Positions 1-64,000 of a DNA stretch of 64,000 nt are shown in pieces (position 1 is the first letter of the stretch; every line of letters begins with the position of its first letter). Below the pieces are notes generated by a model that saw only the letters and a list, made by a program, of their open reading frames with translations, ran no database searches and had not been told where the DNA came from. The position numbers were made by a program, and so were the translations under genes. The stretch is from Dipteris shenzhenensis (Eukaryota): assembly GCA_047967505.1 (NCBI GenBank), contig CM106538.1; one strand, given 5' to 3'.

Positions 1-442
1 AAAGCATTTCTTGCAGTGTGCAAATTCTAGACAATTCAACACCTACATAGAAACACGCAGAGTGAAGGCAGTCAAAGGTCTTTGTGAATCACAAGTGGAT
101 TGATAGTGTTTGAGACCTTATGGAGATTTATAACAATGAACCAGAGACACTGTAATATTTTCCAATAAATTTAGTACAAAGTCTGAGTTGACTATCTTTT
201 GTTGTAGGACTTTGTGTCCTTTGTAACATTTGACAATACAATATAATTGAGTTTACTCTTTTACTTCTTTTACATTGAGCTGCTCTCCTTCGATCTATTT
301 ACCCTCAGAATCTAGTAGAAGTGGCTCTCTAAACCTTATCAAATGATGCTTTCCATAACCATCTAAATGTCTAGGATTTTTAATTCCAAGTGCTAAAGCA
401 TAACCAATGTATGTCAAAAAGTACCCTGCCCTTAAGCACTGT

Positions 443-817
443 TGTAACGAGTCCTCAGACATAGAGGGCTTCTCTTTGATTACCTCCCAACCATAGATTC
501 CGTGAGCTCCAGCCATGCCTCTCGTGAACCCCTTCAGTTCCTTTTCTCATCCACTTTCCATGTGGAGCTCTCCTTCCAGAATCCTCCCCCTTGCTCAACA
601 CTTGCCAGTTGGCCTCTAGCTTTGGTGCCACATGTCCCACAAGGGACTCCTCTCTTTATAGCCCTCTCTAGGACTCCTTATGCACCACCTCATAAATGCC
701 TAGACTTAGGCGTGACCCTAGATCCAAGCCCTTTAGGCCCTATTAATGCAAGTGCTGCCAAGCCCTCTAGCTTTCTGCCTTATACCGTGGTCACACGGTA
801 TTATAGTTGACGTAACA
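443..817 (-). repeat. 3' LTR of the chromovirus (375 bp)
   Basis: TGTAAC...GTAACA; matches 9110-9465 with about 26 substitutions and one 19-bp indel (manual count); adjacent to the PPT. Confidence 0.95.
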
Positions 818-2018
818 TTCCCTTCCCCTTAAGAAATGTTTACGTCGTCAAAAATAAAATTGGGAAACCTCCTCTGAAGACTGCTTACCCTTTCCCATGT
901 TGAACTCTCTTCAGATCTATCTTTCCACTTAACCAGACATTCTTTCCATATAGTATGTCGTGTTCTTTTTTCTTGTGTATCTAAAATTATTTCTGGTTCA
1001 TGTGGTAAAGATGCAGGTTCAATGAGTTCAACTAGGACTTCATTTCCAATGAGATTATCATCATCTCCTAATTTTCTTTTTAGTCTACTAACATGAAAAA
1101 CTGGATGTACTCTACATCCCTCAGGTAAGGCTAATTTGTAAGCAATTTCTCCGATCCTCTTAAGTATTGTGAATGGTCCACAATACCTAGGAGACAACTT
1201 TGGACATTTACCTGTCTTTAGAGATTCTGAAGATTTAGGTACCTTAAGGTAGACTTTCTCATTTACTTCAAACTCCAACTTTCTACAGTGGGGTTTTGCA
1301 TAACTTCATGCTCTATCTTGAGCTCTTCTTATGCTATCTTTAGCTAACTTAAGCATTTGATTCATATCTTCAAGAAAGTCTTTGGCCGCTTGAACCTTCT
1401 CTTTCTCGAGTCCCACTATCATTGGGGCTCTTAGTTGAAATCCATACATCATCATGTATGGAATAGAACTTGTAGCTAAATGTTTGGCACTATTATATGC
1501 AAATTCTACTATGGGCAGATACTGTTCCCAATTAGTTTGCCATTTACTTACATATGCTCGAAGCATATCCTCAATGATCTGATTGACCCTTTCAGTTTGA
1601 CTATCACTCTGTGGATGATCCGCGATTCTCATATTCAATGAAGTTTCCAACCTCTTAAACACAGCTCTCCAAAAATGGCTGTTAAATTTGCTATTCCGGT
1701 CACTAACAATACCGGCTGTTGGTAGCCCATACAGTCTATAGATATGCTCCACAAATAGCCTAGCTAATTATGGAGTTTTAACATCTTCACTAATAGTAGA
1801 AATAAAATGAGCCATCTTGGTCAACCGATCCACAATTACCCACACAGAGTTGTGCCCCCTCTGTGTCCTAGGTAGTCCCACAATGAAATCCATGGAGATG
1901 CTTTCCCATTTGCTAGATGGAATCTCCAATGGGTGTAGGAGACCTCCTACCTTAAGGCATTCAGCCTTGTTGACTTGGCATTTTTGGCACTTCAATACAT
2001 AATCTTGGATGTCCTTAC

Positions 2019-2364
2019 TGTTGAGAGTTGTGGTGCCATGAGCACATAGATTAAAGGCTAAGGTATGGTATAGGAAAGAATTAAAGTAGCCACCCCAGGA
2101 TGTGGACTACATGATGTGGAGATGTGGATTGAGGATATCCGCAAGGAGAGATGTGGATCAAAGGATCCCACAGATGTCGACTATTCAAAGGGCACTCTCT
2201 ATATAAGAGGCCCATCATGTATTATTGATATAGCACATTGGAATAGATTGAGTGTTTCATACTTCCTGTCTCTCTCTCCATGGCATACCGTATTTGGTTT
2301 GATCCTCCGTGATCTTTATGCTCATTAAGTGATAGATTAGGCTAGTACGATTCGCACTTTAACA
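2019..2364 (+). repeat. 5' LTR of the nested element (346 bp)
   Basis: TGTTGAGAG...TTTAACA, contains CTATATAA, immediately followed by the PBS. Confidence 0.93.
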
Positions 2365-4183
2365 TGGTATCAGAGCTAGTTTAGCTAAGCCTAGATTTGT
2401 TTAGGAAGTTTTCTATATTGTAGAGAGAGAATAGAGTCCATCCATTTCTGAGCATTTGAGAAAGAAATTTCATTCATTTCTTCCATATATTTTAGTTAGT
2501 GTGAGAGAAAACTTAGAGAAGTTCTTTACCAATTGAGAAAGGTCTTCTTGAACACTGTACATGTAGGTTGAAAGGGTGCTTCAACAGCCTTCTGCATTCC
2601 TATTCTAATTACAATAGAAGGTCGCAGAGCCAGAACTCAAGGAGGCAACATGTGAGAATCATGAAATTGGAGGACGTTGAAGATCAAGGGCCTTCAATTT
2701 CCATGGATCTCTCCTTTTTCTGTTGGCTATCTCCTTTTGCTCTGTTAGCTAAGTTAAGGGATGCATACATCAATCTTCTCCTAGCTGCTTCTTTGAAACT
2801 CAGCTCCATAGACGCTCCAGTGATGGGCTCAACCTTTGGAGCAATTCAACAGGCATCGACCTAGGACATTGGCCAAGCCTGAGTCCCATACAGCCTGGCT
2901 TTGTGCTCAACGATAGCACCTTCTTTACCACCCACAGCTAATGATCTACAAATGCAACGCCATGCTCCATCTCTGTGTGGCGGCACCTACAACAACAGTC
3001 AACCAGAAGTGCAAACGGGCCAAACCTCACACTACGTTTACGAGCCAAGGCTCCTCCTCAACAACGATTGCTTATAGATGCTCACAACGCTCTAACAGAC
3101 AAAGACTGGGTGGTCCGTGCTTGCGCCTCTCCAACAAGGTTCCAAAGCCATCTGCAACCTGACCTTCTCCTACTGTCTACATCCACAAGCTGTAACTCCT
3201 GTAACCAGCTCAATGCCCTGAAACCTCTATTGCGCCTCCCTCAACGAAACTACTGGTGGAACCATCACCTTGGCCGCTGAAACTCCAATTGGATAGCTTG
3301 CCCATTTTGCATGCATAGCAGCGCCCAAAACTCCAACAATGCGGCTCAAATGATCGAAGACCTACGTGCAGTCTTGAAAAGCTTGAACATCGACCACGAC
3401 CTGCTGCAAGTTGACACATGGAAGGATTGAGATTTACCATAGTTGATTATCTTAAACCTTAGTTAAGATTATGGTTCGGAACATAAGGTTGGATTAGTCA
3501 ACTACACTTGGGTTAGTCTACGAAGTGACACGTGGTAAGCTAGCACATAGTGCCACCCAAGCACAGTCCTGCAAGTTGCATGAGAATAGCCTTTGCCACA
3601 TCAGCGATTGCCCCTCTTCTTCACAAAAACTTTAACAAGCCATAACTTCTAATCCAATAAGAATTTGCACACGCTCCAAAAAGGAAAAGTGATCGTCTTT
3701 TCTAGCTCTACGCACTTGTCAAGTCAGAATCAGTGTTAGCAATTAGACACTACCAATATTGAAAGAAATCAATTGGTAGGACCTTTGCAACAAATAACCA
3801 TGAATGCACACATCGCTGTCATAAGCATGCCAAAAACACAAGTGCATGAGATGACCATAGCACAGAACATGGTATCCACACATAAAGCATTAAGGCACAT
3901 GGTAGAACAAAGCATCATGCATCAAGCTACGTTAAGCAAAGAAGACAACGGCATCGACAACATGTATTGAGAAGCAAAAACCTTGCCATCTTTAGCCCAC
4001 ACACATGGAAATCAAAGTTGACCACTTGAGAGTAGCTATGAAAGCACCCAGGGGAGGTATTGACATGTAAAAACCACACTTGACCACCTTAAGTAGCAAT
4101 GCATGCACTAAGGGGAGGTGATGGAATGTAACTCACATCTGACCACCTTGCAGTAGCCAAAGGTTCATGGCACCAAGGGGAGG

Positions 4184-4505
4184 TGTTGAGAGTTGTGGTG
4201 CCATGAGTACATAGATTAAAGGCTAAGGTATGGTATAGGAAAGAATTAAAGTAGCCACGCTAGGATGTGGACTACATGATGTGGAGATGTGGATTGAGGA
4301 TATCCACAAGGAGAGATGTGGATCAGAGGATCCCACAGATGTTGACTATTCAAAGGGCACTCTCTATATAAGAGGCCCATCATGTATTATTGATATAGCA
4401 CATACTTCCTGTCTCTCTCTCCATGGCATACCGTATTTGGTTTGATCCTCCGTGATCTTTATGCTCATTAAGTGAGATTAGGCTAGTACGATCCGCACTT
4501 TGACA
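4184..4505 (+). repeat. 3' LTR of the nested element (322 bp)
   Basis: Copy of 2019-2364; preceded by the PPT and followed by the TSD. Confidence 0.93.
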
Positions 4506-7500
4506 CTTACCTATTTCAGGCCAAAAGAATTGTCTTTTCAGAAGCACATATGTCTTCTGAATTCCCGGGTGTCCGGTACTTGGACTATCATGACATTCAA
4601 AAAGGATTTGGCACCTAATTTCATTATCTTCTGGGACACATACTCTACCCTTGTAGAGCAGGTAGCCATCTTCTATAGTATACTTTTTCCACTTGAGTCC
4701 TTTATCACCAACCTGTGGTGTGTTCCCATTTCCATGTGACTCCTCAGTGAAAGCCTCTTGATTTGTTGGATCCCTATTTTTAATTACTTTCCATATTTCA
4801 GAGAAGTGAGAATCAAACTCACATTTCCCCTTTAAGGACTCTAGGAAATCATTTTGAAATTGAGTAAAACTCAATTCATTAAGAATTGGCATTCGGCTAA
4901 GAGAGTATGCTACCACATTGAACTTCCCTTTCCTATATGTCAATTGTATATCAAACTCTTGCATTAACTCAATCCATCTAGCTTTTCTACCTTTAAACTC
5001 TGGCTATTTACAAATCCACTTAATGCTCTCCTAATCAAAGATGATCTCAAATTTTGCACCATATAAATAGGACCTCCACTTTTTTAAAGCATAGACTATA
5101 GCATATAGTTCCTTCTCATATGCCGAGTAATTCCGTTGGGCACGATCTAACTTTTTGTTTTCAAAAGCCACTGGTCGACCTTTTGTATAAGTACCGCCCC
5201 AATAGCAAAATCACTAGCATCTGTCTCAACCACGAATGGTTCATTGGGATCCACTACTTTTAAGACAGGAGTTGCCGCTATAGCTACCTTTAATTTCTCT
5301 TTTGAGGTTCATCCCATATTAAGGTGCTTCCCTTTCCCTTAAGCTGGTCCATCATCTGAACAGCAATCTTAGCGTAATCTTGGATGAATCTCCTATAGAA
5401 TCTTGACAAACCTAAGAATATCTGTAATTGTTCTAAATTTGTAAGATGTGGCCATTCCAATATGGCCCTTACTTTGTCAGGGTCCACATGAACCCCTTCT
5501 TGGGATATTATATGTCCCAAGTATTTCACTTCTTTTGCAAAGAATTCACATTTGGATTCTTTAGCAAAGAGTGAATTATCTCTAAGCACTTGGAACACTT
5601 TTCGCAAATGTTCCAAATGCTTTTTCCTGGTTTTACTATAAATAAGGATATCATCTAAAAATACTACATCAAATTTTCCTAGATATGGCCTTAAGACACT
5701 GTTCATAAGTGTCATGAAAGTTGCTGGAGCATTTGTTAATCCAAATGGCATTACTTTAAATTGATAATGCCCATACCTCTAGTAGGAAATGATGTCTTAG
5801 GGACATCCTCTTCCCTAATTCGTACTTGGTGATATCCTGATCTTAAATCAATTTTAGTAAAGTATTTTGCCTCTTGCAAGTGATCAAAGAGCTCATCAAT
5901 GCGAGGCATAGGATACTTATTTTTTATGGTGATTTTATTTAGTGCTCGGTAATCTATGCATAAATGCATAGTACCATCCTTTTTCTTTACTAGTAAAACT
6001 GGTGCAGACCAAGGTGAGCTACTTGTTTGGATTTGGCCCTTCCTAAGATATTCCATTAACTGTCTTTTGATCTCATGTTCCTCCATTTGACTAAGCCTAT
6101 ATGGGGGTTTACAAATAGGTGTAGATCTAGGAATTAAATCTATTTTATGATCTACTTCTCTCTTAGGAGATAAACCATCAGGTAAATCAGACGGAAAAAC
6201 ATCTTTAAATTCAAATATCAAATCATTGAAAGAAGATTTATACTTTTTAACATTATCAAAAACAACATTACTTCTTTCCGATGCAGAAGACATAAAATCA
6301 CCAATAAAAGTAAGTTCACAAAGATATACCTCGCATTCTCCTTGGTGTAGTAGTCGTTCCAATTCCATCGAACAAATAAGAGGAGAGCTAGGCACGTCAT
6401 GTTCTCCTTGAATATGGAAGACTCTACCCTATTTTTCAAACATAATGGAGTTCAAGATGCATGATTTGGAAATCCAAGGCATCCTGGTAGTCTTGAATAT
6501 CCACCTCTACACCATAGATCATGGTGTCCCAAACTTTTTTATCACTACCCTTTGCCAAAGAGACCACATATTTATGGGCATTGGGACTCTTAGGCAATTT
6601 TAATTTCTTAACTAACGAGTAGTTTAAGAAATTATGTGTTGCACTATCATCGACCATCACTCTTACTCTTTGCTCCTTAAATTTTCCATGCATCCTCATT
6701 AAATCATGAGGACCAAAGGTGGGCTGCCACATTGCCGATGATAGACAGCACATGTGGGTGCTATCCTCATGATAGACCCCTACCTCAGTGTACTTTTTAG
6801 TACCATTAAGCGGCAACACTTACACAGCATGCACTTGTCTTTGTGGAGGTCTATTTGGGGCTTTAGCTCCCACTGGTTTATTTTTAGGGCAGTTCCAAGT
6901 AGCATGGTCTTTGCCGAAACATTTGAAGCAAAGATTTTCTTGCCTGGCCCTTTCATAATCCTCTCTCTTTAAGAGAGGATGATTTTGTGTTTGAGGTTTC
7001 TTAGGTGGTACCTGAAAAACCTCCTTCTTAAAGTGCCCATTCCTTTTCAAATTAGAAAATTTATTGAACCAAATTTGGAACAAAACCTATTTGCTATGAA
7101 GTTCTAACTTTGAATTTCCCCGTCATATCATCGTATATTTGGGCATACTTAATGGCTTCCTCAAAGGTTTTTGGAGAATTTCTTTTCACTTCAACCTTAT
7201 AAGTGTCTTTGAGACCTCTCACAAAACCCCTTATCTTTTGGAATTCATCAATTCCCTTCAGCTTAAGGACTACCTCCCTATAGTTTGCTATGTACCGGAC
7301 TAAAGTGTTTTTACCCATAGTGCAATTGTCCCAAGCCTCCCACGCCCTTTCTAATTCATTTTCTGGTAAAAACTCTTTTAGGAAGGCTTGTTCAAACTCA
7401 GTCCAACACCTAGGAATTCTATCACTCTCTCTGAGGCTCATCCACCATTTATAGGCTTTATTTCCAAGGGAAAGACTTGCTTCCATGACTTGATTTTCAG

Positions 7501-9109
7501 GAGGTGTATTCCTGAGTCAGTGGAAGTCTTGCCATTTTTGCAAGAACGTATTAATCGCATCTTTATTACGCTCCTTTTCTTCCCCACTGAAAATTGGCGG
7601 TTTTAAGTCCTTAAGAATGTTCGAGGTTTCTCTAAGTCGAGAGGTAGCCCTCTCAACATTATTAGAAGGAATCGGTGATTTTTTAGTAATAGATACCGAT
7701 TGAGAATCGGCTATCTTAGTTATAGCTTCAGCTAGGGTTTTTAATGTTTCACTGATAACCCCTAACTATGTTTTTATATTTTGCATCCGAGTTTCAAGTT
7801 TAGTGAATTCCGCATACGGAATTTCATTATCAGCGTAATCAATATCCTCCATTTCCACATTATCCTCTTGCGTTTCAGTTTGTACCTCCTCATGTGTTTC
7901 CTCTTCAACTATTGCTTTTCCCTTTCTAGCCCTTTCCTCAGCCTCCCTAATCATACCATCCCTTTCTAGAGTGGTCATTATAGACATATATTTTCCAAAA
8001 ATTATAAAGCAAAGCGCTTTATATTAGAGAGAAAAATGTGATGCCCACTTCCCTGGTATTTGTTTAAGGCATTAGATTCATCTTGAAAGTCATCTCACTT
8101 TCTTTGATTGTTGATCTCGCCTTTGCTTTCCTTGAACTCGATCCCCAAAATCTTCTTTTAACTCCGGCCCCTTCTGCTTTCTTCAATCTCAAAGTCCTCG
8201 CTTTGATCTTCTTCTTTAAATTCAGTGAGGCTAAGAAGATTGGAGAAAAAAAATGATATGGGCCTTGGGATTTTCTTTAGAGATATACACGATGAGAGGG
8301 GTTAAAAAGAAGAAAAGTGAGGTGGCTTTTCTTCAAAGGTTGTTGAACCTTTGAATGACGTGGCTGTTTTTTTTTTCAAATCTTAGGCAATAAGAAGCAG
8401 GGACGACGAAATAGAAATCGGTGAAGGAATGTCGCGTGCAACTTTCTTCTTGTTTTGCTCTCCTTAGTATGCAAACAGATGAATAGCTTCCACTGCGCAC
8501 TTCCTTCCCTTGACTCTGACTAGTCGATTGTTTTCTGACTCCTCTGAGGCTCTGAGAGTTTGAGACTCTAATGTATTGGCACGCTGCAGCATAGCAAGGC
8601 AGCCAAGATTGACATAGTGACACTCGTGACGGATTCTTCACAACAGTACAAATGATGGATCACGGCTCCTTTCCAGCACATATAAATTCCATCGGTCATA
8701 GAACTCCAGCTTAGTCAATTCGCGGGTTTGCTACAATGCCAATTCTAGTTCGTAGAAGTTGGCAGAACTTATATAAGCAAATCTCTAGACTCTCCACCGT
8801 ATACAGGTATACTGGGCTGTGTAGATCGATAAAACAACAGCTTGTTTTATATGGGTTGCCTTGCCTTGGGGCTCAGACTCTGATTCCAACCAAAAAACGG
8901 GAACTCCAATCACCGACAATGACAAACTACCTTTCATATATATCTTTCAAGCCTTTTCTCAAATATGAATGGTCCATCACGGCCACACACGATTAAAGTT
9001 AGTAGCTTCAGTCAATCGTCGATGAAGCACCTTCCTCCTCTTGTCGTTGTTGCACATGAAAACCTCTTAAAAGCACTCCTCAATCCATTCGATTTGGCTC
9101 TGATACCAA

Positions 9110-9465
9110 TGTAATGGGTCCTCAGACATAAAGGGCTTCTCTTTGATTACCACCCAACCACGGATTCTATGAGCTCCACCCATGCCTCTCGTGAACCCCT
9201 TCAGTTCCTTTTCTCATCCACTTTTTATGTGGAGCTCTCCTTCCAGCACTTGCCACTTGGCCTTTAGCTTTGGTGCCACATGTCCCACAAGGGACTCCTC
9301 TCTTTGTAGCCCTCTCTAGGACTCCTTATGCACCACCTCATAAATGCCTAGACCTAGGCGTTACCCTAGATCCAAGCCCTTTAGGCTGTGTTAATGCAAG
9401 TGCTGCCAAGCCCTCTAGCTTCCCACCTTATACTATGGTCACACTGTATTATAGTTGATGTAACA
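9110..9465 (-). repeat. 5' LTR of the chromovirus (356 bp)
   Basis: Copy of 443-817; adjacent to the PBS; followed by TSD ACTGT. Confidence 0.95.
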
Positions 9466-9610
9466 ACTGTTTGCTCGAGCAATACCCCAAAATGCCTAAA
9501 GCAAATAGCTTCTCAATTAATATAACCTTTTCCTTCGGCCAATTTACTTGGTACCCACCAAGAAACTTTGACAATCATTTGAAAAAGTAGACGAACACCT
9601 CTTCATTGTT
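9466..9610 (-). pseudogene. Upstream half of an unidentified decayed reading frame split by the chromovirus (continues at 437->295)
   Basis: Joining the flanks across one TSD copy reads LSKFLGGYQVNWPKEKVILIEKLFALGILGYCSSKQCLRAGYFLTYIGYALALG... in frame; family not recognised. Confidence 0.4.
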
Positions 9611-10115
9611 GCTTGACTGTCTATGGTAAATCAAAATCTTGGCAGAGGACATCTTGTTCATATAGTGTGCAAGGGAAGACAATTCTCCAAGTCCCCTTTC
9701 TCTCTCCCAATGGACCTTCTTAGAAAACTGTCATATTCAATATAGAGCTACAATATCAAAAAAGAAGTAATGAGAAATATGTACACAGGTCATGATAAAG
9801 AAGATCTAGCAGAGAAAATAGTGACATCGTACCTTCATATTCTCATCATCCTCCAAAATTTTATCAGTCCAAAGATCAGTGCTTCCAACATCCTTGTCTA
9901 TGCTACAGAGTTGAGCAATTAAGTCCAAGGTGTAATCTTCTATGAGTTCAAAGATGACAAGTATATCTGACAGTAGCTAATACTCTTGACCTTGAATAGT
10001 GGAGGGAAGGATAGGTATAGCTGGAGTACTTGTTTCAAATTCTAGTCCTTCAATAGAGATAGCTCTATTTACTGTTTTTGACTAACATCCAAGGCTGCAT
10101 CCTCCTTGCTCTCTT

Positions 10116-10227
10116 CCTCAAGATCAATGTCCTCCTCTTCTAGTTCCTGAGCCTCAAGATTAATATCCTCCTCTTCTAGTTCCTGAGCCTCAATATTAAT
10201 ATCCTCCGCTTCTAGTTCCCACGCCTC
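10116..10227. repeat. 36-bp tandem repeat x3 (reads as an acidic EAQELEEEDINL-type repeat on the - strand)
   Basis: Units CCTCAAGAT(C/T)AAT(G/A)TCCTCCTCTTCTAGTTCCTGAG at 10116, 10152 and (diverged) 10188. Confidence 0.85.
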
Positions 10228-10431
10228 TTCTATATTTCTGTGTTTTTCTCCAATACCGGGTTTCTTGAAACAAATTTGAAACAAATTTGTTTGAAACAAA
10301 TTGAAACAAATTTAGAAGGAATTAGGAAAATTTAGGGAGTGTTTGTGAGATAGAAGGAAAAGGAATTAGAAAAAATAGGAAAATGGAAAATTTTAAAATT
10401 AAATGGATGCAAAAGAAAAAGGAGAATAGTA

Positions 10432-10432
<1 letters not shown>

Positions 10433-10499
<67 letters not shown>
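10433..10499. repeat. Compound (TG)n(AG)n microsatellite
   Basis: Directly visible. Similar AG/TG tracts at ~10952-11001, 12266-12296, 12870-12923, 41748-41781 and 44097-44183. Confidence 0.95.
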
Positions 10500-10502
<3 letters not shown>

Positions 10503-10646
10503 CTAGCGCAAACAAAGGGAAGGATCCTAGCCGATAGGGCACACCGGTGAGCGAGTTAATAGCGAACGCAGGTGAGCAAGCCGATGCAAACGTAGGGAAT
10601 GGAGCAGTTGGTGCTATAAAAATAATCGAACTCTATAAATAGAAGC

Positions 10647-10948
10647 TGTTCCTCAAATTTTGCTCCAAATCATGATGCTTAAATGGTCGAACGTGTCAAT
10701 GGTACTAGTAATTGTGAGGTGCATGTGATGTAAAGATGTCTAGAAATTTGTGCCATTGGAAGACATTAGAGCCTCCATCGTCATCTCTCTCTCTCTCTCA
10801 TAACTTTTTTACGAAGACAATAATGTGCTAAAAAGAAAGCGATTTGGAGGTTTGGGAAATTTCCAACCCTCCAAATCGCGTTCTTTTGTACACACCATTA
10901 TCTTCTCACATTCTGAAGCCTAGATGACTTCCCAAGCAAAGCAGTCTC

Positions 10949-11004
<56 letters not shown>

Positions 11005-12265
11005 TCTCTCTCCTCTCTCTTGCATGCACGCGTGCTCTTTCTTCACTTTGTAGGACATCTAGGATTCCAAATGTTAAACAACAATGATGGGTACAAAAGA
11101 AGTGATTTGGAAGGTCAAGAATTTCCCAACCCTCCAAATCACATTCTTCTGTACAATCTCTAGTATTGCACTTTTTGAGGCAAACGTGCTCCCATGGGAG
11201 ACAAAAAAGTAGAGGAGGGCCTAGGATTTGAGAGAGAGAGAGAGTAACAATACGAAGGTGTTTGTTTACAACATTAGAAAATACATAAGTCTTCTTGGAA
11301 GTATGTTTTCCATTGTTTGTCGCTTACACCATTAGAAAATACATAAATTTTCTTGGAACTACATCTTGTTTTTACAAGAGTCTACTCCAAAGTCCCTACT
11401 ATCGCATTGGCTTCATGAAAACAAGTTGACTTTAAATCTGTAAGCCATTGGTAACTTGGATTGGCGTCTGTAATCTTGTCAGAGACTCTCCTCACAATCT
11501 ACTTCGAGTCTTCCACCAACTTGTAAGCACACAAGAACTCCTCCTTTTGCTCACCTTCTCATTCAATACAATGTCTAGCCTCCCCCATATTGTACAAAAA
11601 AACTTAGCTCATAAGCATACAAGTTACGTGATTGAATGAAACAAAAAAAAAGGTATAAATATTCACCAATTCTGTTGACTTCAATTCAAGCAACCAAGTC
11701 CGTAACATATCCCCTTGGAAGGACTTTCCTTTCATGGATCCATATAGAAGGGATATTAGACATGTTTATAGTTGTTGTAACGTACGCGGCTAATAACTGA
11801 CTGGCTAGTTGCTGGAAGGTACGTGGCTAGTAACTAACCATCTCTAGGAAGGAGTGAGGGAAGTAAAGCGAGCAAAGAATTTGAGGTGCCAGTGCTCCTA
11901 CTTCAGTACCCTCTAGGAGTCAATCCTGTCCTCAGTCACTTTATGTCAAATCTTTCACTTAATGTCAAACCTTTCACTCACTTTATTATTCCAGATTTGT
12001 ATATCAATCTTGTCCTTGATCACTTTCTTTCAATTCTTCCACTTACTTTTTTCTAGATTTGTATATCAATCTTGCCCTCGATCACTTAAGTTCTTTCAGA
12101 TCTTTCTCTCACTTTGTTCAAATTATGTACTAGAGTGTACAAAATGTTGAAGGTAAGAAGATTGTACAAAAGAATGTGATTTGGACTATTGGGAATTTCC
12201 CAACCTTCCAAATCGCATTCTGTTGTACAAATTGAAAGGTTTGTCAAGAGATCCAAAGAATGCAT

Positions 12266-12297
<32 letters not shown>

Positions 12298-12798
12298 TGT
12301 GTGGCTATATTTGGTTTGTATAACTTTATCAAAATTGCTTTTTCAATTTAACATAGTAAATTCAAAGGGATAATTTAATTTTTGTTGCAAGGTGTAGCGG
12401 AGCAATCTCCAGTTCCGCCAATGAAAAGGAGATTGCAGGAACAAGCTTCCCCTTATCAAGGAGAGGAAAGTTCAAGCTAGAAAGAGAAGAGATACAATCG
12501 AGCTAGCAAGTGTCAAAGGCATGTATTTTGTAGAAAATTCAGGCCCCTTCAAGGGGAAGACATTAAAAGAAGACCAGAATGCTACATATTTGTTAGTTTT
12601 TTTACTTTCTTGAGAAGTGCAATGCTCAACAGGATTACCATCGGGTCTGTATAAGGATCCATTGGGGAGAATGAGGCTCTAATGTCTTCCAATGGCACAA
12701 ATTTCTAGATGTCATGAAATCACATGTGCCTCATGACCCATCCCATCCACAAGTTCGACCATTTACGAATCTTGATTTGGAGTGAAAATTGATGAACA
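10647..12798. mobile_element. Putative non-autonomous long-TIR (MULE/foldback-like) element
   Basis: ~125-bp imperfect inverted repeats at 10647-10775 and 12673-12798 with a 37-bp perfect core (10739-10775 vs 12673-12709). Three internal ~60-70-bp palindromes. No TSD identified. Confidence 0.5.
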
Positions 12799-12874
12799 AA
12801 CAAAAAAGAAAATCAAAGGGCAGATGAGTTAGCTACTCAAGTAGGGCTGAGCCCCCCCACACCCCTTTTGTGTG

Positions 12875-12919
<45 letters not shown>

Positions 12920-13161
12920 TGTGTAAGAGATGTTTGCTTACGAGATGGGAGGTGGTTTCTTTAGTAGACACTGGACGGGCAGAACTGCAAGATGTTTAGC
13001 AATATGTGGAAGAAGGCATGTTTCCTCAAGCGTTAACTCCACAACAAAAGTAGGGATTGGTAAGGAAGACTTGCCCCTATACTGTTGATGACGTTCTTTA
13101 TATATTGGGAAAAGATAAGGTTCTTCCTTGGGTCCATCTCATGGAGGCTAGGAGAATCCTA

Positions 13162-15077
13162 TGTTAGCTTTGGGAGCCACGAATGTATGATTGAAATTCA
13201 TAAAATCACAAGACCTTCCAAAAGACAAACATTTTGAAATACAATTGAGGCGAACAATTGTGACATAGCTTGAGTGGTAAAACCTTCTATTAGAGAAGAA
13301 CTAACATAGTGATGCACCTCTATAGAGTTTTGTAGGCCTTACATGGAATGAAACAAAGACTCTTCTATGGACCCTAATGAGCAGCTGCTTAGACACACAA
13401 CATGTAAGGACTCAGAGAGCCTCAAAGGCTCAGACAAATAGAGCGAGCTCAAAGCTCTGATCTTGCTTTCTTGTCGAGCTACACTACCTTGACTAGAAGT
13501 TGCCAAAACCGCAATCCTACCACAATGCAACCACCTATGTATCATGTACCAATCAAAATGCAAATTGGTTACCCAATCATGTATCTCCAAGTCGGCCATC
13601 TAACCATTTCCAAGTATTCATAGGTCTTTCCAACTCCTAACCTTAATCGACTGTGAGTCACCCCATGAGGATGATGGTGACCACCTAATACTAACATTCC
13701 CTCCCTCAACCGAAATGGGGAGATTAGAAAAGCATCTCGAGAACTAAAACTCATGTTCACAAAGAACGCCTGCTCACAAAGAACAACAAACACTCCATTA
13801 AATGCTCACAAAGAGCTCAACAAAGATCGCTCACAAAGAGCCCAAACGTTGGTAGTCAACACTGCCCTCCCTGTCTCTTATAAATATTAGAAGGCCCAAT
13901 CTTCATCCAACACATTAGCAGCAACAAACATGGAATCTCCTCCGCAAATTGATTTCTCCACAACACCGGCTCCCCTTTAGAATTTGCTGCACTTCCCATC
14001 ATTCTAGTTCTCGCTGCAGTAGCTACTTTTTGTTGAACTCCTAGCACTTCCAGAGCTGCCTCTGAACACGAGAGGCATGTTGAAGACTTTGCCATCTCTT
14101 GCAAGCCCATCACCCAAGATCTTAAAAAAGCTCTCAAACTTAGCCTTTGCTGAGAAAAGAGAAAACTCAATGAACGCCTGCTACTCGATGCTTCAATTAT
14201 CATGTTCAACGATTAAGGGATGAAGCCTCTCAAGGAAAACCACAAAGATCATATGCCAAAACATTTTCTAATTATCACAAACTCTTACAACCAACTCTGA
14301 TGATAATAGCTTGGGCCCTCATTCAATTCTCATACAATGCAATCATAAATCCTCATGACTGCTCCAAATTGTCACAAGCCCTTTGAACCAAATTGTTCTG
14401 ATATACCACTGCTAGCTTTTGGAGCCATGAATCTATGATTGAAATTCAAAAAATCACAAGACCTTCCAAAAGACAAATATTTTGAAATACAATTGAGACG
14501 AACAATTGTGACTCACCTTGAGTGGCAAAGACCTTCTATTAGAGAAGAATCGACATAGTGAGACTCTGGCCGCACCAAAAAATCACGACCTTCCAAAAGA
14601 CAAATATTTTGAAATACAATTGAGACGAACAATTGCGACTCAGTTTGAGGCAAAAACCTTCTATTAGAGAAGAATCGACATGGTGAGACTTTGGCCGCAC
14701 CTCTACAGAGTTTGTAGGCCTTACGTGGAATGAAACAAGACTCTTCAATGGACCCTAATGAGTAGTTTCTCAGACACACAACATGTAAAGACTCAGAGAG
14801 CCTCGAAGGCTAGGACAAAGAGAGAAAGCTCAAAGCTCTAATCTTGCTTTTCATGTTGAGCTATGCCACCTTGATTAGAAGTTGCCAAAATCACCATAAA
14901 ACCACCTAGGTATCATGTACCAATCAAAACTCACATGCAAATTGGTTATCCAATCATGTATCTCCAAGTCGGCCATCCAATCAACCATTGCCAAGTATTT
15001 ATAGGTCTTGCTCCCTCCTAACCTTAATCGACTGTGAGTCACCCCATGAGGATGATGGTGACCACCCAATACTAACA
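13162..15077 (-). mobile_element. TRIM (terminal-repeat retrotransposon in miniature)
   Basis: LTRs 13162-13696 and 14410-15077. TSD TCCTA at 13157-13161 and 15078-15082. PPT TTCCCTCCCTC at 13697-13707 (+ strand view). Degenerate iMet PBS GTTCTGATATACCA at 14395-14408. ~710-bp non-coding interior. Confidence 0.9.
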
Positions 15078-15897
15078 TCCTAGTCATAAATGCTCCAGTC
15101 ATTTTGCTTCAGTGAGCACACCTAGAAGAATTCTTAATGCAAGTTACTTTGGCCACGCCGCCATAAGGATGTATATGAATGGTGTCAAAGTTGTACAGTG
15201 TATTAGAAGTTTGGAAGGTGATCCCTGGGCCCTTGAGGCCTATTCTAGCATATGGACCTTTTGAGATGTGGGGGTTGGACTTTGTGGGACCACTCCCTTG
15301 CTCATCTCACGGCAAGCATTATTTATTGGTGGCCATAGATTATGTGACTCGGTGGGAGGAGGCCAAGGCCATAGTCAACAACAAGGCAAGAACAGTTGCA
15401 AAATTTCTCTTTGACCAAATTTGTTTATGCTTTGGTTGTCCTTTGGAAATTCTCAACCTCTTTTAGAAATAATCTTCGCATAGCTGTAGCCAAAATAGAC
15501 GGACATGAAGACGCCTATGCTCAACACTTGGTACTGTTAGAAGCCTTGGATGAATGCAGATCATAGGCTTTATAAAACTTGGAATCTTCTAAAAAATGGT
15601 GCAAGGACTATTTTGACACCAAATTATGCAAGAAGAAGCATATTGCATATGAAATTTGGTCATGAGATTTGATAGCCATTTGGACAAGCGGCTAGACAAA
15701 AAATTTAATGATTGATGGGAGGGACCATATAGAGTCAAGAAGAAGTTCACCAATGGAGCCTATCAGATTGAGGATGTTGACGGCATGATGATACTGAGAT
15801 GCACCAATGAGTATTGCCTTAAATTCTTCTATGCTTGACCACCTTGAGGGCCAATAGACCCTCTCTATTACTAGAGAGGATTTGCAGGGGGGGAAGA

Positions 15898-17013
15898 TGT
15901 GATGCCAAAAATTGAGATCTTTTATTTGGCATTGGTGTTGCTTCTCTCTATGTTTGATAAGGTGTGAGTATCAAGTGATAGCCTAGTGGCTCTCACTTAT
16001 TTCCATTTTTTAAGATATTGTATGGGATTGAGAGGATGAGTGGCATGGATAATTGTAATACCATGTGTATGAATGATAAATATCTTGATATGGGGTTAGA
16101 GTTATTTGTGTATGGGATATTATGGGGTTTTTAGAAAATAGGAAGAGTGAGTCATATAAAGAGCGGGTCTATTGTCCATGTGTTTAAATAATGTAAGAGC
16201 GATCACATGCCAAGCATGTGGAATGAATGTGGAGGAGTGTTGAAGAGTGTGGAGTAAAGAGGTATCCTTCTAGAATTCATATGTGGAATAAGGAGGACAT
16301 GGACATATGGAAAAGAGAGGGTCCCTATGGGATCAATGTGGGAAGACCCTTGACTCTCAATATTTCATGAGCATCTTTTGATGGAACACATGTCAAGAGT
16401 ATCCAAAAAGGACATGGATGGTGACATACGGGCTTATGTGATTGATGGGGAAAGGAATCTACACGCAGCAATTGTAAATGGGTGAAGGAGGGTGACAAAA
16501 TCTCTATAAAAGGAGCTCTCCTCTTCCTTATTCAACATCTCTTCCACCATTGAGCCTCATGTTGATGTAGCTCTAGTCTCCTCAAGCCTCTTCCATGAGC
16601 CCTCTCTCTGCTTCTTTTAGATATCCTCTCTTGAGTCCATATCTCTCTACTTCACTCTCTTTCTATGAGTAGTCTTAGAGGTCCTGCTTTTTTTGTATGC
16701 ATGAAACCTCTTCTTCTCCCTTGTATTTGTAGTATTTTGAGTTGCATTTGAGTAGAGTCTCACTCTATTGGTAATGAAGGTCACTTCAGGTTATCTCTCT
16801 TCAGTGTCCTTCCTTTTTTCCATTGCTTTTTCTTTCTCTCTCTTTCAAAGTCTTCAAAAGTGCTTTCTATTTGGTCGCTCATTGTGCATATGTGGTTTAT
16901 TTGTTTCCTGAGCCACAAAGGGAGCTCTTCCTTCTCTCCTAGGTGACGTCTATGGGACATGGATCATTGATAAAGTCTGAGCATGGAGGGAGTATTCTCC
17001 TAAGTTGGCATCA
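15898..17013 (+). repeat. LTR (~1.1 kb) of the Gypsy remnant
   Basis: Follows the PPT; terminal inverted repeat TGATGCCAA/TTGGCATCA; CTATAAAA near 16504; a partial inverted copy lies at 19010-19320. Confidence 0.75.
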
Positions 17014-18030
17014 GTAGAAGGAGTAGGTGTTTTTCATGACTGTTTGACCCCCTACCATTATTTTACTCATAACTTCCTGCTCGATGCTCCGCTTTTGATG
17101 AAGCTTATATCAATGTGAAGCTATCTTCAAGGCGCATCATCCTACATGTTTAATTATACCCTCTTCTAGTAAAATGTCCATAACTTTTCAACCGCTTCTT
17201 TGTTTCTTACAAAACTTATATCAGTGTGAAGCCCATTTCAAGGCACATCTCTACATATACCTAAATCTTTAATATCATGTCTTTGTTAGAAGTTATAGGC
17301 CTCTATGTTTGATGACAATTTGTAGAGTGTTTTGAGCTACTTGTAGAGGTATTCATGAAGGAGGTGCATTGTTTCCCTGGAACCTACCCATCCGACCCAA
17401 TCAGCCCCTTCAAACTCCTTGATATATATCCAGTTCATGTCATATTAAGCCACAAGATCTTCTTTCAACAACGTATTGCTCTTCTATTTAGTGCAGAATG
17501 GCTTGGTGAGATTATGTCCTCTATTGATCCTTTCCTTCTCCCTATGCTAGAGTACAACATTACTTGGGATGTTACCATCTCCATTCACATTCATTGGTGG
17601 AAGTACCTGCACAATTTGAATATCGTGGTTGATCAATGATCTATGTCACACATTGTGGATTATAAGTAGGTCCCTTTCCTGCCTAAGATGCTTTTTCTTA
17701 TTCATCACTAAAGGAACCAAGTTCAGGGAACAAAACCAATGAGTGCTCTGGACTTCTTTCTCAAGGCTTTCTTGAGAGACACCTCCATTTTCCTGGTAGC
17801 CTCTATAGTCCCTCTGTAATCTTTATGTTTAGACCTCTTTGGCCCAAACATCCCCAAAGAATCCCTTTAAAGAATCCAACTGTCAAAACTGCATTTGGTG
17901 GCTATCCCAATAGAGAGCTTAGTCTGGTACATCGTCCTGACTCTTGTTAAAAGAGGGAGATGCTTTTGTGTAGTGCACTTTGGCTGCCATTAGTACTTTG
18001 TATAAGCCCTATTACGAAGGACCTGCCCCA

Positions 18031-18415
18031 TTCTATAGGTCAAGGACCATACCGAGTACGAAAGATGAATCCCATTAGAGCTGTGCTGCTAGAAACATCA
18101 GATGGAGTCCAATTCAACACAACAATAAACGGGAGTCGATTGAAGTGCTACTACATCAACACGCAAGCCGTCCCCAACAAAAAGGAAGATTTGGGAAACC
18201 AAGTCTTCCTTAGTTAGAATTAGATTGTTTCACGAGCACTCACTTGCATATGTACGTCTCTGCACATATAGGCAGCATCAATAGATTTCAACCTAGGGCT
18301 CAGAAGTGGTGCGTGAGTTCTAACTGCCCTATGAAAATCCCAGCAACAAAAAAAAAGCATAAAGTTAGTCCATGCCTAGCTCCTAGGTCACATGCACTCA
18401 CACGCTTTTTCTTAA
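18031..18415 (+). mobile_element. Fragment (integrase C-terminus plus 3' UTR) of the Athila-like family at 46.9-61 kb
   Basis: GQGPYRVRKMNPIRAVLLETSDGVQFNTTINGSRLKCYY and the downstream non-coding DNA match ~52342-52650 (+) and ~54240-54605 (-). Confidence 0.85.
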
Positions 18416-18423
18416 ACACACCG

Positions 18424-18872
18424 CATCTAAGGGAAGAAAGGGAATAATGTGTGGTGTGGTCTCTTAGCATGAAAGTTTCTTTTTTATTTTCCCTTTCCCA
18501 GTGATAAAGATCCCCCCCACTAAGTTTGGAAGTAGTAGGAAGCTAACAGGATCGTGAAGTTTTATTATCCCCAACTTCATGTCACAGTACTGTGACATGA
18601 AGTTGGGGATAATAAAACTTCACGATCCTGTTAGCTTGTACTGTGACATGAAGTTGGGGATAATAAAACTTCACGATCCTGTTAGCTTCCTACTACTTCC
18701 AATGTGACATGAAGTTGGGGATAATAAAACTTCACGATCCTGTTAGCTTCCTACTACTTCCAAACTTAGTGACAAGGATGTTTATCACACACTGGTGGAA
18801 AAGGGGAAATAAAATAGAAACTTTCATGTTAAGTCACCACACTACACCTTGTTCCCTTTCTTCTCTTAGATG
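18424..18872. repeat. Fold-back inverted repeat with perfect 98-bp palindrome and triplicated inner arm
   Basis: Outer arms CATCTAAG.../...CTTAGATG are imperfect. Perfect palindrome 18540-18637 centred on GTAC. Copies starting TGTGACATGAAGTTGGGG at 18591, 18642 and 18703. Confidence 0.9.
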
Positions 18873-19009
18873 AGAATGAAGATGATAACATCCCAAGTGA
18901 TGTTGTAGTCTAGTATAGGGAGAAGGAAAGCATCAGTGAAGGCCATAATCTCATCAAGCCTTGGAGATTATAGCTATAACACAACGTATCACTCTTCTCT
19001 TTAGCCCCA

Positions 19010-19320
19010 TGTTCTCTCTTACATTATTGGAACACATGGACATGAGTTCCACCTCTTTATATGACCCACTCTTCCTATTTTCTAAAAACCCCATAATATC
19101 CCATACACAAATAACTCTCACCCTATACCAAGGTATTTATCATTCATACACATGGTATTTACAATGATCCATTCTACTCATCCTCTCAATCCCATACAAT
19201 ATCTTAGAAAATGGAAATAATCGAGAGCCACTAGGCTATCACTTGATACTCACACTCTTATCAAACATAGAGAAAAGCAATACCAATGCCAAATAAAAGA
19301 TATCAATTTTTGTTGTCACA
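19010..19320 (-). repeat. Truncated LTR copy (5' ~310 bp of the 15898-17013 LTR family)
   Basis: Reverse complement aligns with 15898-~16200; begins TGTGACAACAAAAATTGATATC vs TGTGATGCCAAAAATTGAGATC. Confidence 0.85.
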
Positions 19321-19324
19321 GTAT

Positions 19325-20204
19325 TGCAATGGACAGCTATATTAATGGTAATAAGCTTAAGTGCTACTACCACCCCTTAACATTGCAAATATTACAGGCC
19401 ATCCATTGGGAATAGAAACTTAAAAAGGATGTCACTCGAATGAAGCAGCAAGCATCAAAAGATGTTAGAGTGCGTCAAGCCAAAGCAAAAAATTTAGGGC
19501 TTATATCAATTTATAAAGCATCCATGGAAGGGTTACACCCCATGGAGGATCGGACTGTTGCCCCTATAAGGATACAAGCTAGTTTTCAACTATGCAAGGA
19601 AACAATATGCTCTGTTGATGTCTTCATTGACTTTGTTGCCAACCACAACTTGATCTCTTAAGAAATGTGTACTAGACTACTAACATTTAAGGTAACCCTG
19701 GAACCTACACTTGTTATGGTACGTGTAGTAAATGGCAAAATCTCACCCATTATAGGTTGCATCAAAATTTCTTTATCAATTAATAACCATTGCAAGTATG
19801 TTTTAGGTTATGCTTATAGGTGCCATGGATGAACAAGTCATTTTTAGATCATGTTGAGACAAAGTAAGGATGCAATTTCACTACTCCAATCCCATTCTCC
19901 ATCCACAAAGGTTCAAGCTAAGCCATGCTAGAAGACCATTTCCCGAAGATGAAGCAATGAAAGGCCAATGGCAGCAACACTCTCGATGGATACCCAAAAC
20001 ATTACTGGAAGCTCAAGGACTCTATCATGGCAATAGCTGTTGTTGCAAATGGGTGCCTAGAGCGTGCAAGTCTCTAGTGTGTACCACATAACACCGTACA
20101 TCATCCATGGCAAAGACCATAGTAGTGCCACAAGAACTTGCCTCTAAAAATGAGGTAGATACATAAGAGCTCACAGGCAAATATGGAAAATATACAACAA
20201 TGGG
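19325..20204 (+). mobile_element. Highly decayed Gypsy-like remnant hosting the Copia insertion (continues ~27547-27950)
   Basis: Integrase-tail-like NGNKLKCYYHP at ~19345; protease-like VDVFIDFVANHNLIS at ~19615-19660; W(I/V)P(K/R) motifs on both sides of the Copia. Confidence 0.45.
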
Positions 20205-20433
20205 TGACAAAATATGAAGAGGGGAGAGGAGAAGAGTGGAGATGAGGAGAGGGCACAACTAGAGAGCACACCACAAATGACTAACTGTACACTAGATTTA
20301 GTTGAAGATGTAGAATATATACAAATCCATTTAGGGTTAGGGTTAAGGCATCTAACCCTTTCCTTTATAGCACTCTATATGTGTTAGTGCTATGCACATA
20401 TAATCACATGATGTTGAGCATGGTCTCTCAACA
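20205..20433 (-). repeat. 3' LTR of the Copia (229 bp)
   Basis: Copy of 27311-27541; adjacent to the PPT. Confidence 0.95.
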
Positions 20434-20521
20434 CCTTCCCTCAAGATCAACATCATGAAGTAGGCCTTTACTCAAGATGGTGATTCTGGGGAATCAAAGA
20501 AGGACTGAACATTACATTCCA

Positions 20522-23500
20522 TCACACCCCTTTCATGGGAATGTCCTTCCTCTGTGTCAAACCAAGAGCTTGTTGGTGTTTCTCAAAAAGCACTTTATTG
20601 AGTGGTTTGGTGAAGATATCTGCAACATTCTCTTTGCTATCACAATGCTGTGGTGTGATGTCACCAAGTAATACTCTTTCTCTGATGAATGCTTGAGCCA
20701 ATTGATTATCACAGTATATTGTTGTTGGATTTGACTCATCAAAGTAATATGTTTCTAACAATAGTCTTTTGAGCCATATAGCCTCACATGCACCTATAGT
20801 GAGTGCTCTATATTCTGCTTCAGTTGAAGATAAAGAAATAGTTGGCTGTTTATTTGACAACCATGATATAGCACCTTGACTAAGGAAAAATGCATATCCC
20901 TGTGTCGATCTCCTAATCTCATGATCTCCGGCATAGTCACTGTCACAGTATCCATGCAACCTTGGATGACTTCCTTTGTATTCTATTCCAAACTGTCTTG
21001 TACCTCTGATGTATCTCAAGACCCTTTTGGATGCATTCCAATGAGATTGTTTTGGATTTGCCATAAATTGTGCAAGTGGACTTACTGCATAAAAAGTTCT
21101 GGTCATGTGATAGTCAGATATATAAGTGATTCGATGAGATGCCTATAGTACCTATCATTGATTGCAGGCTTTTCTAAATCTTTAGTAAGTTTCAAACTCT
21201 ATTCCATGGGAGTGGCTACAATCTTGCAATCTGCCATATGAAACTTCTTCAGGAGACTGTCAACATACTTGAGCTGACTCATGAAAGCATTGTCTGAATC
21301 TCTCCAAAACTCAATTCCAAGACAATAGTGCATAAGTACAAGATCTTTCATGTCGAACTCTGCAGCAGATAAGTCTTGTTTTAGATTTTTTATGAACCTA
21401 TCCTTACTTCTAGTCACAATCAAATCATCTACGTACAAAAGTGCATTAGTAATGTCTTCCCCTTGAACTTTATAATAGAGAGTATGATCTGCATTGGACT
21501 TCATGTATCCCAGATCAACAAAATACTTGTCGATTCTACTATACCAACTTTTGGGTGCTTGCTTTAAGCCATAGAGACTTTTCTTAAGAGGGCAAACCTT
21601 ATTCTCCTTTCCTAGTTCAACATAACTTGTTGGTGGTTGCATGTAGACTTCCTCGTCCAGGTAACCATTGAGAAATGCATTCTTGACATCAAGCTGGTAC
21701 ACATTCCATCTGTTGAGTGTCGCTAGTGATTTCAAGAACTGTATGGAATCCATCTTTGCTACTGGACCATAATTCTCATCATAATCTTGACCATATTGTT
21801 GTGCAAATCCTTTTGGAACTAGTCTGGCTTTGTATCTTTGAATACTTCCATCTGGATTGTACTTCACTTTGTATACTCATTTGTTTGCTATGGCCTTCTT
21901 TCTTGGTGGAAGGTCGCATAATTCCCAAGATTGTTCTTGTACAAAGCATCCATTTCTTCATTCATAGCAGTTTGCCATTCTGGCTTGTCTACTACGTCTT
22001 TGAAGTCACTGGCTCTTCTGTAGCCATGATGGTAGTCATAAGAGCATAATTGTGGTTTCAACCTGAGTTGCTTTGCCTTTTTGAGAATAGGTCAATCTCG
22101 CTAGTGATCTACTTTCCCTCTTAGACCATTTGAGCTGCCATGGCTCTGCTTGGGGTGTTTCTGGCAATTCTTACTCTTCTTCATTAACTTTTTATGTAGA
22201 TGACTGTGAAATCAGTGCGTCTATCTCTTGTGTATTTGAGGTTTTCCATTCCGATTCCTCATCAAATATTACATCTTTGGAGATAATGACCTTGCGCTTG
22301 ATGGGATCATACAACTTGTATGCTTTGCTTTCTTCACTCTAGCCAACCATGATGCATTTATGTGACTTCACATCCAATTTCCTACGAATGATCATCATGT
22401 ATGTGGGCATATGCTATGCAACAAAATATGCGGAGATGCCCAATGTGTGGCCTATGTCCAGTAAATGCTTCATAAGGCGTCATACACTATATACGGCTCG
22501 GTAGGAAGTCGATTAAGCAAGTAGTTTGCAGTGGCTTTTGCTTCTACCCAATACTGATTCGGAAGATGCTTCTCACTAAGCATTGCTCTAGCACTGTCTG
22601 CTAAAGTACCATTCTTCCTTTCAGCTCTTGCATTTTGCTGAGGAGTATCTGCACAAGTGAATTGTCTTCGAATGTTGTGACTTCTGCAAAAGTTCATGAA
22701 TGTTGAAGACATGTATTCACCTCCTCTATCTGATCTCATGACTTTGATCTTTTTGCCTCTCTGGTTTTCTACCATGGCTTTGAATTCTTGAAATTTGGAA
22801 TACACTTCAGATTTCTCTTTCAAAAAGTAGACCCAACAATATCTGTTGTAGTCGTCGATGATGAAAGTTTAGTAAAGTAAACCATTGATGTTGCAGATTT
22901 GGGCATAACCCCATACATCTATATGTATCAAATCAAGAATACCTCATGCTCGAGAGATAACTTTTGCCGAAATTGGTTCCCTTTTTTTTGCTGAAGCAGC
23001 ATGCTTCACAAACTTTTCCAAGAGACTGTAGCTTAGAATCCCAATTTCCATATTTTTATTCCTGTGATCTAGCAAGCTCTTAAAATTGACATGGCCATAT
23101 CTCTTGTGCCATTTTGCAGATAGTGGCATCTATTGTGGTTGAGCTGACATGGCATGCAAATCTGGTAGTGTAGCTAGCATTCTGTACAAGCGTCCTTCCT
23201 TGACTCCTTTTCCTACTAGCTGAAATCTTCTAGATTTGTCTCTGATAGTGCATTCATCTCCATCAAAGATGACTCGATAGTTGTGTTTCGTCATTTGACC
23301 TACTGACAAGAGGTTCTTGCTGAGCTTTAGAATGTAGAGTACATCTGTAACCAATCCTTTCGTACCAATGAAATTGTTCATAGGGATAATGCCTGTCCCT
23401 TGAATTGGATTCGGTGTATTATCTGCTATGTAGATGGCATTCTTTAGACCTTCTAATGGTTTCATCTCTGTGAACCATTCCTAATGATTTGTCATATGAG

Positions 23501-24864
23501 ATGATGCACTGCTGTCGATGTACCAAGAATCCTAATCTGCTTGGTTAACTTGAGCTAAAATCCTCTTTTGTATTGAAATCAACGTCTAGATACACTATAT
23601 CAGTTTTTTGCATTTCTTCGTTTGCAAGAAACATATTCCCATGTTCATTTGCAAAATGACTGTGATTAGAATGTCCACCATGATGATTTCCTCTGCCGTG
23701 GAAATTCCTCGATTGCTACTAGATTGACCGCCTTGGTTGTTCTACTTCTTGCGATGGCAATTTCTTTCAAAGTGTGCAAACTTATGGTAGTAGTTGCACT
23801 GGATCTTTGACACGTTGGTGGATGCATTCTCTCATCCTTGGAATATTCCTCAACTGGAATGATTTCCTCTTTGCTGATTCTGATGTTGCTAAGGATGATG
23901 CTGATGTTGATTTTGGCTTTGTTGCTGATGATGACCACATTCCCTACAATGTCATTGTACATGAGTTCTAATTGCCTCTTGCTTTAGTGGCCTGATTATT
24001 GGGAAAGACTATCTATGTTGTTTCCCATTGTGGCATCCTCTTCCTCTTCAATAGATGGGAGTCCATTGAAGATTTACATACCTATAGTGCCAGCCTCAAC
24101 CTCAGCTTCTATCTGAAGCTACGAATGCCTAGTCATTAGAATGACCTTTGCATGCATGAATGGCTTGATTCTTGAGTTCTTCACCAAGTAAGACTGACTG
24201 AAGTTCTTCGAGTGTCGAAATTTGCCATTGGATGGCAATACTGGATGGCAATACTCTGGACTAGATTCTCGTTTCCCTTGCCTAGTCCATTCAAGATGAC
24301 TTGAACCATTTTTGCTAGATTCATGGTCTCTCCTGCTACTACGAGTTGATTGTTGTTGGTCTTTGATTCTGAGTACGTAAGCATGACCGATTTTGCTACT
24401 ATTGCGGAAACTCTAGTTGATTTGGTTTCTCAGTGTGAGAATCCTGGAAGTGTTCTTGGACTCGTAGAGAGCTATGAACATATCCCATGCTTCTTTTGAT
24501 GTCTTGACAGTGTTGAGTTGTCCTAGCATGACATCTTGCACAATTTGCTTAATCAGATGATATGCATACTTATCTTTCTTATCCCATTCTACCTGTGCTC
24601 GAGCAATGGCAGGATCTACTAAGGTGCCAAAACTGCTGGTGTAGCTAGATATCTCATTGTAGATCCCGCTACTAGTGCTGTGACAACAGGTGGAGTAGAG
24701 CTACTATTGGCTGGACCATCCAATGGTCTAGGTGTAGATCGATCGACATACTCCCATTTGTCTTGAAGCACAAGAATGGTTTTCATTCAGTATTTCCATG
24801 TGCTGTAATTGGAGTTGTCTAGCTTAGTAGATGCCTCTAGATTGAGGTTACTAGTCGTAGACAT
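20522..24864 (-). pseudogene. Copia gag-pol polyprotein, fragmented
   Basis: Gag start MSTTSNLNLEASTKLDNSNYSTWKY at 24864; protease WYIDSSASSHMT; GAG-pre-integrase WHKRYGH; integrase RSDRGGEY...[38 protein letters not shown]; RNase H YCDSDYAG, SSTEAEY, ADIFTKPL. Confidence 0.93.
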
Positions 24865-27310
24865 GGTGTAAGAAATGTACTCAAAGTGTCGTGAAAATCA
24901 CCATCTGTATCAACCGCAAAACATTGACTATGGCAAGTGAAATCTGAATTGTCAGTGAAGGTAGAACTACAATATATAATCCAATTTGAATTACAAGGCC
25001 TGTGGTAAATGATGCCGAGAATAGCCAAGAGGCTTTACAAGACTGAAATAAAGTGCACAATCCCATGAAATAGCAGAATAGGCTTTACAATGATGGCATG
25101 TGTGTGTGAAATCAAATTATGTGCTATCTACCCCACTGATCAATTGGCAATGCCTCTGAACACTTTGAAGTCTACTCTCACTAAACTAATGAACGTCAAG
25201 TTTCAGGTAATGTGATGATGTGAAACCGTATGTGAGTATAGGGACTGACTCTGAGTAGGAGCTAGTTGGGAAATTTGGCCATGGCTTAGATTGGCAACTT
25301 GGAGAAATTCAAAGCCCTTTTAAAGTGTCTCCTCTATGGCAATCTAGTCTACTCTGATCTAGATCTATACTAATTGTTGATCGATGAAAGAACAACAAAT
25401 AATTTCTTTTCTTTGGTTCTTTTTTATGTGCTGGGTCAGATGCGTCAATGTAGAGGCTGATGTACATGTAGGAAGTGGATTTGTTGGCGAGGCTCAAAAG
25501 TGAGTGATACTTGTGCCAAAATGTGCATGTGATGTAATGAGCACATAGAGCACAAAAAATCAATCATTTCACCTTTTCGTAGCACCATCAAATTCCTCCT
25601 GGATCAAGAGATATGACTTGATCTAGGTGGAGGGGCAAAAAAGAGTGAAATGGTGATGTGGCATTGTGAGTCACATGCAAAAAAAGAAGACTGTGCCTAG
25701 GAAGCATTGTGTGATGATGTGGTGTCAATTGGGTGCACATGTAGTGACTGTGTGTGCCTGGCAGGGAGGTCACTATGCTTGATGATGTGGATGATGATGT
25801 GGCATGTTGACTGGTTAACCTACTGACATGGTAGTTGACTGGGCTAGTTGACATGGCTGAGGTGACCTGGTTGCTAATGTGTCAGTATAGATAAGCATGA
25901 TGTGGCAGTCGACTACCATGTGGATTGCCAAGTGTCACGATAAGATGGTGTGTCACCGTGTGGCTGAGTTGGTGACATGGCCCTAGCGGATTGAGTGCCA
26001 AGTGGCCACTGTATGGTGATGCCACGTGTTGACACCTTGTGGAGATAAGGTCAAAATCTTGCTGGAGTGTCAGAATCTTTCAAAGATTCCATTGACAAGG
26101 ATTCTGTTGGTGGATGAAGGAGCCTCATGGGTCAATGCACCGGTTGTAGCATGTGTGTGCCGCTTGGCATTGAAGAAGTTTTGTCGCCCGTTGTGTGTAG
26201 GAGATCTTTGGCGGGCTTCTCACTGCATGTAGGGAAGGCAAGCATCTATGAGGCTACTAGGAGGACATATGTGGTCGATGGAGGGAGCCATGAGCTCTGC
26301 ATAGATGGCACTTTATGTTTGGAGGTAGAGGTTGGGGGCTCACTGGAGAGCCTTGGAGATGCCCGGGTCTATGTGATGGGATGCTGCAAGTGTTTCAAGG
26401 CTATGCGATTGAAGGAGGCGCCTTTGATGGAGCTCACTAGTTGGCAGTTGGTTGAGCATGAAGAAATTGTTGTCGTCAGCCTGTTTGCTGTGGTCGCTTA
26501 GCATCAATGGAGCCTGGAGCTGCCATTTGATGGAGATCCACGTGAGGAAGAGCTCGTTTGTTGTGCACCATTGTAAAGTCTTGTTGGAGGTGTCATGAGC
26601 AGTGGAAGTCCGCTTGGTCTGCCTATGCAGAGTAGTCACTCATTGGTGGGTTGGAACGATAGGCTACTGGAGCCATGGTCGTAGATGGAGCTCATAGGTT
26701 CTGCTTTGCTTATGGTCGTTGCGACAACCGTGTGCTGGAGTCATGAAGGGTGAGCACAAGGGGATGCAGAGGCTGGTTGTTAAGAGTCAGCTGTGGATGT
26801 CATGATGGAGAAGCCACTCTATCGATAGAGCCAGTTGAAAGCCACCAGCCAGCTAGCTTGCAGAAGTTGGAGACTTGGTCGACCTTCGTTGTGCCATTGT
26901 AGCTAGAGCTGGAAGGAAGGAGTCACCTTGTACGTTGCTCTCTCAAACTTGCTTGATCGAGGTGTGGAGCTTAGTGGCACAGTCCTCAGTTGTGGAGCTT
27001 AGTGGCAAGCTCTCTCTCTCTCTTTCATTGAATAGAGAGTAGACTTATCTCTCTCAACAATCTTAGAGAACTATCTCACAATTTCTTTGTCTCAATGGAA
27101 ACACCTCTCTCTCATATGAATCTCTCACAGAGATGAATAGATCTAATGAGCTATAAGCTCTAAATCAAAGAATAGAAACTCTCTCTCTCAAGGACAGAAT
27201 GAATGGACGAAATTTTATCTCAACAGAAGAGAATGGATGCCACTCAATCGCTCTCTCTTGAACGATGATCTCGATTCCTTAGTGGAAGGCAGAACCATGC
27301 TTTGATACCA

Positions 27311-27541
27311 TGACAAAATATGAAGAGGGGAGAGGAGAAGAGTGGAGATGAGGAGAGAGGGCATATCTAGAGAGCATACCACAAATGACCAATTGTACAC
27401 TAGATTTAGTTAAAAACGTAGAATATATACAAAACCATTTAGAGTTAAGGTTAGGGAATCTAGCCCTTTCCTTTATAGCACTCTATATGTGTTAGTGCTA
27501 TGCACATATAATCACATGATGTTGAGCGTGGTCTCTCAACA
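27311..27541 (-). repeat. 5' LTR of the Copia (231 bp)
   Basis: Adjacent to the PBS; followed by TSD ATGGG. Confidence 0.95.
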
Positions 27542-28619
27542 ATGGGACCCTCACAAGAACCTGCTGTGCTCAAAGGGAAGGATGAGGCTCGTTGGGTTCC
27601 GAAATGCATCCCCTAAATCTCATCCTTTCCTTCTACTTTGACACCAACACTCAACACAGTAGACCCACGAGAACCTGTCCCTAAAATGATGACAGACCCA
27701 CAAGAACCTCCGTTATTCCTGTGCTGCAACCACCGGATGAAAATACTAACTCCCTCACAACAATCTTTGGATCTTGATAGATTCCTGCAAGTTTATGCTA
27801 AGCTTCAAGTAGTGCTACAATCAGTTAAAGAAGGCACCAATGAACAAGCAACACCACTTTTGCAAGCTTCCCAAACACTCTTTATAGGCACGCTAAGCAA
27901 GTACGCCACATGGAGAGATGCAAGGTATTCTAAATCTTAAGGTTTTCAATCCATCATCCATGCACGGGGTTTAGGTGAGAATAGAGAGTCAACATCATAG
28001 GTAAGAAGAGGGTATGGTCCATGCCACATTATCTTCTGCCATTCCTTGTCAAGTCCTCCACTCCATGGGTTCAGTCCATCTCCACTAGGTGACTAGGCTC
28101 CACAGGTTCACTCACAATCAATTCACCAAGTCACTCACTCACCAACACATGGCTAGGGTCACATCATAATACTTTCAACTTCCACAGCCACATCATCCAT
28201 ACCACTTCACATGCACTTGCACACACTTAGGTGAAGCCTAGAGAAGTTTGTTAGGTAGTCAAATTCCTCATCAGAGCCCATAAAATTGAGTTACTGCTAT
28301 AACAATAACATAACGAGACTAATAATTCGACAACTGACTACTTTGTTGCATTGCTATACGAATAATGCAATGATTCCCCACCCGTTGCTCTAAATATAAA
28401 GCCAGCACTACCATATTAATGCCACCCACTACTTTATTGATAACGGCCCCATCTCTAATATAGTGATACGCCATCCCACTAACGCCGATCGTTGCTTTAA
28501 TAAAGCTAATCGATGCTACAATAATGCTTATGCTGCTTTATTAATGCTGAGTCCGTGCTATATTTTCTTGCTAAATGCCAATCGCTGCACTATTGCTAAA
28601 GCTAACTGGCTGCTTTAAC

Positions 28620-30900
28620 AGGTCCCCTATATAAACATCCACCCTCATTCTGAAGGACCTCACTTGCACTTGTACAGAAACTCTGCCAAATTTTCTTTCA
28701 AATTCTTTATCGCTGTCAAACACTCTCGAAATCACTTTCGCTCAACATCACATTGCATGTCCACCACCTCCTCGCACTCCATCAGCATCCATGACCTCTT
28801 TTTCACTGAAGAACTAATCAATGAAGTGTCATCTACCGTCCCCCACTCTGCCACACATTCATCTTCACATACCATCTCCGTGCCACTACCCAATCAGATG
28901 GAGCAGGAACATTATGCTTAGGAAGCCACCCACGAGCTCGAATCCTCAACACTCAACCACTTGTATGCTCTGCAAGCGCCGCATCCTAGACACCGCTGAT
29001 GTCCGAAACTTTTCATTGCATGTGGTCTAGTCACCCAATTCTCACCTCTTGGGCAAGACTGGCTTGAACAGCTATAGGGGTTGGTGATCCATTCACAGTT
29101 CAAATGCAATGCCAAACTTTACCGGCTCTACTATCAAAATGACGTAGCCTACTAGGCGCTCTAACACCCAGAGGTGGTGCCTTACATCCGACCAGTGGGA
29201 CTGCAAATGGTCACCAACAACTGATTTCCCTGCCACCTCAATTCTCCGCTAGGCAGTGGAATTCATCAACTGTTTCAATCAAGCGACATGCACCACCAAC
29301 TAGCTACATGCTGACGGAGATTATCATTACTACCGATTCATGGTAGAAATAGTTTAGCACGCCTTCAATCTCCTGGGACACCCCCTACCATTTGCCAAGC
29401 TACGGGCTGTGGAGAAGCAGTTGGCCATAGTGGTCGACTACAATTCAAAAGTACACATGGGAGGAGTCCCCATCAACCTCATCAAGGACGTAGCACTGGC
29501 TCGGATAGCTCGCGCTATCACCTTATTAGTGTAGATCTAGCTCACAGAGCATCGCACCGTGGTGCTTCCAAATTTTCTGGCTCATCTCCACAAGCCTGAA
29601 CCCACAAATCGGGCCGATTTCTTCTACACAGAAATCATCAGTATCTGCATGCATGCATGCATGGCAAAAAGATCGGAAACCCAATGTTCTTGATGCCCAT
29701 CATACAACACCTATCCGATGATCCCATTTCGGATGATTATGGTGATGCAAAAAGAGACATTGGTCTACTCGTAGCTCCCTCCACCAGATTGATGTCGAAA
29801 AGCCCTCATCGAAAAGGAGAAGAGATGAGCAAAGCAAGAAGGTACAAGAGGAAGTAGCTGCCAAAAAGCAGCAAGGCGAAGAGGCTGCACACAGACTTCG
29901 GGAGGAAGAGGAGGCCCAAAGACAATGGGAAGTGGCCCAAAAATAGCGACAGGACCTCCAACTGCAAGAGGAAATCGAACGGCTCCGCACAGAGGAAGAG
30001 TAGAAGAAGCCTGCAGATATTGCTGAATGTCTGTGTCATGAACATAAGTTGAAGAGGCCTAATTGGCCAAGGAGAAGACATAACGGATCTTACACAGGAG
30101 CCACAAGAGCCCAACCCCCATTGACCACCTACATCTACCCCAAGCTAGCAGCCTCTCCAACCCCCATTCTCCCTAATGTCTGTTAGTAGGCCATGGAGTT
30201 TTGCACCTCTAGTGCCTACACTTCACCCTCACTTCACAAGAGGAGTACAAAAAGTTGTTAATGGAAGACAACAAGGATGCAAGCAAGGAGATGGCCTTCA
30301 TGGACTCCATCATGGCTTTGACATCCACTGCCAAGAACATTCTCCAATGGGACAAGAAATTTTAATGTGACACAACTTCATCGCATTACAAACCCACGAA
30401 AGGCTCCAATAGATGGAAGTAGCTCTCCAAAAGGAGAAAGCAGAGCACCTAATGGTAGAGGCTAGGGGGCTCCAAGCAATTGAAGTCAGTAAGAAGTTGG
30501 AACAAGAGCTCTAATGGACTCAAGAAGACCTGGCCATAGAACACTCCCACACCGATACCCTCCAGATAGACTTCGAGGCTTTATAGAGACAAGCCATGCT
30601 GGACCAACAGTAGCATGCCCGAGTCACGGAGGAAGAAAGAGCCCTAGAGCTCAAGTGTAGCACTAGGCCACACTAATATACTAGCTATATGTAGCTGCCC
30701 AACAACGTGAACAACAAATCCTTATAGTCTAGGTGGACCTCCATGTAGCTCGAGCGCCAACCCTTCCACAAGAAGAACCGGGTCTTATCCCCACGAGAGG
30801 TTGCTAGAAGTGTCATTCCGTGCCTCCATCCTTTGTTTCACCTCACGCATCGTCCGTGAAACATTTACCTACTTCTTACACATAGTAGCCGCCGCCGTTC
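28620..30900 (+). pseudogene. Decayed transposon-type accessory ORF (TATA, globular segment, then E/Q/K-rich coiled-coil)
   Basis: CCCCTATATAAAC at ~28624; stop-riddled frame reading SPLAVEFINCFNQATC...YRFMVEIV*HAFNL; GAG/GAA/CAA-rich tract at 29800-30700. Family assignment is inference only. Confidence 0.35.
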
Positions 30901-32297
30901 TCCCACACGATATACTTTTTGGACAACACCCTCACACTGGATGACCTTGAAGAGGTTTTTTGCCACTCTACCACCCAAGCCCATCCAATCATTGCTATGG
31001 TGTATTTCCATGAGGATATAGTCTTGGATGTTGATATGGACATCCTCACACTCTTTTACCACCCCGTTGCATATAACGCCATGGCATGGACTTGAGTGTT
31101 ACAGGACTCCGTAGACTTCACCATGGCTATGCCTCTTCTAGATATCATCAAGCCCTTAGCCTTAGAAGACCCTTGCAATCCAAAAATCCTTTGTAAAAGT
31201 CTTGAAAGGATGCAAGGTTATGGTAGAAATGATGCCAAGTTTATATTCCACCGCTTGTTCAGGACAGCTAGTGAAAGATATCCCCCTATCGGCATCATCA
31301 TATTGTACAATAATATACCCCAAGCCCTTCAAAACATGATTCAAACTGGCATAAGTTAGTTTGATGATTCACATGTGGCATACCCTACCAATGTACAACT
31401 CGATGATATGGATGCGGCTTGGAACCTTTTTTCTTCGGCCCCACAACTGCCATTGCCCTTACATCCTAACACAACACTTGGCATAGGCCCCAACTCTACT
31501 GTCATGGGGATCCACACAAGAACAGGCCCACCTCATAGCCCCCCACATCACAGCATGGCACAACGGACACGTAATATCAACCTCTTGAGCAGGAGGGACC
31601 AGAAGACATGGGGACCAAACATTGGTACAACATACGCAAACCCATGCTCTTCTCAGATGTGTAAGGGACCTATGAAGAAGAGGGTCAAGAAGAAGTGGAC
31701 CAACACCCACAGGATGAACACCAACAACTATAAGATGAAGAAGACCAACAACTATAGGACACCACTCCCGACCATGATACATGGTATAATGCTATTACTT
31801 CTTTCCGTATGGTCGAGGATGTGGCGGACATCAATAGATGAAAAGGAAAGCTGTAGAATTTCCACCTCACCTGTAAAGACATCATGGAGGTGCGAGCTCA
31901 TTGAGCTCATCCAACGCAGCTTCTAGAAATGGCAGTAAGGGAATGCTCGGTATACATGGGGCGGATACAGCCGGCTAGACTACAACCAAGTACCTCGCAC
32001 AGACATTGATGCAGGTCTACAACCTCAATGGCGGATCCCATTTTTCGAAGCACACAACATTTAGGCGAACATACCATTGCGCAGGCCTAGAACAGCAGAT
32101 CAACCCCCCTTACGTGCCACTATGTCCGGATGGAGTTGGCCGAATTTTGAAAAGATGCAAACATTAGATCCAAATATAGCATACAACTTACCACGGTTTG
32201 ACTTTTCAAAAGTTGGCTCTTTCTTAGCACTGGCTGCTCAGATGGAGGAGTTTAACAATACTTTCACCTTAGTCCCTAATCTTATAGTAATTGCAAT

Positions 32298-32430
32298 TTG
32301 CTATGATGCATTTCTTTCAACTGCTGATCCGTTTGCTAAGGGACCTTCTTGCTACAATGCATTTCTTCCAACTTGCTACTATGATGCATTTCTTCCGACT
32401 ATTGATCCTTTTGCTAAGGGACCTACTTGC
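32298..32430. repeat. Short imperfect tandem repeat
   Basis: TTGCTA(T/C)(G/A)ATGCATTTCTT(T/C)C(A/G)ACT occurs three times and TGATCC(G/T)TTTGCTAAGGGACCT twice. Confidence 0.8.
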
Positions 32431-32669
32431 ACTCGCTCTGCCGGCTAAAGAGTATCATCAGTGGCTCTATACCGAAATTGTATTCAACTTGAATGAGGGT
32501 CCCTTATTCCCTTAGGTAATGTGACTCTATGCATGTGTCCACAAAATAACTTGGTTATGAATACAAAGGAAGTGAAGCAAGATTTCATTGACTTTGTGGC
32601 ATCTAGTATACAAGAGATCATGTCATAGAATATGAACATAAGGATATACATTTTTCTTAGCAAATAGTT

Positions 32670-33130
32670 CATTTCATGGCTATAGTGTCTTTGTTCTCAA
32701 CTAAAGCAAAATGCAGAGCTTTAACAATAGGTACATGTAAAGCTATTTGCCTTAGAAAATTGTTGTCAAAGAATATTTTAATGAAAATTAATCAATGACA
32801 ATCTATTGCGACAATCAATAAGCACAATCATAAGCATAAGCATAAGCTTAAGTTAAGTCCCTAGTTTATCATTTCGAAGCGTGGTGATGTCAAAGAGAAC
32901 ATCATTAGATAAAGGATGCAAATTGGTGACATACCATTATCGAATCGTGATAGCAAAGGCAATAGTTCATATATTATTATCAACCCTCTTGATCACTATA
33001 ATTATTTGAAAAGGATCAACAAGCACTTGGTTTGACATAAAGAAATGACATTCCCATTAAGGGGAAGTAATGGAAGAGTATCAGTTTGACCTTCTTCAAA
33101 CCCTAAGTTCATCATCTTGAGGGAATAGAA
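32670..33130 (+). mobile_element. Decayed Copia RNase H / 3' end fragment related to the 20205-27541 family
   Basis: Reads SLFSTKAKCRALTIGTCKAICLRKLL, IYCDNQ and QQALGLT*RNDIPIKGK, matching SLSSTEAEYRALTIGACEAIWLKRLL...HQQALGLTQRKDIPMKGV. Confidence 0.8.
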
Positions 33131-33699
33131 TGGAGCATCAAGGTCAAAATCAATGTGATTGTATGTATATTTTTTTGATGACCTAATCTGACTATTTAAA
33201 AGGGCCTAAAAGGTAGCCATATGATATTACACTCATCATGATCTCCATCATCACTATGGTTTGCAAGGCCAATATTATCTTCCTCCTCCTCATCCTCCCT
33301 AAAGCTGTTGCCTTCTCATTCCCACGTGTTAGGATTATTTGGATTGATTGCATAGTGCGAGGAACTTCTTCACATGGGTTGGAATCAAGAGCCACATTAC
33401 CAGTCCATTCAAAGCATGCTCCTCATATCCCTTGTCTCCTAGCATATTATGATTACAATAAGGAGAGACAAGTTATAGGAGCTAAAGTTAGTGGATTTGA
33501 GCACCTAAGTTGGTTGTGCTGGAATCCTCTTAATCAAGGAGCATACAAGCTCGCATCTAGGCACCATTGTCATTCACCACTTCCATGCAAGTGTAGTTTT
33601 AGCCAAACCTTGCACATTGACGATGCAAATAATGCATTGAGTTTTGATTAGCTCACTACATTTAGCAAACTCCTCATTGTATGCATGATAGGTGCGTAC

Positions 33700-34750
33700 A
33701 ACCTTATAAAACTCATTGATATTTCATAATTGTAGATAAAGGAAGTATCCAACGCTATTCAATTGACTATGGGTTCGCTCCCATCACTTTCTAAAGAAAG
33801 TCCATAGGTCCCTACATAGTATAACATCGAATAGTCTTCTCACACCTTGCTCGTCTAGTAGCATCACATTCTTAGGAATGAGAGCTAGTCCCTATTCCAG
33901 AAGTGCATGCAAGCTTCCTAATGGTTGGGTCCTTTGATTCTAGAGCTCTCAAAACAAACATGATGGCCTTCATGGCATCCTAAAAAGGCTTCAATAATGA
34001 AATGGACCCTATTGATTGCTTGACCTCATCCACTCATCTTTTGTTACTCTAGTAATAAGCTCAAATATCCAAGGTCTTATTCTTAATCAACGATTGCAAT
34101 ATATAAAAGTGCATGCAAAACCTTGTAGGGGCAGCAAGCAATGGTAACACAGTGGATCCATCCCTTGACATGAATATCATCTCTAGCTGTTGTTTTGATC
34201 ATTTGAACTTTATAATCTCAGGCATCATTCACAATATTCTTAAACCATGATATTGCCATAGTATATTCAAGTTGTCTTTACACACGTGAATGCACACTGT
34301 CCACGATCACTTGCACAATGTTGTAATGGGCCTTCTCTCTTATAGTATATGCTATTATACTTGCTATGTGAAACCCTAAATTACTTTCAAATTTCAAATC
34401 AGTTATAAGTCCTCCACTCTTGGTGATACAATCATACATTCAATAATGGGCATTGCTTTTACATTTGTCTAGTGGTCAGAGATAACTATGTACCTCATGT
34501 TACGCAAGAGTAAAAAAATATTATGATTAATGCGATCTTTCTTCTCACCAGATGCATTTTATTTACTTACCCATATCTTGGATCATTAATAGGCTCCATG
34601 TCTTCATCCTCTATCAAGAAAATTTTCCCATTTCAAGGCCAACTTAATGATACATCTAGAAACTTAACTTCTTGTCTTAGCAATGGAATGAACTCACTTT
34701 TTAGCAATTTCTTGCCACAAGTTCAACCATTGGCTAAGTTAGCTTGGTAG
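33700..34750 (-). pseudogene. Decayed hAT-superfamily transposase (DUF659-type) remnant
   Basis: Minus-strand motifs in the correct order: YIVISDH*TNVKAMPIIECMIVSPR (cf. GCTIVSDGWT...PLIN), WTVCIH...SWFKNIVNDA (cf. WTPCAAH), LLAAPTRF...ILQSLIKNK (cf. RPA.TRF), and WERTHSQLNSVGYFL (cf. W...HRPLHAAGYFLNP). Confidence 0.65.
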
Positions 34751-35250
34751 CCTTTTGAAAATAGTACAACTAATATATTGCTCTATTAGCATAATCCAAA
34801 ATGCTTTCACATAGAGATTGCCCTAATGCAAGTAGCAAGTTTGACACATGCTTATAAATGTTGTCTCAAACTATTCAATCAAATTATGTAAGTAATTTCC
34901 AATTGCATTTAATAGTAGGGGGCAAACATTTACATCATATTAATACTAATCCTTAATACTAAAGGGGTAGAATTTCTAACTATAATGCCTCCATTTAATT
35001 ACCATGGAACACACAATACAATGTTAACTCCCAAAAAACCTTCCCTATATCTTGATCATCACATTTGGTAAATGCTTGAAAAGTTACCATGTCACACCTT
35101 GTCCAGCCCTTCATGGACCACCAAAGCCTTCATTTAGCCCCTACAAGATTGCACACCACCTAGTCTAGTCACACTAATCACCTACAAGGTTGCTCTAGCC
35201 ACAATGTGATTTATCCCTGGGGTGCCAACTCAATATATAATATGTTACTA

Positions 35251-35472
35251 CCCTCATCCAAAATCCAAGGCATGGGGGGACAAGGTCCATAAATAATATG
35301 CATGGATTTCCTTAAAAATTTTGAAATATGCAAGGGAGAAATATGAAAATTTCATGTTGCCCCTCCCACAAAATACAAGGTATATACCTTGAAAAATATG
35401 CAAGATTTTAAGATTTGTACATATTTTTCATAATATGTGAGGCCCAGGGGGGGGGGGCCTTTTGGATGAGGG
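35251..35472. mobile_element. Possible MITE
   Basis: 13-bp perfect inverted repeat CCCTCATCCAAAA / TTTTGGATGAGGG enclosing ~200 bp with repeated AAATATG; TSD not convincing. Confidence 0.35.
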
Positions 35473-37559
35473 GGGTTGAAACAAAAAATACACTAAAATA
35501 TGAAAACCCTTCTCCTTTCAAATGAATGTAACTTTTTCATGTGTTACCCAAATTTCAGCCTGCACATAGGCCAGCCACCACTACATCATCATGAGGATTG
35601 TAACAATAGGTTCCAGGCAAATTGTATAGGGGAAGCAAAATGAGGTGGAGCCGGGATGGAAGTAAGAGAAAAAGAGGAGATGTCAAGGATAAATCATCAT
35701 GGGTAACAGACGAAAAGAAAAGCTGATGGGTTTGTTAGCTGCTTTAATGCCTTGCAACACTCTCAAATTTCAGCAAATCTCAATGATCCTTGTGTTCTCA
35801 TTTGGGTGCCTATTTTCCAAGCCAAAGAACCTCTATCTTTGAGGTGGGCGTCACGGAAATGTGCTCTAATCTTCTTGGAGTACCTTTTTTTCTCCTTTCT
35901 TTTTTCTTTTGTAATTCCCTGACATGGCTTAGAGCCACATTCCATAAGTGCAGGTCCCCCAAGGAGGGCAAGCATATCTCTCTTGAGAGTGGGAGAGGGT
36001 TTACCCTCCCCTCTTGTATGGGATCCAAGGGCAACCATAGGGTCTTGCTAGAATGGCCTTGAAGGAGTATGGCAAGGGAGGGAGACATGCATACAAAGTG
36101 CAAGTGAGAGCATTGATATGTAATTTATGCAATATCATTATGGAATATAGACTCTAGAGACTTAAGTGAAAATTGGAACCTAAATGCCCAAAATTCCAAA
36201 TGCCCAAACCAATAGGCCAAAACCTAGCCTTCACGAGAGCCACTGGTGGTCGAGATCATCACTTTTTATCATTAGTAGGTTGTTTGATTGGTGGATTTAG
36301 TCCTAAAGACAACATAGTGAGGGCGGGGACACACTGACCAATGCTCGCTCACATGGGAGAAGGACATGCGCTATGTGGTTACACACCAAGTGGATAGCAG
36401 TATCACTTAATGGAAGTGATGATGGCACTTCAAGATGATGGACACCTTGGGACACTTCTTGTTGATGGGATCTTGGCTTTGTCATCCCATTTCATGCATA
36501 GGTGGGAAGGGCACTCCCCATTTTACAGAATGATTCGCGAGTGCACATGTGGTGGCTATATCAGAGCACGCCCCTTCTCTTGTGTGGGCAACATTGGTTC
36601 ATAAATACCTTGAGGTTTTAGACACCTTGGTGGAAGTGGCTCCCTACAGGGAACCCTATGGCCCATGGCTCCAATTATCCTTTCCGTTTGGATTCACACC
36701 TCCCACCACCATCTCCAAAGTTTGTGTGAAGGGATGCCATCCTACTTGGTAGATTTGTATTTGGCCCATGAAGGCCACTGACTCTATGGCCAACTCCTCC
36801 AACCCTACATGATTGGCCCATTCCATCTCCTCAAACCGCTACACCAATCACATGGTGGTGACATAAATGAGAAACCTAATGATCGCCACCATACGTAGTT
36901 GCCATCCTTCAATTCTATTTCCTCCTCCATGGGGGCGGGTGGTCTGCATTCACCCATATTGTCAATGGCAATGTTTGGTGGAAAGTAACTCTCGCATTCC
37001 ACGAGTTGGAAAGGGACGCACGATGCGATTTCTAATCGACACATGGAGAATCTGACAACACCACCATGCCACGTAATCTCCTCATCTCCACATCATCTCT
37101 CCAGTTCGCTGCCGCGTCGCTCATCTCACACTTTGCCTTGCCATCATTACGTCAGTGTGGTGTTGCAAAAAACACTAGCTCTCGTCTGCCGCCGAATTGC
37201 CATATCATCATGCACCGCATCGTTTGAACTCCGAGCCAGCCCGAGTAACTCATAGTAAAACACTACCGCTGCTAGAAAATCCCTCTCCCACCGGCCTTGG
37301 ATGGTTGGAAATGCCTATCAGGAAACTGTCGAGAAAAGTGGCTTGCAGCCTCGGAGCGGCTCGCTTGCCCCAAGAAAGGGGTCCCAAGGCAATTTGCCTC
37401 CAACCGTCAAGGGCCGAGGTTGCTGGAAGAGCGATCTCCACTATTAGATGAAGGACCCTTCCAAATCAAAAGGAAGGTAAAAAGGCATGGTAAAAACACC
37501 ACCGGAAACTCTAGCAATTCCAAACCAAGAAAATGACTCGGGATGCATTTACCCATCAA

Positions 37560-37575
37560 CACGTGCTGACACGTT
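37560..37575 (+). promoter_or_regulatory. Paired ACGT-core elements (G-box CACGTG plus GACACGTT) upstream of the Harbinger-like gene
   Basis: CACGTG at 37560-37565 and GACACGTT at 37568-37575; more ACGT cores at 37071 and 37149. Function is inferred. Confidence 0.35.
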
Positions 37576-37923
37576 GCCAAAACTCCTCACGCATTTACCA
37601 ACACCACGGCACGAGTAATTTGCAGTAATTACTATGCGACCCGCTCCCTCTGGCCCTCGACAGCCGGGAAAGGGCCTTAGTCGCCCTTTTCCGGCCTTAA
37701 GACCATGGTAAAACTCTTGTACCTCATGTGCTTGGAGTGGCCTTTAATTGTTGTTGTTCTTCTTCTTGTGTATCATGATCATCATCATCTTTTTCTTCTC
37801 TTCTTTGTCACTTCTATCATCTTCTTTTTCTTCTTCTTCTTGTTCATCTTCTTCACAGAATCAGCAGCTCTGCAAGCATCCTTTGCCACAATCCTCCTCC
37901 TCCTCCTCCTCCTCGTCCTTCCT

Positions 37924-37930
37924 TATAAAA
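37924..37930 (+). promoter_or_regulatory. Candidate TATA box
   Basis: TATAAAA about 50 bp upstream of the ATG at 37981, after CT-rich tracts. Confidence 0.45.
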
Positions 37931-37980
37931 GCGTCAAATTTACCTGTTCAAGCATCACTCTGATCTATCTCGCCATTACC

Positions 37981-39486
37981 ATGCCTTCCAAACGAGCTAA
38001 ATTTGCCCACCATAGCCCCGAGGAGACCACTGAGGAGGACGAGGATCCTCATCCTCATCCTCAGCCCGAGCCCCAACCCCAGCAACCCCCGCAGGAGCAG
38101 CAGGACGCCCCCGAGGACGAGGATGAAGAAGAGACCGAAGAGCTTGACCGCAAAAAGCAGCTCGCCACCCTCATGTGCTTCTCCTCCCTCCAGACCCTCC
38201 TCGCCATGGAGCTCTGCCGAGACACCACCCCTCCCCCCGACGAGATCTACTCCGAGGGCACTTCCTTGGTGCCCATTGCCTTCCTCAAGCTCATGCTGCT
38301 CGCCGCTACCAGCCTCATGCAGGACGAAGGCCGGCAGTGCTGGAAGCTGGAACGCCAAGGATCGGAATGGACGCGGATCGAGCGAGGGGTTGGCTCAATT
38401 GATGCTGCCACAAGAGACTGCATCTGGCGCAGGAAGTACAGTATGTCCTATGCTTGCTTCCTTTACGTCGTAGAAGAGCTCCGCCCATTCATTCAATCTG
38501 AGAGCAAGTTCTTTGTCAGGGCACCTCTTGAGGTTGAACGTGCCGTGGCCATGGTTCTCTACAGGCTTGCACATGGTCTCAGTGCTCGCGAGGTTGCAGA
38601 GAAGTACAATGTTGGAGCTTCCACTGTTGGGAAGTACACACTCATCATCGCCTCGGCACTCGCCGAGGCTAATAAGCTTTACGGTCGATACATTACAATC
38701 CCAACAGGTGATCGGATGGCTAGAATCATTTCGCAGTTTGAGCAGCTGACTAATATTTCTAACATGTGTGGCGCCATCGACGGAACCCACATCAAACTAT
38801 ACTTCAAGCCTGCAAAATGGTATACTCCCTCCGCGTATAGGAGTCCATACAAGTTTCACTCCATTCTTCTGCAAGGAGTCTGTGATGCAAACAAGCTGTT
38901 CTGGGATGTCTGCTGTATGGCTCCTGGAGGAGCTCACGATGCCTCACATTTCATGACAAGCAATCTGTATCAGAAAATAAAGGACGGGGTGTGCTTGCAG
39001 CAGCCTGTCATGACATTGGAGGGTAGAGAAGTGTCTCCTTACATGGTTGGGGACAGTGCTTATCCAATTCGGCCTTTCTGCATGAAACCCTTTGACAATG
39101 ATGATGCCCTGAGAAAGGCCTTTGATGAGCAGCTTAGGAAGGGCTTGGCCTGCATCGAGGGTGCATATGCAATCCTCAAAACCAAATGGCGAATCCTCAA
39201 ATGCATGAACGTACATTTGATGCACGCCCCTCAGATTGCAGTGGCTTGTTGCGTGCTGCATAACATCTGCCAACTTTGGGGAGAACCAGAACCTGAGCAG
39301 CGTCAAGTGGAGACGCATCATAATAATCACAGCAAAGGATCTTCTTCCGTCTATGAAGTTGATGAGACTGCAAGAGCGGCTGGGGAGGCAATTAGGGAGG
39401 CCCTTTTCAGAGATTGGGTTAAGAGGAGCCTAGACAACTCTTTTGTACCATTCGACCATGAAAGTATGTTCAGTGGTCAGAGTTAG
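37981..39486 (+). CDS. PIF/Harbinger transposase-derived nuclease-like protein (HARBI1/ALP1-like, DDE_Tnp_4), 501 aa, intronless
   Basis: Uninterrupted ORF (frame open from 37705; likely start MPSKRAKF at 37981). Acidic/PQ-rich N-terminus. Family motifs IWRRKYSMSYACFLYVVEELRP, HTH VAMVLYRLAHGLSAREVAEKYNVGASTV, GAIDGTHI, SILLQGVCD, PGGAHDA, YMVGDSAYP, IEGAYAILKTKWRIL and ACCVLHNIC. Confidence 0.92.
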   Translation: MPSKRAKFAHHSPEETTEEDEDPHPHPQPEPQPQQPPQEQQDAPEDEDEEETEELDRKKQLATLMCFSSLQTLLAMELCRDTTPPPDEIYSEGTSLVPIAFLKLMLLAATSLMQDEGRQCWKLERQGSEWTRIERGVGSIDAATRDCIWRRKYSMSYACFLYVVEELRPFIQSESKFFVRAPLEVERAVAMVLYRLAHGLSAREVAEKYNVGASTVGKYTLIIASALAEANKLYGRYITIPTGDRMARIISQFEQLTNISNMCGAIDGTHIKLYFKPAKWYTPSAYRSPYKFHSILLQGVCDANKLFWDVCCMAPGGAHDASHFMTSNLYQKIKDGVCLQQPVMTLEGREVSPYMVGDSAYPIRPFCMKPFDNDDALRKAFDEQLRKGLACIEGAYAILKTKWRILKCMNVHLMHAPQIAVACCVLHNICQLWGEPEPEQRQVETHHNNHSKGSSSVYEVDETARAAGEAIREALFRDWVKRSLDNSFVPFDHESMFSGQS

Positions 39487-40624
39487 TCCAGAGGTTTCAA
39501 TGGCACTTGTTTTCGGTGTGGGGGTAGGAAAGGTCAATTTTCATTGGACGAAATGTGTCTGGTCTGGATAGTGGAAGATTTTGAAGATGGGTCTGCCTAC
39601 CTGGCTGTTCCTCTGGGTGATGAAAATCTCTTCCCATACGGCAACGTTTATTCGAGTGATCCTTTTTAAGAAAGTGTTGGTAAAGAATTGTATACTTTAG
39701 TTACGGTATACCATTTTAGGGCTATTACAATTTCCTTTTAAAACCTCAGAGAAATTCTCTTGAAAATCTGCCAGTGCCCATGAGCAGTTGTGCTGGTACT
39801 GCTAAACTGACAAGGGGAAAAAAGTTGTAAGAAGCCAGCCTCAAGTTCTTTCTTCGTTCTAAAATAGAGTCGTCCCCTCTTTTTGTCATGTTTTCTTTTT
39901 TGGAACCACAATTTTCTATTACTGTATGTGGCAGTGCTGGTTTAATATCAGTCAGATGCAAATAAGTAATTGTAGTATCCAAATTCAGCCTGCCTCATAG
40001 TATCATCATACGATTTTTTCCTGAGTTTCTTCTCGCTCAATTTAAGATTTATGTGAGATTTGCATGTATGACATTAAATCACAACATCTTTACAGAGCTT
40101 TTTTTATAATCCTGTTAGCTGATTGTAGGTTTTCTATTTGGAAGGAACCTTGACTGTCGAATTTGCATATTAGATGCCGTAGAATTACGCCCCTAAAAGG
40201 ATATTTAAGCACAGGCTGATGACCCCTTGACACAATTAGACACAGTGCTAGGGCCTGAGCTTCACTAGTCTGAGCTCAGCTTTAAAACAAGGTACATGAC
40301 GTTGAATAGGCAGAAGCGGACTGGTCTTCTGATTGAAAGCTCGGCAATAAAGCAGGTGAAACCTTACGTGGCATTGAGTGTAAGGGCTGAAAGCACTGCT
40401 GTTCCAGCCTAGACCAACTTCAAAATGGGTATGAGGTTGAGGTGTTGATTTCCCACACTTCATCATACATAAGCACCTAGTGCTTCTTCCCTGCTTGTGA
40501 GGTATTGATAGCGGTTGAAGAGGAATCTACACGTCTGACCCCTTGGACGAAGGTCACAGCTTTGATTTTGGAACAAGTCATCTATACGAAAAACAAACAG
40601 GTTACTTCACTGGCATTTACAAGC

Positions 40625-40867
40625 TGTAATGTTCCGAAATAGCTTTACGGTATGCGTTTCCACCCTTTACTTCAGTAGCGAGACGTTTAACACACGTTTA
40701 GACCATTTTGATATGCAGTATGGGAGGATGTAGTGAGAAGCGAGTGTAATGTTCCGAAATAGCTTTACGGTAAGCGTTTCCACCCTTTACTTCAGTAGCG
40801 AGACGTTTAACACACGTTTAGACCATTTTGATATGCTGTATGGGAGGATGTAGTGAGAAGCGAGTGT
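40625..40867. repeat. 120-bp tandem duplication
   Basis: Units start at 40625 and 40745 and differ at only 2 positions. Confidence 0.95.
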
Positions 40868-41745
40868 GCAGAGTTTACAAAAAATCAGAGTTTAAGGTTG
40901 GCGCAGGATGCTTCAAAGGAGAACATTTACGTCTTCGAATCGTTTGGTGTGGCACACAATTCTGACTGAATTGATGTGTTTGAGTTCCTGGGGGTCCTAG
41001 AAAAGGCTCTCTTGCCATGATGGAAGGATGTGCCATTGCTGGAGCCTATGGGGAATGAAAAGGCCAGAGTGGCATTCGGCATCAGTATTTTGTTGACATA
41101 AAAAATCGGGCTTGTCCTTTTCCAGTTACTCTAGAAAACTTTAAATTCGGATGGACGGTGCCAGGAGCATGCGAATGTATCTCTGCATGGAACTTGCCAT
41201 GTTGAGACGAGGAAGCTGAAATGTCTTATTTTAGGCGAAGTTGGTGTGTGCATTTATTGTACAGGTCGCACTAGCTGTGGACGATGATGAAAGTGCCAGG
41301 AGCTCATGAATGTATCTCAGCAGAGAACTTGCTATGTTGTATGTGTGCATTTACAGGGTGATGAGTTTGTAAGATAGCAAGTGCAGATGAGAGGCGTTTG
41401 TGTCAGCCCTCAAAACAAGACAAAAATTATGAACTTTTCCTGTAATGTCCCACATTTTAGGCAGTAATTTTTAAAACTGGAAAAGCCAAGCTGTAGCAAG
41501 GTGGCTTGGTGGAATGTATGGTTCATTAGCTATATTCATTCACAATCAAAATAATTGGTAAAATTCTGCAAATTAATGCTAAACTTTGTTTTACGATTGA
41601 TTCAGCTTGTTGGGTTTTGTTCAAAACTATGCAATTACTTTGGTTGTTTATATGTGAGTGGGGACATCAGAGCCCACATATAGGCGTAGGTAATGCTCTT
41701 AAGGAATCCTGTGAAGCATAAATATTATCTCTCTCCCATTCCTAC

Positions 41746-41784
<39 letters not shown>

Positions 41785-43497
41785 ATTTAATTCCTGTTTT
41801 TGGGTCAATTTGTTTCTTGATTTGCTCGTTTATTTTTGCTTAGTCACCTTCTTTCTTTCTTCTTTATTTCTTGTTTTCTTTATCTCGCTCTCTTTTTTTT
41901 GGGGACATATTTTAGCAAGCATCGTGTTTGCCCAAGAGACTCTGCGGGTCTTTAGAAACCTAGATAAGTTGCTTATGCTTGGGCACTGATGACGACATAA
42001 TTGTTGCTTTGCTTGCTTAGTATGTGTTCCTTTTGTTTTTTAAAATTTTCTGGTTACCTCTTTTTTCTTCTCTTTTATATTTTGTGTAGATTTTTGGACT
42101 TTAGAACAATAAAAAATCTTAATTTGTACGATTGGATATATTCTAGTTTGGCAAAGGTGTGTTTTTCTATCACCTTAGCAGACATGCAAATTCTTTAAAT
42201 TTTCGTCCAAGTGGTGATTAGTTGTTCAACTACATCGAATTATCTTACGTGGGTGCAGAAGCCCTAGTAGTTAAAAATTCTCAAGTATTGTTGTTACTAT
42301 TATTTTTAATTTGTTTCATTTTGATTAATCTTATATTTTTATTTTTCATTGTTGCTTATTGTTTTTGTTGCTCTCAAGAGCTTTTTGTGATCCTTTTGTT
42401 TATTTCAACGTTCATTTCTCATTTCTTGTCTTTGGTATTGTTGTTCTCTTCTCTTAATTTTTATTTTATCTTCCTCTTCTCTTTCTCTTTTTTGGTGCTT
42501 TTAGGATGAAAAAGCTCTTACAGCCTTGGGGCCCTAGCTAACCCTACCTGCGACAATCGCTAGTTTGGGGGGTATATTGGCTTAGTGGTACATGCTATGA
42601 TGAATTTGCCCTTTGGAAACCAATAGGGCGATTTCCTAGGTCGTCATTTGACTCTTGTGATGTACCCTTGTAGTAGTAAGGGAGGAGTAACCTTGGGACG
42701 AGTAACGATTGTGCAAGCAAGCCTCCCCCCTTAAATACTAGTCTCACTCCTGCTAGAGTTAGGGGATATAGTAAGGGAGAAACTACCTTGGGATGGGCAA
42801 GGACATTGCAAGCAAGTTCCCCAATGTTGGATCGCCTGACCTCACCGAACAACATCGGAAAGGCTAGTGATGGTCTTGTCTCTTTGGTAGGTGATTTAGT
42901 TGGGTCTAGCTCAGTAAATCAAAACAAAAAAATTAGAAGAAACATACATAGAGAAAGGTTTGATTTGTTAGCTACGTCAAGCATGAATTAATCTTCATGA
43001 TTTTTGGGGGGGTTTGATTTTTTAGTGAGCTTTTTGTCACGAGCTTTTTATGAAAGTTAATAAAATTTGTGAGTTTTTTTGGCATCCCCCTTCTACACAT
43101 ACAAATCCCAGAGATATTTTATTGGTATATTTAATGAAATTTCAATAAACGTTGATGTAATGTTTTTTAAACATAAATCTCAATGCACCATGACCATTAC
43201 TGTCACTCTTAAGTAGTGTATAATGTTTTCAGAAAAAGATATAGATTAGCAACAAAATTCTCATTAAATTAAAATTTTCCATTTAATGAGGGTTGTTACA
43301 CCCTTAATCTAATATGAGCATGATCAAATCATCAACATATATGATATTGAAGGCTATGGATGAGCTCTCTTAATGCAATGATGTATTCAATGGACTTGAT
43401 GCCTCTAATGAAGACCTCAATGTTTCAATGAGATTATTACAAAATGGAATAAATATCTAGTCATCATCAAACAAAAACTTTGGAAGCTCTAATTTCT

Positions 43498-43822
43498 TTG
43501 AAACATATTAAAACTTTTTATATGCATAATTTGGCATTTTTGACATCTCGAATGAGCTCATAAGGCCCCAAAACCCTAAAAACGACTGTAAACATGCGTA
43601 CCTTTCGATGACATTTCAAAACCCCCTTTGGAAAAAAAGTGTACATGCAGAGTAGGCTAGAGTTTACGCTAGTGTAGGAGCCCTACAGGTGCACTTTTTT
43701 GAAAAATCATCAAAAGGTACCAATGCTTACAGTTGTTTCTAGGGTTTTTGGGCCTTATGAGCTCATACTTGGTGTTCAAAATGCCAAATTATGTGTGTGT
43801 CAAAATGTTGGATGTTTTGAAA
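43498..43822. repeat. Imperfect inverted repeat (hairpin)
   Basis: ATAATTTGGCATTTT...ATGAGCTCATAAGGCCC (43526-43568) pairs with GGGCCTTATGAGCTCAT...AAAATGCCAAATTAT (43750-43792); ~60-bp spacer. Confidence 0.8.
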
Positions 43823-44097
43823 GGGATTTAGGCTATAAATATATATTTTTTAAATCTCATATGCGACCCTTAATATCTCGACCATGGTGTATATGGAGAA
43901 ATTGATATATACACATAAAGGTATCTCTAGAATTTATGTAGATAAATTCAATGTATTCATGTAATCCATAGATATGGCTAAATGTGTGAAAGAAGTTTGC
44001 ACACTTTGTAAGAAACCAAAAAAGTTCACGGAAAATTTCCTTCCTTTAATGTAGGATTCTTGGTCTCTTTGGAGTTAGGAGATTTTTGTCCACATCT

Positions 44098-44177
<80 letters not shown>

Positions 44178-44263
44178 TGTGTGTTAAGGGTAGTGTTATT
44201 GGGGATCTAAAAAATGATCGCGACAGAAAGCTCACAAAAAATAATTCCCCATTTTGGGGGAGG

Positions 44264-44380
44264 TAACATTAATTGGTCTAATTTTAAGGCTTTATTAGTT
44301 AGCACTCATTATACAAATAATAACATTAATTGGACTAGCTTTAAGGCTTTATTAGTTAGCACTCATTATACAAATAATAA
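44264..44380. repeat. 57-bp tandem duplication
   Basis: TAACATTAATTGG...ATACAAATAA at 44264 and 44321. Confidence 0.9.
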
Positions 44381-45569
44381 ACTAAGATGTCTTAGAAACA
44401 AGCATCGTAAGACTTCTATTCCTATTAGTCCTATTCATGACACATAAGTAATTTATGGTCTATATAGTAATATCCTTAATGTAGGACAAACCTATCGAAT
44501 GGCTTTTATTCTTTTTCAAAAACATGTTAGGGAAGCTAGAAAGTCAATAGCTTGATTGAGAATTCAAAAACCCTTATATGCAAAATTTGGTTTCGAATCT
44601 TTTCGTTGCTTTCCTATCGAGCATATAGAGGGCCATTTTAATAGTGCCAAGGATTTTTACAAGGTTTCTCGACCTCATGAATTTTTTTGGATGAGAACTT
44701 TACACACTTTCTTCCCAAGAGGTTTTAATTTGGAAGGAAAATCAACTCATTGTAAGAATAAAAGAACCTCTAAAAAAAACCCTATGATGTGGAGAACTCA
44801 TATCAAGCCCTTTAACATTCCTCTTTACCAACATAGTCATATACCTACCCATGTATGGAAACCTAAAGTGATGTTAGGGGATTGTCCTAGCTCTCCTACA
44901 ATCTCACATGTTGATTATGATTTGCGTCCTTCACTTTTACTTAGAATGTCTTTAAAAAGAAGTGAACTCATCTACCAAAACTTACGTCCCTGCCTTAGTT
45001 TCTTAAAACAATTTGATCTCAAAACACCATAATTTTTGCAAATCTCTAGGGTTTGTTTGCAATCCAAGTATCCTTTTTCTTTGTGCTGCTTGAAAGTTTC
45101 ATAAAACTCCAAAAAAGCCAAGATTTGTTGGAGTTGCTTGTGAGACTATGTTGATAGATGTCTCTAGGTGGCTAAGCTACTGCTTCTTCAAAGCCATGTT
45201 GCCTAGTGTCCATGAATTTTGGAGGGACTTATTAAAGGAGGCAGATGTTCCCTCACATTCAAGTTGGATTTTAAATCACTCTGTAGGAGTGATTCCTATT
45301 GTAAAATATTTTATTCCTCTTGAAGAATTTAAGAAAAAGAGTCTCTTATTTTCCTTTAAACCAATGATTTTACTACACTTTATACAAAGATCAAGCTTGA
45401 AGATCCGAAGTTTAGAATCAAAAAGCTAATGGCTAAAGTTTTTAAGGTGAGATATGACAAAGATAAATGCAAAGTGCTAAAAGTTGAGAAAAACATATTT
45501 ATGTTTTCTCTTGGCTATATTTTCTTTTAGATAATCTTTACATCACTCCATATTTTCCGTCTATCTCTA

Positions 45570-46402
45570 TTTTTCGTCCTCCAAATTCTGTCCACCATTT
45601 CCATCACCACCACCAGCACTTTTTCTGTCAAACCCCCCTCCACCACCACTTTTTTCCTCACCCCCCCTTCCATCTCCATCTCCACCTCCCATCATCTTCC
45701 TCCCCACCCCCTCTACTTTCTCCGTCCATCCCCCATCTCCCCCATTCAAGGTAACCATCATTTTCCCCTTCACCATCTCTCTACCTCTCTCTAAACCCAT
45801 CTCCCCTTTCCCCCTCCACCTCCACCCCCCATCTCCTCCAACCCCTCCACCCCCCCATCTCCATCACCCTCCACTCTACCATCTCTCTACCTCTCTCTTC
45901 ACCCCATCTCCCCTTTTCCCCCTCCACCTCCACTTCCCATCTCCTCCACCACCCCCCATCTCCTCCACCCCCCATCTCCATCACCCTCCACTCCACCATC
46001 TCTCTACCTCTCACTATCCCCCACCCCCTCCACTCTACTATCTCTCTACCTCTCTCTATCCCCCACCTCCTCCACCCCCCATCTCCATCACCCTCCACTC
46101 CACTATCTCTCTACCTCTCTCTACACCCCATCTCCCCTTTTTCTCTTCCACCCCCCATGTCCTCCCTCCCCCATCTCCACCTCCACCCCCCATCTCCACC
46201 ATCTCTCTACATCTCTCTACACCCCATCTCACCTTTTCCTCCTCCACCCCCTCCACCTCCACCCCCCCTCCATCACCCCCTCCATTCCCCCCTCCACCCC
46301 CTTCACCCATCCCCTTCACCCCCCTCCACCCCCTCCACCCCCTCCACCCACCCCCTTCACCCCCTCCATTCCCCCCTCCACCCCCCCTCTCTCTCTCTTC
46401 TT

Positions 46403-46443
<41 letters not shown>

Positions 46444-46502
46444 CCCTCTTCTCTCTCTCTCTCTCTCTTCCCCCCTCCTCTCTTTCTCTCTCCTCTTTCC
46501 CC

Positions 46503-46560
<58 letters not shown>

Positions 46561-46640
46561 CCCCCTTCCCCTCTTCTCTCTCTCTCTCTCTCTCTCTTCA
46601 CCCCCTTTCTCTCTCTTTCCACCCCCCCTCTCCTTGCCAG
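45570..46640. repeat. Strand-asymmetric C/T-rich low-complexity/minisatellite tract
   Basis: Almost G-free on the + strand. Recurring CCCCCATCTCC, CCATCACCCTCCACTC and ATCTCTCTACCTCTC modules, then (CT)n. Confidence 0.9.
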
Positions 46641-46912
46641 CCGCTCCTTCCTAATCTATACTATGGGCCTAACACCCTTCTAAGTAAGGCTTATTAGCTA
46701 TCGCGGCGGTGCCCGCCAGCCCGGCCACCAGCCCTAGCCACCCAAGGATTATAGGCCCTCCATTAGCACTCCTCCCCCCGCCGTCCTTTCGCACCCCCCG
46801 CCTCCTGCATCTCCAAAAACCTCTCGCCCCCTCCTGTGTTTTTGAACCCCCCCACTCCATCTTTAGCCACCGCCCGCCAGCCTCCCCCCCCCCCTAAAAA
46901 AAAATGCACATT

Positions 46913-49900
46913 TTAGCGATCCTCATGAAGATGCAATTGACATTGAGGATGGCATGACAGATTCTGATAGTGATAGTGATGGCTATAAATCAAGTCAACG
47001 CGACAGGAAATCTTTGAAGAAGGGAAGCGATTCCAACAAAGATCGCACCACCGAGGACAGAGTGGAAGCCATAGCCCTAAGAGTAAAAGGTGAAACGATG
47101 CAGGCCATCGAGCAAAAGCTGTGTGTCTGTCAGCCACCACAGTACCCACGGAGAGAAAATGTTTGGTGCCCACAGTGTATAGCCAACCATACAGCCAATG
47201 AATGTCCAATCTTAAGGAACAGACTAAACCGACCAGAAGTGGCTCAGCCCCCACACTTATGGTGCCCCATTTGCAATGCTGCAGGGCATGATGTAAATAC
47301 TTGTTTCTACAATACGAGGGTAGCACAATACCAACAGCCACCGCAAATCCCAGTGTATAGACAACCGAGACTGGCACCTAATGCACAAGTGCCACGTCTC
47401 AACCCACTCCCGGTGAGAACACAAGTGCCTCAACTAATGTGAGGAATCCCAATCCTCCGTAATATCCACGGGCTCCCAATCTTGCTCCAGTAGTTCCGGT
47501 GCAACAATTCCAACTTGAAGAGCTGGAACCTCACTATGAGTATGAAACAAAATACCCTATGTACTACATGGATGGTGTCGAAGGACTCATCCTAGTGTAT
47601 GCAAATCAAGTAAGACCCACACATATCGAACACCCATCAAGTGTTTTGGTTGTGGAGAAAACCACCGCATAGCAGAATGCCCACACAAGGGTAACCCCAT
47701 TACATTCCAACCTATGTGTAGGGAATGTGGAGTTGGGCATGCTTGCATGGATTGCCCACTAAGAACAAAGCCTCAACCAACCACGGAAGTAAAACATGAT
47801 GTACCCCTGGGGATGATAAGTGTGGAAGATCACAATGTGGCAACACGAAGTGTGGCATCACAGCTAGTCTTGATCATGACAAGACAACAGAAAGAAGCGG
47901 CATGGTAAAACTCCTTTTCGATCCAAAAGCAAAGAGCCCTCTGGCAAAACAAGCCATGCCAATCCCACAAACACACTGAGACCATGCCTAGAACGTCCAC
48001 GGAAAGTGCCACCCAAGGAGCCAAGGAAGCATACCCCAATGCTGAAACTGAAAAGACATGCTACCAAGCCTTGAAGCAATGGGTTCAACAAGAACAAGAA
48101 AATTTTGAGGCAGACAGGATGGCAGCAGCAGAGATCAGAGCACCATCAAGACCCAGCATTGACACGGTGATTGATCCCAACTATTTCCAACAAGTAATAG
48201 AGAAACATGCAAAACATCCCCAATTGGATGGCACCGCACTAGCAAGCTTGATAAGTTGCCACGTCACAATGCCAATTGGGACCTTACTAAGAAATTGCCC
48301 TACAATGTGGGAGAGTTTCAAGGGATGGATTGAATCTTCACAATACTTCCCCCCACCTGAAGAAGAGGAAAAGGTAATTCAGTAAAATTTGGTGCTCGGG
48401 ATGACATTAAAAATGTAACCATCCCGCTGAAGCATAAAGCCTATGGTCAATACCCGCCAATAGTGGATGGTGGTAAACATTCTGGCAAGAGAGATATATG
48501 AAGAATGGGGCCTACCTTCAATGCAGGGGGCCACATTTAACATCTGCCTAGCTAACCACACGAAAATGAAGCCATTGGGTATCGTTGACAATGTGTCAAC
48601 AAAAATTGCTGGAGTAAGATTCACGCTCCAGTTTACTATCTTGGATCTTCCCAAGGGTGCCATAGCATACCAGATATTGTTGGGAAGACCATGGCTTCGA
48701 GAAGCGTCGGTACTCCATGGCACCAATAGGATCACTATCCAAAATAGAGAAACCACTGTCAAGGTAAATCTGGGAATAGGGGAAATCAGACCCACTATTC
48801 CTAGAAATGTTGAAGACACTTCTTCCACTATAGCCACCAGTCACATCCCCTGTACCTACCAATGCACTAAAGCCCATAGAAGGGGATACACAAAGTGACA
48901 TCAACAATTGGATACATACGGCTACAATAGACAATTGTAAATCAACACATCTAATGTTGCTAGATGTGGATGCCCAAATGATACAACTAGAAGCACCAAT
49001 TTGGGACGATGAATAAGAAGTAGTGGAAATGCTAGTCTTCATGATAGGCATCGAATGGGACAGTGACCCTGAAGAGTCCATAATAGAAGGCTACGGTGCC
49101 GACATAGAGTGGGATATGGAAACAGAAGATGATAATGCAACCTTGGAAGGCCAAGTATTTGACAATGACTTGGCAATACTATAGGCACTCATGGCCATAG
49201 AATACCCCAAGATTGACCCTCTAGCACTTTCTAATAGCAACCGCTCCAGGAAAAAGAAGGAGGGTGTACAGTGCCAAAAGGCCAAGATAGAGCATTTCAA
49301 TGAATTCGAAAGAATGTAGACCAGAGTGGTAGAATTGTACTTGACTAAGCCCACAAAAGCACCTGAGTCTCCAAATTTTAAATGGGATCCTAAAGGGCTT
49401 AAAGGTGTTTGTATGGCCGAAGAACCACTCCTTGGGAGTGCGACTCCTATTGAAAATCCATCACTAGTCTCACAAAGCAAAAAGCTTAGAAAGTTCAAAC
49501 CCAAGTAACATAAAAGAAGAACAAGGGAACACATGTGAATTGGACCAAATATCTTCTAGTGGAGCTAGCAGCCAAGCAAGCACCTCAAAGTGCCATGAAG
49601 GCCTAAGGGAAGTTCTCGATTACTTAAAAAACTACACTAGAGGAGAAGCAACAATAGCAATGCCAGGCCAGTCAGGGAATCAGAGCTCAAAGAAACAGAG
49701 AATATTGAGGATACCCCAGTTTATGAAGGACCAGCCAAGACAAGGAAACTAAATCTTGCCTTGGATGGTGAAGAAGAAAAGCCTGTGTATATCGGTGAAC
49801 AGCTCACTCTAGAAGAAGAAAAAGAATTGAAAGCATTGCTAAGGGAATATAGAGATTGCATGGCTTGGTCCTACAAAGAAATGAAAGGGATTTCCCTAGA

Positions 49901-52900
49901 AGTTGCAGTACATACCATACCAATAAGGGAAGGATCCAAAACAAAGGTATGTGGACCTTACAAGACAAATCCCAAGTATGGCACCCATGTCTATGAAGAA
50001 CTAGAAAAATTACTGGAGGCTGGTTTCATTTATGAGATCGAGCATACTGATTGGCTGTCACCAATTGTGATTGTTCTTAAGAAAAACAAGAAGCTCAGAA
50101 TATGTGTGAATCTCAAGAACATCAATGCAGCAACAATCAGAGATCATTATCCCCTACCATTGACTGAAACAAATTTAGAAAGGGTAGCGGGGTTTGATGT
50201 GTATAACTTCTTGGATAGGTTTAGCGGGTACAACCAAGTACAAATTGCACCTCAAGATCAGGCAAAGACAATGTTTGTCACAGAATGGGGCATTTTTGCA
50301 TACAGAGTCATGCCATTCGACTTATGCAATGCCCCATCTACTTTTCAAAGGGTAATGTACAACACCTTTAAAGAATCTCTCAACAAGTTCCTACAAGTCT
50401 TCCTTGACGACTTGTGCGTACACTCAGGAAAAAAGGATCACTTGAAATGCCTTGAAGAAGTGCTTAAAAAATGCAGGGAGTATGGAATCTCTTTGAATCC
50501 TCTAAAATGCCAATTCTTGGTCACACACTAAGCAGTCTTGGGACACATAGTCTCTCGACATGGGATTGCAAAAGCTGACATGGACAAAATAAAGATCATC
50601 ATGGAACTTCCCCCCTCACTAAATGCCAAGGGAATTCAAGTCTTCATGGGACATGTCGTATACTATAGAAGATTCATATTGAGGTATGCCATGATTGCAA
50701 GGCCCCTATATAAGCTCCTAGTCAACTTCATCTGGATAGACAAATGTGAACAAGCATTCAAAACCCTCAAGTGGAGATTGATCACAGTCCCAGTTCTAAT
50801 GGCACCAAATTGGGACATAGATTTTCATGTACATACTGATGGTTCCAATTATGCAGTAGGGAGTGTGTTATGTCAACTTGGCAAACACAACAAAGACTAC
50901 CCAATATACTTTGCAAAAGCAGACAGCTAAATGATGCGGAGGTGAATTACACCACAACAGAAAGAGAAGCCTTGGCAATGATCTACAACGTGAAGAAATT
51001 TTGACACTATCTATTGGCTACTGACTTTATCTTCTACACAGATCATCAAGCCTTATTATATCTTGTGAATCAGCCATGTACCACAGGCCGGATCACTCGA
51101 TGGCTTCTACTACCTACAAGAATTCAATTTCAAAATCGTTGCAAGAAAAGGAGCTCAACATTTCATTGCCGATCACATGTCATGATTGAGGACAAGAGAA
51201 GAGCTGGATGGAATAGAAGATGACCTACCAGATGTCGCATTATTTCAAACAGATGTTGTGCCTGATTGGTGTGCATACATCATTGGGTACTTAATGGTAG
51301 GAAGACCACCTCCTGAAATGAAAGCAATGGATGCTAGGAAACTAATTCTAAAATCTACACCCTATCAACTCATTGCAGGACAACTATATAAGATGGGCAA
51401 GGACTAGGTTTTAAGGAGATGTGTGATGCCACATGAGATCATGCTAATCCTCATTGAAGCACATGAAGGCATTGCAAGTGGAAAATTCCAAGGGGAAGCA
51501 ATAGCAAAAAAAGTCCTGGCAGGATACTGGTGGCCAACACTTTGGTCATATGTTTATGAATATGTCAAAAGCTGTGATGTATGCCAACAAACTTCTAAAC
51601 CACAACACAAAGACTTCAATCCCCTAACAACAGTCATTGCACATAAACCCTTTGAAAAATGGGGGATTGATTTTGTGGGTCCCATCCATCCAAGCAGCAA
51701 AAGGAACACAGGCACGCTACATCATAGTGGCCACTGATTACTTTAGTAAGTGGGCTGAAGCTAAAGCCATCAGAAAGGCAGATGCTAGGAGCACAGCAAG
51801 GTTCTTATACGAGAATGTGATCACCCAATTTGGATGTCCCATTGAAGGTCATCCAAGAACTCTTGTCTGGCTTTATGGTGATTTGTAGAAAGAGCACACC
51901 TTGCTACCCCTAAGGAAATGGACAAGCCGAATCCACCAACAAAATTCTATGTATTATCCTCACCAAGGTAGTAGAACGAAAGCGTTCTGATTGGGCAGAG
52001 AAATTAAATGCAGCCTAATGGGCATATACAAGGTTAGTACAGGAAATACACCTTTTCAATTGGTGTACCACCTTGAAGCTGTGGTCCCATTGGAATTTGT
52101 AATACCTAGTCTATGCATAGCAGTACAAGAACGTATGGGAGATCATGCATCATTGAAAGAAAGACTCTACCAATTAGAGAAGCATACAGAGACCAGATTA
52201 GTTGCCTACCATGCCATGACAATAGAAAAATGAAGAAGGAAGGCATGGTTTGATAGAAACCTCAAAGACAAAGACAAAGACATCAAGGAAGGTGACCCGG
52301 TTCTGCTGTACAATACCAAAGTCCATAAGGGCAAGCTCAAATTTCTAGGTCAAGGACCTTATAGAGTTAAAAAAATGAATCCCATCGGAGCTGTGCTGCT
52401 AGAAACACTGGATGGAGTCCAGTTCACAACAATAATAAACAGGAGCCGACTAAAGTGCTACTACATCAACATGCAAGCCATCCCTAACAATATTGAAGAT
52501 TTGGGGGTCCCAAGTCTTCCATAGTTAGGACTAGATTGTATCACGAGCACTCACTAGCATATGTATGCCTTCGCACATATAGGTAGTTTCAATCGATTTC
52601 AACCTAGGGCTCAGAGGTGATGACTAAGTCCTAGCTACCCTATGATTCCCTTAGCAAATTAAGCATATAGGAGGAATGCCCACCTCGCTAGTCATGCATA
52701 GCATACCCACACATTTCGAGCACCACGAATAAATTGCACATATGATAGCCCCAAGAGATACTTGTTTTGATCCACACACACAGCACCCTCATCACAAAAA
52801 GAGTAAAATGCATTAGCCACTCACAAAAGAAACATGCATTCTTAGCACATGGCACTATATTGGCACTGTCAAACTGGGACCTGATTCATGTGTGCAATGC

Positions 52901-53640
52901 CATGGTGAAGACAGTCCAATAAGATGGGAAAAAGTCCTACAACGCCATTGGCAAAGTGACACCATGCCAAATGGCCCAAGCCTCAACCTCAACAACCCTC
53001 ATATCACCAACCTAAAGAAGGACATGGTCCATAATCACCAACCTAGAGGTCAGCATCAAAACGACCACGGCTAGTGGTTCTGGACAATGATACTAATGAG
53101 CAAATAAATGCAACATGCCAAGAAGAAATGCCACAGAACCAAGGGATACTAGAGGCAGGAGAAATTGAGCCAGAGCAATTGACTATGCAGGATGCAGTTG
53201 CAAAACACCTTGAGGACCAGACCAACAAAGAGCTAGCAACAGATGGAACAATACAACTTGTATGGTCATGAGTCTCAACGTTTGCCATGTCACCCAATGC
53301 TTACAACTTCTTGCAGTCAAAGGGACTAGGTAGTCTTTTTGTGAAGCTAAAATCCTTCTCACCAACACCTGCTATGACAGAATACATTTGTCAATTCATA
53401 ACATCATATAAAAGTAGAGAGTTGGAGAAAGATAAGTATGGCACAGTAACATATAAAGAAAAGCCCTTATAGATCTACCTCAGTAGATCCACTATGTAGG
53501 AGGCTTTCTCATTTCCAAAGGCACAAGAAGAATATCCAAAGAAACATTTGGATGCAAGATTCTCTGAAATTCAGTATTTATTCCCACCTAACACAAAGTC
53601 ACAAAGCGGGGAAATATGCCATGATATGATTCTGAACCCT
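46913..53640 (+). mobile_element. Truncated non-chromovirus (Athila-like) Ty3/Gypsy element, copy A
   Basis: Gag with four Cys/His knuckles, protease (IVDGG, LLGRPWL), RT (49761-50531, DHYPLP...FLDDL), RNase H (HTDGSNYAVG, TDHQAL), integrase (GYWWPT, FEKWGIDFVGP), and a 3' extra ORF. Many stops and frameshifts; no LTRs seen. Confidence 0.9.
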
Positions 53641-56600
53641 ACAGTGATGGTGCCGCACTTGCCATCCTGTGCATTGCCGGAGTGGTAAGAATGGAGAAAG
53701 TCCCTAATGTACATGGTCATTATAGGACTATCCTCCAAGGATTTTAGGCTCTCATACAAACTGCCCAGACCCCTTTGCTCTAAGAAAGATGTTGTTGCAT
53801 TGGAAAGAGCATAAGCCGATGTAGGTGGCCACACAAGTTCCAATGACTGGGCCCCGTCAATGGCGGTGTAGGCTAGTGGTGACATTTGTTCTTCTTGGGT
53901 TTCCATGTCATGCCCAGAATCCTCCTCAGAGCTATCGCTTTAAACCACAAATGCCTGTGGTCATCGTAGTTGAGAGGAGACAATTGTCTGTGAACTTTAG
54001 AGGGGATCTCGTAGTTGAGGCAGTGGGCTCTTTCTACGCATCCTCTTTAGTGGCGGCATTGTTTCTGAACCTACATCCATGTGCATATGGTGTACCATTG
54101 ATCATTAGATTAGTTGGCATGTAGGTATGACATGTGTGTATGTTTGTGAGAGATCCTATTTTTACACATGCTTTGAGAGTGTGGAATGAAAGTGTGTGGC
54201 ACAATTATTCATCCAATCGACTATGTGTCTAAGTGAAAGCGTGTGAGTGCACGTGACCTAGGAGCTAGGTAGGGACTAACTATATGCTTTTTTTTTGTTG
54301 CTAGGATTTCATAGGGCAGCTAGAAATTACTTTTGAGCCCTAGGTTAAAATCGATCGATGCTACCTATATGTACGAAGATGTACATATGCAAGTGAGTGC
54401 TCGTGATACAATCTAATCCTAACAAAGGAAGACTTGGGTTTCCCGAATCTTCATTTTTGTCGGGGATGGCTTGTGTGTTGAAGTAGTAGTGCTTCAGTTG
54501 GCTCCCTTTATTGTTGTGTTGAATTGGACTCCATCCAATGTTTCTAGTAGCACAGCTCCGAATGGATTCATCTTTCTTACTCGGTAGGGTCCTTGACCTA
54601 GATACTTGAGTTTTCCCTTGTATACTTTGGCATTGTATAACAAGACCAAGTCACCTTTCTTGATGTCTTTAGCTTTAAGATTCCTATCAAACCATGCCTT
54701 TCTTCTACATTTTTCTATTGTCATGGCATTAATCTTGTCTCTATATGCTTCTCCATTGATAGAGTCTTTCTTTCAAGGATGCATGATCTCCCACGCATTC
54801 CTCTACTGCTATGCGTAGGCTTCGTATTACAAATTCTAGTGGGACCACAGCTTCAAGGCCGTAGACCAAGTTAAAAGGTGTGTTCCCTGTACTGACCTTG
54901 AGTGTCGTCCAGTATGCCCATAAGGCTGCATTCAGTTTCTCTGCTGCAATGTTGTGGTTCTACTACCTTGGTGAGGATAACACATAATATTTTGTTGGTG
55001 GATTCGGCCTATCCATTCCCTTGGGGATAGTAGGGTGTGCTTTTTCTATGGATTACCTCATAAAGCTAGACATGAGTTCTTGGATTACCTCATTGAAAAA
55101 ATGTGTGCCTCTATCTATGACACAATTTCAATGGGGCATCCGAATCAGGTGATCACATTCTTGTATAAGAATCTTGCTGTGCTTCTGGCATCTGCCTTTC
55201 TAATTGCTTTAGCTTCAGCCCATTTGGTAAGATAATCAATGGCCACAATGATGTAGCATGTATGTGTTCTCTTTGCTGCTAGATGGATGGGACCCACATA
55301 GTCAATCCCCCATTTTTCAAATGGTTTTTGTGCAAGAACTGTTGTTAGGGGATTGAAGTATTTGTGTTGGGGTTTAGTGGTCCGTTGGCATATATCACAA
55401 CCCTTGACATATTCATAGGCATGTGCCCAAATTGTTGGCCACCAATAGCCTGCAAGGAGGACTTTTCTTACTATGGCTTCCCTTTGGAAGTGTCCTCCTA
55501 CAATGCCTTCATGGACTTCACTCAGGATTGGCATGATCTCATGAGGCATTACACATCTTCTTAATGTTTGGTCCTTGCCCATCTTGTACAGTTGTCCTCC
55601 AATGAGTTGATAGGGTGCAGCTTTTAAAATTAATTTTCTGGCATCCACTGCTTTCATTTCCAGGGGGTGGTTTTCCTACCATTAAGTACCCAATGATATC
55701 TCCACACCAATCTGGAACAGCATCTATCTAAAATAGTGTGGCATCTGGCAAGTCATCTTCTACTCTAGTGGCTTCTTTTCTCGACTTGACATGAGACATA
55801 TGATTGGCAATGTAGTGTTGGGCACCTTTGCGGACCACTATTTTGAAGCTTAATTCTTGAAGCAAGAGGAGCCATCTAGTTATTCTTCTAGTTGTACGGT
55901 TCACAAGATAAAGCAATGCTTGATGGTCGGTGTAGAAGAAAAAATCATTTGCCAATAGATAGTGTCGAAATTTCTTAACACTATACACCATTGCTAGGGC
56001 TTCTCTTTCTGTGGTGGTATAGTTGATCTCGGCATCATTGAGTTGTCGACTGGAGAAGTAGAATGGGTAGTCTTTCTTATATTCACTAGGTTGACAAAGC
56101 ACACTCCCAATTGCATACTTGGATCCATCAGTATGAACATGAAAATCAATATCCCAATTGGGAGATATAAGGATGGGTGCTATGATTAGGCGCCACTTTA
56201 AAAGCTCAAAGGCTTGGTCGCACTCTTCTGTTCATAAGAATTCCACTAATAATTTGTAAAGTGGTATGGCTATCATGGCATACCACAAGATAAATATTCT
56301 ATAGTAGACAACATGTCCCATAAAGACCTGTACATCTTTGGAATTTGTAGGAGGAAGCAATTCCATGATGATTTTGATTTTGTCCATCTCAGTTGCAATT
56401 CCATGTTGAGAAACGATGTGTCCCAAAACAACTTTGTGGGTGACCATGAACTGGCATTTTGTTGGATTTAGGGAGATGCCATACTCCCTGCATTTGATTA
56501 GTACTACTTCAAGACATTTAAAGTGGTCTTTTTTGTTTGAGTGGATGGACAAATCATCCAAGAACACCTGTAAAAACTCATTCAGAAATGACTTGAAAGC

Positions 56601-59600
56601 TGTGAACATGACTCGCTGGAATGTGGCTGGGGCATTACAAAGGCCGAATGGCATGACTCTATCGGCAAAAATACCCCATTTTGTAGTAAATGCTATTTTT
56701 GATTGGTCTTTAGGAGCAATTTGCACTTGGTTATAGTTATTGAAGCCATCCAAGAAGCTATATATCTCAGAACCTGCCACCTTTTCCAACACTATTTCTG
56801 TGAAGGGTAGGGGATAGTGATCCCTAATTGTGGTGGCATTCACATTCGTTTACACATTTTCTAAGCTTCTTGTTGCATTTAGGCACAATGACAATGGGTG
56901 AAACCAAATCAATTTGCTCTATCTCATAGATAAATCTGGCATCTAGGAGTTTTTCTAGCTCGTCATTAAACCATGGTGCCATACTTAGGATTTGTTCGAT
57001 AAGGTCCACATACCTTAGGGTGGGCACCTTCCCTTATAGGTATTGTGTGTACTGCCACGTTTGGTGAAATTCTTTTCATCTCTTTGTATGATCATGCTAG
57101 GCAGTCATCACGATATTCCATTAGGACTGCTTTAAGTTTGGTTTCATCTTCCTGTCGAAGCTGTTTCCCAATGAAAAATAGTTTTTCTTCCTCCCCTTCA
57201 AGGGCGAGGTTTATTGTGTAAGTTTTTGCCGGTCCCTCATACATTGGAGTTTTTCCAATGTTATCGGTTTCTTGAACTTCAGATTCTCTTAGTGGTCTTG
57301 GCATTGCTATGGGGGCACTGCCACTTATATAATTCTTAAAGTACTCCGGCACTTCTCAAAGATCAGCCTCTGATGGTGTTGAACTAGCTTGACATGTGCT
57401 ATGGGTATTGGGTGGCATAGTATCCTTAACCAATTTGTTAGGCTCTTGGGGACTTTCTTTTTCTAAAGTCTCTTGATCGATCTTCATCTGCACATGTGGC
57501 TTATACTTTCGAAACTTCTTACGTTGGGAACTGTGGGGTAACTTTTCCACTGGTAAGGTGTTCCCAAGTAAGGCTTCATTTGCTGTGCATACTCCTTCCA
57601 GTCCCTTAGGGGACCATTCAAGAGGAGGTGGATCAGATTTTGAGGGAGTTGGCTTTTTAAGATATAATTTGGCAATCCTTATTTGGACTCGTTCGAATTC
57701 ATTGAAGTGTTCGGCCTTGGCTTTTCTACGATTTCCTCCAACTTTCTTGTAGAATCTTTTGATGTTATTCAACTTTGGAGGTTCAACTTTTGGAAGCTCG
57801 ATTGCCATTAGGGCATGTAGAATGGCTAAGTCATTGTCAAAGACTTGATCTTCAATTTGAGCATTCTCAGCCTCAGTTTCAAGGTCCCAAGGAAAATCCG
57901 ACTCATTATTGGTATGGTTACCTTCTTAGGTTCATTATTCCACTCGAGTTCAGCCATAAAGAATGGCACCTCTAGATCGATTGGTTCTTCATGTGTAAGT
58001 TGAGGATCTACCGGTATCACCTTAGCATCTATCTACGAGAAGATGGGTTCTAATGAATGGCAGTTTTGTCAATGGTTGCCAATGTTTGTATCCAATTATT
58101 GACATTGCTTTGTGTATCGCCCGCTATGGCATGTTGTTGCAGGGGAGCTAATTTGCTTGAGATCGTCGTTGAAGAGGTTTCATCCAGCGCTCTAGGCACA
58201 ATTGGTTTTTTTAGCTCCTATCCCCACATTCACCTTGACTACGGTGTCGCGATTTTGGATTGTCAGTATATCTATTCCCCAATCATGGAGGACTGATGCT
58301 TCCTGCAACCAAGGACATCCCAGTAAGATTTGATAGGATTTCTTGGGGAGATCTAAGATTGTGAATTAAAGGGAAAAGCGGACTCCTGTGACTTTTGCTG
58401 ACACACCATTCACTATTCCAAAGGGTTTTGTCCGTGAATCATCGGCAAGGTGTATGTTGAAATTAGCCTTTTGCATTGGTGGGAGAACCCATTGATCATA
58501 GAGCTCGTTTGATGAGACATTTACACCTGCTCCACCATCCACTATGGCTTGGACTTCATTATATACCTTGTGGATCAAAGCCAGGGATTTGCAAGTTCAA
58601 TCCAGCCTTTGAAACTCTCCCAGAGATTGGGACAATTTTGTAGTCGGATTCCAATGGGAATTGACACAGGGCAACTTAGGATGCTAGAGAGTGCGGCTCC
58701 TTCAAGTTGACATGGCAGTACATTATGTTGCGGAGTCTGTTGTTGGAATAGAGGCTCGAGTATAGTATCAATACTTTGTGGGGTCAAGTCATGGATTGTG
58801 GATCTTGAGCCTGCTGCTTCTCAGCCTTAAATTGAGCTTGTTCCTTTTGTACCCATTGTTGAAGTGCCTGAAAACGAGCCTTCTCCACTTTTGCATTTGG
58901 GTATGGAGCTTCTTTTATTTAAGGCTTGGAAGCTAATGTGGAGGAGCTTGGCTACTCATTGCTTGGCAGAGGTAGAGGCACTTGTGCAGTCTTCTTAAGA
59001 AGTCATCTTGGTTGGATTGGAATATTAGGGTCCTTGGTGGCCTCCTTTTGCTGGCGTATAATTACATTCACAGGTTGTGATATTATGCTTGTCGGCCCCA
59101 GACTTTGATGGTCCACCCCAATAATGCCGATTGGGACATCAGGCTTAACCTCTATTTGTTGTGGGACCTTATTTTTCATGGGACAATCCATACAGGCATG
59201 GCCCATGCCACAATCTCTGTAGAGTGGTTGGAAAGTAGCGGGGCTACCATGATGAGGGCACTCTGCGATCCGATGATTTTCTCCACAACCGTAGCACTTG
59301 ATTGGCACTCAATACATGTTGGATTGTACTTGATTTGCATAGACTGGTATTAAACCTTCTGCGCCTTCTACATAGTACACTGGGTACTCGGCTTCATACT
59401 TGAATGGCGAGTCTACTTCCTCGGCTTGCAATTGTTGTATTAGAACTGCCTGAGGAGTTGGATTTGGCACTCTTGGATATGGTCATGGATTTGGATTCCT
59501 GAGTAATTGTGGGACTTGTGTCTGAATGAGAATAGGATTTAGCCTCGGAGCTGGGGGTGCTTGTGCAAGTGCCAGTTGCCTGCACATTAGCATGGGTGCC

Positions 59601-61000
59601 AGTTGGTATTGTTGGGGTCGAGGCGGGTTGTTGCACATGTTAAAGATGCAACTATTTTCATCATGGCCATCGACTACGTAGATATGGCACCGCAACCTTC
59701 GCGATGGATTTACTTGTGCAGTGATCTTGGATCTTAGGACCGAGCATTCATTTGTTGTATGATTGGCCATGCAGTGGGGGCACCATACATTTTCTCGTCG
59801 TGGATGTCTGAGGTGGCGGCTGAGACAAGTGAAGCTTTTGTTCCATGGCCTGCATCATTTCTTCTTTCAGCTTCATGGTCATGGCCTCTAGATGATCTTC
59901 ATTAGACGTTTTGGCAGTGGGCTTGGATTTTCCCTTTTTAGAGCATTTATCTTATGTACTGGATCTTCCATCATCACTACTCGTGTCAGAGTCGGTCATG
60001 CCATCCTTGATGTCAATGGTTGTTGCCCGAGCAGCACTGAATGTTTCATAATTGCTAATCTTTTTCATGTCTTTGTGATTATCTTCCTTAGTCTTGCAAT
60101 GAACTAGGCCGTGAGGTACTTTGCATCCAGGCGTGGGTCACGTTTGGCAATTAATTGTTTCATCTTACCCAGGTACGTGCATACATCTTCTCGGCGACCT
60201 TGTTTGAGCTTGCTTAGTTGGAGAGCAGGATCATCTTATAGTCTCTCCGTTTGAAAGCGCCTCTTGAATTCAGTTTGCAGCAGGTCCCATGTGGCTCTTT
60301 CTTCCACTAGGAGGTCTAGGTACCATTCTGACGCTTCATATGTTAAGGCCATGGGGAACCAGGCGACCTTGGTTTCATTGGATTAATCTCCACCTACTCG
60401 GCATGTGGCATCAAAATGCTGAAGGAATCAGGTTGGATCGCCCCTACCATTATATTTGGGAAGTTCAAGTTTGCCCAGGGGGTGCCTACCTTGATTGTTA
60501 TTATTGTTGCCAAAATTGTTGCGATTAAAGAAATTGTTCCCCTTCGCATCAAGGTTAATATCCCCATCATCGCAACGGCGCGTTGTGGCGTGGAGTCAAA
60601 GGGATTTCTTAAATTTCAGGGGGGCAATCGGCGTAGAGGATTGTCAGAGGCAGTGGTTTCAATGGAGTTGTATGCAGATTTGGCGAGCATTCATGTCAAA
60701 GGCGTTGGTCGCGGAGCGCAGCTGCATGCAAGTGTAATGGGTGTCTCTACTGCAAGTGTGGGTGTTGATATAATTGTGTTAGGAGGGTTAGAGATGTGTT
60801 AGTGTTGTAGGAACCGTTGTGTTAATAATGTGCCTAGGATTGTCCCACATGTGTAGGGAAATGTGTTGGTGTAGATGAATCGTGAATCGGAGGTCACGGT
60901 GGAAATATACAAGTGAATTAGTGTGAAAAGAGGCCCACACGGGGGTGCGAATTAAGAGTTCTAGGGATGCCAAAATGGTGTGCAATGGGTTGGAAAAATG
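53641..61000 (-). mobile_element. Truncated Athila-like Ty3/Gypsy element, copy B (inverted relative to copy A)
   Basis: Same domains collinear on the - strand: gag knuckles (59180-59790), protease IVDGGAGVNV, RT 56232-57350, RNase H 55728-56230, integrase 54494-55657, and 3' ORF 53641-53906. Confidence 0.9.
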
Positions 61001-61333
61001 CCTCGTAGAGTGGTGTTTCCGTGTGTGAATTCGTGGTTCTAATTGGTAGCTAGAGGAACTACTATAGTTACAAAGGCAAATACCCTAACCGACTTTAGTC
61101 TAACCTAACCTAATTGTGTAGCTATCTAACTACAGTTAGATGAACTAACTACAATTAGTTAAACGAACTAACCTAAAGTAAGACTAACCTATGTAAAAAC
61201 TAACCTTGGTTAAATTTAACCTAACTAGCTTTGGTTAAATCTAACCTAACTAGGGTTAGTTTTTTAAAAACCTTACCCTTAAAAAAAAAAGGTTGGGGGG
61301 GGTGTACAGCGGCGGCATCTAAGGGGTGGGGGT

Positions 61334-64000
61334 TGTGTGGGGGTTAAAGGTCACTGTGCCTTTACCCCGGTTATGTACAATACTGAAACACATATATAAA
61401 TGAATTAAAAAGAAGATTAGGGTGGTTCTGCACCCACCAAAACTTGTGTGTCTCTCTCTCTCCTTCTTCTGTTCTTGCTTTCGTTGAGAGCACTCTCAAC
61501 TAGTATCAGAGCCCAGGTGATTTAGCTGAGCGTGCGTGAATGCTTGAAGCTCAGCAGCTCTGTGGGAGGAAGGAGAAGCTCTGTCGAAAGCTTTGTGGGT
61601 GACTTTACTTGCATCCGAGTGTGTAGAGACCTTGGAGGAACCTTTGGAAAAGTCACTTTGGTTTTGCGAAGTGGTTTTGAGAGCCTGTTAAGTGTTTTCA
61701 AAGAAAAAGTCGTTTTTTGAGCTTTTCCCTGTTCCGTTCGATGACAGAGACTCCATATTGACTTGTAGAGGATACTATTGCTTGCTTTTGGTGTCCACTT
61801 CACTTCAGGAGCTTGGAAACACCTTCATTCTTGAATCTGGGATTATTTCATTGGATTTCTGACTCACTGTATCAGTTTCTGCGTTTTTTGCCTGGGTGTT
61901 GGAACTCAAGTTTGGAGCAACCATTTGCAGATCTGTCAGTTCCGGTGGACTCAGGAGGTCCTAAAACTTCTATGTTGCTCATCATTCGCACTCCGGTGGA
62001 GTTTACAAACAGCTCTATTTCCAAAAACCTTTTTCAGTCCGTGTGTTGGACCTAGTGATTGAGACCACGGTTTCCAAAACCGTCTGTCCCATTGCGTTTC
62101 GGACGCCCAAAAACCCCTACCTGTCAATTCTTGCACGATTCGGTGGAGGATTTTCAGAGTTAGAGATCTCTGTGTATTCGATTTCGTCTCTCTGTTATGA
62201 ATTTTTTCATTCTAAGGTTTTGAAACCTTAGATTTATGCCACATGGCAATGGATAAGTGTTGACTCCCATTTCTCACTCATCGGTTGGGATTTTGGAGTT
62301 CTGGCAGAAGAGAGATATTTGCAGATTTTCTTGCTGAGTCCGATTATGCAATGGTGCCCATGTTTTGAGGCATCTCAAGTTCTATTTTTAGTAGCAGTCA
62401 TTACCGTGGGACTATGATTTCTTGAGCATACCTTATGCAGATCACTCTGGTTGCAATTTGAGCAGTGTGCGCTCATTCGTGGTATGCATTGGGTTGCAGT
62501 GGATGATTTATAGGCCATTTGGATGCATTGCGGTCCTTATTGGATGCGTTGATAGGCCCAAATTGCCTTGTGGGATGCTATTTTTTATGGACCCTTTGCA
62601 CATGTATGCTATTTTATGCTGAGGGACAGCTTTGACACATTGTAGGTGATGCACTGATAGTGCTATGCTCTCTTGGATGAGATATTATTGATGCATATGC
62701 TAGTGGACGGTGTTTATGCTTGAGTCATTTGGCACTTATTGGCATTTTCTTTTGGGCCAGATTTGCTCATATGGATGCATAGTATATGCACATGAGTCAG
62801 ATGCATCTTTTGATACTTTGAGCTTTGAGTTTTGGTGATATTTCACTCTATTGTGGCATACACATTTGGGTGCACCTGGTATTTGGTGTGATTCTCTCTT
62901 GCAGGCACTAGCATTTGTGATTTTGTTTCATTTGCATCATGGCATCCTCTTCCATGTTTGAAAAGGAGTTTTTCAGCATTAAAAAGTTTGATGGGACAAA
63001 CTTTTCTTTGTGGAAAGAACAAATAAGGGATATGCTTATTCAAAAGAAGTAGATTAAACCCTTGGTAGGGATTGAAGCTAAGCCTACAAATATGTCTGAG
63101 GATGATTGGAATGAGTTGGATGAATTAGCAAAGTCTACTATTAGACTTCATCTTGCAGAGTCAGTTTATTTCATAGTAGTAAATGAGCAGACTACGGAAG
63201 ATTTGTGGAAGAAACTGTGTGCCACTTATGAGAAGAAAATTGCCTCTAATAAAGTTTACCTCATGAAGAGGTTGTTTGATCTGCAGATGAAGGAAGGGGT
63301 CTCCATTGCTTCTCACTTGAATGAATTCAATATTATTTTCAGCCAGCTTCAGGCTCAGAAGATGAATTTTGATGTGGAGACTAAGGCAATATTTCTCTTA
63401 TGTTCATTGCCATCCTCATGGGATACCTTCCGTATAGCTGTCAGTAACTCTGCACATGGTGGAGTACTGAAATATGATGATGTTGTGGGTAGCTTGTTGG
63501 CCGAGGAGATTAGACGGAAGTCTATGGATGGCAACAAGCAGGATGCAGCTTTAAATGTGCAGAGGGGCAGATCACAGTTCATGGGGAAGTCCCAAGAAAG
63601 AGGGAAGTCACGTAGCAAATCCAGGGCACGAAACATTGAGTGTTACCACTGTGGCAAGAAGGGCCATATGAAAAAGGATTGCTACAAGCTAAAAAGAGAG
63701 CAAAAGGATAAGAAAAAGAATGCAAATTGGGGTGCAAATCAAAAGGAAGAGAGTCCAAGGGAGGACAAAGGAAAAGTGAAGATCGAGGAGATCAATGCAG
63801 TCACACATGATAGTGACAATGACGTTCTCTTCATGTCTAGTTTATCTGTAGAGTTGCTTACCACTTCAGATGATGCATATTCCCAGGATTGGATTTTGGA
63901 TTCTGGTGCTTCATTCCATGTTACTCCCCATAGGGAATGGTTCTCCACTTATGACAGTGGAAAGACAAGTTGTGTGCATCTTGGAAATGACTATGCATGT
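61334..64000 (+). mobile_element. Ty1/Copia (Tnt1/Tork-like) element, 5' part, runs off the window
   Basis: Short LTR ~61334-61498 (left boundary uncertain) with TATATAAA; PBS TAGTATCAGAGCC at 61501-61513 (one mismatch to iMet); ~1.4-kb leader; gag-protease. Confidence 0.85.
62939..64000 (+). pseudogene. Copia gag-protease (not in the ORF track); one in-frame TAG at 63050-63052
   Basis: MASSSMFEKEFFSIKKFDGTNFSLWKEQIRDMLIQKK*IKPL...AKSTIRLHLAESV...LLCSLPSSWDTF...CYHCGKKGHMKKDC...WILDSGASFHVTPHREWF. Confidence 0.9.

Follow-up and report, generated by a model that had tools for sequence, protein, structure and literature searches.

The locus and its surroundings

The plus strand of the window (the whole stretch of fern DNA that was analysed, 64 kb long) holds, at positions 37981 to 39486, an uninterrupted coding sequence of 501 codons plus a stop, whose translation (P0001) starts with MPSKRAKF. 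This is the longest stop-free frame of the window, in which there are 11 frames of at least 200 aa; the second-longest (382 aa, 45535-46683) is an artefact of CT repeats, and the third-longest, a copia gag frame (63053-64000), continues past the window end. The gene is present in one copy within the 64 kb. An earlier note on this DNA, made from the letters alone, had described the ORF as a lone intact long frame in a graveyard of transposable elements, and both parts of that description hold: 17 of the 41 other frames of at least 110 aa match Pfam at E <= 0.001, in all cases with Ty3/gypsy or copia domains carried by short and broken frames. The remains of hAT elements mentioned there were not recovered, as no hAT domain is found either in the 41 frames of at least 110 aa of the window or in the 70 frames of at least 55 aa at about 30.9-45.8 kb. 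Fragmented gypsy and copia elements make up the surroundings of the gene.

The reading frame is already open from 37681 and an ATG is found upstream at 37705, but the upstream open part of the frame is a low-complexity TCT/CTT tract (Table 1). The start codon at 37981 is favoured because the orthologues P0002 and P0005 have the same MPS(A)KRAK start. Besides, P0001 and P0002 align end to end (coverage 100%, identity 83%).

Regarding the hallmarks of a mobile element, 21 short inverted pairs were detected across 11 kb, none of them credible as TIRs. The best pair bracketing the gene (37451-37471 / 40131-40151; 21 nt, 81%) has ATG and GAC as its flanks and stands at chance level, like the 20 others, and no TTA/TAA target duplication (TSD) was found flanking the gene. 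As for a partner, a Myb/SANT domain is present in none of 111 frames (41 of at least 110 aa in the window and 70 of at least 55 aa at about 30.9-45.8 kb, i.e. some 7 kb around the gene), a scan that could overlook a partner split into small exons. The earlier statements that the ORF is accompanied neither by TIRs with TAA/TTA nor by a Myb/SANT partner ORF are therefore in agreement with these results.

The whole CDS is also carried by sequencing contigs of two runs from two studies, for which RNA as library type is only a guess; among the runs holding the gene none labelled as RNA is listed. In runs X1 and X2, the contigs matching the gene have 41 and 155 extra letters, respectively, beyond the alignment start at 37927. 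A masked repeat made the aligner cut at this position, and these letters stayed unaligned to the window. If they prolong the match upstream, the sequence runs through the TATA motif instead of starting behind it. The candidate TATA box pointed out earlier does exist as TATAAAA, but a role in defining the start is not supported, since the X1 and X2 contigs carry letters beyond 37927. At the other side the contig ends differ (39847 in X1, 39872 in X2). Runs X1, X2 and X4 cover little or nothing of most of 35.7-41.7 kb outside 37927-39872, with no DNA run as contrast, and this sparse cover would fit contigs derived from transcripts, the library type being guessed. X2 also shows a loose end of 255 letters at 37573, for which a repeat and an upstream exon are both possible.

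Table 1. Features of the gene and its upstream region, in window coordinates (residue numbers refer to P0001).
Feature	Position	Strand	Remarks
TCT microsatellite	37788..37854	+	Source of a spurious in-frame upstream extension of the ORF
TATAAAA, candidate TATA box	37924..37930	+	57 nt 5' of the ATG; not supported as start-defining
One contig of run X2, 2101 nt	37927..39872	+	Colinear, without gaps or joints, with 6 mismatches; spans the entire CDS and 386 nt past the stop
N-terminal extension, residues 1-63	37981..38169	+	Basic patch PSKRAK (candidate NLS), then acidic/PQ-rich disordered tail; clade-specific
Conserved N-terminal helices, residues 64-115 (LMCFSSLQTLLAMELCRD; FLKLMLLAA)	38170..38325	+	Conserved between fern and gymnosperm; model helices H50-78 and H99-112
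Helix-turn-helix region, residues ~145-238	38413..38694	+	Near-invariant across the clade
DDE_Tnp_4 nuclease domain, residues 266-428	38776..39264	+	Pfam; RNase H-like core at ~243-437 in the model; pLDDT mostly >85
D267, first catalytic Asp, codon GAC	38779..38781	+	Present in 9/9 clade members
D358, second catalytic Asp, codon GAC	39052..39054	+	Present in 5/5 fern-type; K, R, R, W in 4/4 gymnosperm-type
E393, third catalytic residue, codon GAG	39157..39159	+	Ferns: E in 3, D in 2 (P0004, Adiantum P0005); gymnosperm-type: E in 3, Q in 1
C-terminal helix, residues 462-485 (AGEAIREALFRDWVKRSL)	39364..39435	+	Conserved between fern and gymnosperm; model helix H462-485

Orthologues, gene tree and selection

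Eight orthologues were found at 57-86% identity to P0001, whereas the following matches do not exceed 46%. They comprise proteins from Adiantum capillus-veneris (locus GOP47_0006953, 77%), Ginkgo (Gb_03989, 64%) and Araucaria (60%), together with three fern-type (79-86%) and two gymnosperm-type sequences (57-58%); the labels fern-type and gymnosperm-type are mostly taken from tree position, species names being available for Adiantum, Ginkgo and Araucaria only. The exhaustive HMMER search gave the same picture of a discrete group, with one 50%-identity cluster at 577 bits and the next at no more than 383 bits. The nine sequences (hereafter the window clade) are held together with a support of 100 by FastTree (179 rows), 100 by a quick IQ-TREE run (65 rows) and 100/100 by a careful one (40 rows). 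Within the clade, ferns and gymnosperms form reciprocal sister groups on short branches, and the gene tree mirrors the species tree. No angiosperm member was found by a word-seeded protein search and in a library clustered at 50%. Judging from the trees, the clade is older than the split between ferns and seed plants, and the domestication, which had been thought possibly lineage-specific, is instead one that spans ferns and gymnosperms.

The sequence of one member, P0008, was independently confirmed by a conifer-like contig (L001) with 99% identity. This contig made it possible to carry out the dN/dS comparison that had been suggested earlier as a check of domestication, in the form of one fern-gymnosperm pair (the metagenome scan having given one confirmed locus from 216 pattern matches): dN is 0.30-0.32 and dS is saturated (undefined by NG86 and YN00, 1.9 by LWL85), with third positions as the most divergent ones (126, 82 and 259 differences at codon positions 1, 2 and 3 over 422 codons). 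At a much shorter distance, near-identical contigs differ from the CDS at a minimum of 12 distinct points; of the 12 listed, 10 lie at the third codon position and 9 leave the amino acid unchanged. On these substitution patterns, the selection acting on the CDS is strong and purifying.

Domain architecture and catalytic site

P0001 scores 65.8 bits with the Pfam family DDE_Tnp_4 (cut-off 24.8) and 35.2 bits with Plant_tran (cut-off 22), and by these domain matches it is a protein of the PIF/Harbinger nuclease type. The predicted structure (pLDDT 78.5 and pTM 0.72 for the whole model) shows an HTH ahead of an RNase H-like transposase core, and its best fold matches are with the piggyBac transposase (Z 10.2, 236 aligned, rmsd 4.5) and the Tn5 transposase (Z 9.0). 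Foldseek gave no match against the PDB at E <= 0.001, a sequence profile search of the PDB gave 0 matches, and the ESM Atlas returned generic 'DDE Tnp4 / ALP1-like' clusters only, which do not clarify orthology. Residues 139-238 of the model resemble sigma-factor region 4 folds (Z 5-5.8), and weak Pfam matches with HTH_23 and HTH_3, under their cut-offs, are located at residues 186-219.

Confidence of the model is low at residues 1-50 (pLDDT 36-52) and reaches about 71 by residues 51-60, at the start of helix H50-78. Both the basic patch and the acidic/PQ-rich extension that had been described earlier are present in the translation, and each of the nine members of the clade has a basic patch and an acidic tail (31-257 aa, with many D/E). 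On the other hand, 42 of 46 relatives checked have at most 7 aa before the same helix and hence lack the extension. The PSKRAK patch would act as nuclear localisation signal. The conserved helices at residues 64-115 are a candidate docking site for a Myb-like partner, by analogy with Harbinger, HDP1 and HARBI1, where the nuclease's N-terminus is the site of partner interaction according to excerpts of Velanis 2020 (this paper, Liang 2015 and Duan 2017 are all cited here from excerpts).

DDE is found at the triad columns in 100 of 151 aligned representatives. The fern protein keeps D267, D320, D358 and E393 along with 35 of the 47 family-conserved positions, and the G..HD motif is intact in the five fern-type sequences. 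In the gymnosperm-type sequences the triads read DKE, DRE, DRE and DWQ, and H319 and D320 of the G..HD motif are deleted. The family-conserved basic residues R289, K290 and R389 are substituted throughout the clade. DNA cleavage is unlikely to be the selected function because the gymnosperm orthologues, without D358 and G..HD, still share 57-64% identity with the fern protein. The conserved role is thus probably non-catalytic; the fern protein, with every catalytic residue, may also cut DNA.

The retention of the site in ferns could be read in other ways. It is conceivable, though unlikely, that the clade is a pre-angiosperm lineage lost in flowering plants, whose protein would be an active DDE nuclease in ferns (making a programmed cut or mobilising PIF/Tourist elements in trans) and a structural chromatin adaptor in gymnosperms; if true, the clade would capture one domestication in two states. 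It is distinctly unlikely that ferns simply maintain a host-kept and still active DDE nuclease or transposase, which would mobilise non-autonomous PIF/Tourist-type elements in trans or make a programmed DNA cut, the protein being a scaffold only in gymnosperms. The full triad and G..HD motif of the five fern-type sequences (with E changed to D in two of them) suit such an enzyme, as do the core, whose model is a high-confidence transposase fold, and the repeat-rich genome. However, the substitution of R289, K290 and R389 extends to the whole clade, TIRs are lacking, and no gene for a Myb partner, on which Harbinger transposition depends according to Velanis 2020 (excerpts), lies close by. The conservation pattern is, moreover, the same as in gymnosperm proteins that cannot be catalytic, and an intact triad outside angiosperms is also reported, in the available part of Liang 2015, for ALP1 homologues regarded as domesticated.

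Relation to other Harbinger-derived genes and proposed role

The best angiosperm matches of P0001 (40-42% identity) belong to the AT3G19120 clade, whose function is uncharacterised and which is included among the plant genes derived from Harbinger nucleases (Duan 2017, Velanis 2020; excerpts). This clade, also supported by 100/100, contains liverworts, P0034/P0351, Ginkgo Gb_19400 with Cryptomeria, and Amborella with other angiosperms; it is old and vertically inherited, with its members from liverworts to angiosperms in species order. Its proteins have the N-terminal helix, HTH and DDE_Tnp_4 in the same order as the window clade, but they begin directly at the MDxSF/L helix without basic or acidic extension (at most 7 aa before the helix in 19 of 20 proteins checked). 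The way in which the triad was lost also differs: in the AT3G19120 clade the change affects the third residue (DDV in Vitis, Nelumbo, Camelina and Lotus, DDG in Hibiscus, these being the rosid and basal-eudicot members checked, whereas tomato and Thalictrum keep DDE), and in the window clade it affects the second residue, in gymnosperms.

ALP1 (AT3G63270)/PANDA, which works with ALP2, is a similar case of a domesticated Harbinger nuclease, old in land plants, without TIRs or an adjoining Myb gene, although it is not the nearest clade of the window protein by search. The window clade is likely separate from ALP1 and HDP1, because its closest proteins in angiosperms are all members of the AT3G19120 clade, which the available part of Duan 2017 lists apart from at3g63270 (ALP1) and HDP1; the trees contained no ALP1 or HDP1 sequence, so that both were set apart via this placement and the published clade lists. 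Orthology of the fern gene to ALP1 and rice PANDA (AT3G63270 clade), with a role as accessory PRC2 subunit bound by ALP2, is very improbable. That ALP1 homologues occur in ferns and gymnosperms and keep the DDE triad outside angiosperms (Liang 2015, excerpts), that ALP2 orthologues are reported in one fern and one conifer (Velanis 2020, excerpts), that the fern protein keeps DDE and that database names of some relatives say 'ALP1' would all suit this assignment. Nevertheless, the matches with that name nearest P0001 sit in the AT3G19120 clade, apart from at3g63270 in the list of Duan 2017, and the gymnosperm homologues of ALP1, including that of Ginkgo, are said to keep DDE (Liang 2015), whereas the Ginkgo protein found here has DKE. 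Besides, the CDS is uninterrupted, one ORF aligning end to end with its orthologues (the contrasting feature is stated for angiosperm clades only in the accessible text of Liang 2015), and the DGA triad of ALP1 appears in no representative among the best 150 of 8235 matches.

Two further systems share the general arrangement. HDP1 acts with HDP2 in the IDM1 histone acetyltransferase complex of Arabidopsis; it is nuclease-derived, binds its Myb-derived partner through the N-terminus, does not fully keep the triad and has no TIR/TSD. Duan 2017 (excerpts) treats it as a clade of angiosperms distinct from at3g19120, and it is set apart here by that description. HARBI1 acts with NAIF1 in vertebrates, keeps the catalytic residues and has a Myb-like partner (Velanis 2020, Duan 2017; excerpts), but it is an independent animal domestication placed in the tree's distant half, and animal proteins named HARBI1 match P0001 at 26-33% identity.

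That the gene is a fern member of the AT3G19120 clade can hardly be maintained. Its best angiosperm matches, the N-terminal helix motif and the order of domains point that way, but the two clades are mutually exclusive (both 100/100), the AT3G19120 clade has its own P0034 and P0351 between liverworts and gymnosperms, and 19 of 20 of its proteins checked do without the acidic extension. Ginkgo carries one gene in each clade (Gb_03989 and Gb_19400), and the AU test rejects a nested position of the window clade among the vascular members of the AT3G19120 clade (lnL difference 107, p 3.8e-45; the group was named only after the tree had been seen). Membership was accordingly rejected and, as far as the trees go, the window clade and the land-plant-wide AT3G19120 clade are paralogues, the former being separate from the AT3G19120 genes of angiosperms. 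Deep nodes form a polytomy of the window clade, a liverwort group, DDE-intact clades (P0011-P0032) and the AT3G19120 clade, and because of this both a separate domestication and the duplication of an already domesticated gene are compatible with the data.

That the gene is a pseudogene, or a transposon copy that is young or lucky, and has an intact frame by chance is scarcely credible: the decayed transposons around the gene, and runs whose library type is only guessed to be RNA, would allow it, but the 57-64% identity to gymnosperm proteins with differences concentrated at third codon positions, the species-like gene tree and the lack of TIRs, TSD and Myb ORF are all against it. P0001 has the Pfam family, the fold and the triad in common with the transposases of autonomous PIF/Pong/Harbinger elements; unlike these, its gene has no TIRs, TTA/TAA duplication or ORF1 (Myb), is single in the window and encodes an extra N-terminal module. 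The orthologues in ferns and gymnosperms, the tree, the purifying selection, the missing TIR, TSD and Myb ORF and the clade-specific N-terminal module thus uphold the main proposal of the earlier note, namely a host gene with a Harbinger nuclease as its origin, as opposed to a transposon copy. Orthologues in distant taxa, a gene tree in step with that of the species and purifying selection are among the signs of domestication that Liang 2015 and Duan 2017 rely on. From the sequence evidence taken together, the gene is probably an immobile host gene that arose from a PIF/Harbinger nuclease (ORF2) and whose vertical inheritance goes back beyond the divergence of ferns and seed plants, within its own clade of ferns and gymnosperms, a paralogue of the AT3G19120 clade with no flowering-plant member found.

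What such a host gene does is a more tentative matter, and the following role, to which we would give somewhat less than an even chance, is drawn by analogy from what excerpts of the three papers say about ALP1, HDP1 and HARBI1. The protein would be nuclear and act as a non-catalytic adaptor, for which the ALP1/ALP2 accessory module of PRC2 serves as model. Its conserved N-terminal helices would bind a Myb/SANT-like protein whose gene lies in another part of the genome, as in ALP1-ALP2, HDP1-HDP2 and HARBI1-NAIF1, and the HTH, the dead or dispensable nuclease core and the acidic tail would tie the pair of proteins to chromatin or to a histone-modifying complex. A function as chromatin regulator is thus suggested by analogy with these systems.

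A literature search gave no description of such a clade of ferns and gymnosperms, although the trees of Liang 2015 and Duan 2017, cited from excerpts, may include members under another label. The ADF-1L paper (EMBO Rep 2025, PMC11893794) deals, in its available part, with a fish MADF protein and is not relevant here.

In the annotation of fern genomes, this ORF should escape masking as a DNA transposon. Work on the repeated domestication of Harbinger transposases into the chromatin machinery (ALP1/ALP2 with PRC2, HDP1/HDP2 with IDM1, HARBI1/NAIF1) has, to our knowledge, dealt almost entirely with angiosperms and animals. The window clade would be a further old domesticate, invisible from Arabidopsis and rice, as flowering plants apparently have no member. 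It also offers a natural contrast between a catalytic site kept in ferns and lost in gymnosperms, which helps to ask what selection preserves in a domesticated nuclease.

The gene and its surroundings

An open reading frame of 501 codons without internal stop runs from 37981 to 39486 (+), as the earlier note claimed, and it is the longest stop-free frame across the 64 kb. The second-longest (382 aa) was rejected as a gene because it sits in CT-rich simple repeat, where three overlapping spurious "proline-rich" frames of 299-382 aa arise. The frame of the 501-codon ORF is open upstream as far as 37681, with an ATG at 37705; this part is a TCT/CTT microsatellite whose predicted product is a nonsense hydrophobic peptide. 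The start codon at 37981 (N-terminus MPSKRAKF), proposed previously, was kept because two orthologues begin MPS(A)KRAK. The protein scores above the Pfam cut-offs for DDE_Tnp_4 (65.8 against 24.8 bits) and Plant_tran (35.2 against 22 bits).

The description of the surroundings as a TE graveyard agrees with the short broken pieces of Ty3/gypsy or copia domains in 17 of the 41 other frames of at least 110 aa in the window. The hAT frames also reported there were not recovered, a hAT domain being present in 0/41. Myb/SANT domains are absent from the same 41 frames and from 70 frames of at least 55 aa at about 30.9-45.8 kb, in line with the reported lack of a partner ORF. The gene is single-copy within the window (tblastn). 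The 33-44 kb region has 21 short inverted pairs, just one of which brackets the gene (21 nt, 81%); this pair was discarded as TIRs because its flanks are ATG and GAC instead of TTA/TAA, and the absence of a flanking TIR/TAA-TTA pair is thereby borne out. Classification as an autonomous Harbinger element was rejected.

Features of the window (nucleotides) and of the AlphaFold model of the window protein (residues); one Ty3/gypsy element has a chromodomain
Feature	Position	Strand	Remarks
Broken Ty3/gypsy or copia element	829-7516	-	
Broken Ty3/gypsy or copia element	20525-23480	-	
Tandem duplication	40625-40867		120-bp unit, 2 copies, 98% identical; ~750 bp downstream of gene-matching contig ends
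Inverted repeat	43525-43621 / 43697-43793		97-nt arms, 85% complementary, 75-nt spacer; looks like a MITE or hairpin
CT/CCA-rich simple-sequence tract	45535-46700		~120 CT units at 46387-46616; strong negative GC skew
Broken Ty3/gypsy or copia element	47546-50930	+	
Broken Ty3/gypsy or copia element	55145-56849	-	
Broken Ty3/gypsy or copia element	63053-64000	+	copia gag frame, still open where the window ends; may be part of a younger element
Disordered N-terminus	residues 1-49		
Helices	residues 50-78 and 99-112		
HTH bundle	residues about 139-238		resembles sigma-factor region 4 (Z 5-5.8)
RNase H-like core	residues about 243-437		best fold matches: piggyBac (Z 10.2), Tn5 (Z 9.0) and Tn3-family (Z 8.5) transposases
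C-terminal helix	residues 462-485		

Contigs of four public runs, whose library type is only guessed to be RNA, were aligned to 35000-42000. One contig of run X2 runs colinear to 37927-39872 with 6 mismatches and without a gap, and two of run X1 span 37927-38409 and 38469-39847; a contig of run X4 has about 3% mismatches (49 over 38113-39623), and all its listed indels lie 3' of the stop codon. The CDS differences listed, a part of the whole, include 12 distinct ones; of these, 10 affect third codon positions and 9 leave the amino acid unchanged. An X2 contig matching from 37573 on carries 255 preceding letters absent from 35000-42000, which may come from a 5'-UTR exon further upstream or mark the junction with a repeat. 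Very deep contigs match 35215-35557 and 41786-42000 only partially, at about 89-95% identity (one X1 contig of 2223 nt has a depth of 734, and right-edge depth reaches 2092 in X4), and they probably belong to repeat or gene families present in many copies.

The conifer-like contig L001 (2096 nt) encodes a protein 99% identical to the gymnosperm-type P0008. For this single orthologue pair, the window CDS gives dN 0.30-0.32 and saturated dS (NG86 undefined, LWL85 1.9), with 126/82/259 differences at codon positions 1/2/3 over 422 aligned core codons.

Relatives and phylogeny

A search of 5.8 billion proteins returned eight at 57-86% identity, namely those of Adiantum capillus-veneris (77%), Ginkgo (Gb_03989, 64%) and Araucaria cunninghamii (60%), three fern-type (79-86%) and two gymnosperm-type (57-58%) sequences, these types being assigned by tree position. 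Below them identity is at most 46%, with liverworts first and then angiosperm proteins (40-42%) named "ALP1" or "ALP1-like" in databases. Exhaustive HMMER searching of 1.84 billion representatives gave the same gap (8235 hits; one cluster at 577 bits, the next at most 383). The "ALP1"-named Lotus protein P0038, used as query, retrieved a tightly conserved angiosperm family with one member annotated "like AT3G19120". Duan et al. (2017) distinguish six clades of angiosperm genes that derive from Harbinger (HDP1, at3g63270 or ALP1, at3g55350, at4g29780, at5g12010 and at3g19120), and Velanis et al. (2020) count At3g19120 among the uncharacterised ones. Since the P0038 family has a member annotated after AT3G19120, whose clade Duan et al. 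separate from ALP1, the database name "ALP1" is no evidence of orthology.

Three trees were built: FastTree (179 rows, sequences of at least 300 aa), and a quick (65 rows) and a careful (40 rows) IQ-TREE, both from hand-picked representatives per clade. The nine fern and gymnosperm sequences form one clade in all three (100, 100 and 100/100, all starred), ferns being sister to gymnosperms, with short terminal branches (0.03-0.15). Ginkgo Gb_19400, Cryptomeria SUGI_0807160 and Amborella came in through a profile search that started from basal AT3G19120-clade proteins; the AT3G19120 clade (100/100, starred) is ordered from liverworts through P0034/P0351 and gymnosperms to Amborella and other angiosperms. 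As Ginkgo has one gene in each (Gb_03989 and Gb_19400), the two clades are paralogues. Membership of the AT3G19120 clade was rejected, with Ginkgo holding both genes and with the AU test excluding the window clade from the vascular-plant part of that clade (lnL difference 107, p 3.8e-45; the tested group was named after the tree was seen).

In the careful IQ-TREE (40 rows) the deeper order is a polytomy. Its branches are the AT3G19120 clade, the window clade, several clades with an intact DDE triad, and a group with liverworts (Riccia fluitans, Calypogeia) at 44-47% identity. Therefore the window clade may descend from a domestication of its own or have arisen when a gene already domesticated was duplicated, and the liverwort group may or may not be orthologous to it. 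The same polytomy contains 17 JGI sequences (P0011-P0032) in three starred sub-clades, with a joint node of 89 in FastTree (179 rows) that is collapsed in the careful IQ-TREE (40 rows); their DDE triad is intact in 15/17, and they are possibly Harbinger transposases still active in non-vascular plants.

As to ALP1, its non-angiosperm homologues, Ginkgo included, retain DDE according to Liang (2015), whereas the Ginkgo protein of the window clade does not; the same source describes a 5' intron for the ALP1 and At3g55350 angiosperm clades, whereas the window CDS has none. No DGA-type protein occurs among the best 150 of the 8235 HMMER hits, and the nearest angiosperm matches are all AT3G19120-type. 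For these reasons, which are indirect, the gene is unlikely to be an ALP1 orthologue; it is also likely, again by indirect evidence, to be separate from HDP1. PANDA is described as the rice homologue of ALP1. A literature search, with figures and supplements of key papers outside its reach, found no account of a fern and gymnosperm Harbinger-derived clade without angiosperm members.

Catalytic site and proposed role

D267 and D358 are present in all five fern-type proteins, whose residue 393 is E or D. In the four gymnosperm-type proteins the triads are DKE, DRE, DRE and DWQ, and a deletion has removed the stretch holding H319 and D320, which are conserved in 80% and 99%, respectively, of 75 DDE-intact representatives. 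The window protein retains 35 of the 47 positions at least 80% conserved in these representatives, and R289, K290 and R389 are replaced throughout its clade. As the gymnosperm proteins, 57-64% identical to the fern protein, are without the catalytic centre, DNA cleavage is unlikely to be the function under selection across the clade. In two long-branch members of the AT3G19120 clade, P0216 and P0222, the first catalytic Asp is gone (triads ADD and IDE), showing that the triad has decayed independently, and at different positions, in separate parts of the family.

The structure was modelled from a 26-sequence alignment (pLDDT 78.5, pTM 0.72). An extension of 31-257 residues with a short K/R patch and 26-59% D+E precedes the first conserved helix in 9/9 members of the window clade, in agreement with the basic patch and acidic extension read previously, and 42 of 46 relatives start at most 7 residues from this helix. 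The basic-plus-acidic module is a derived trait of the clade.

According to Velanis (2020) and Duan (2017), domesticated Harbinger nucleases pair with a Myb-derived protein, bound via the nuclease N-terminus, and these pairs sit in chromatin complexes (ALP1/ALP2 in PRC2, HDP1/HDP2 in the IDM1 acetyltransferase complex). By analogy, the basic patch would serve nuclear entry, helices 50-115 would hold an unlinked Myb-like partner and the acidic tail could offer histones or some other basic partner a new binding surface, a mechanism proposed tentatively as a whole. Very probably the gene itself is a domesticated host gene, as previously claimed, and belongs to a clade of its own, with relatives in ferns and gymnosperms.
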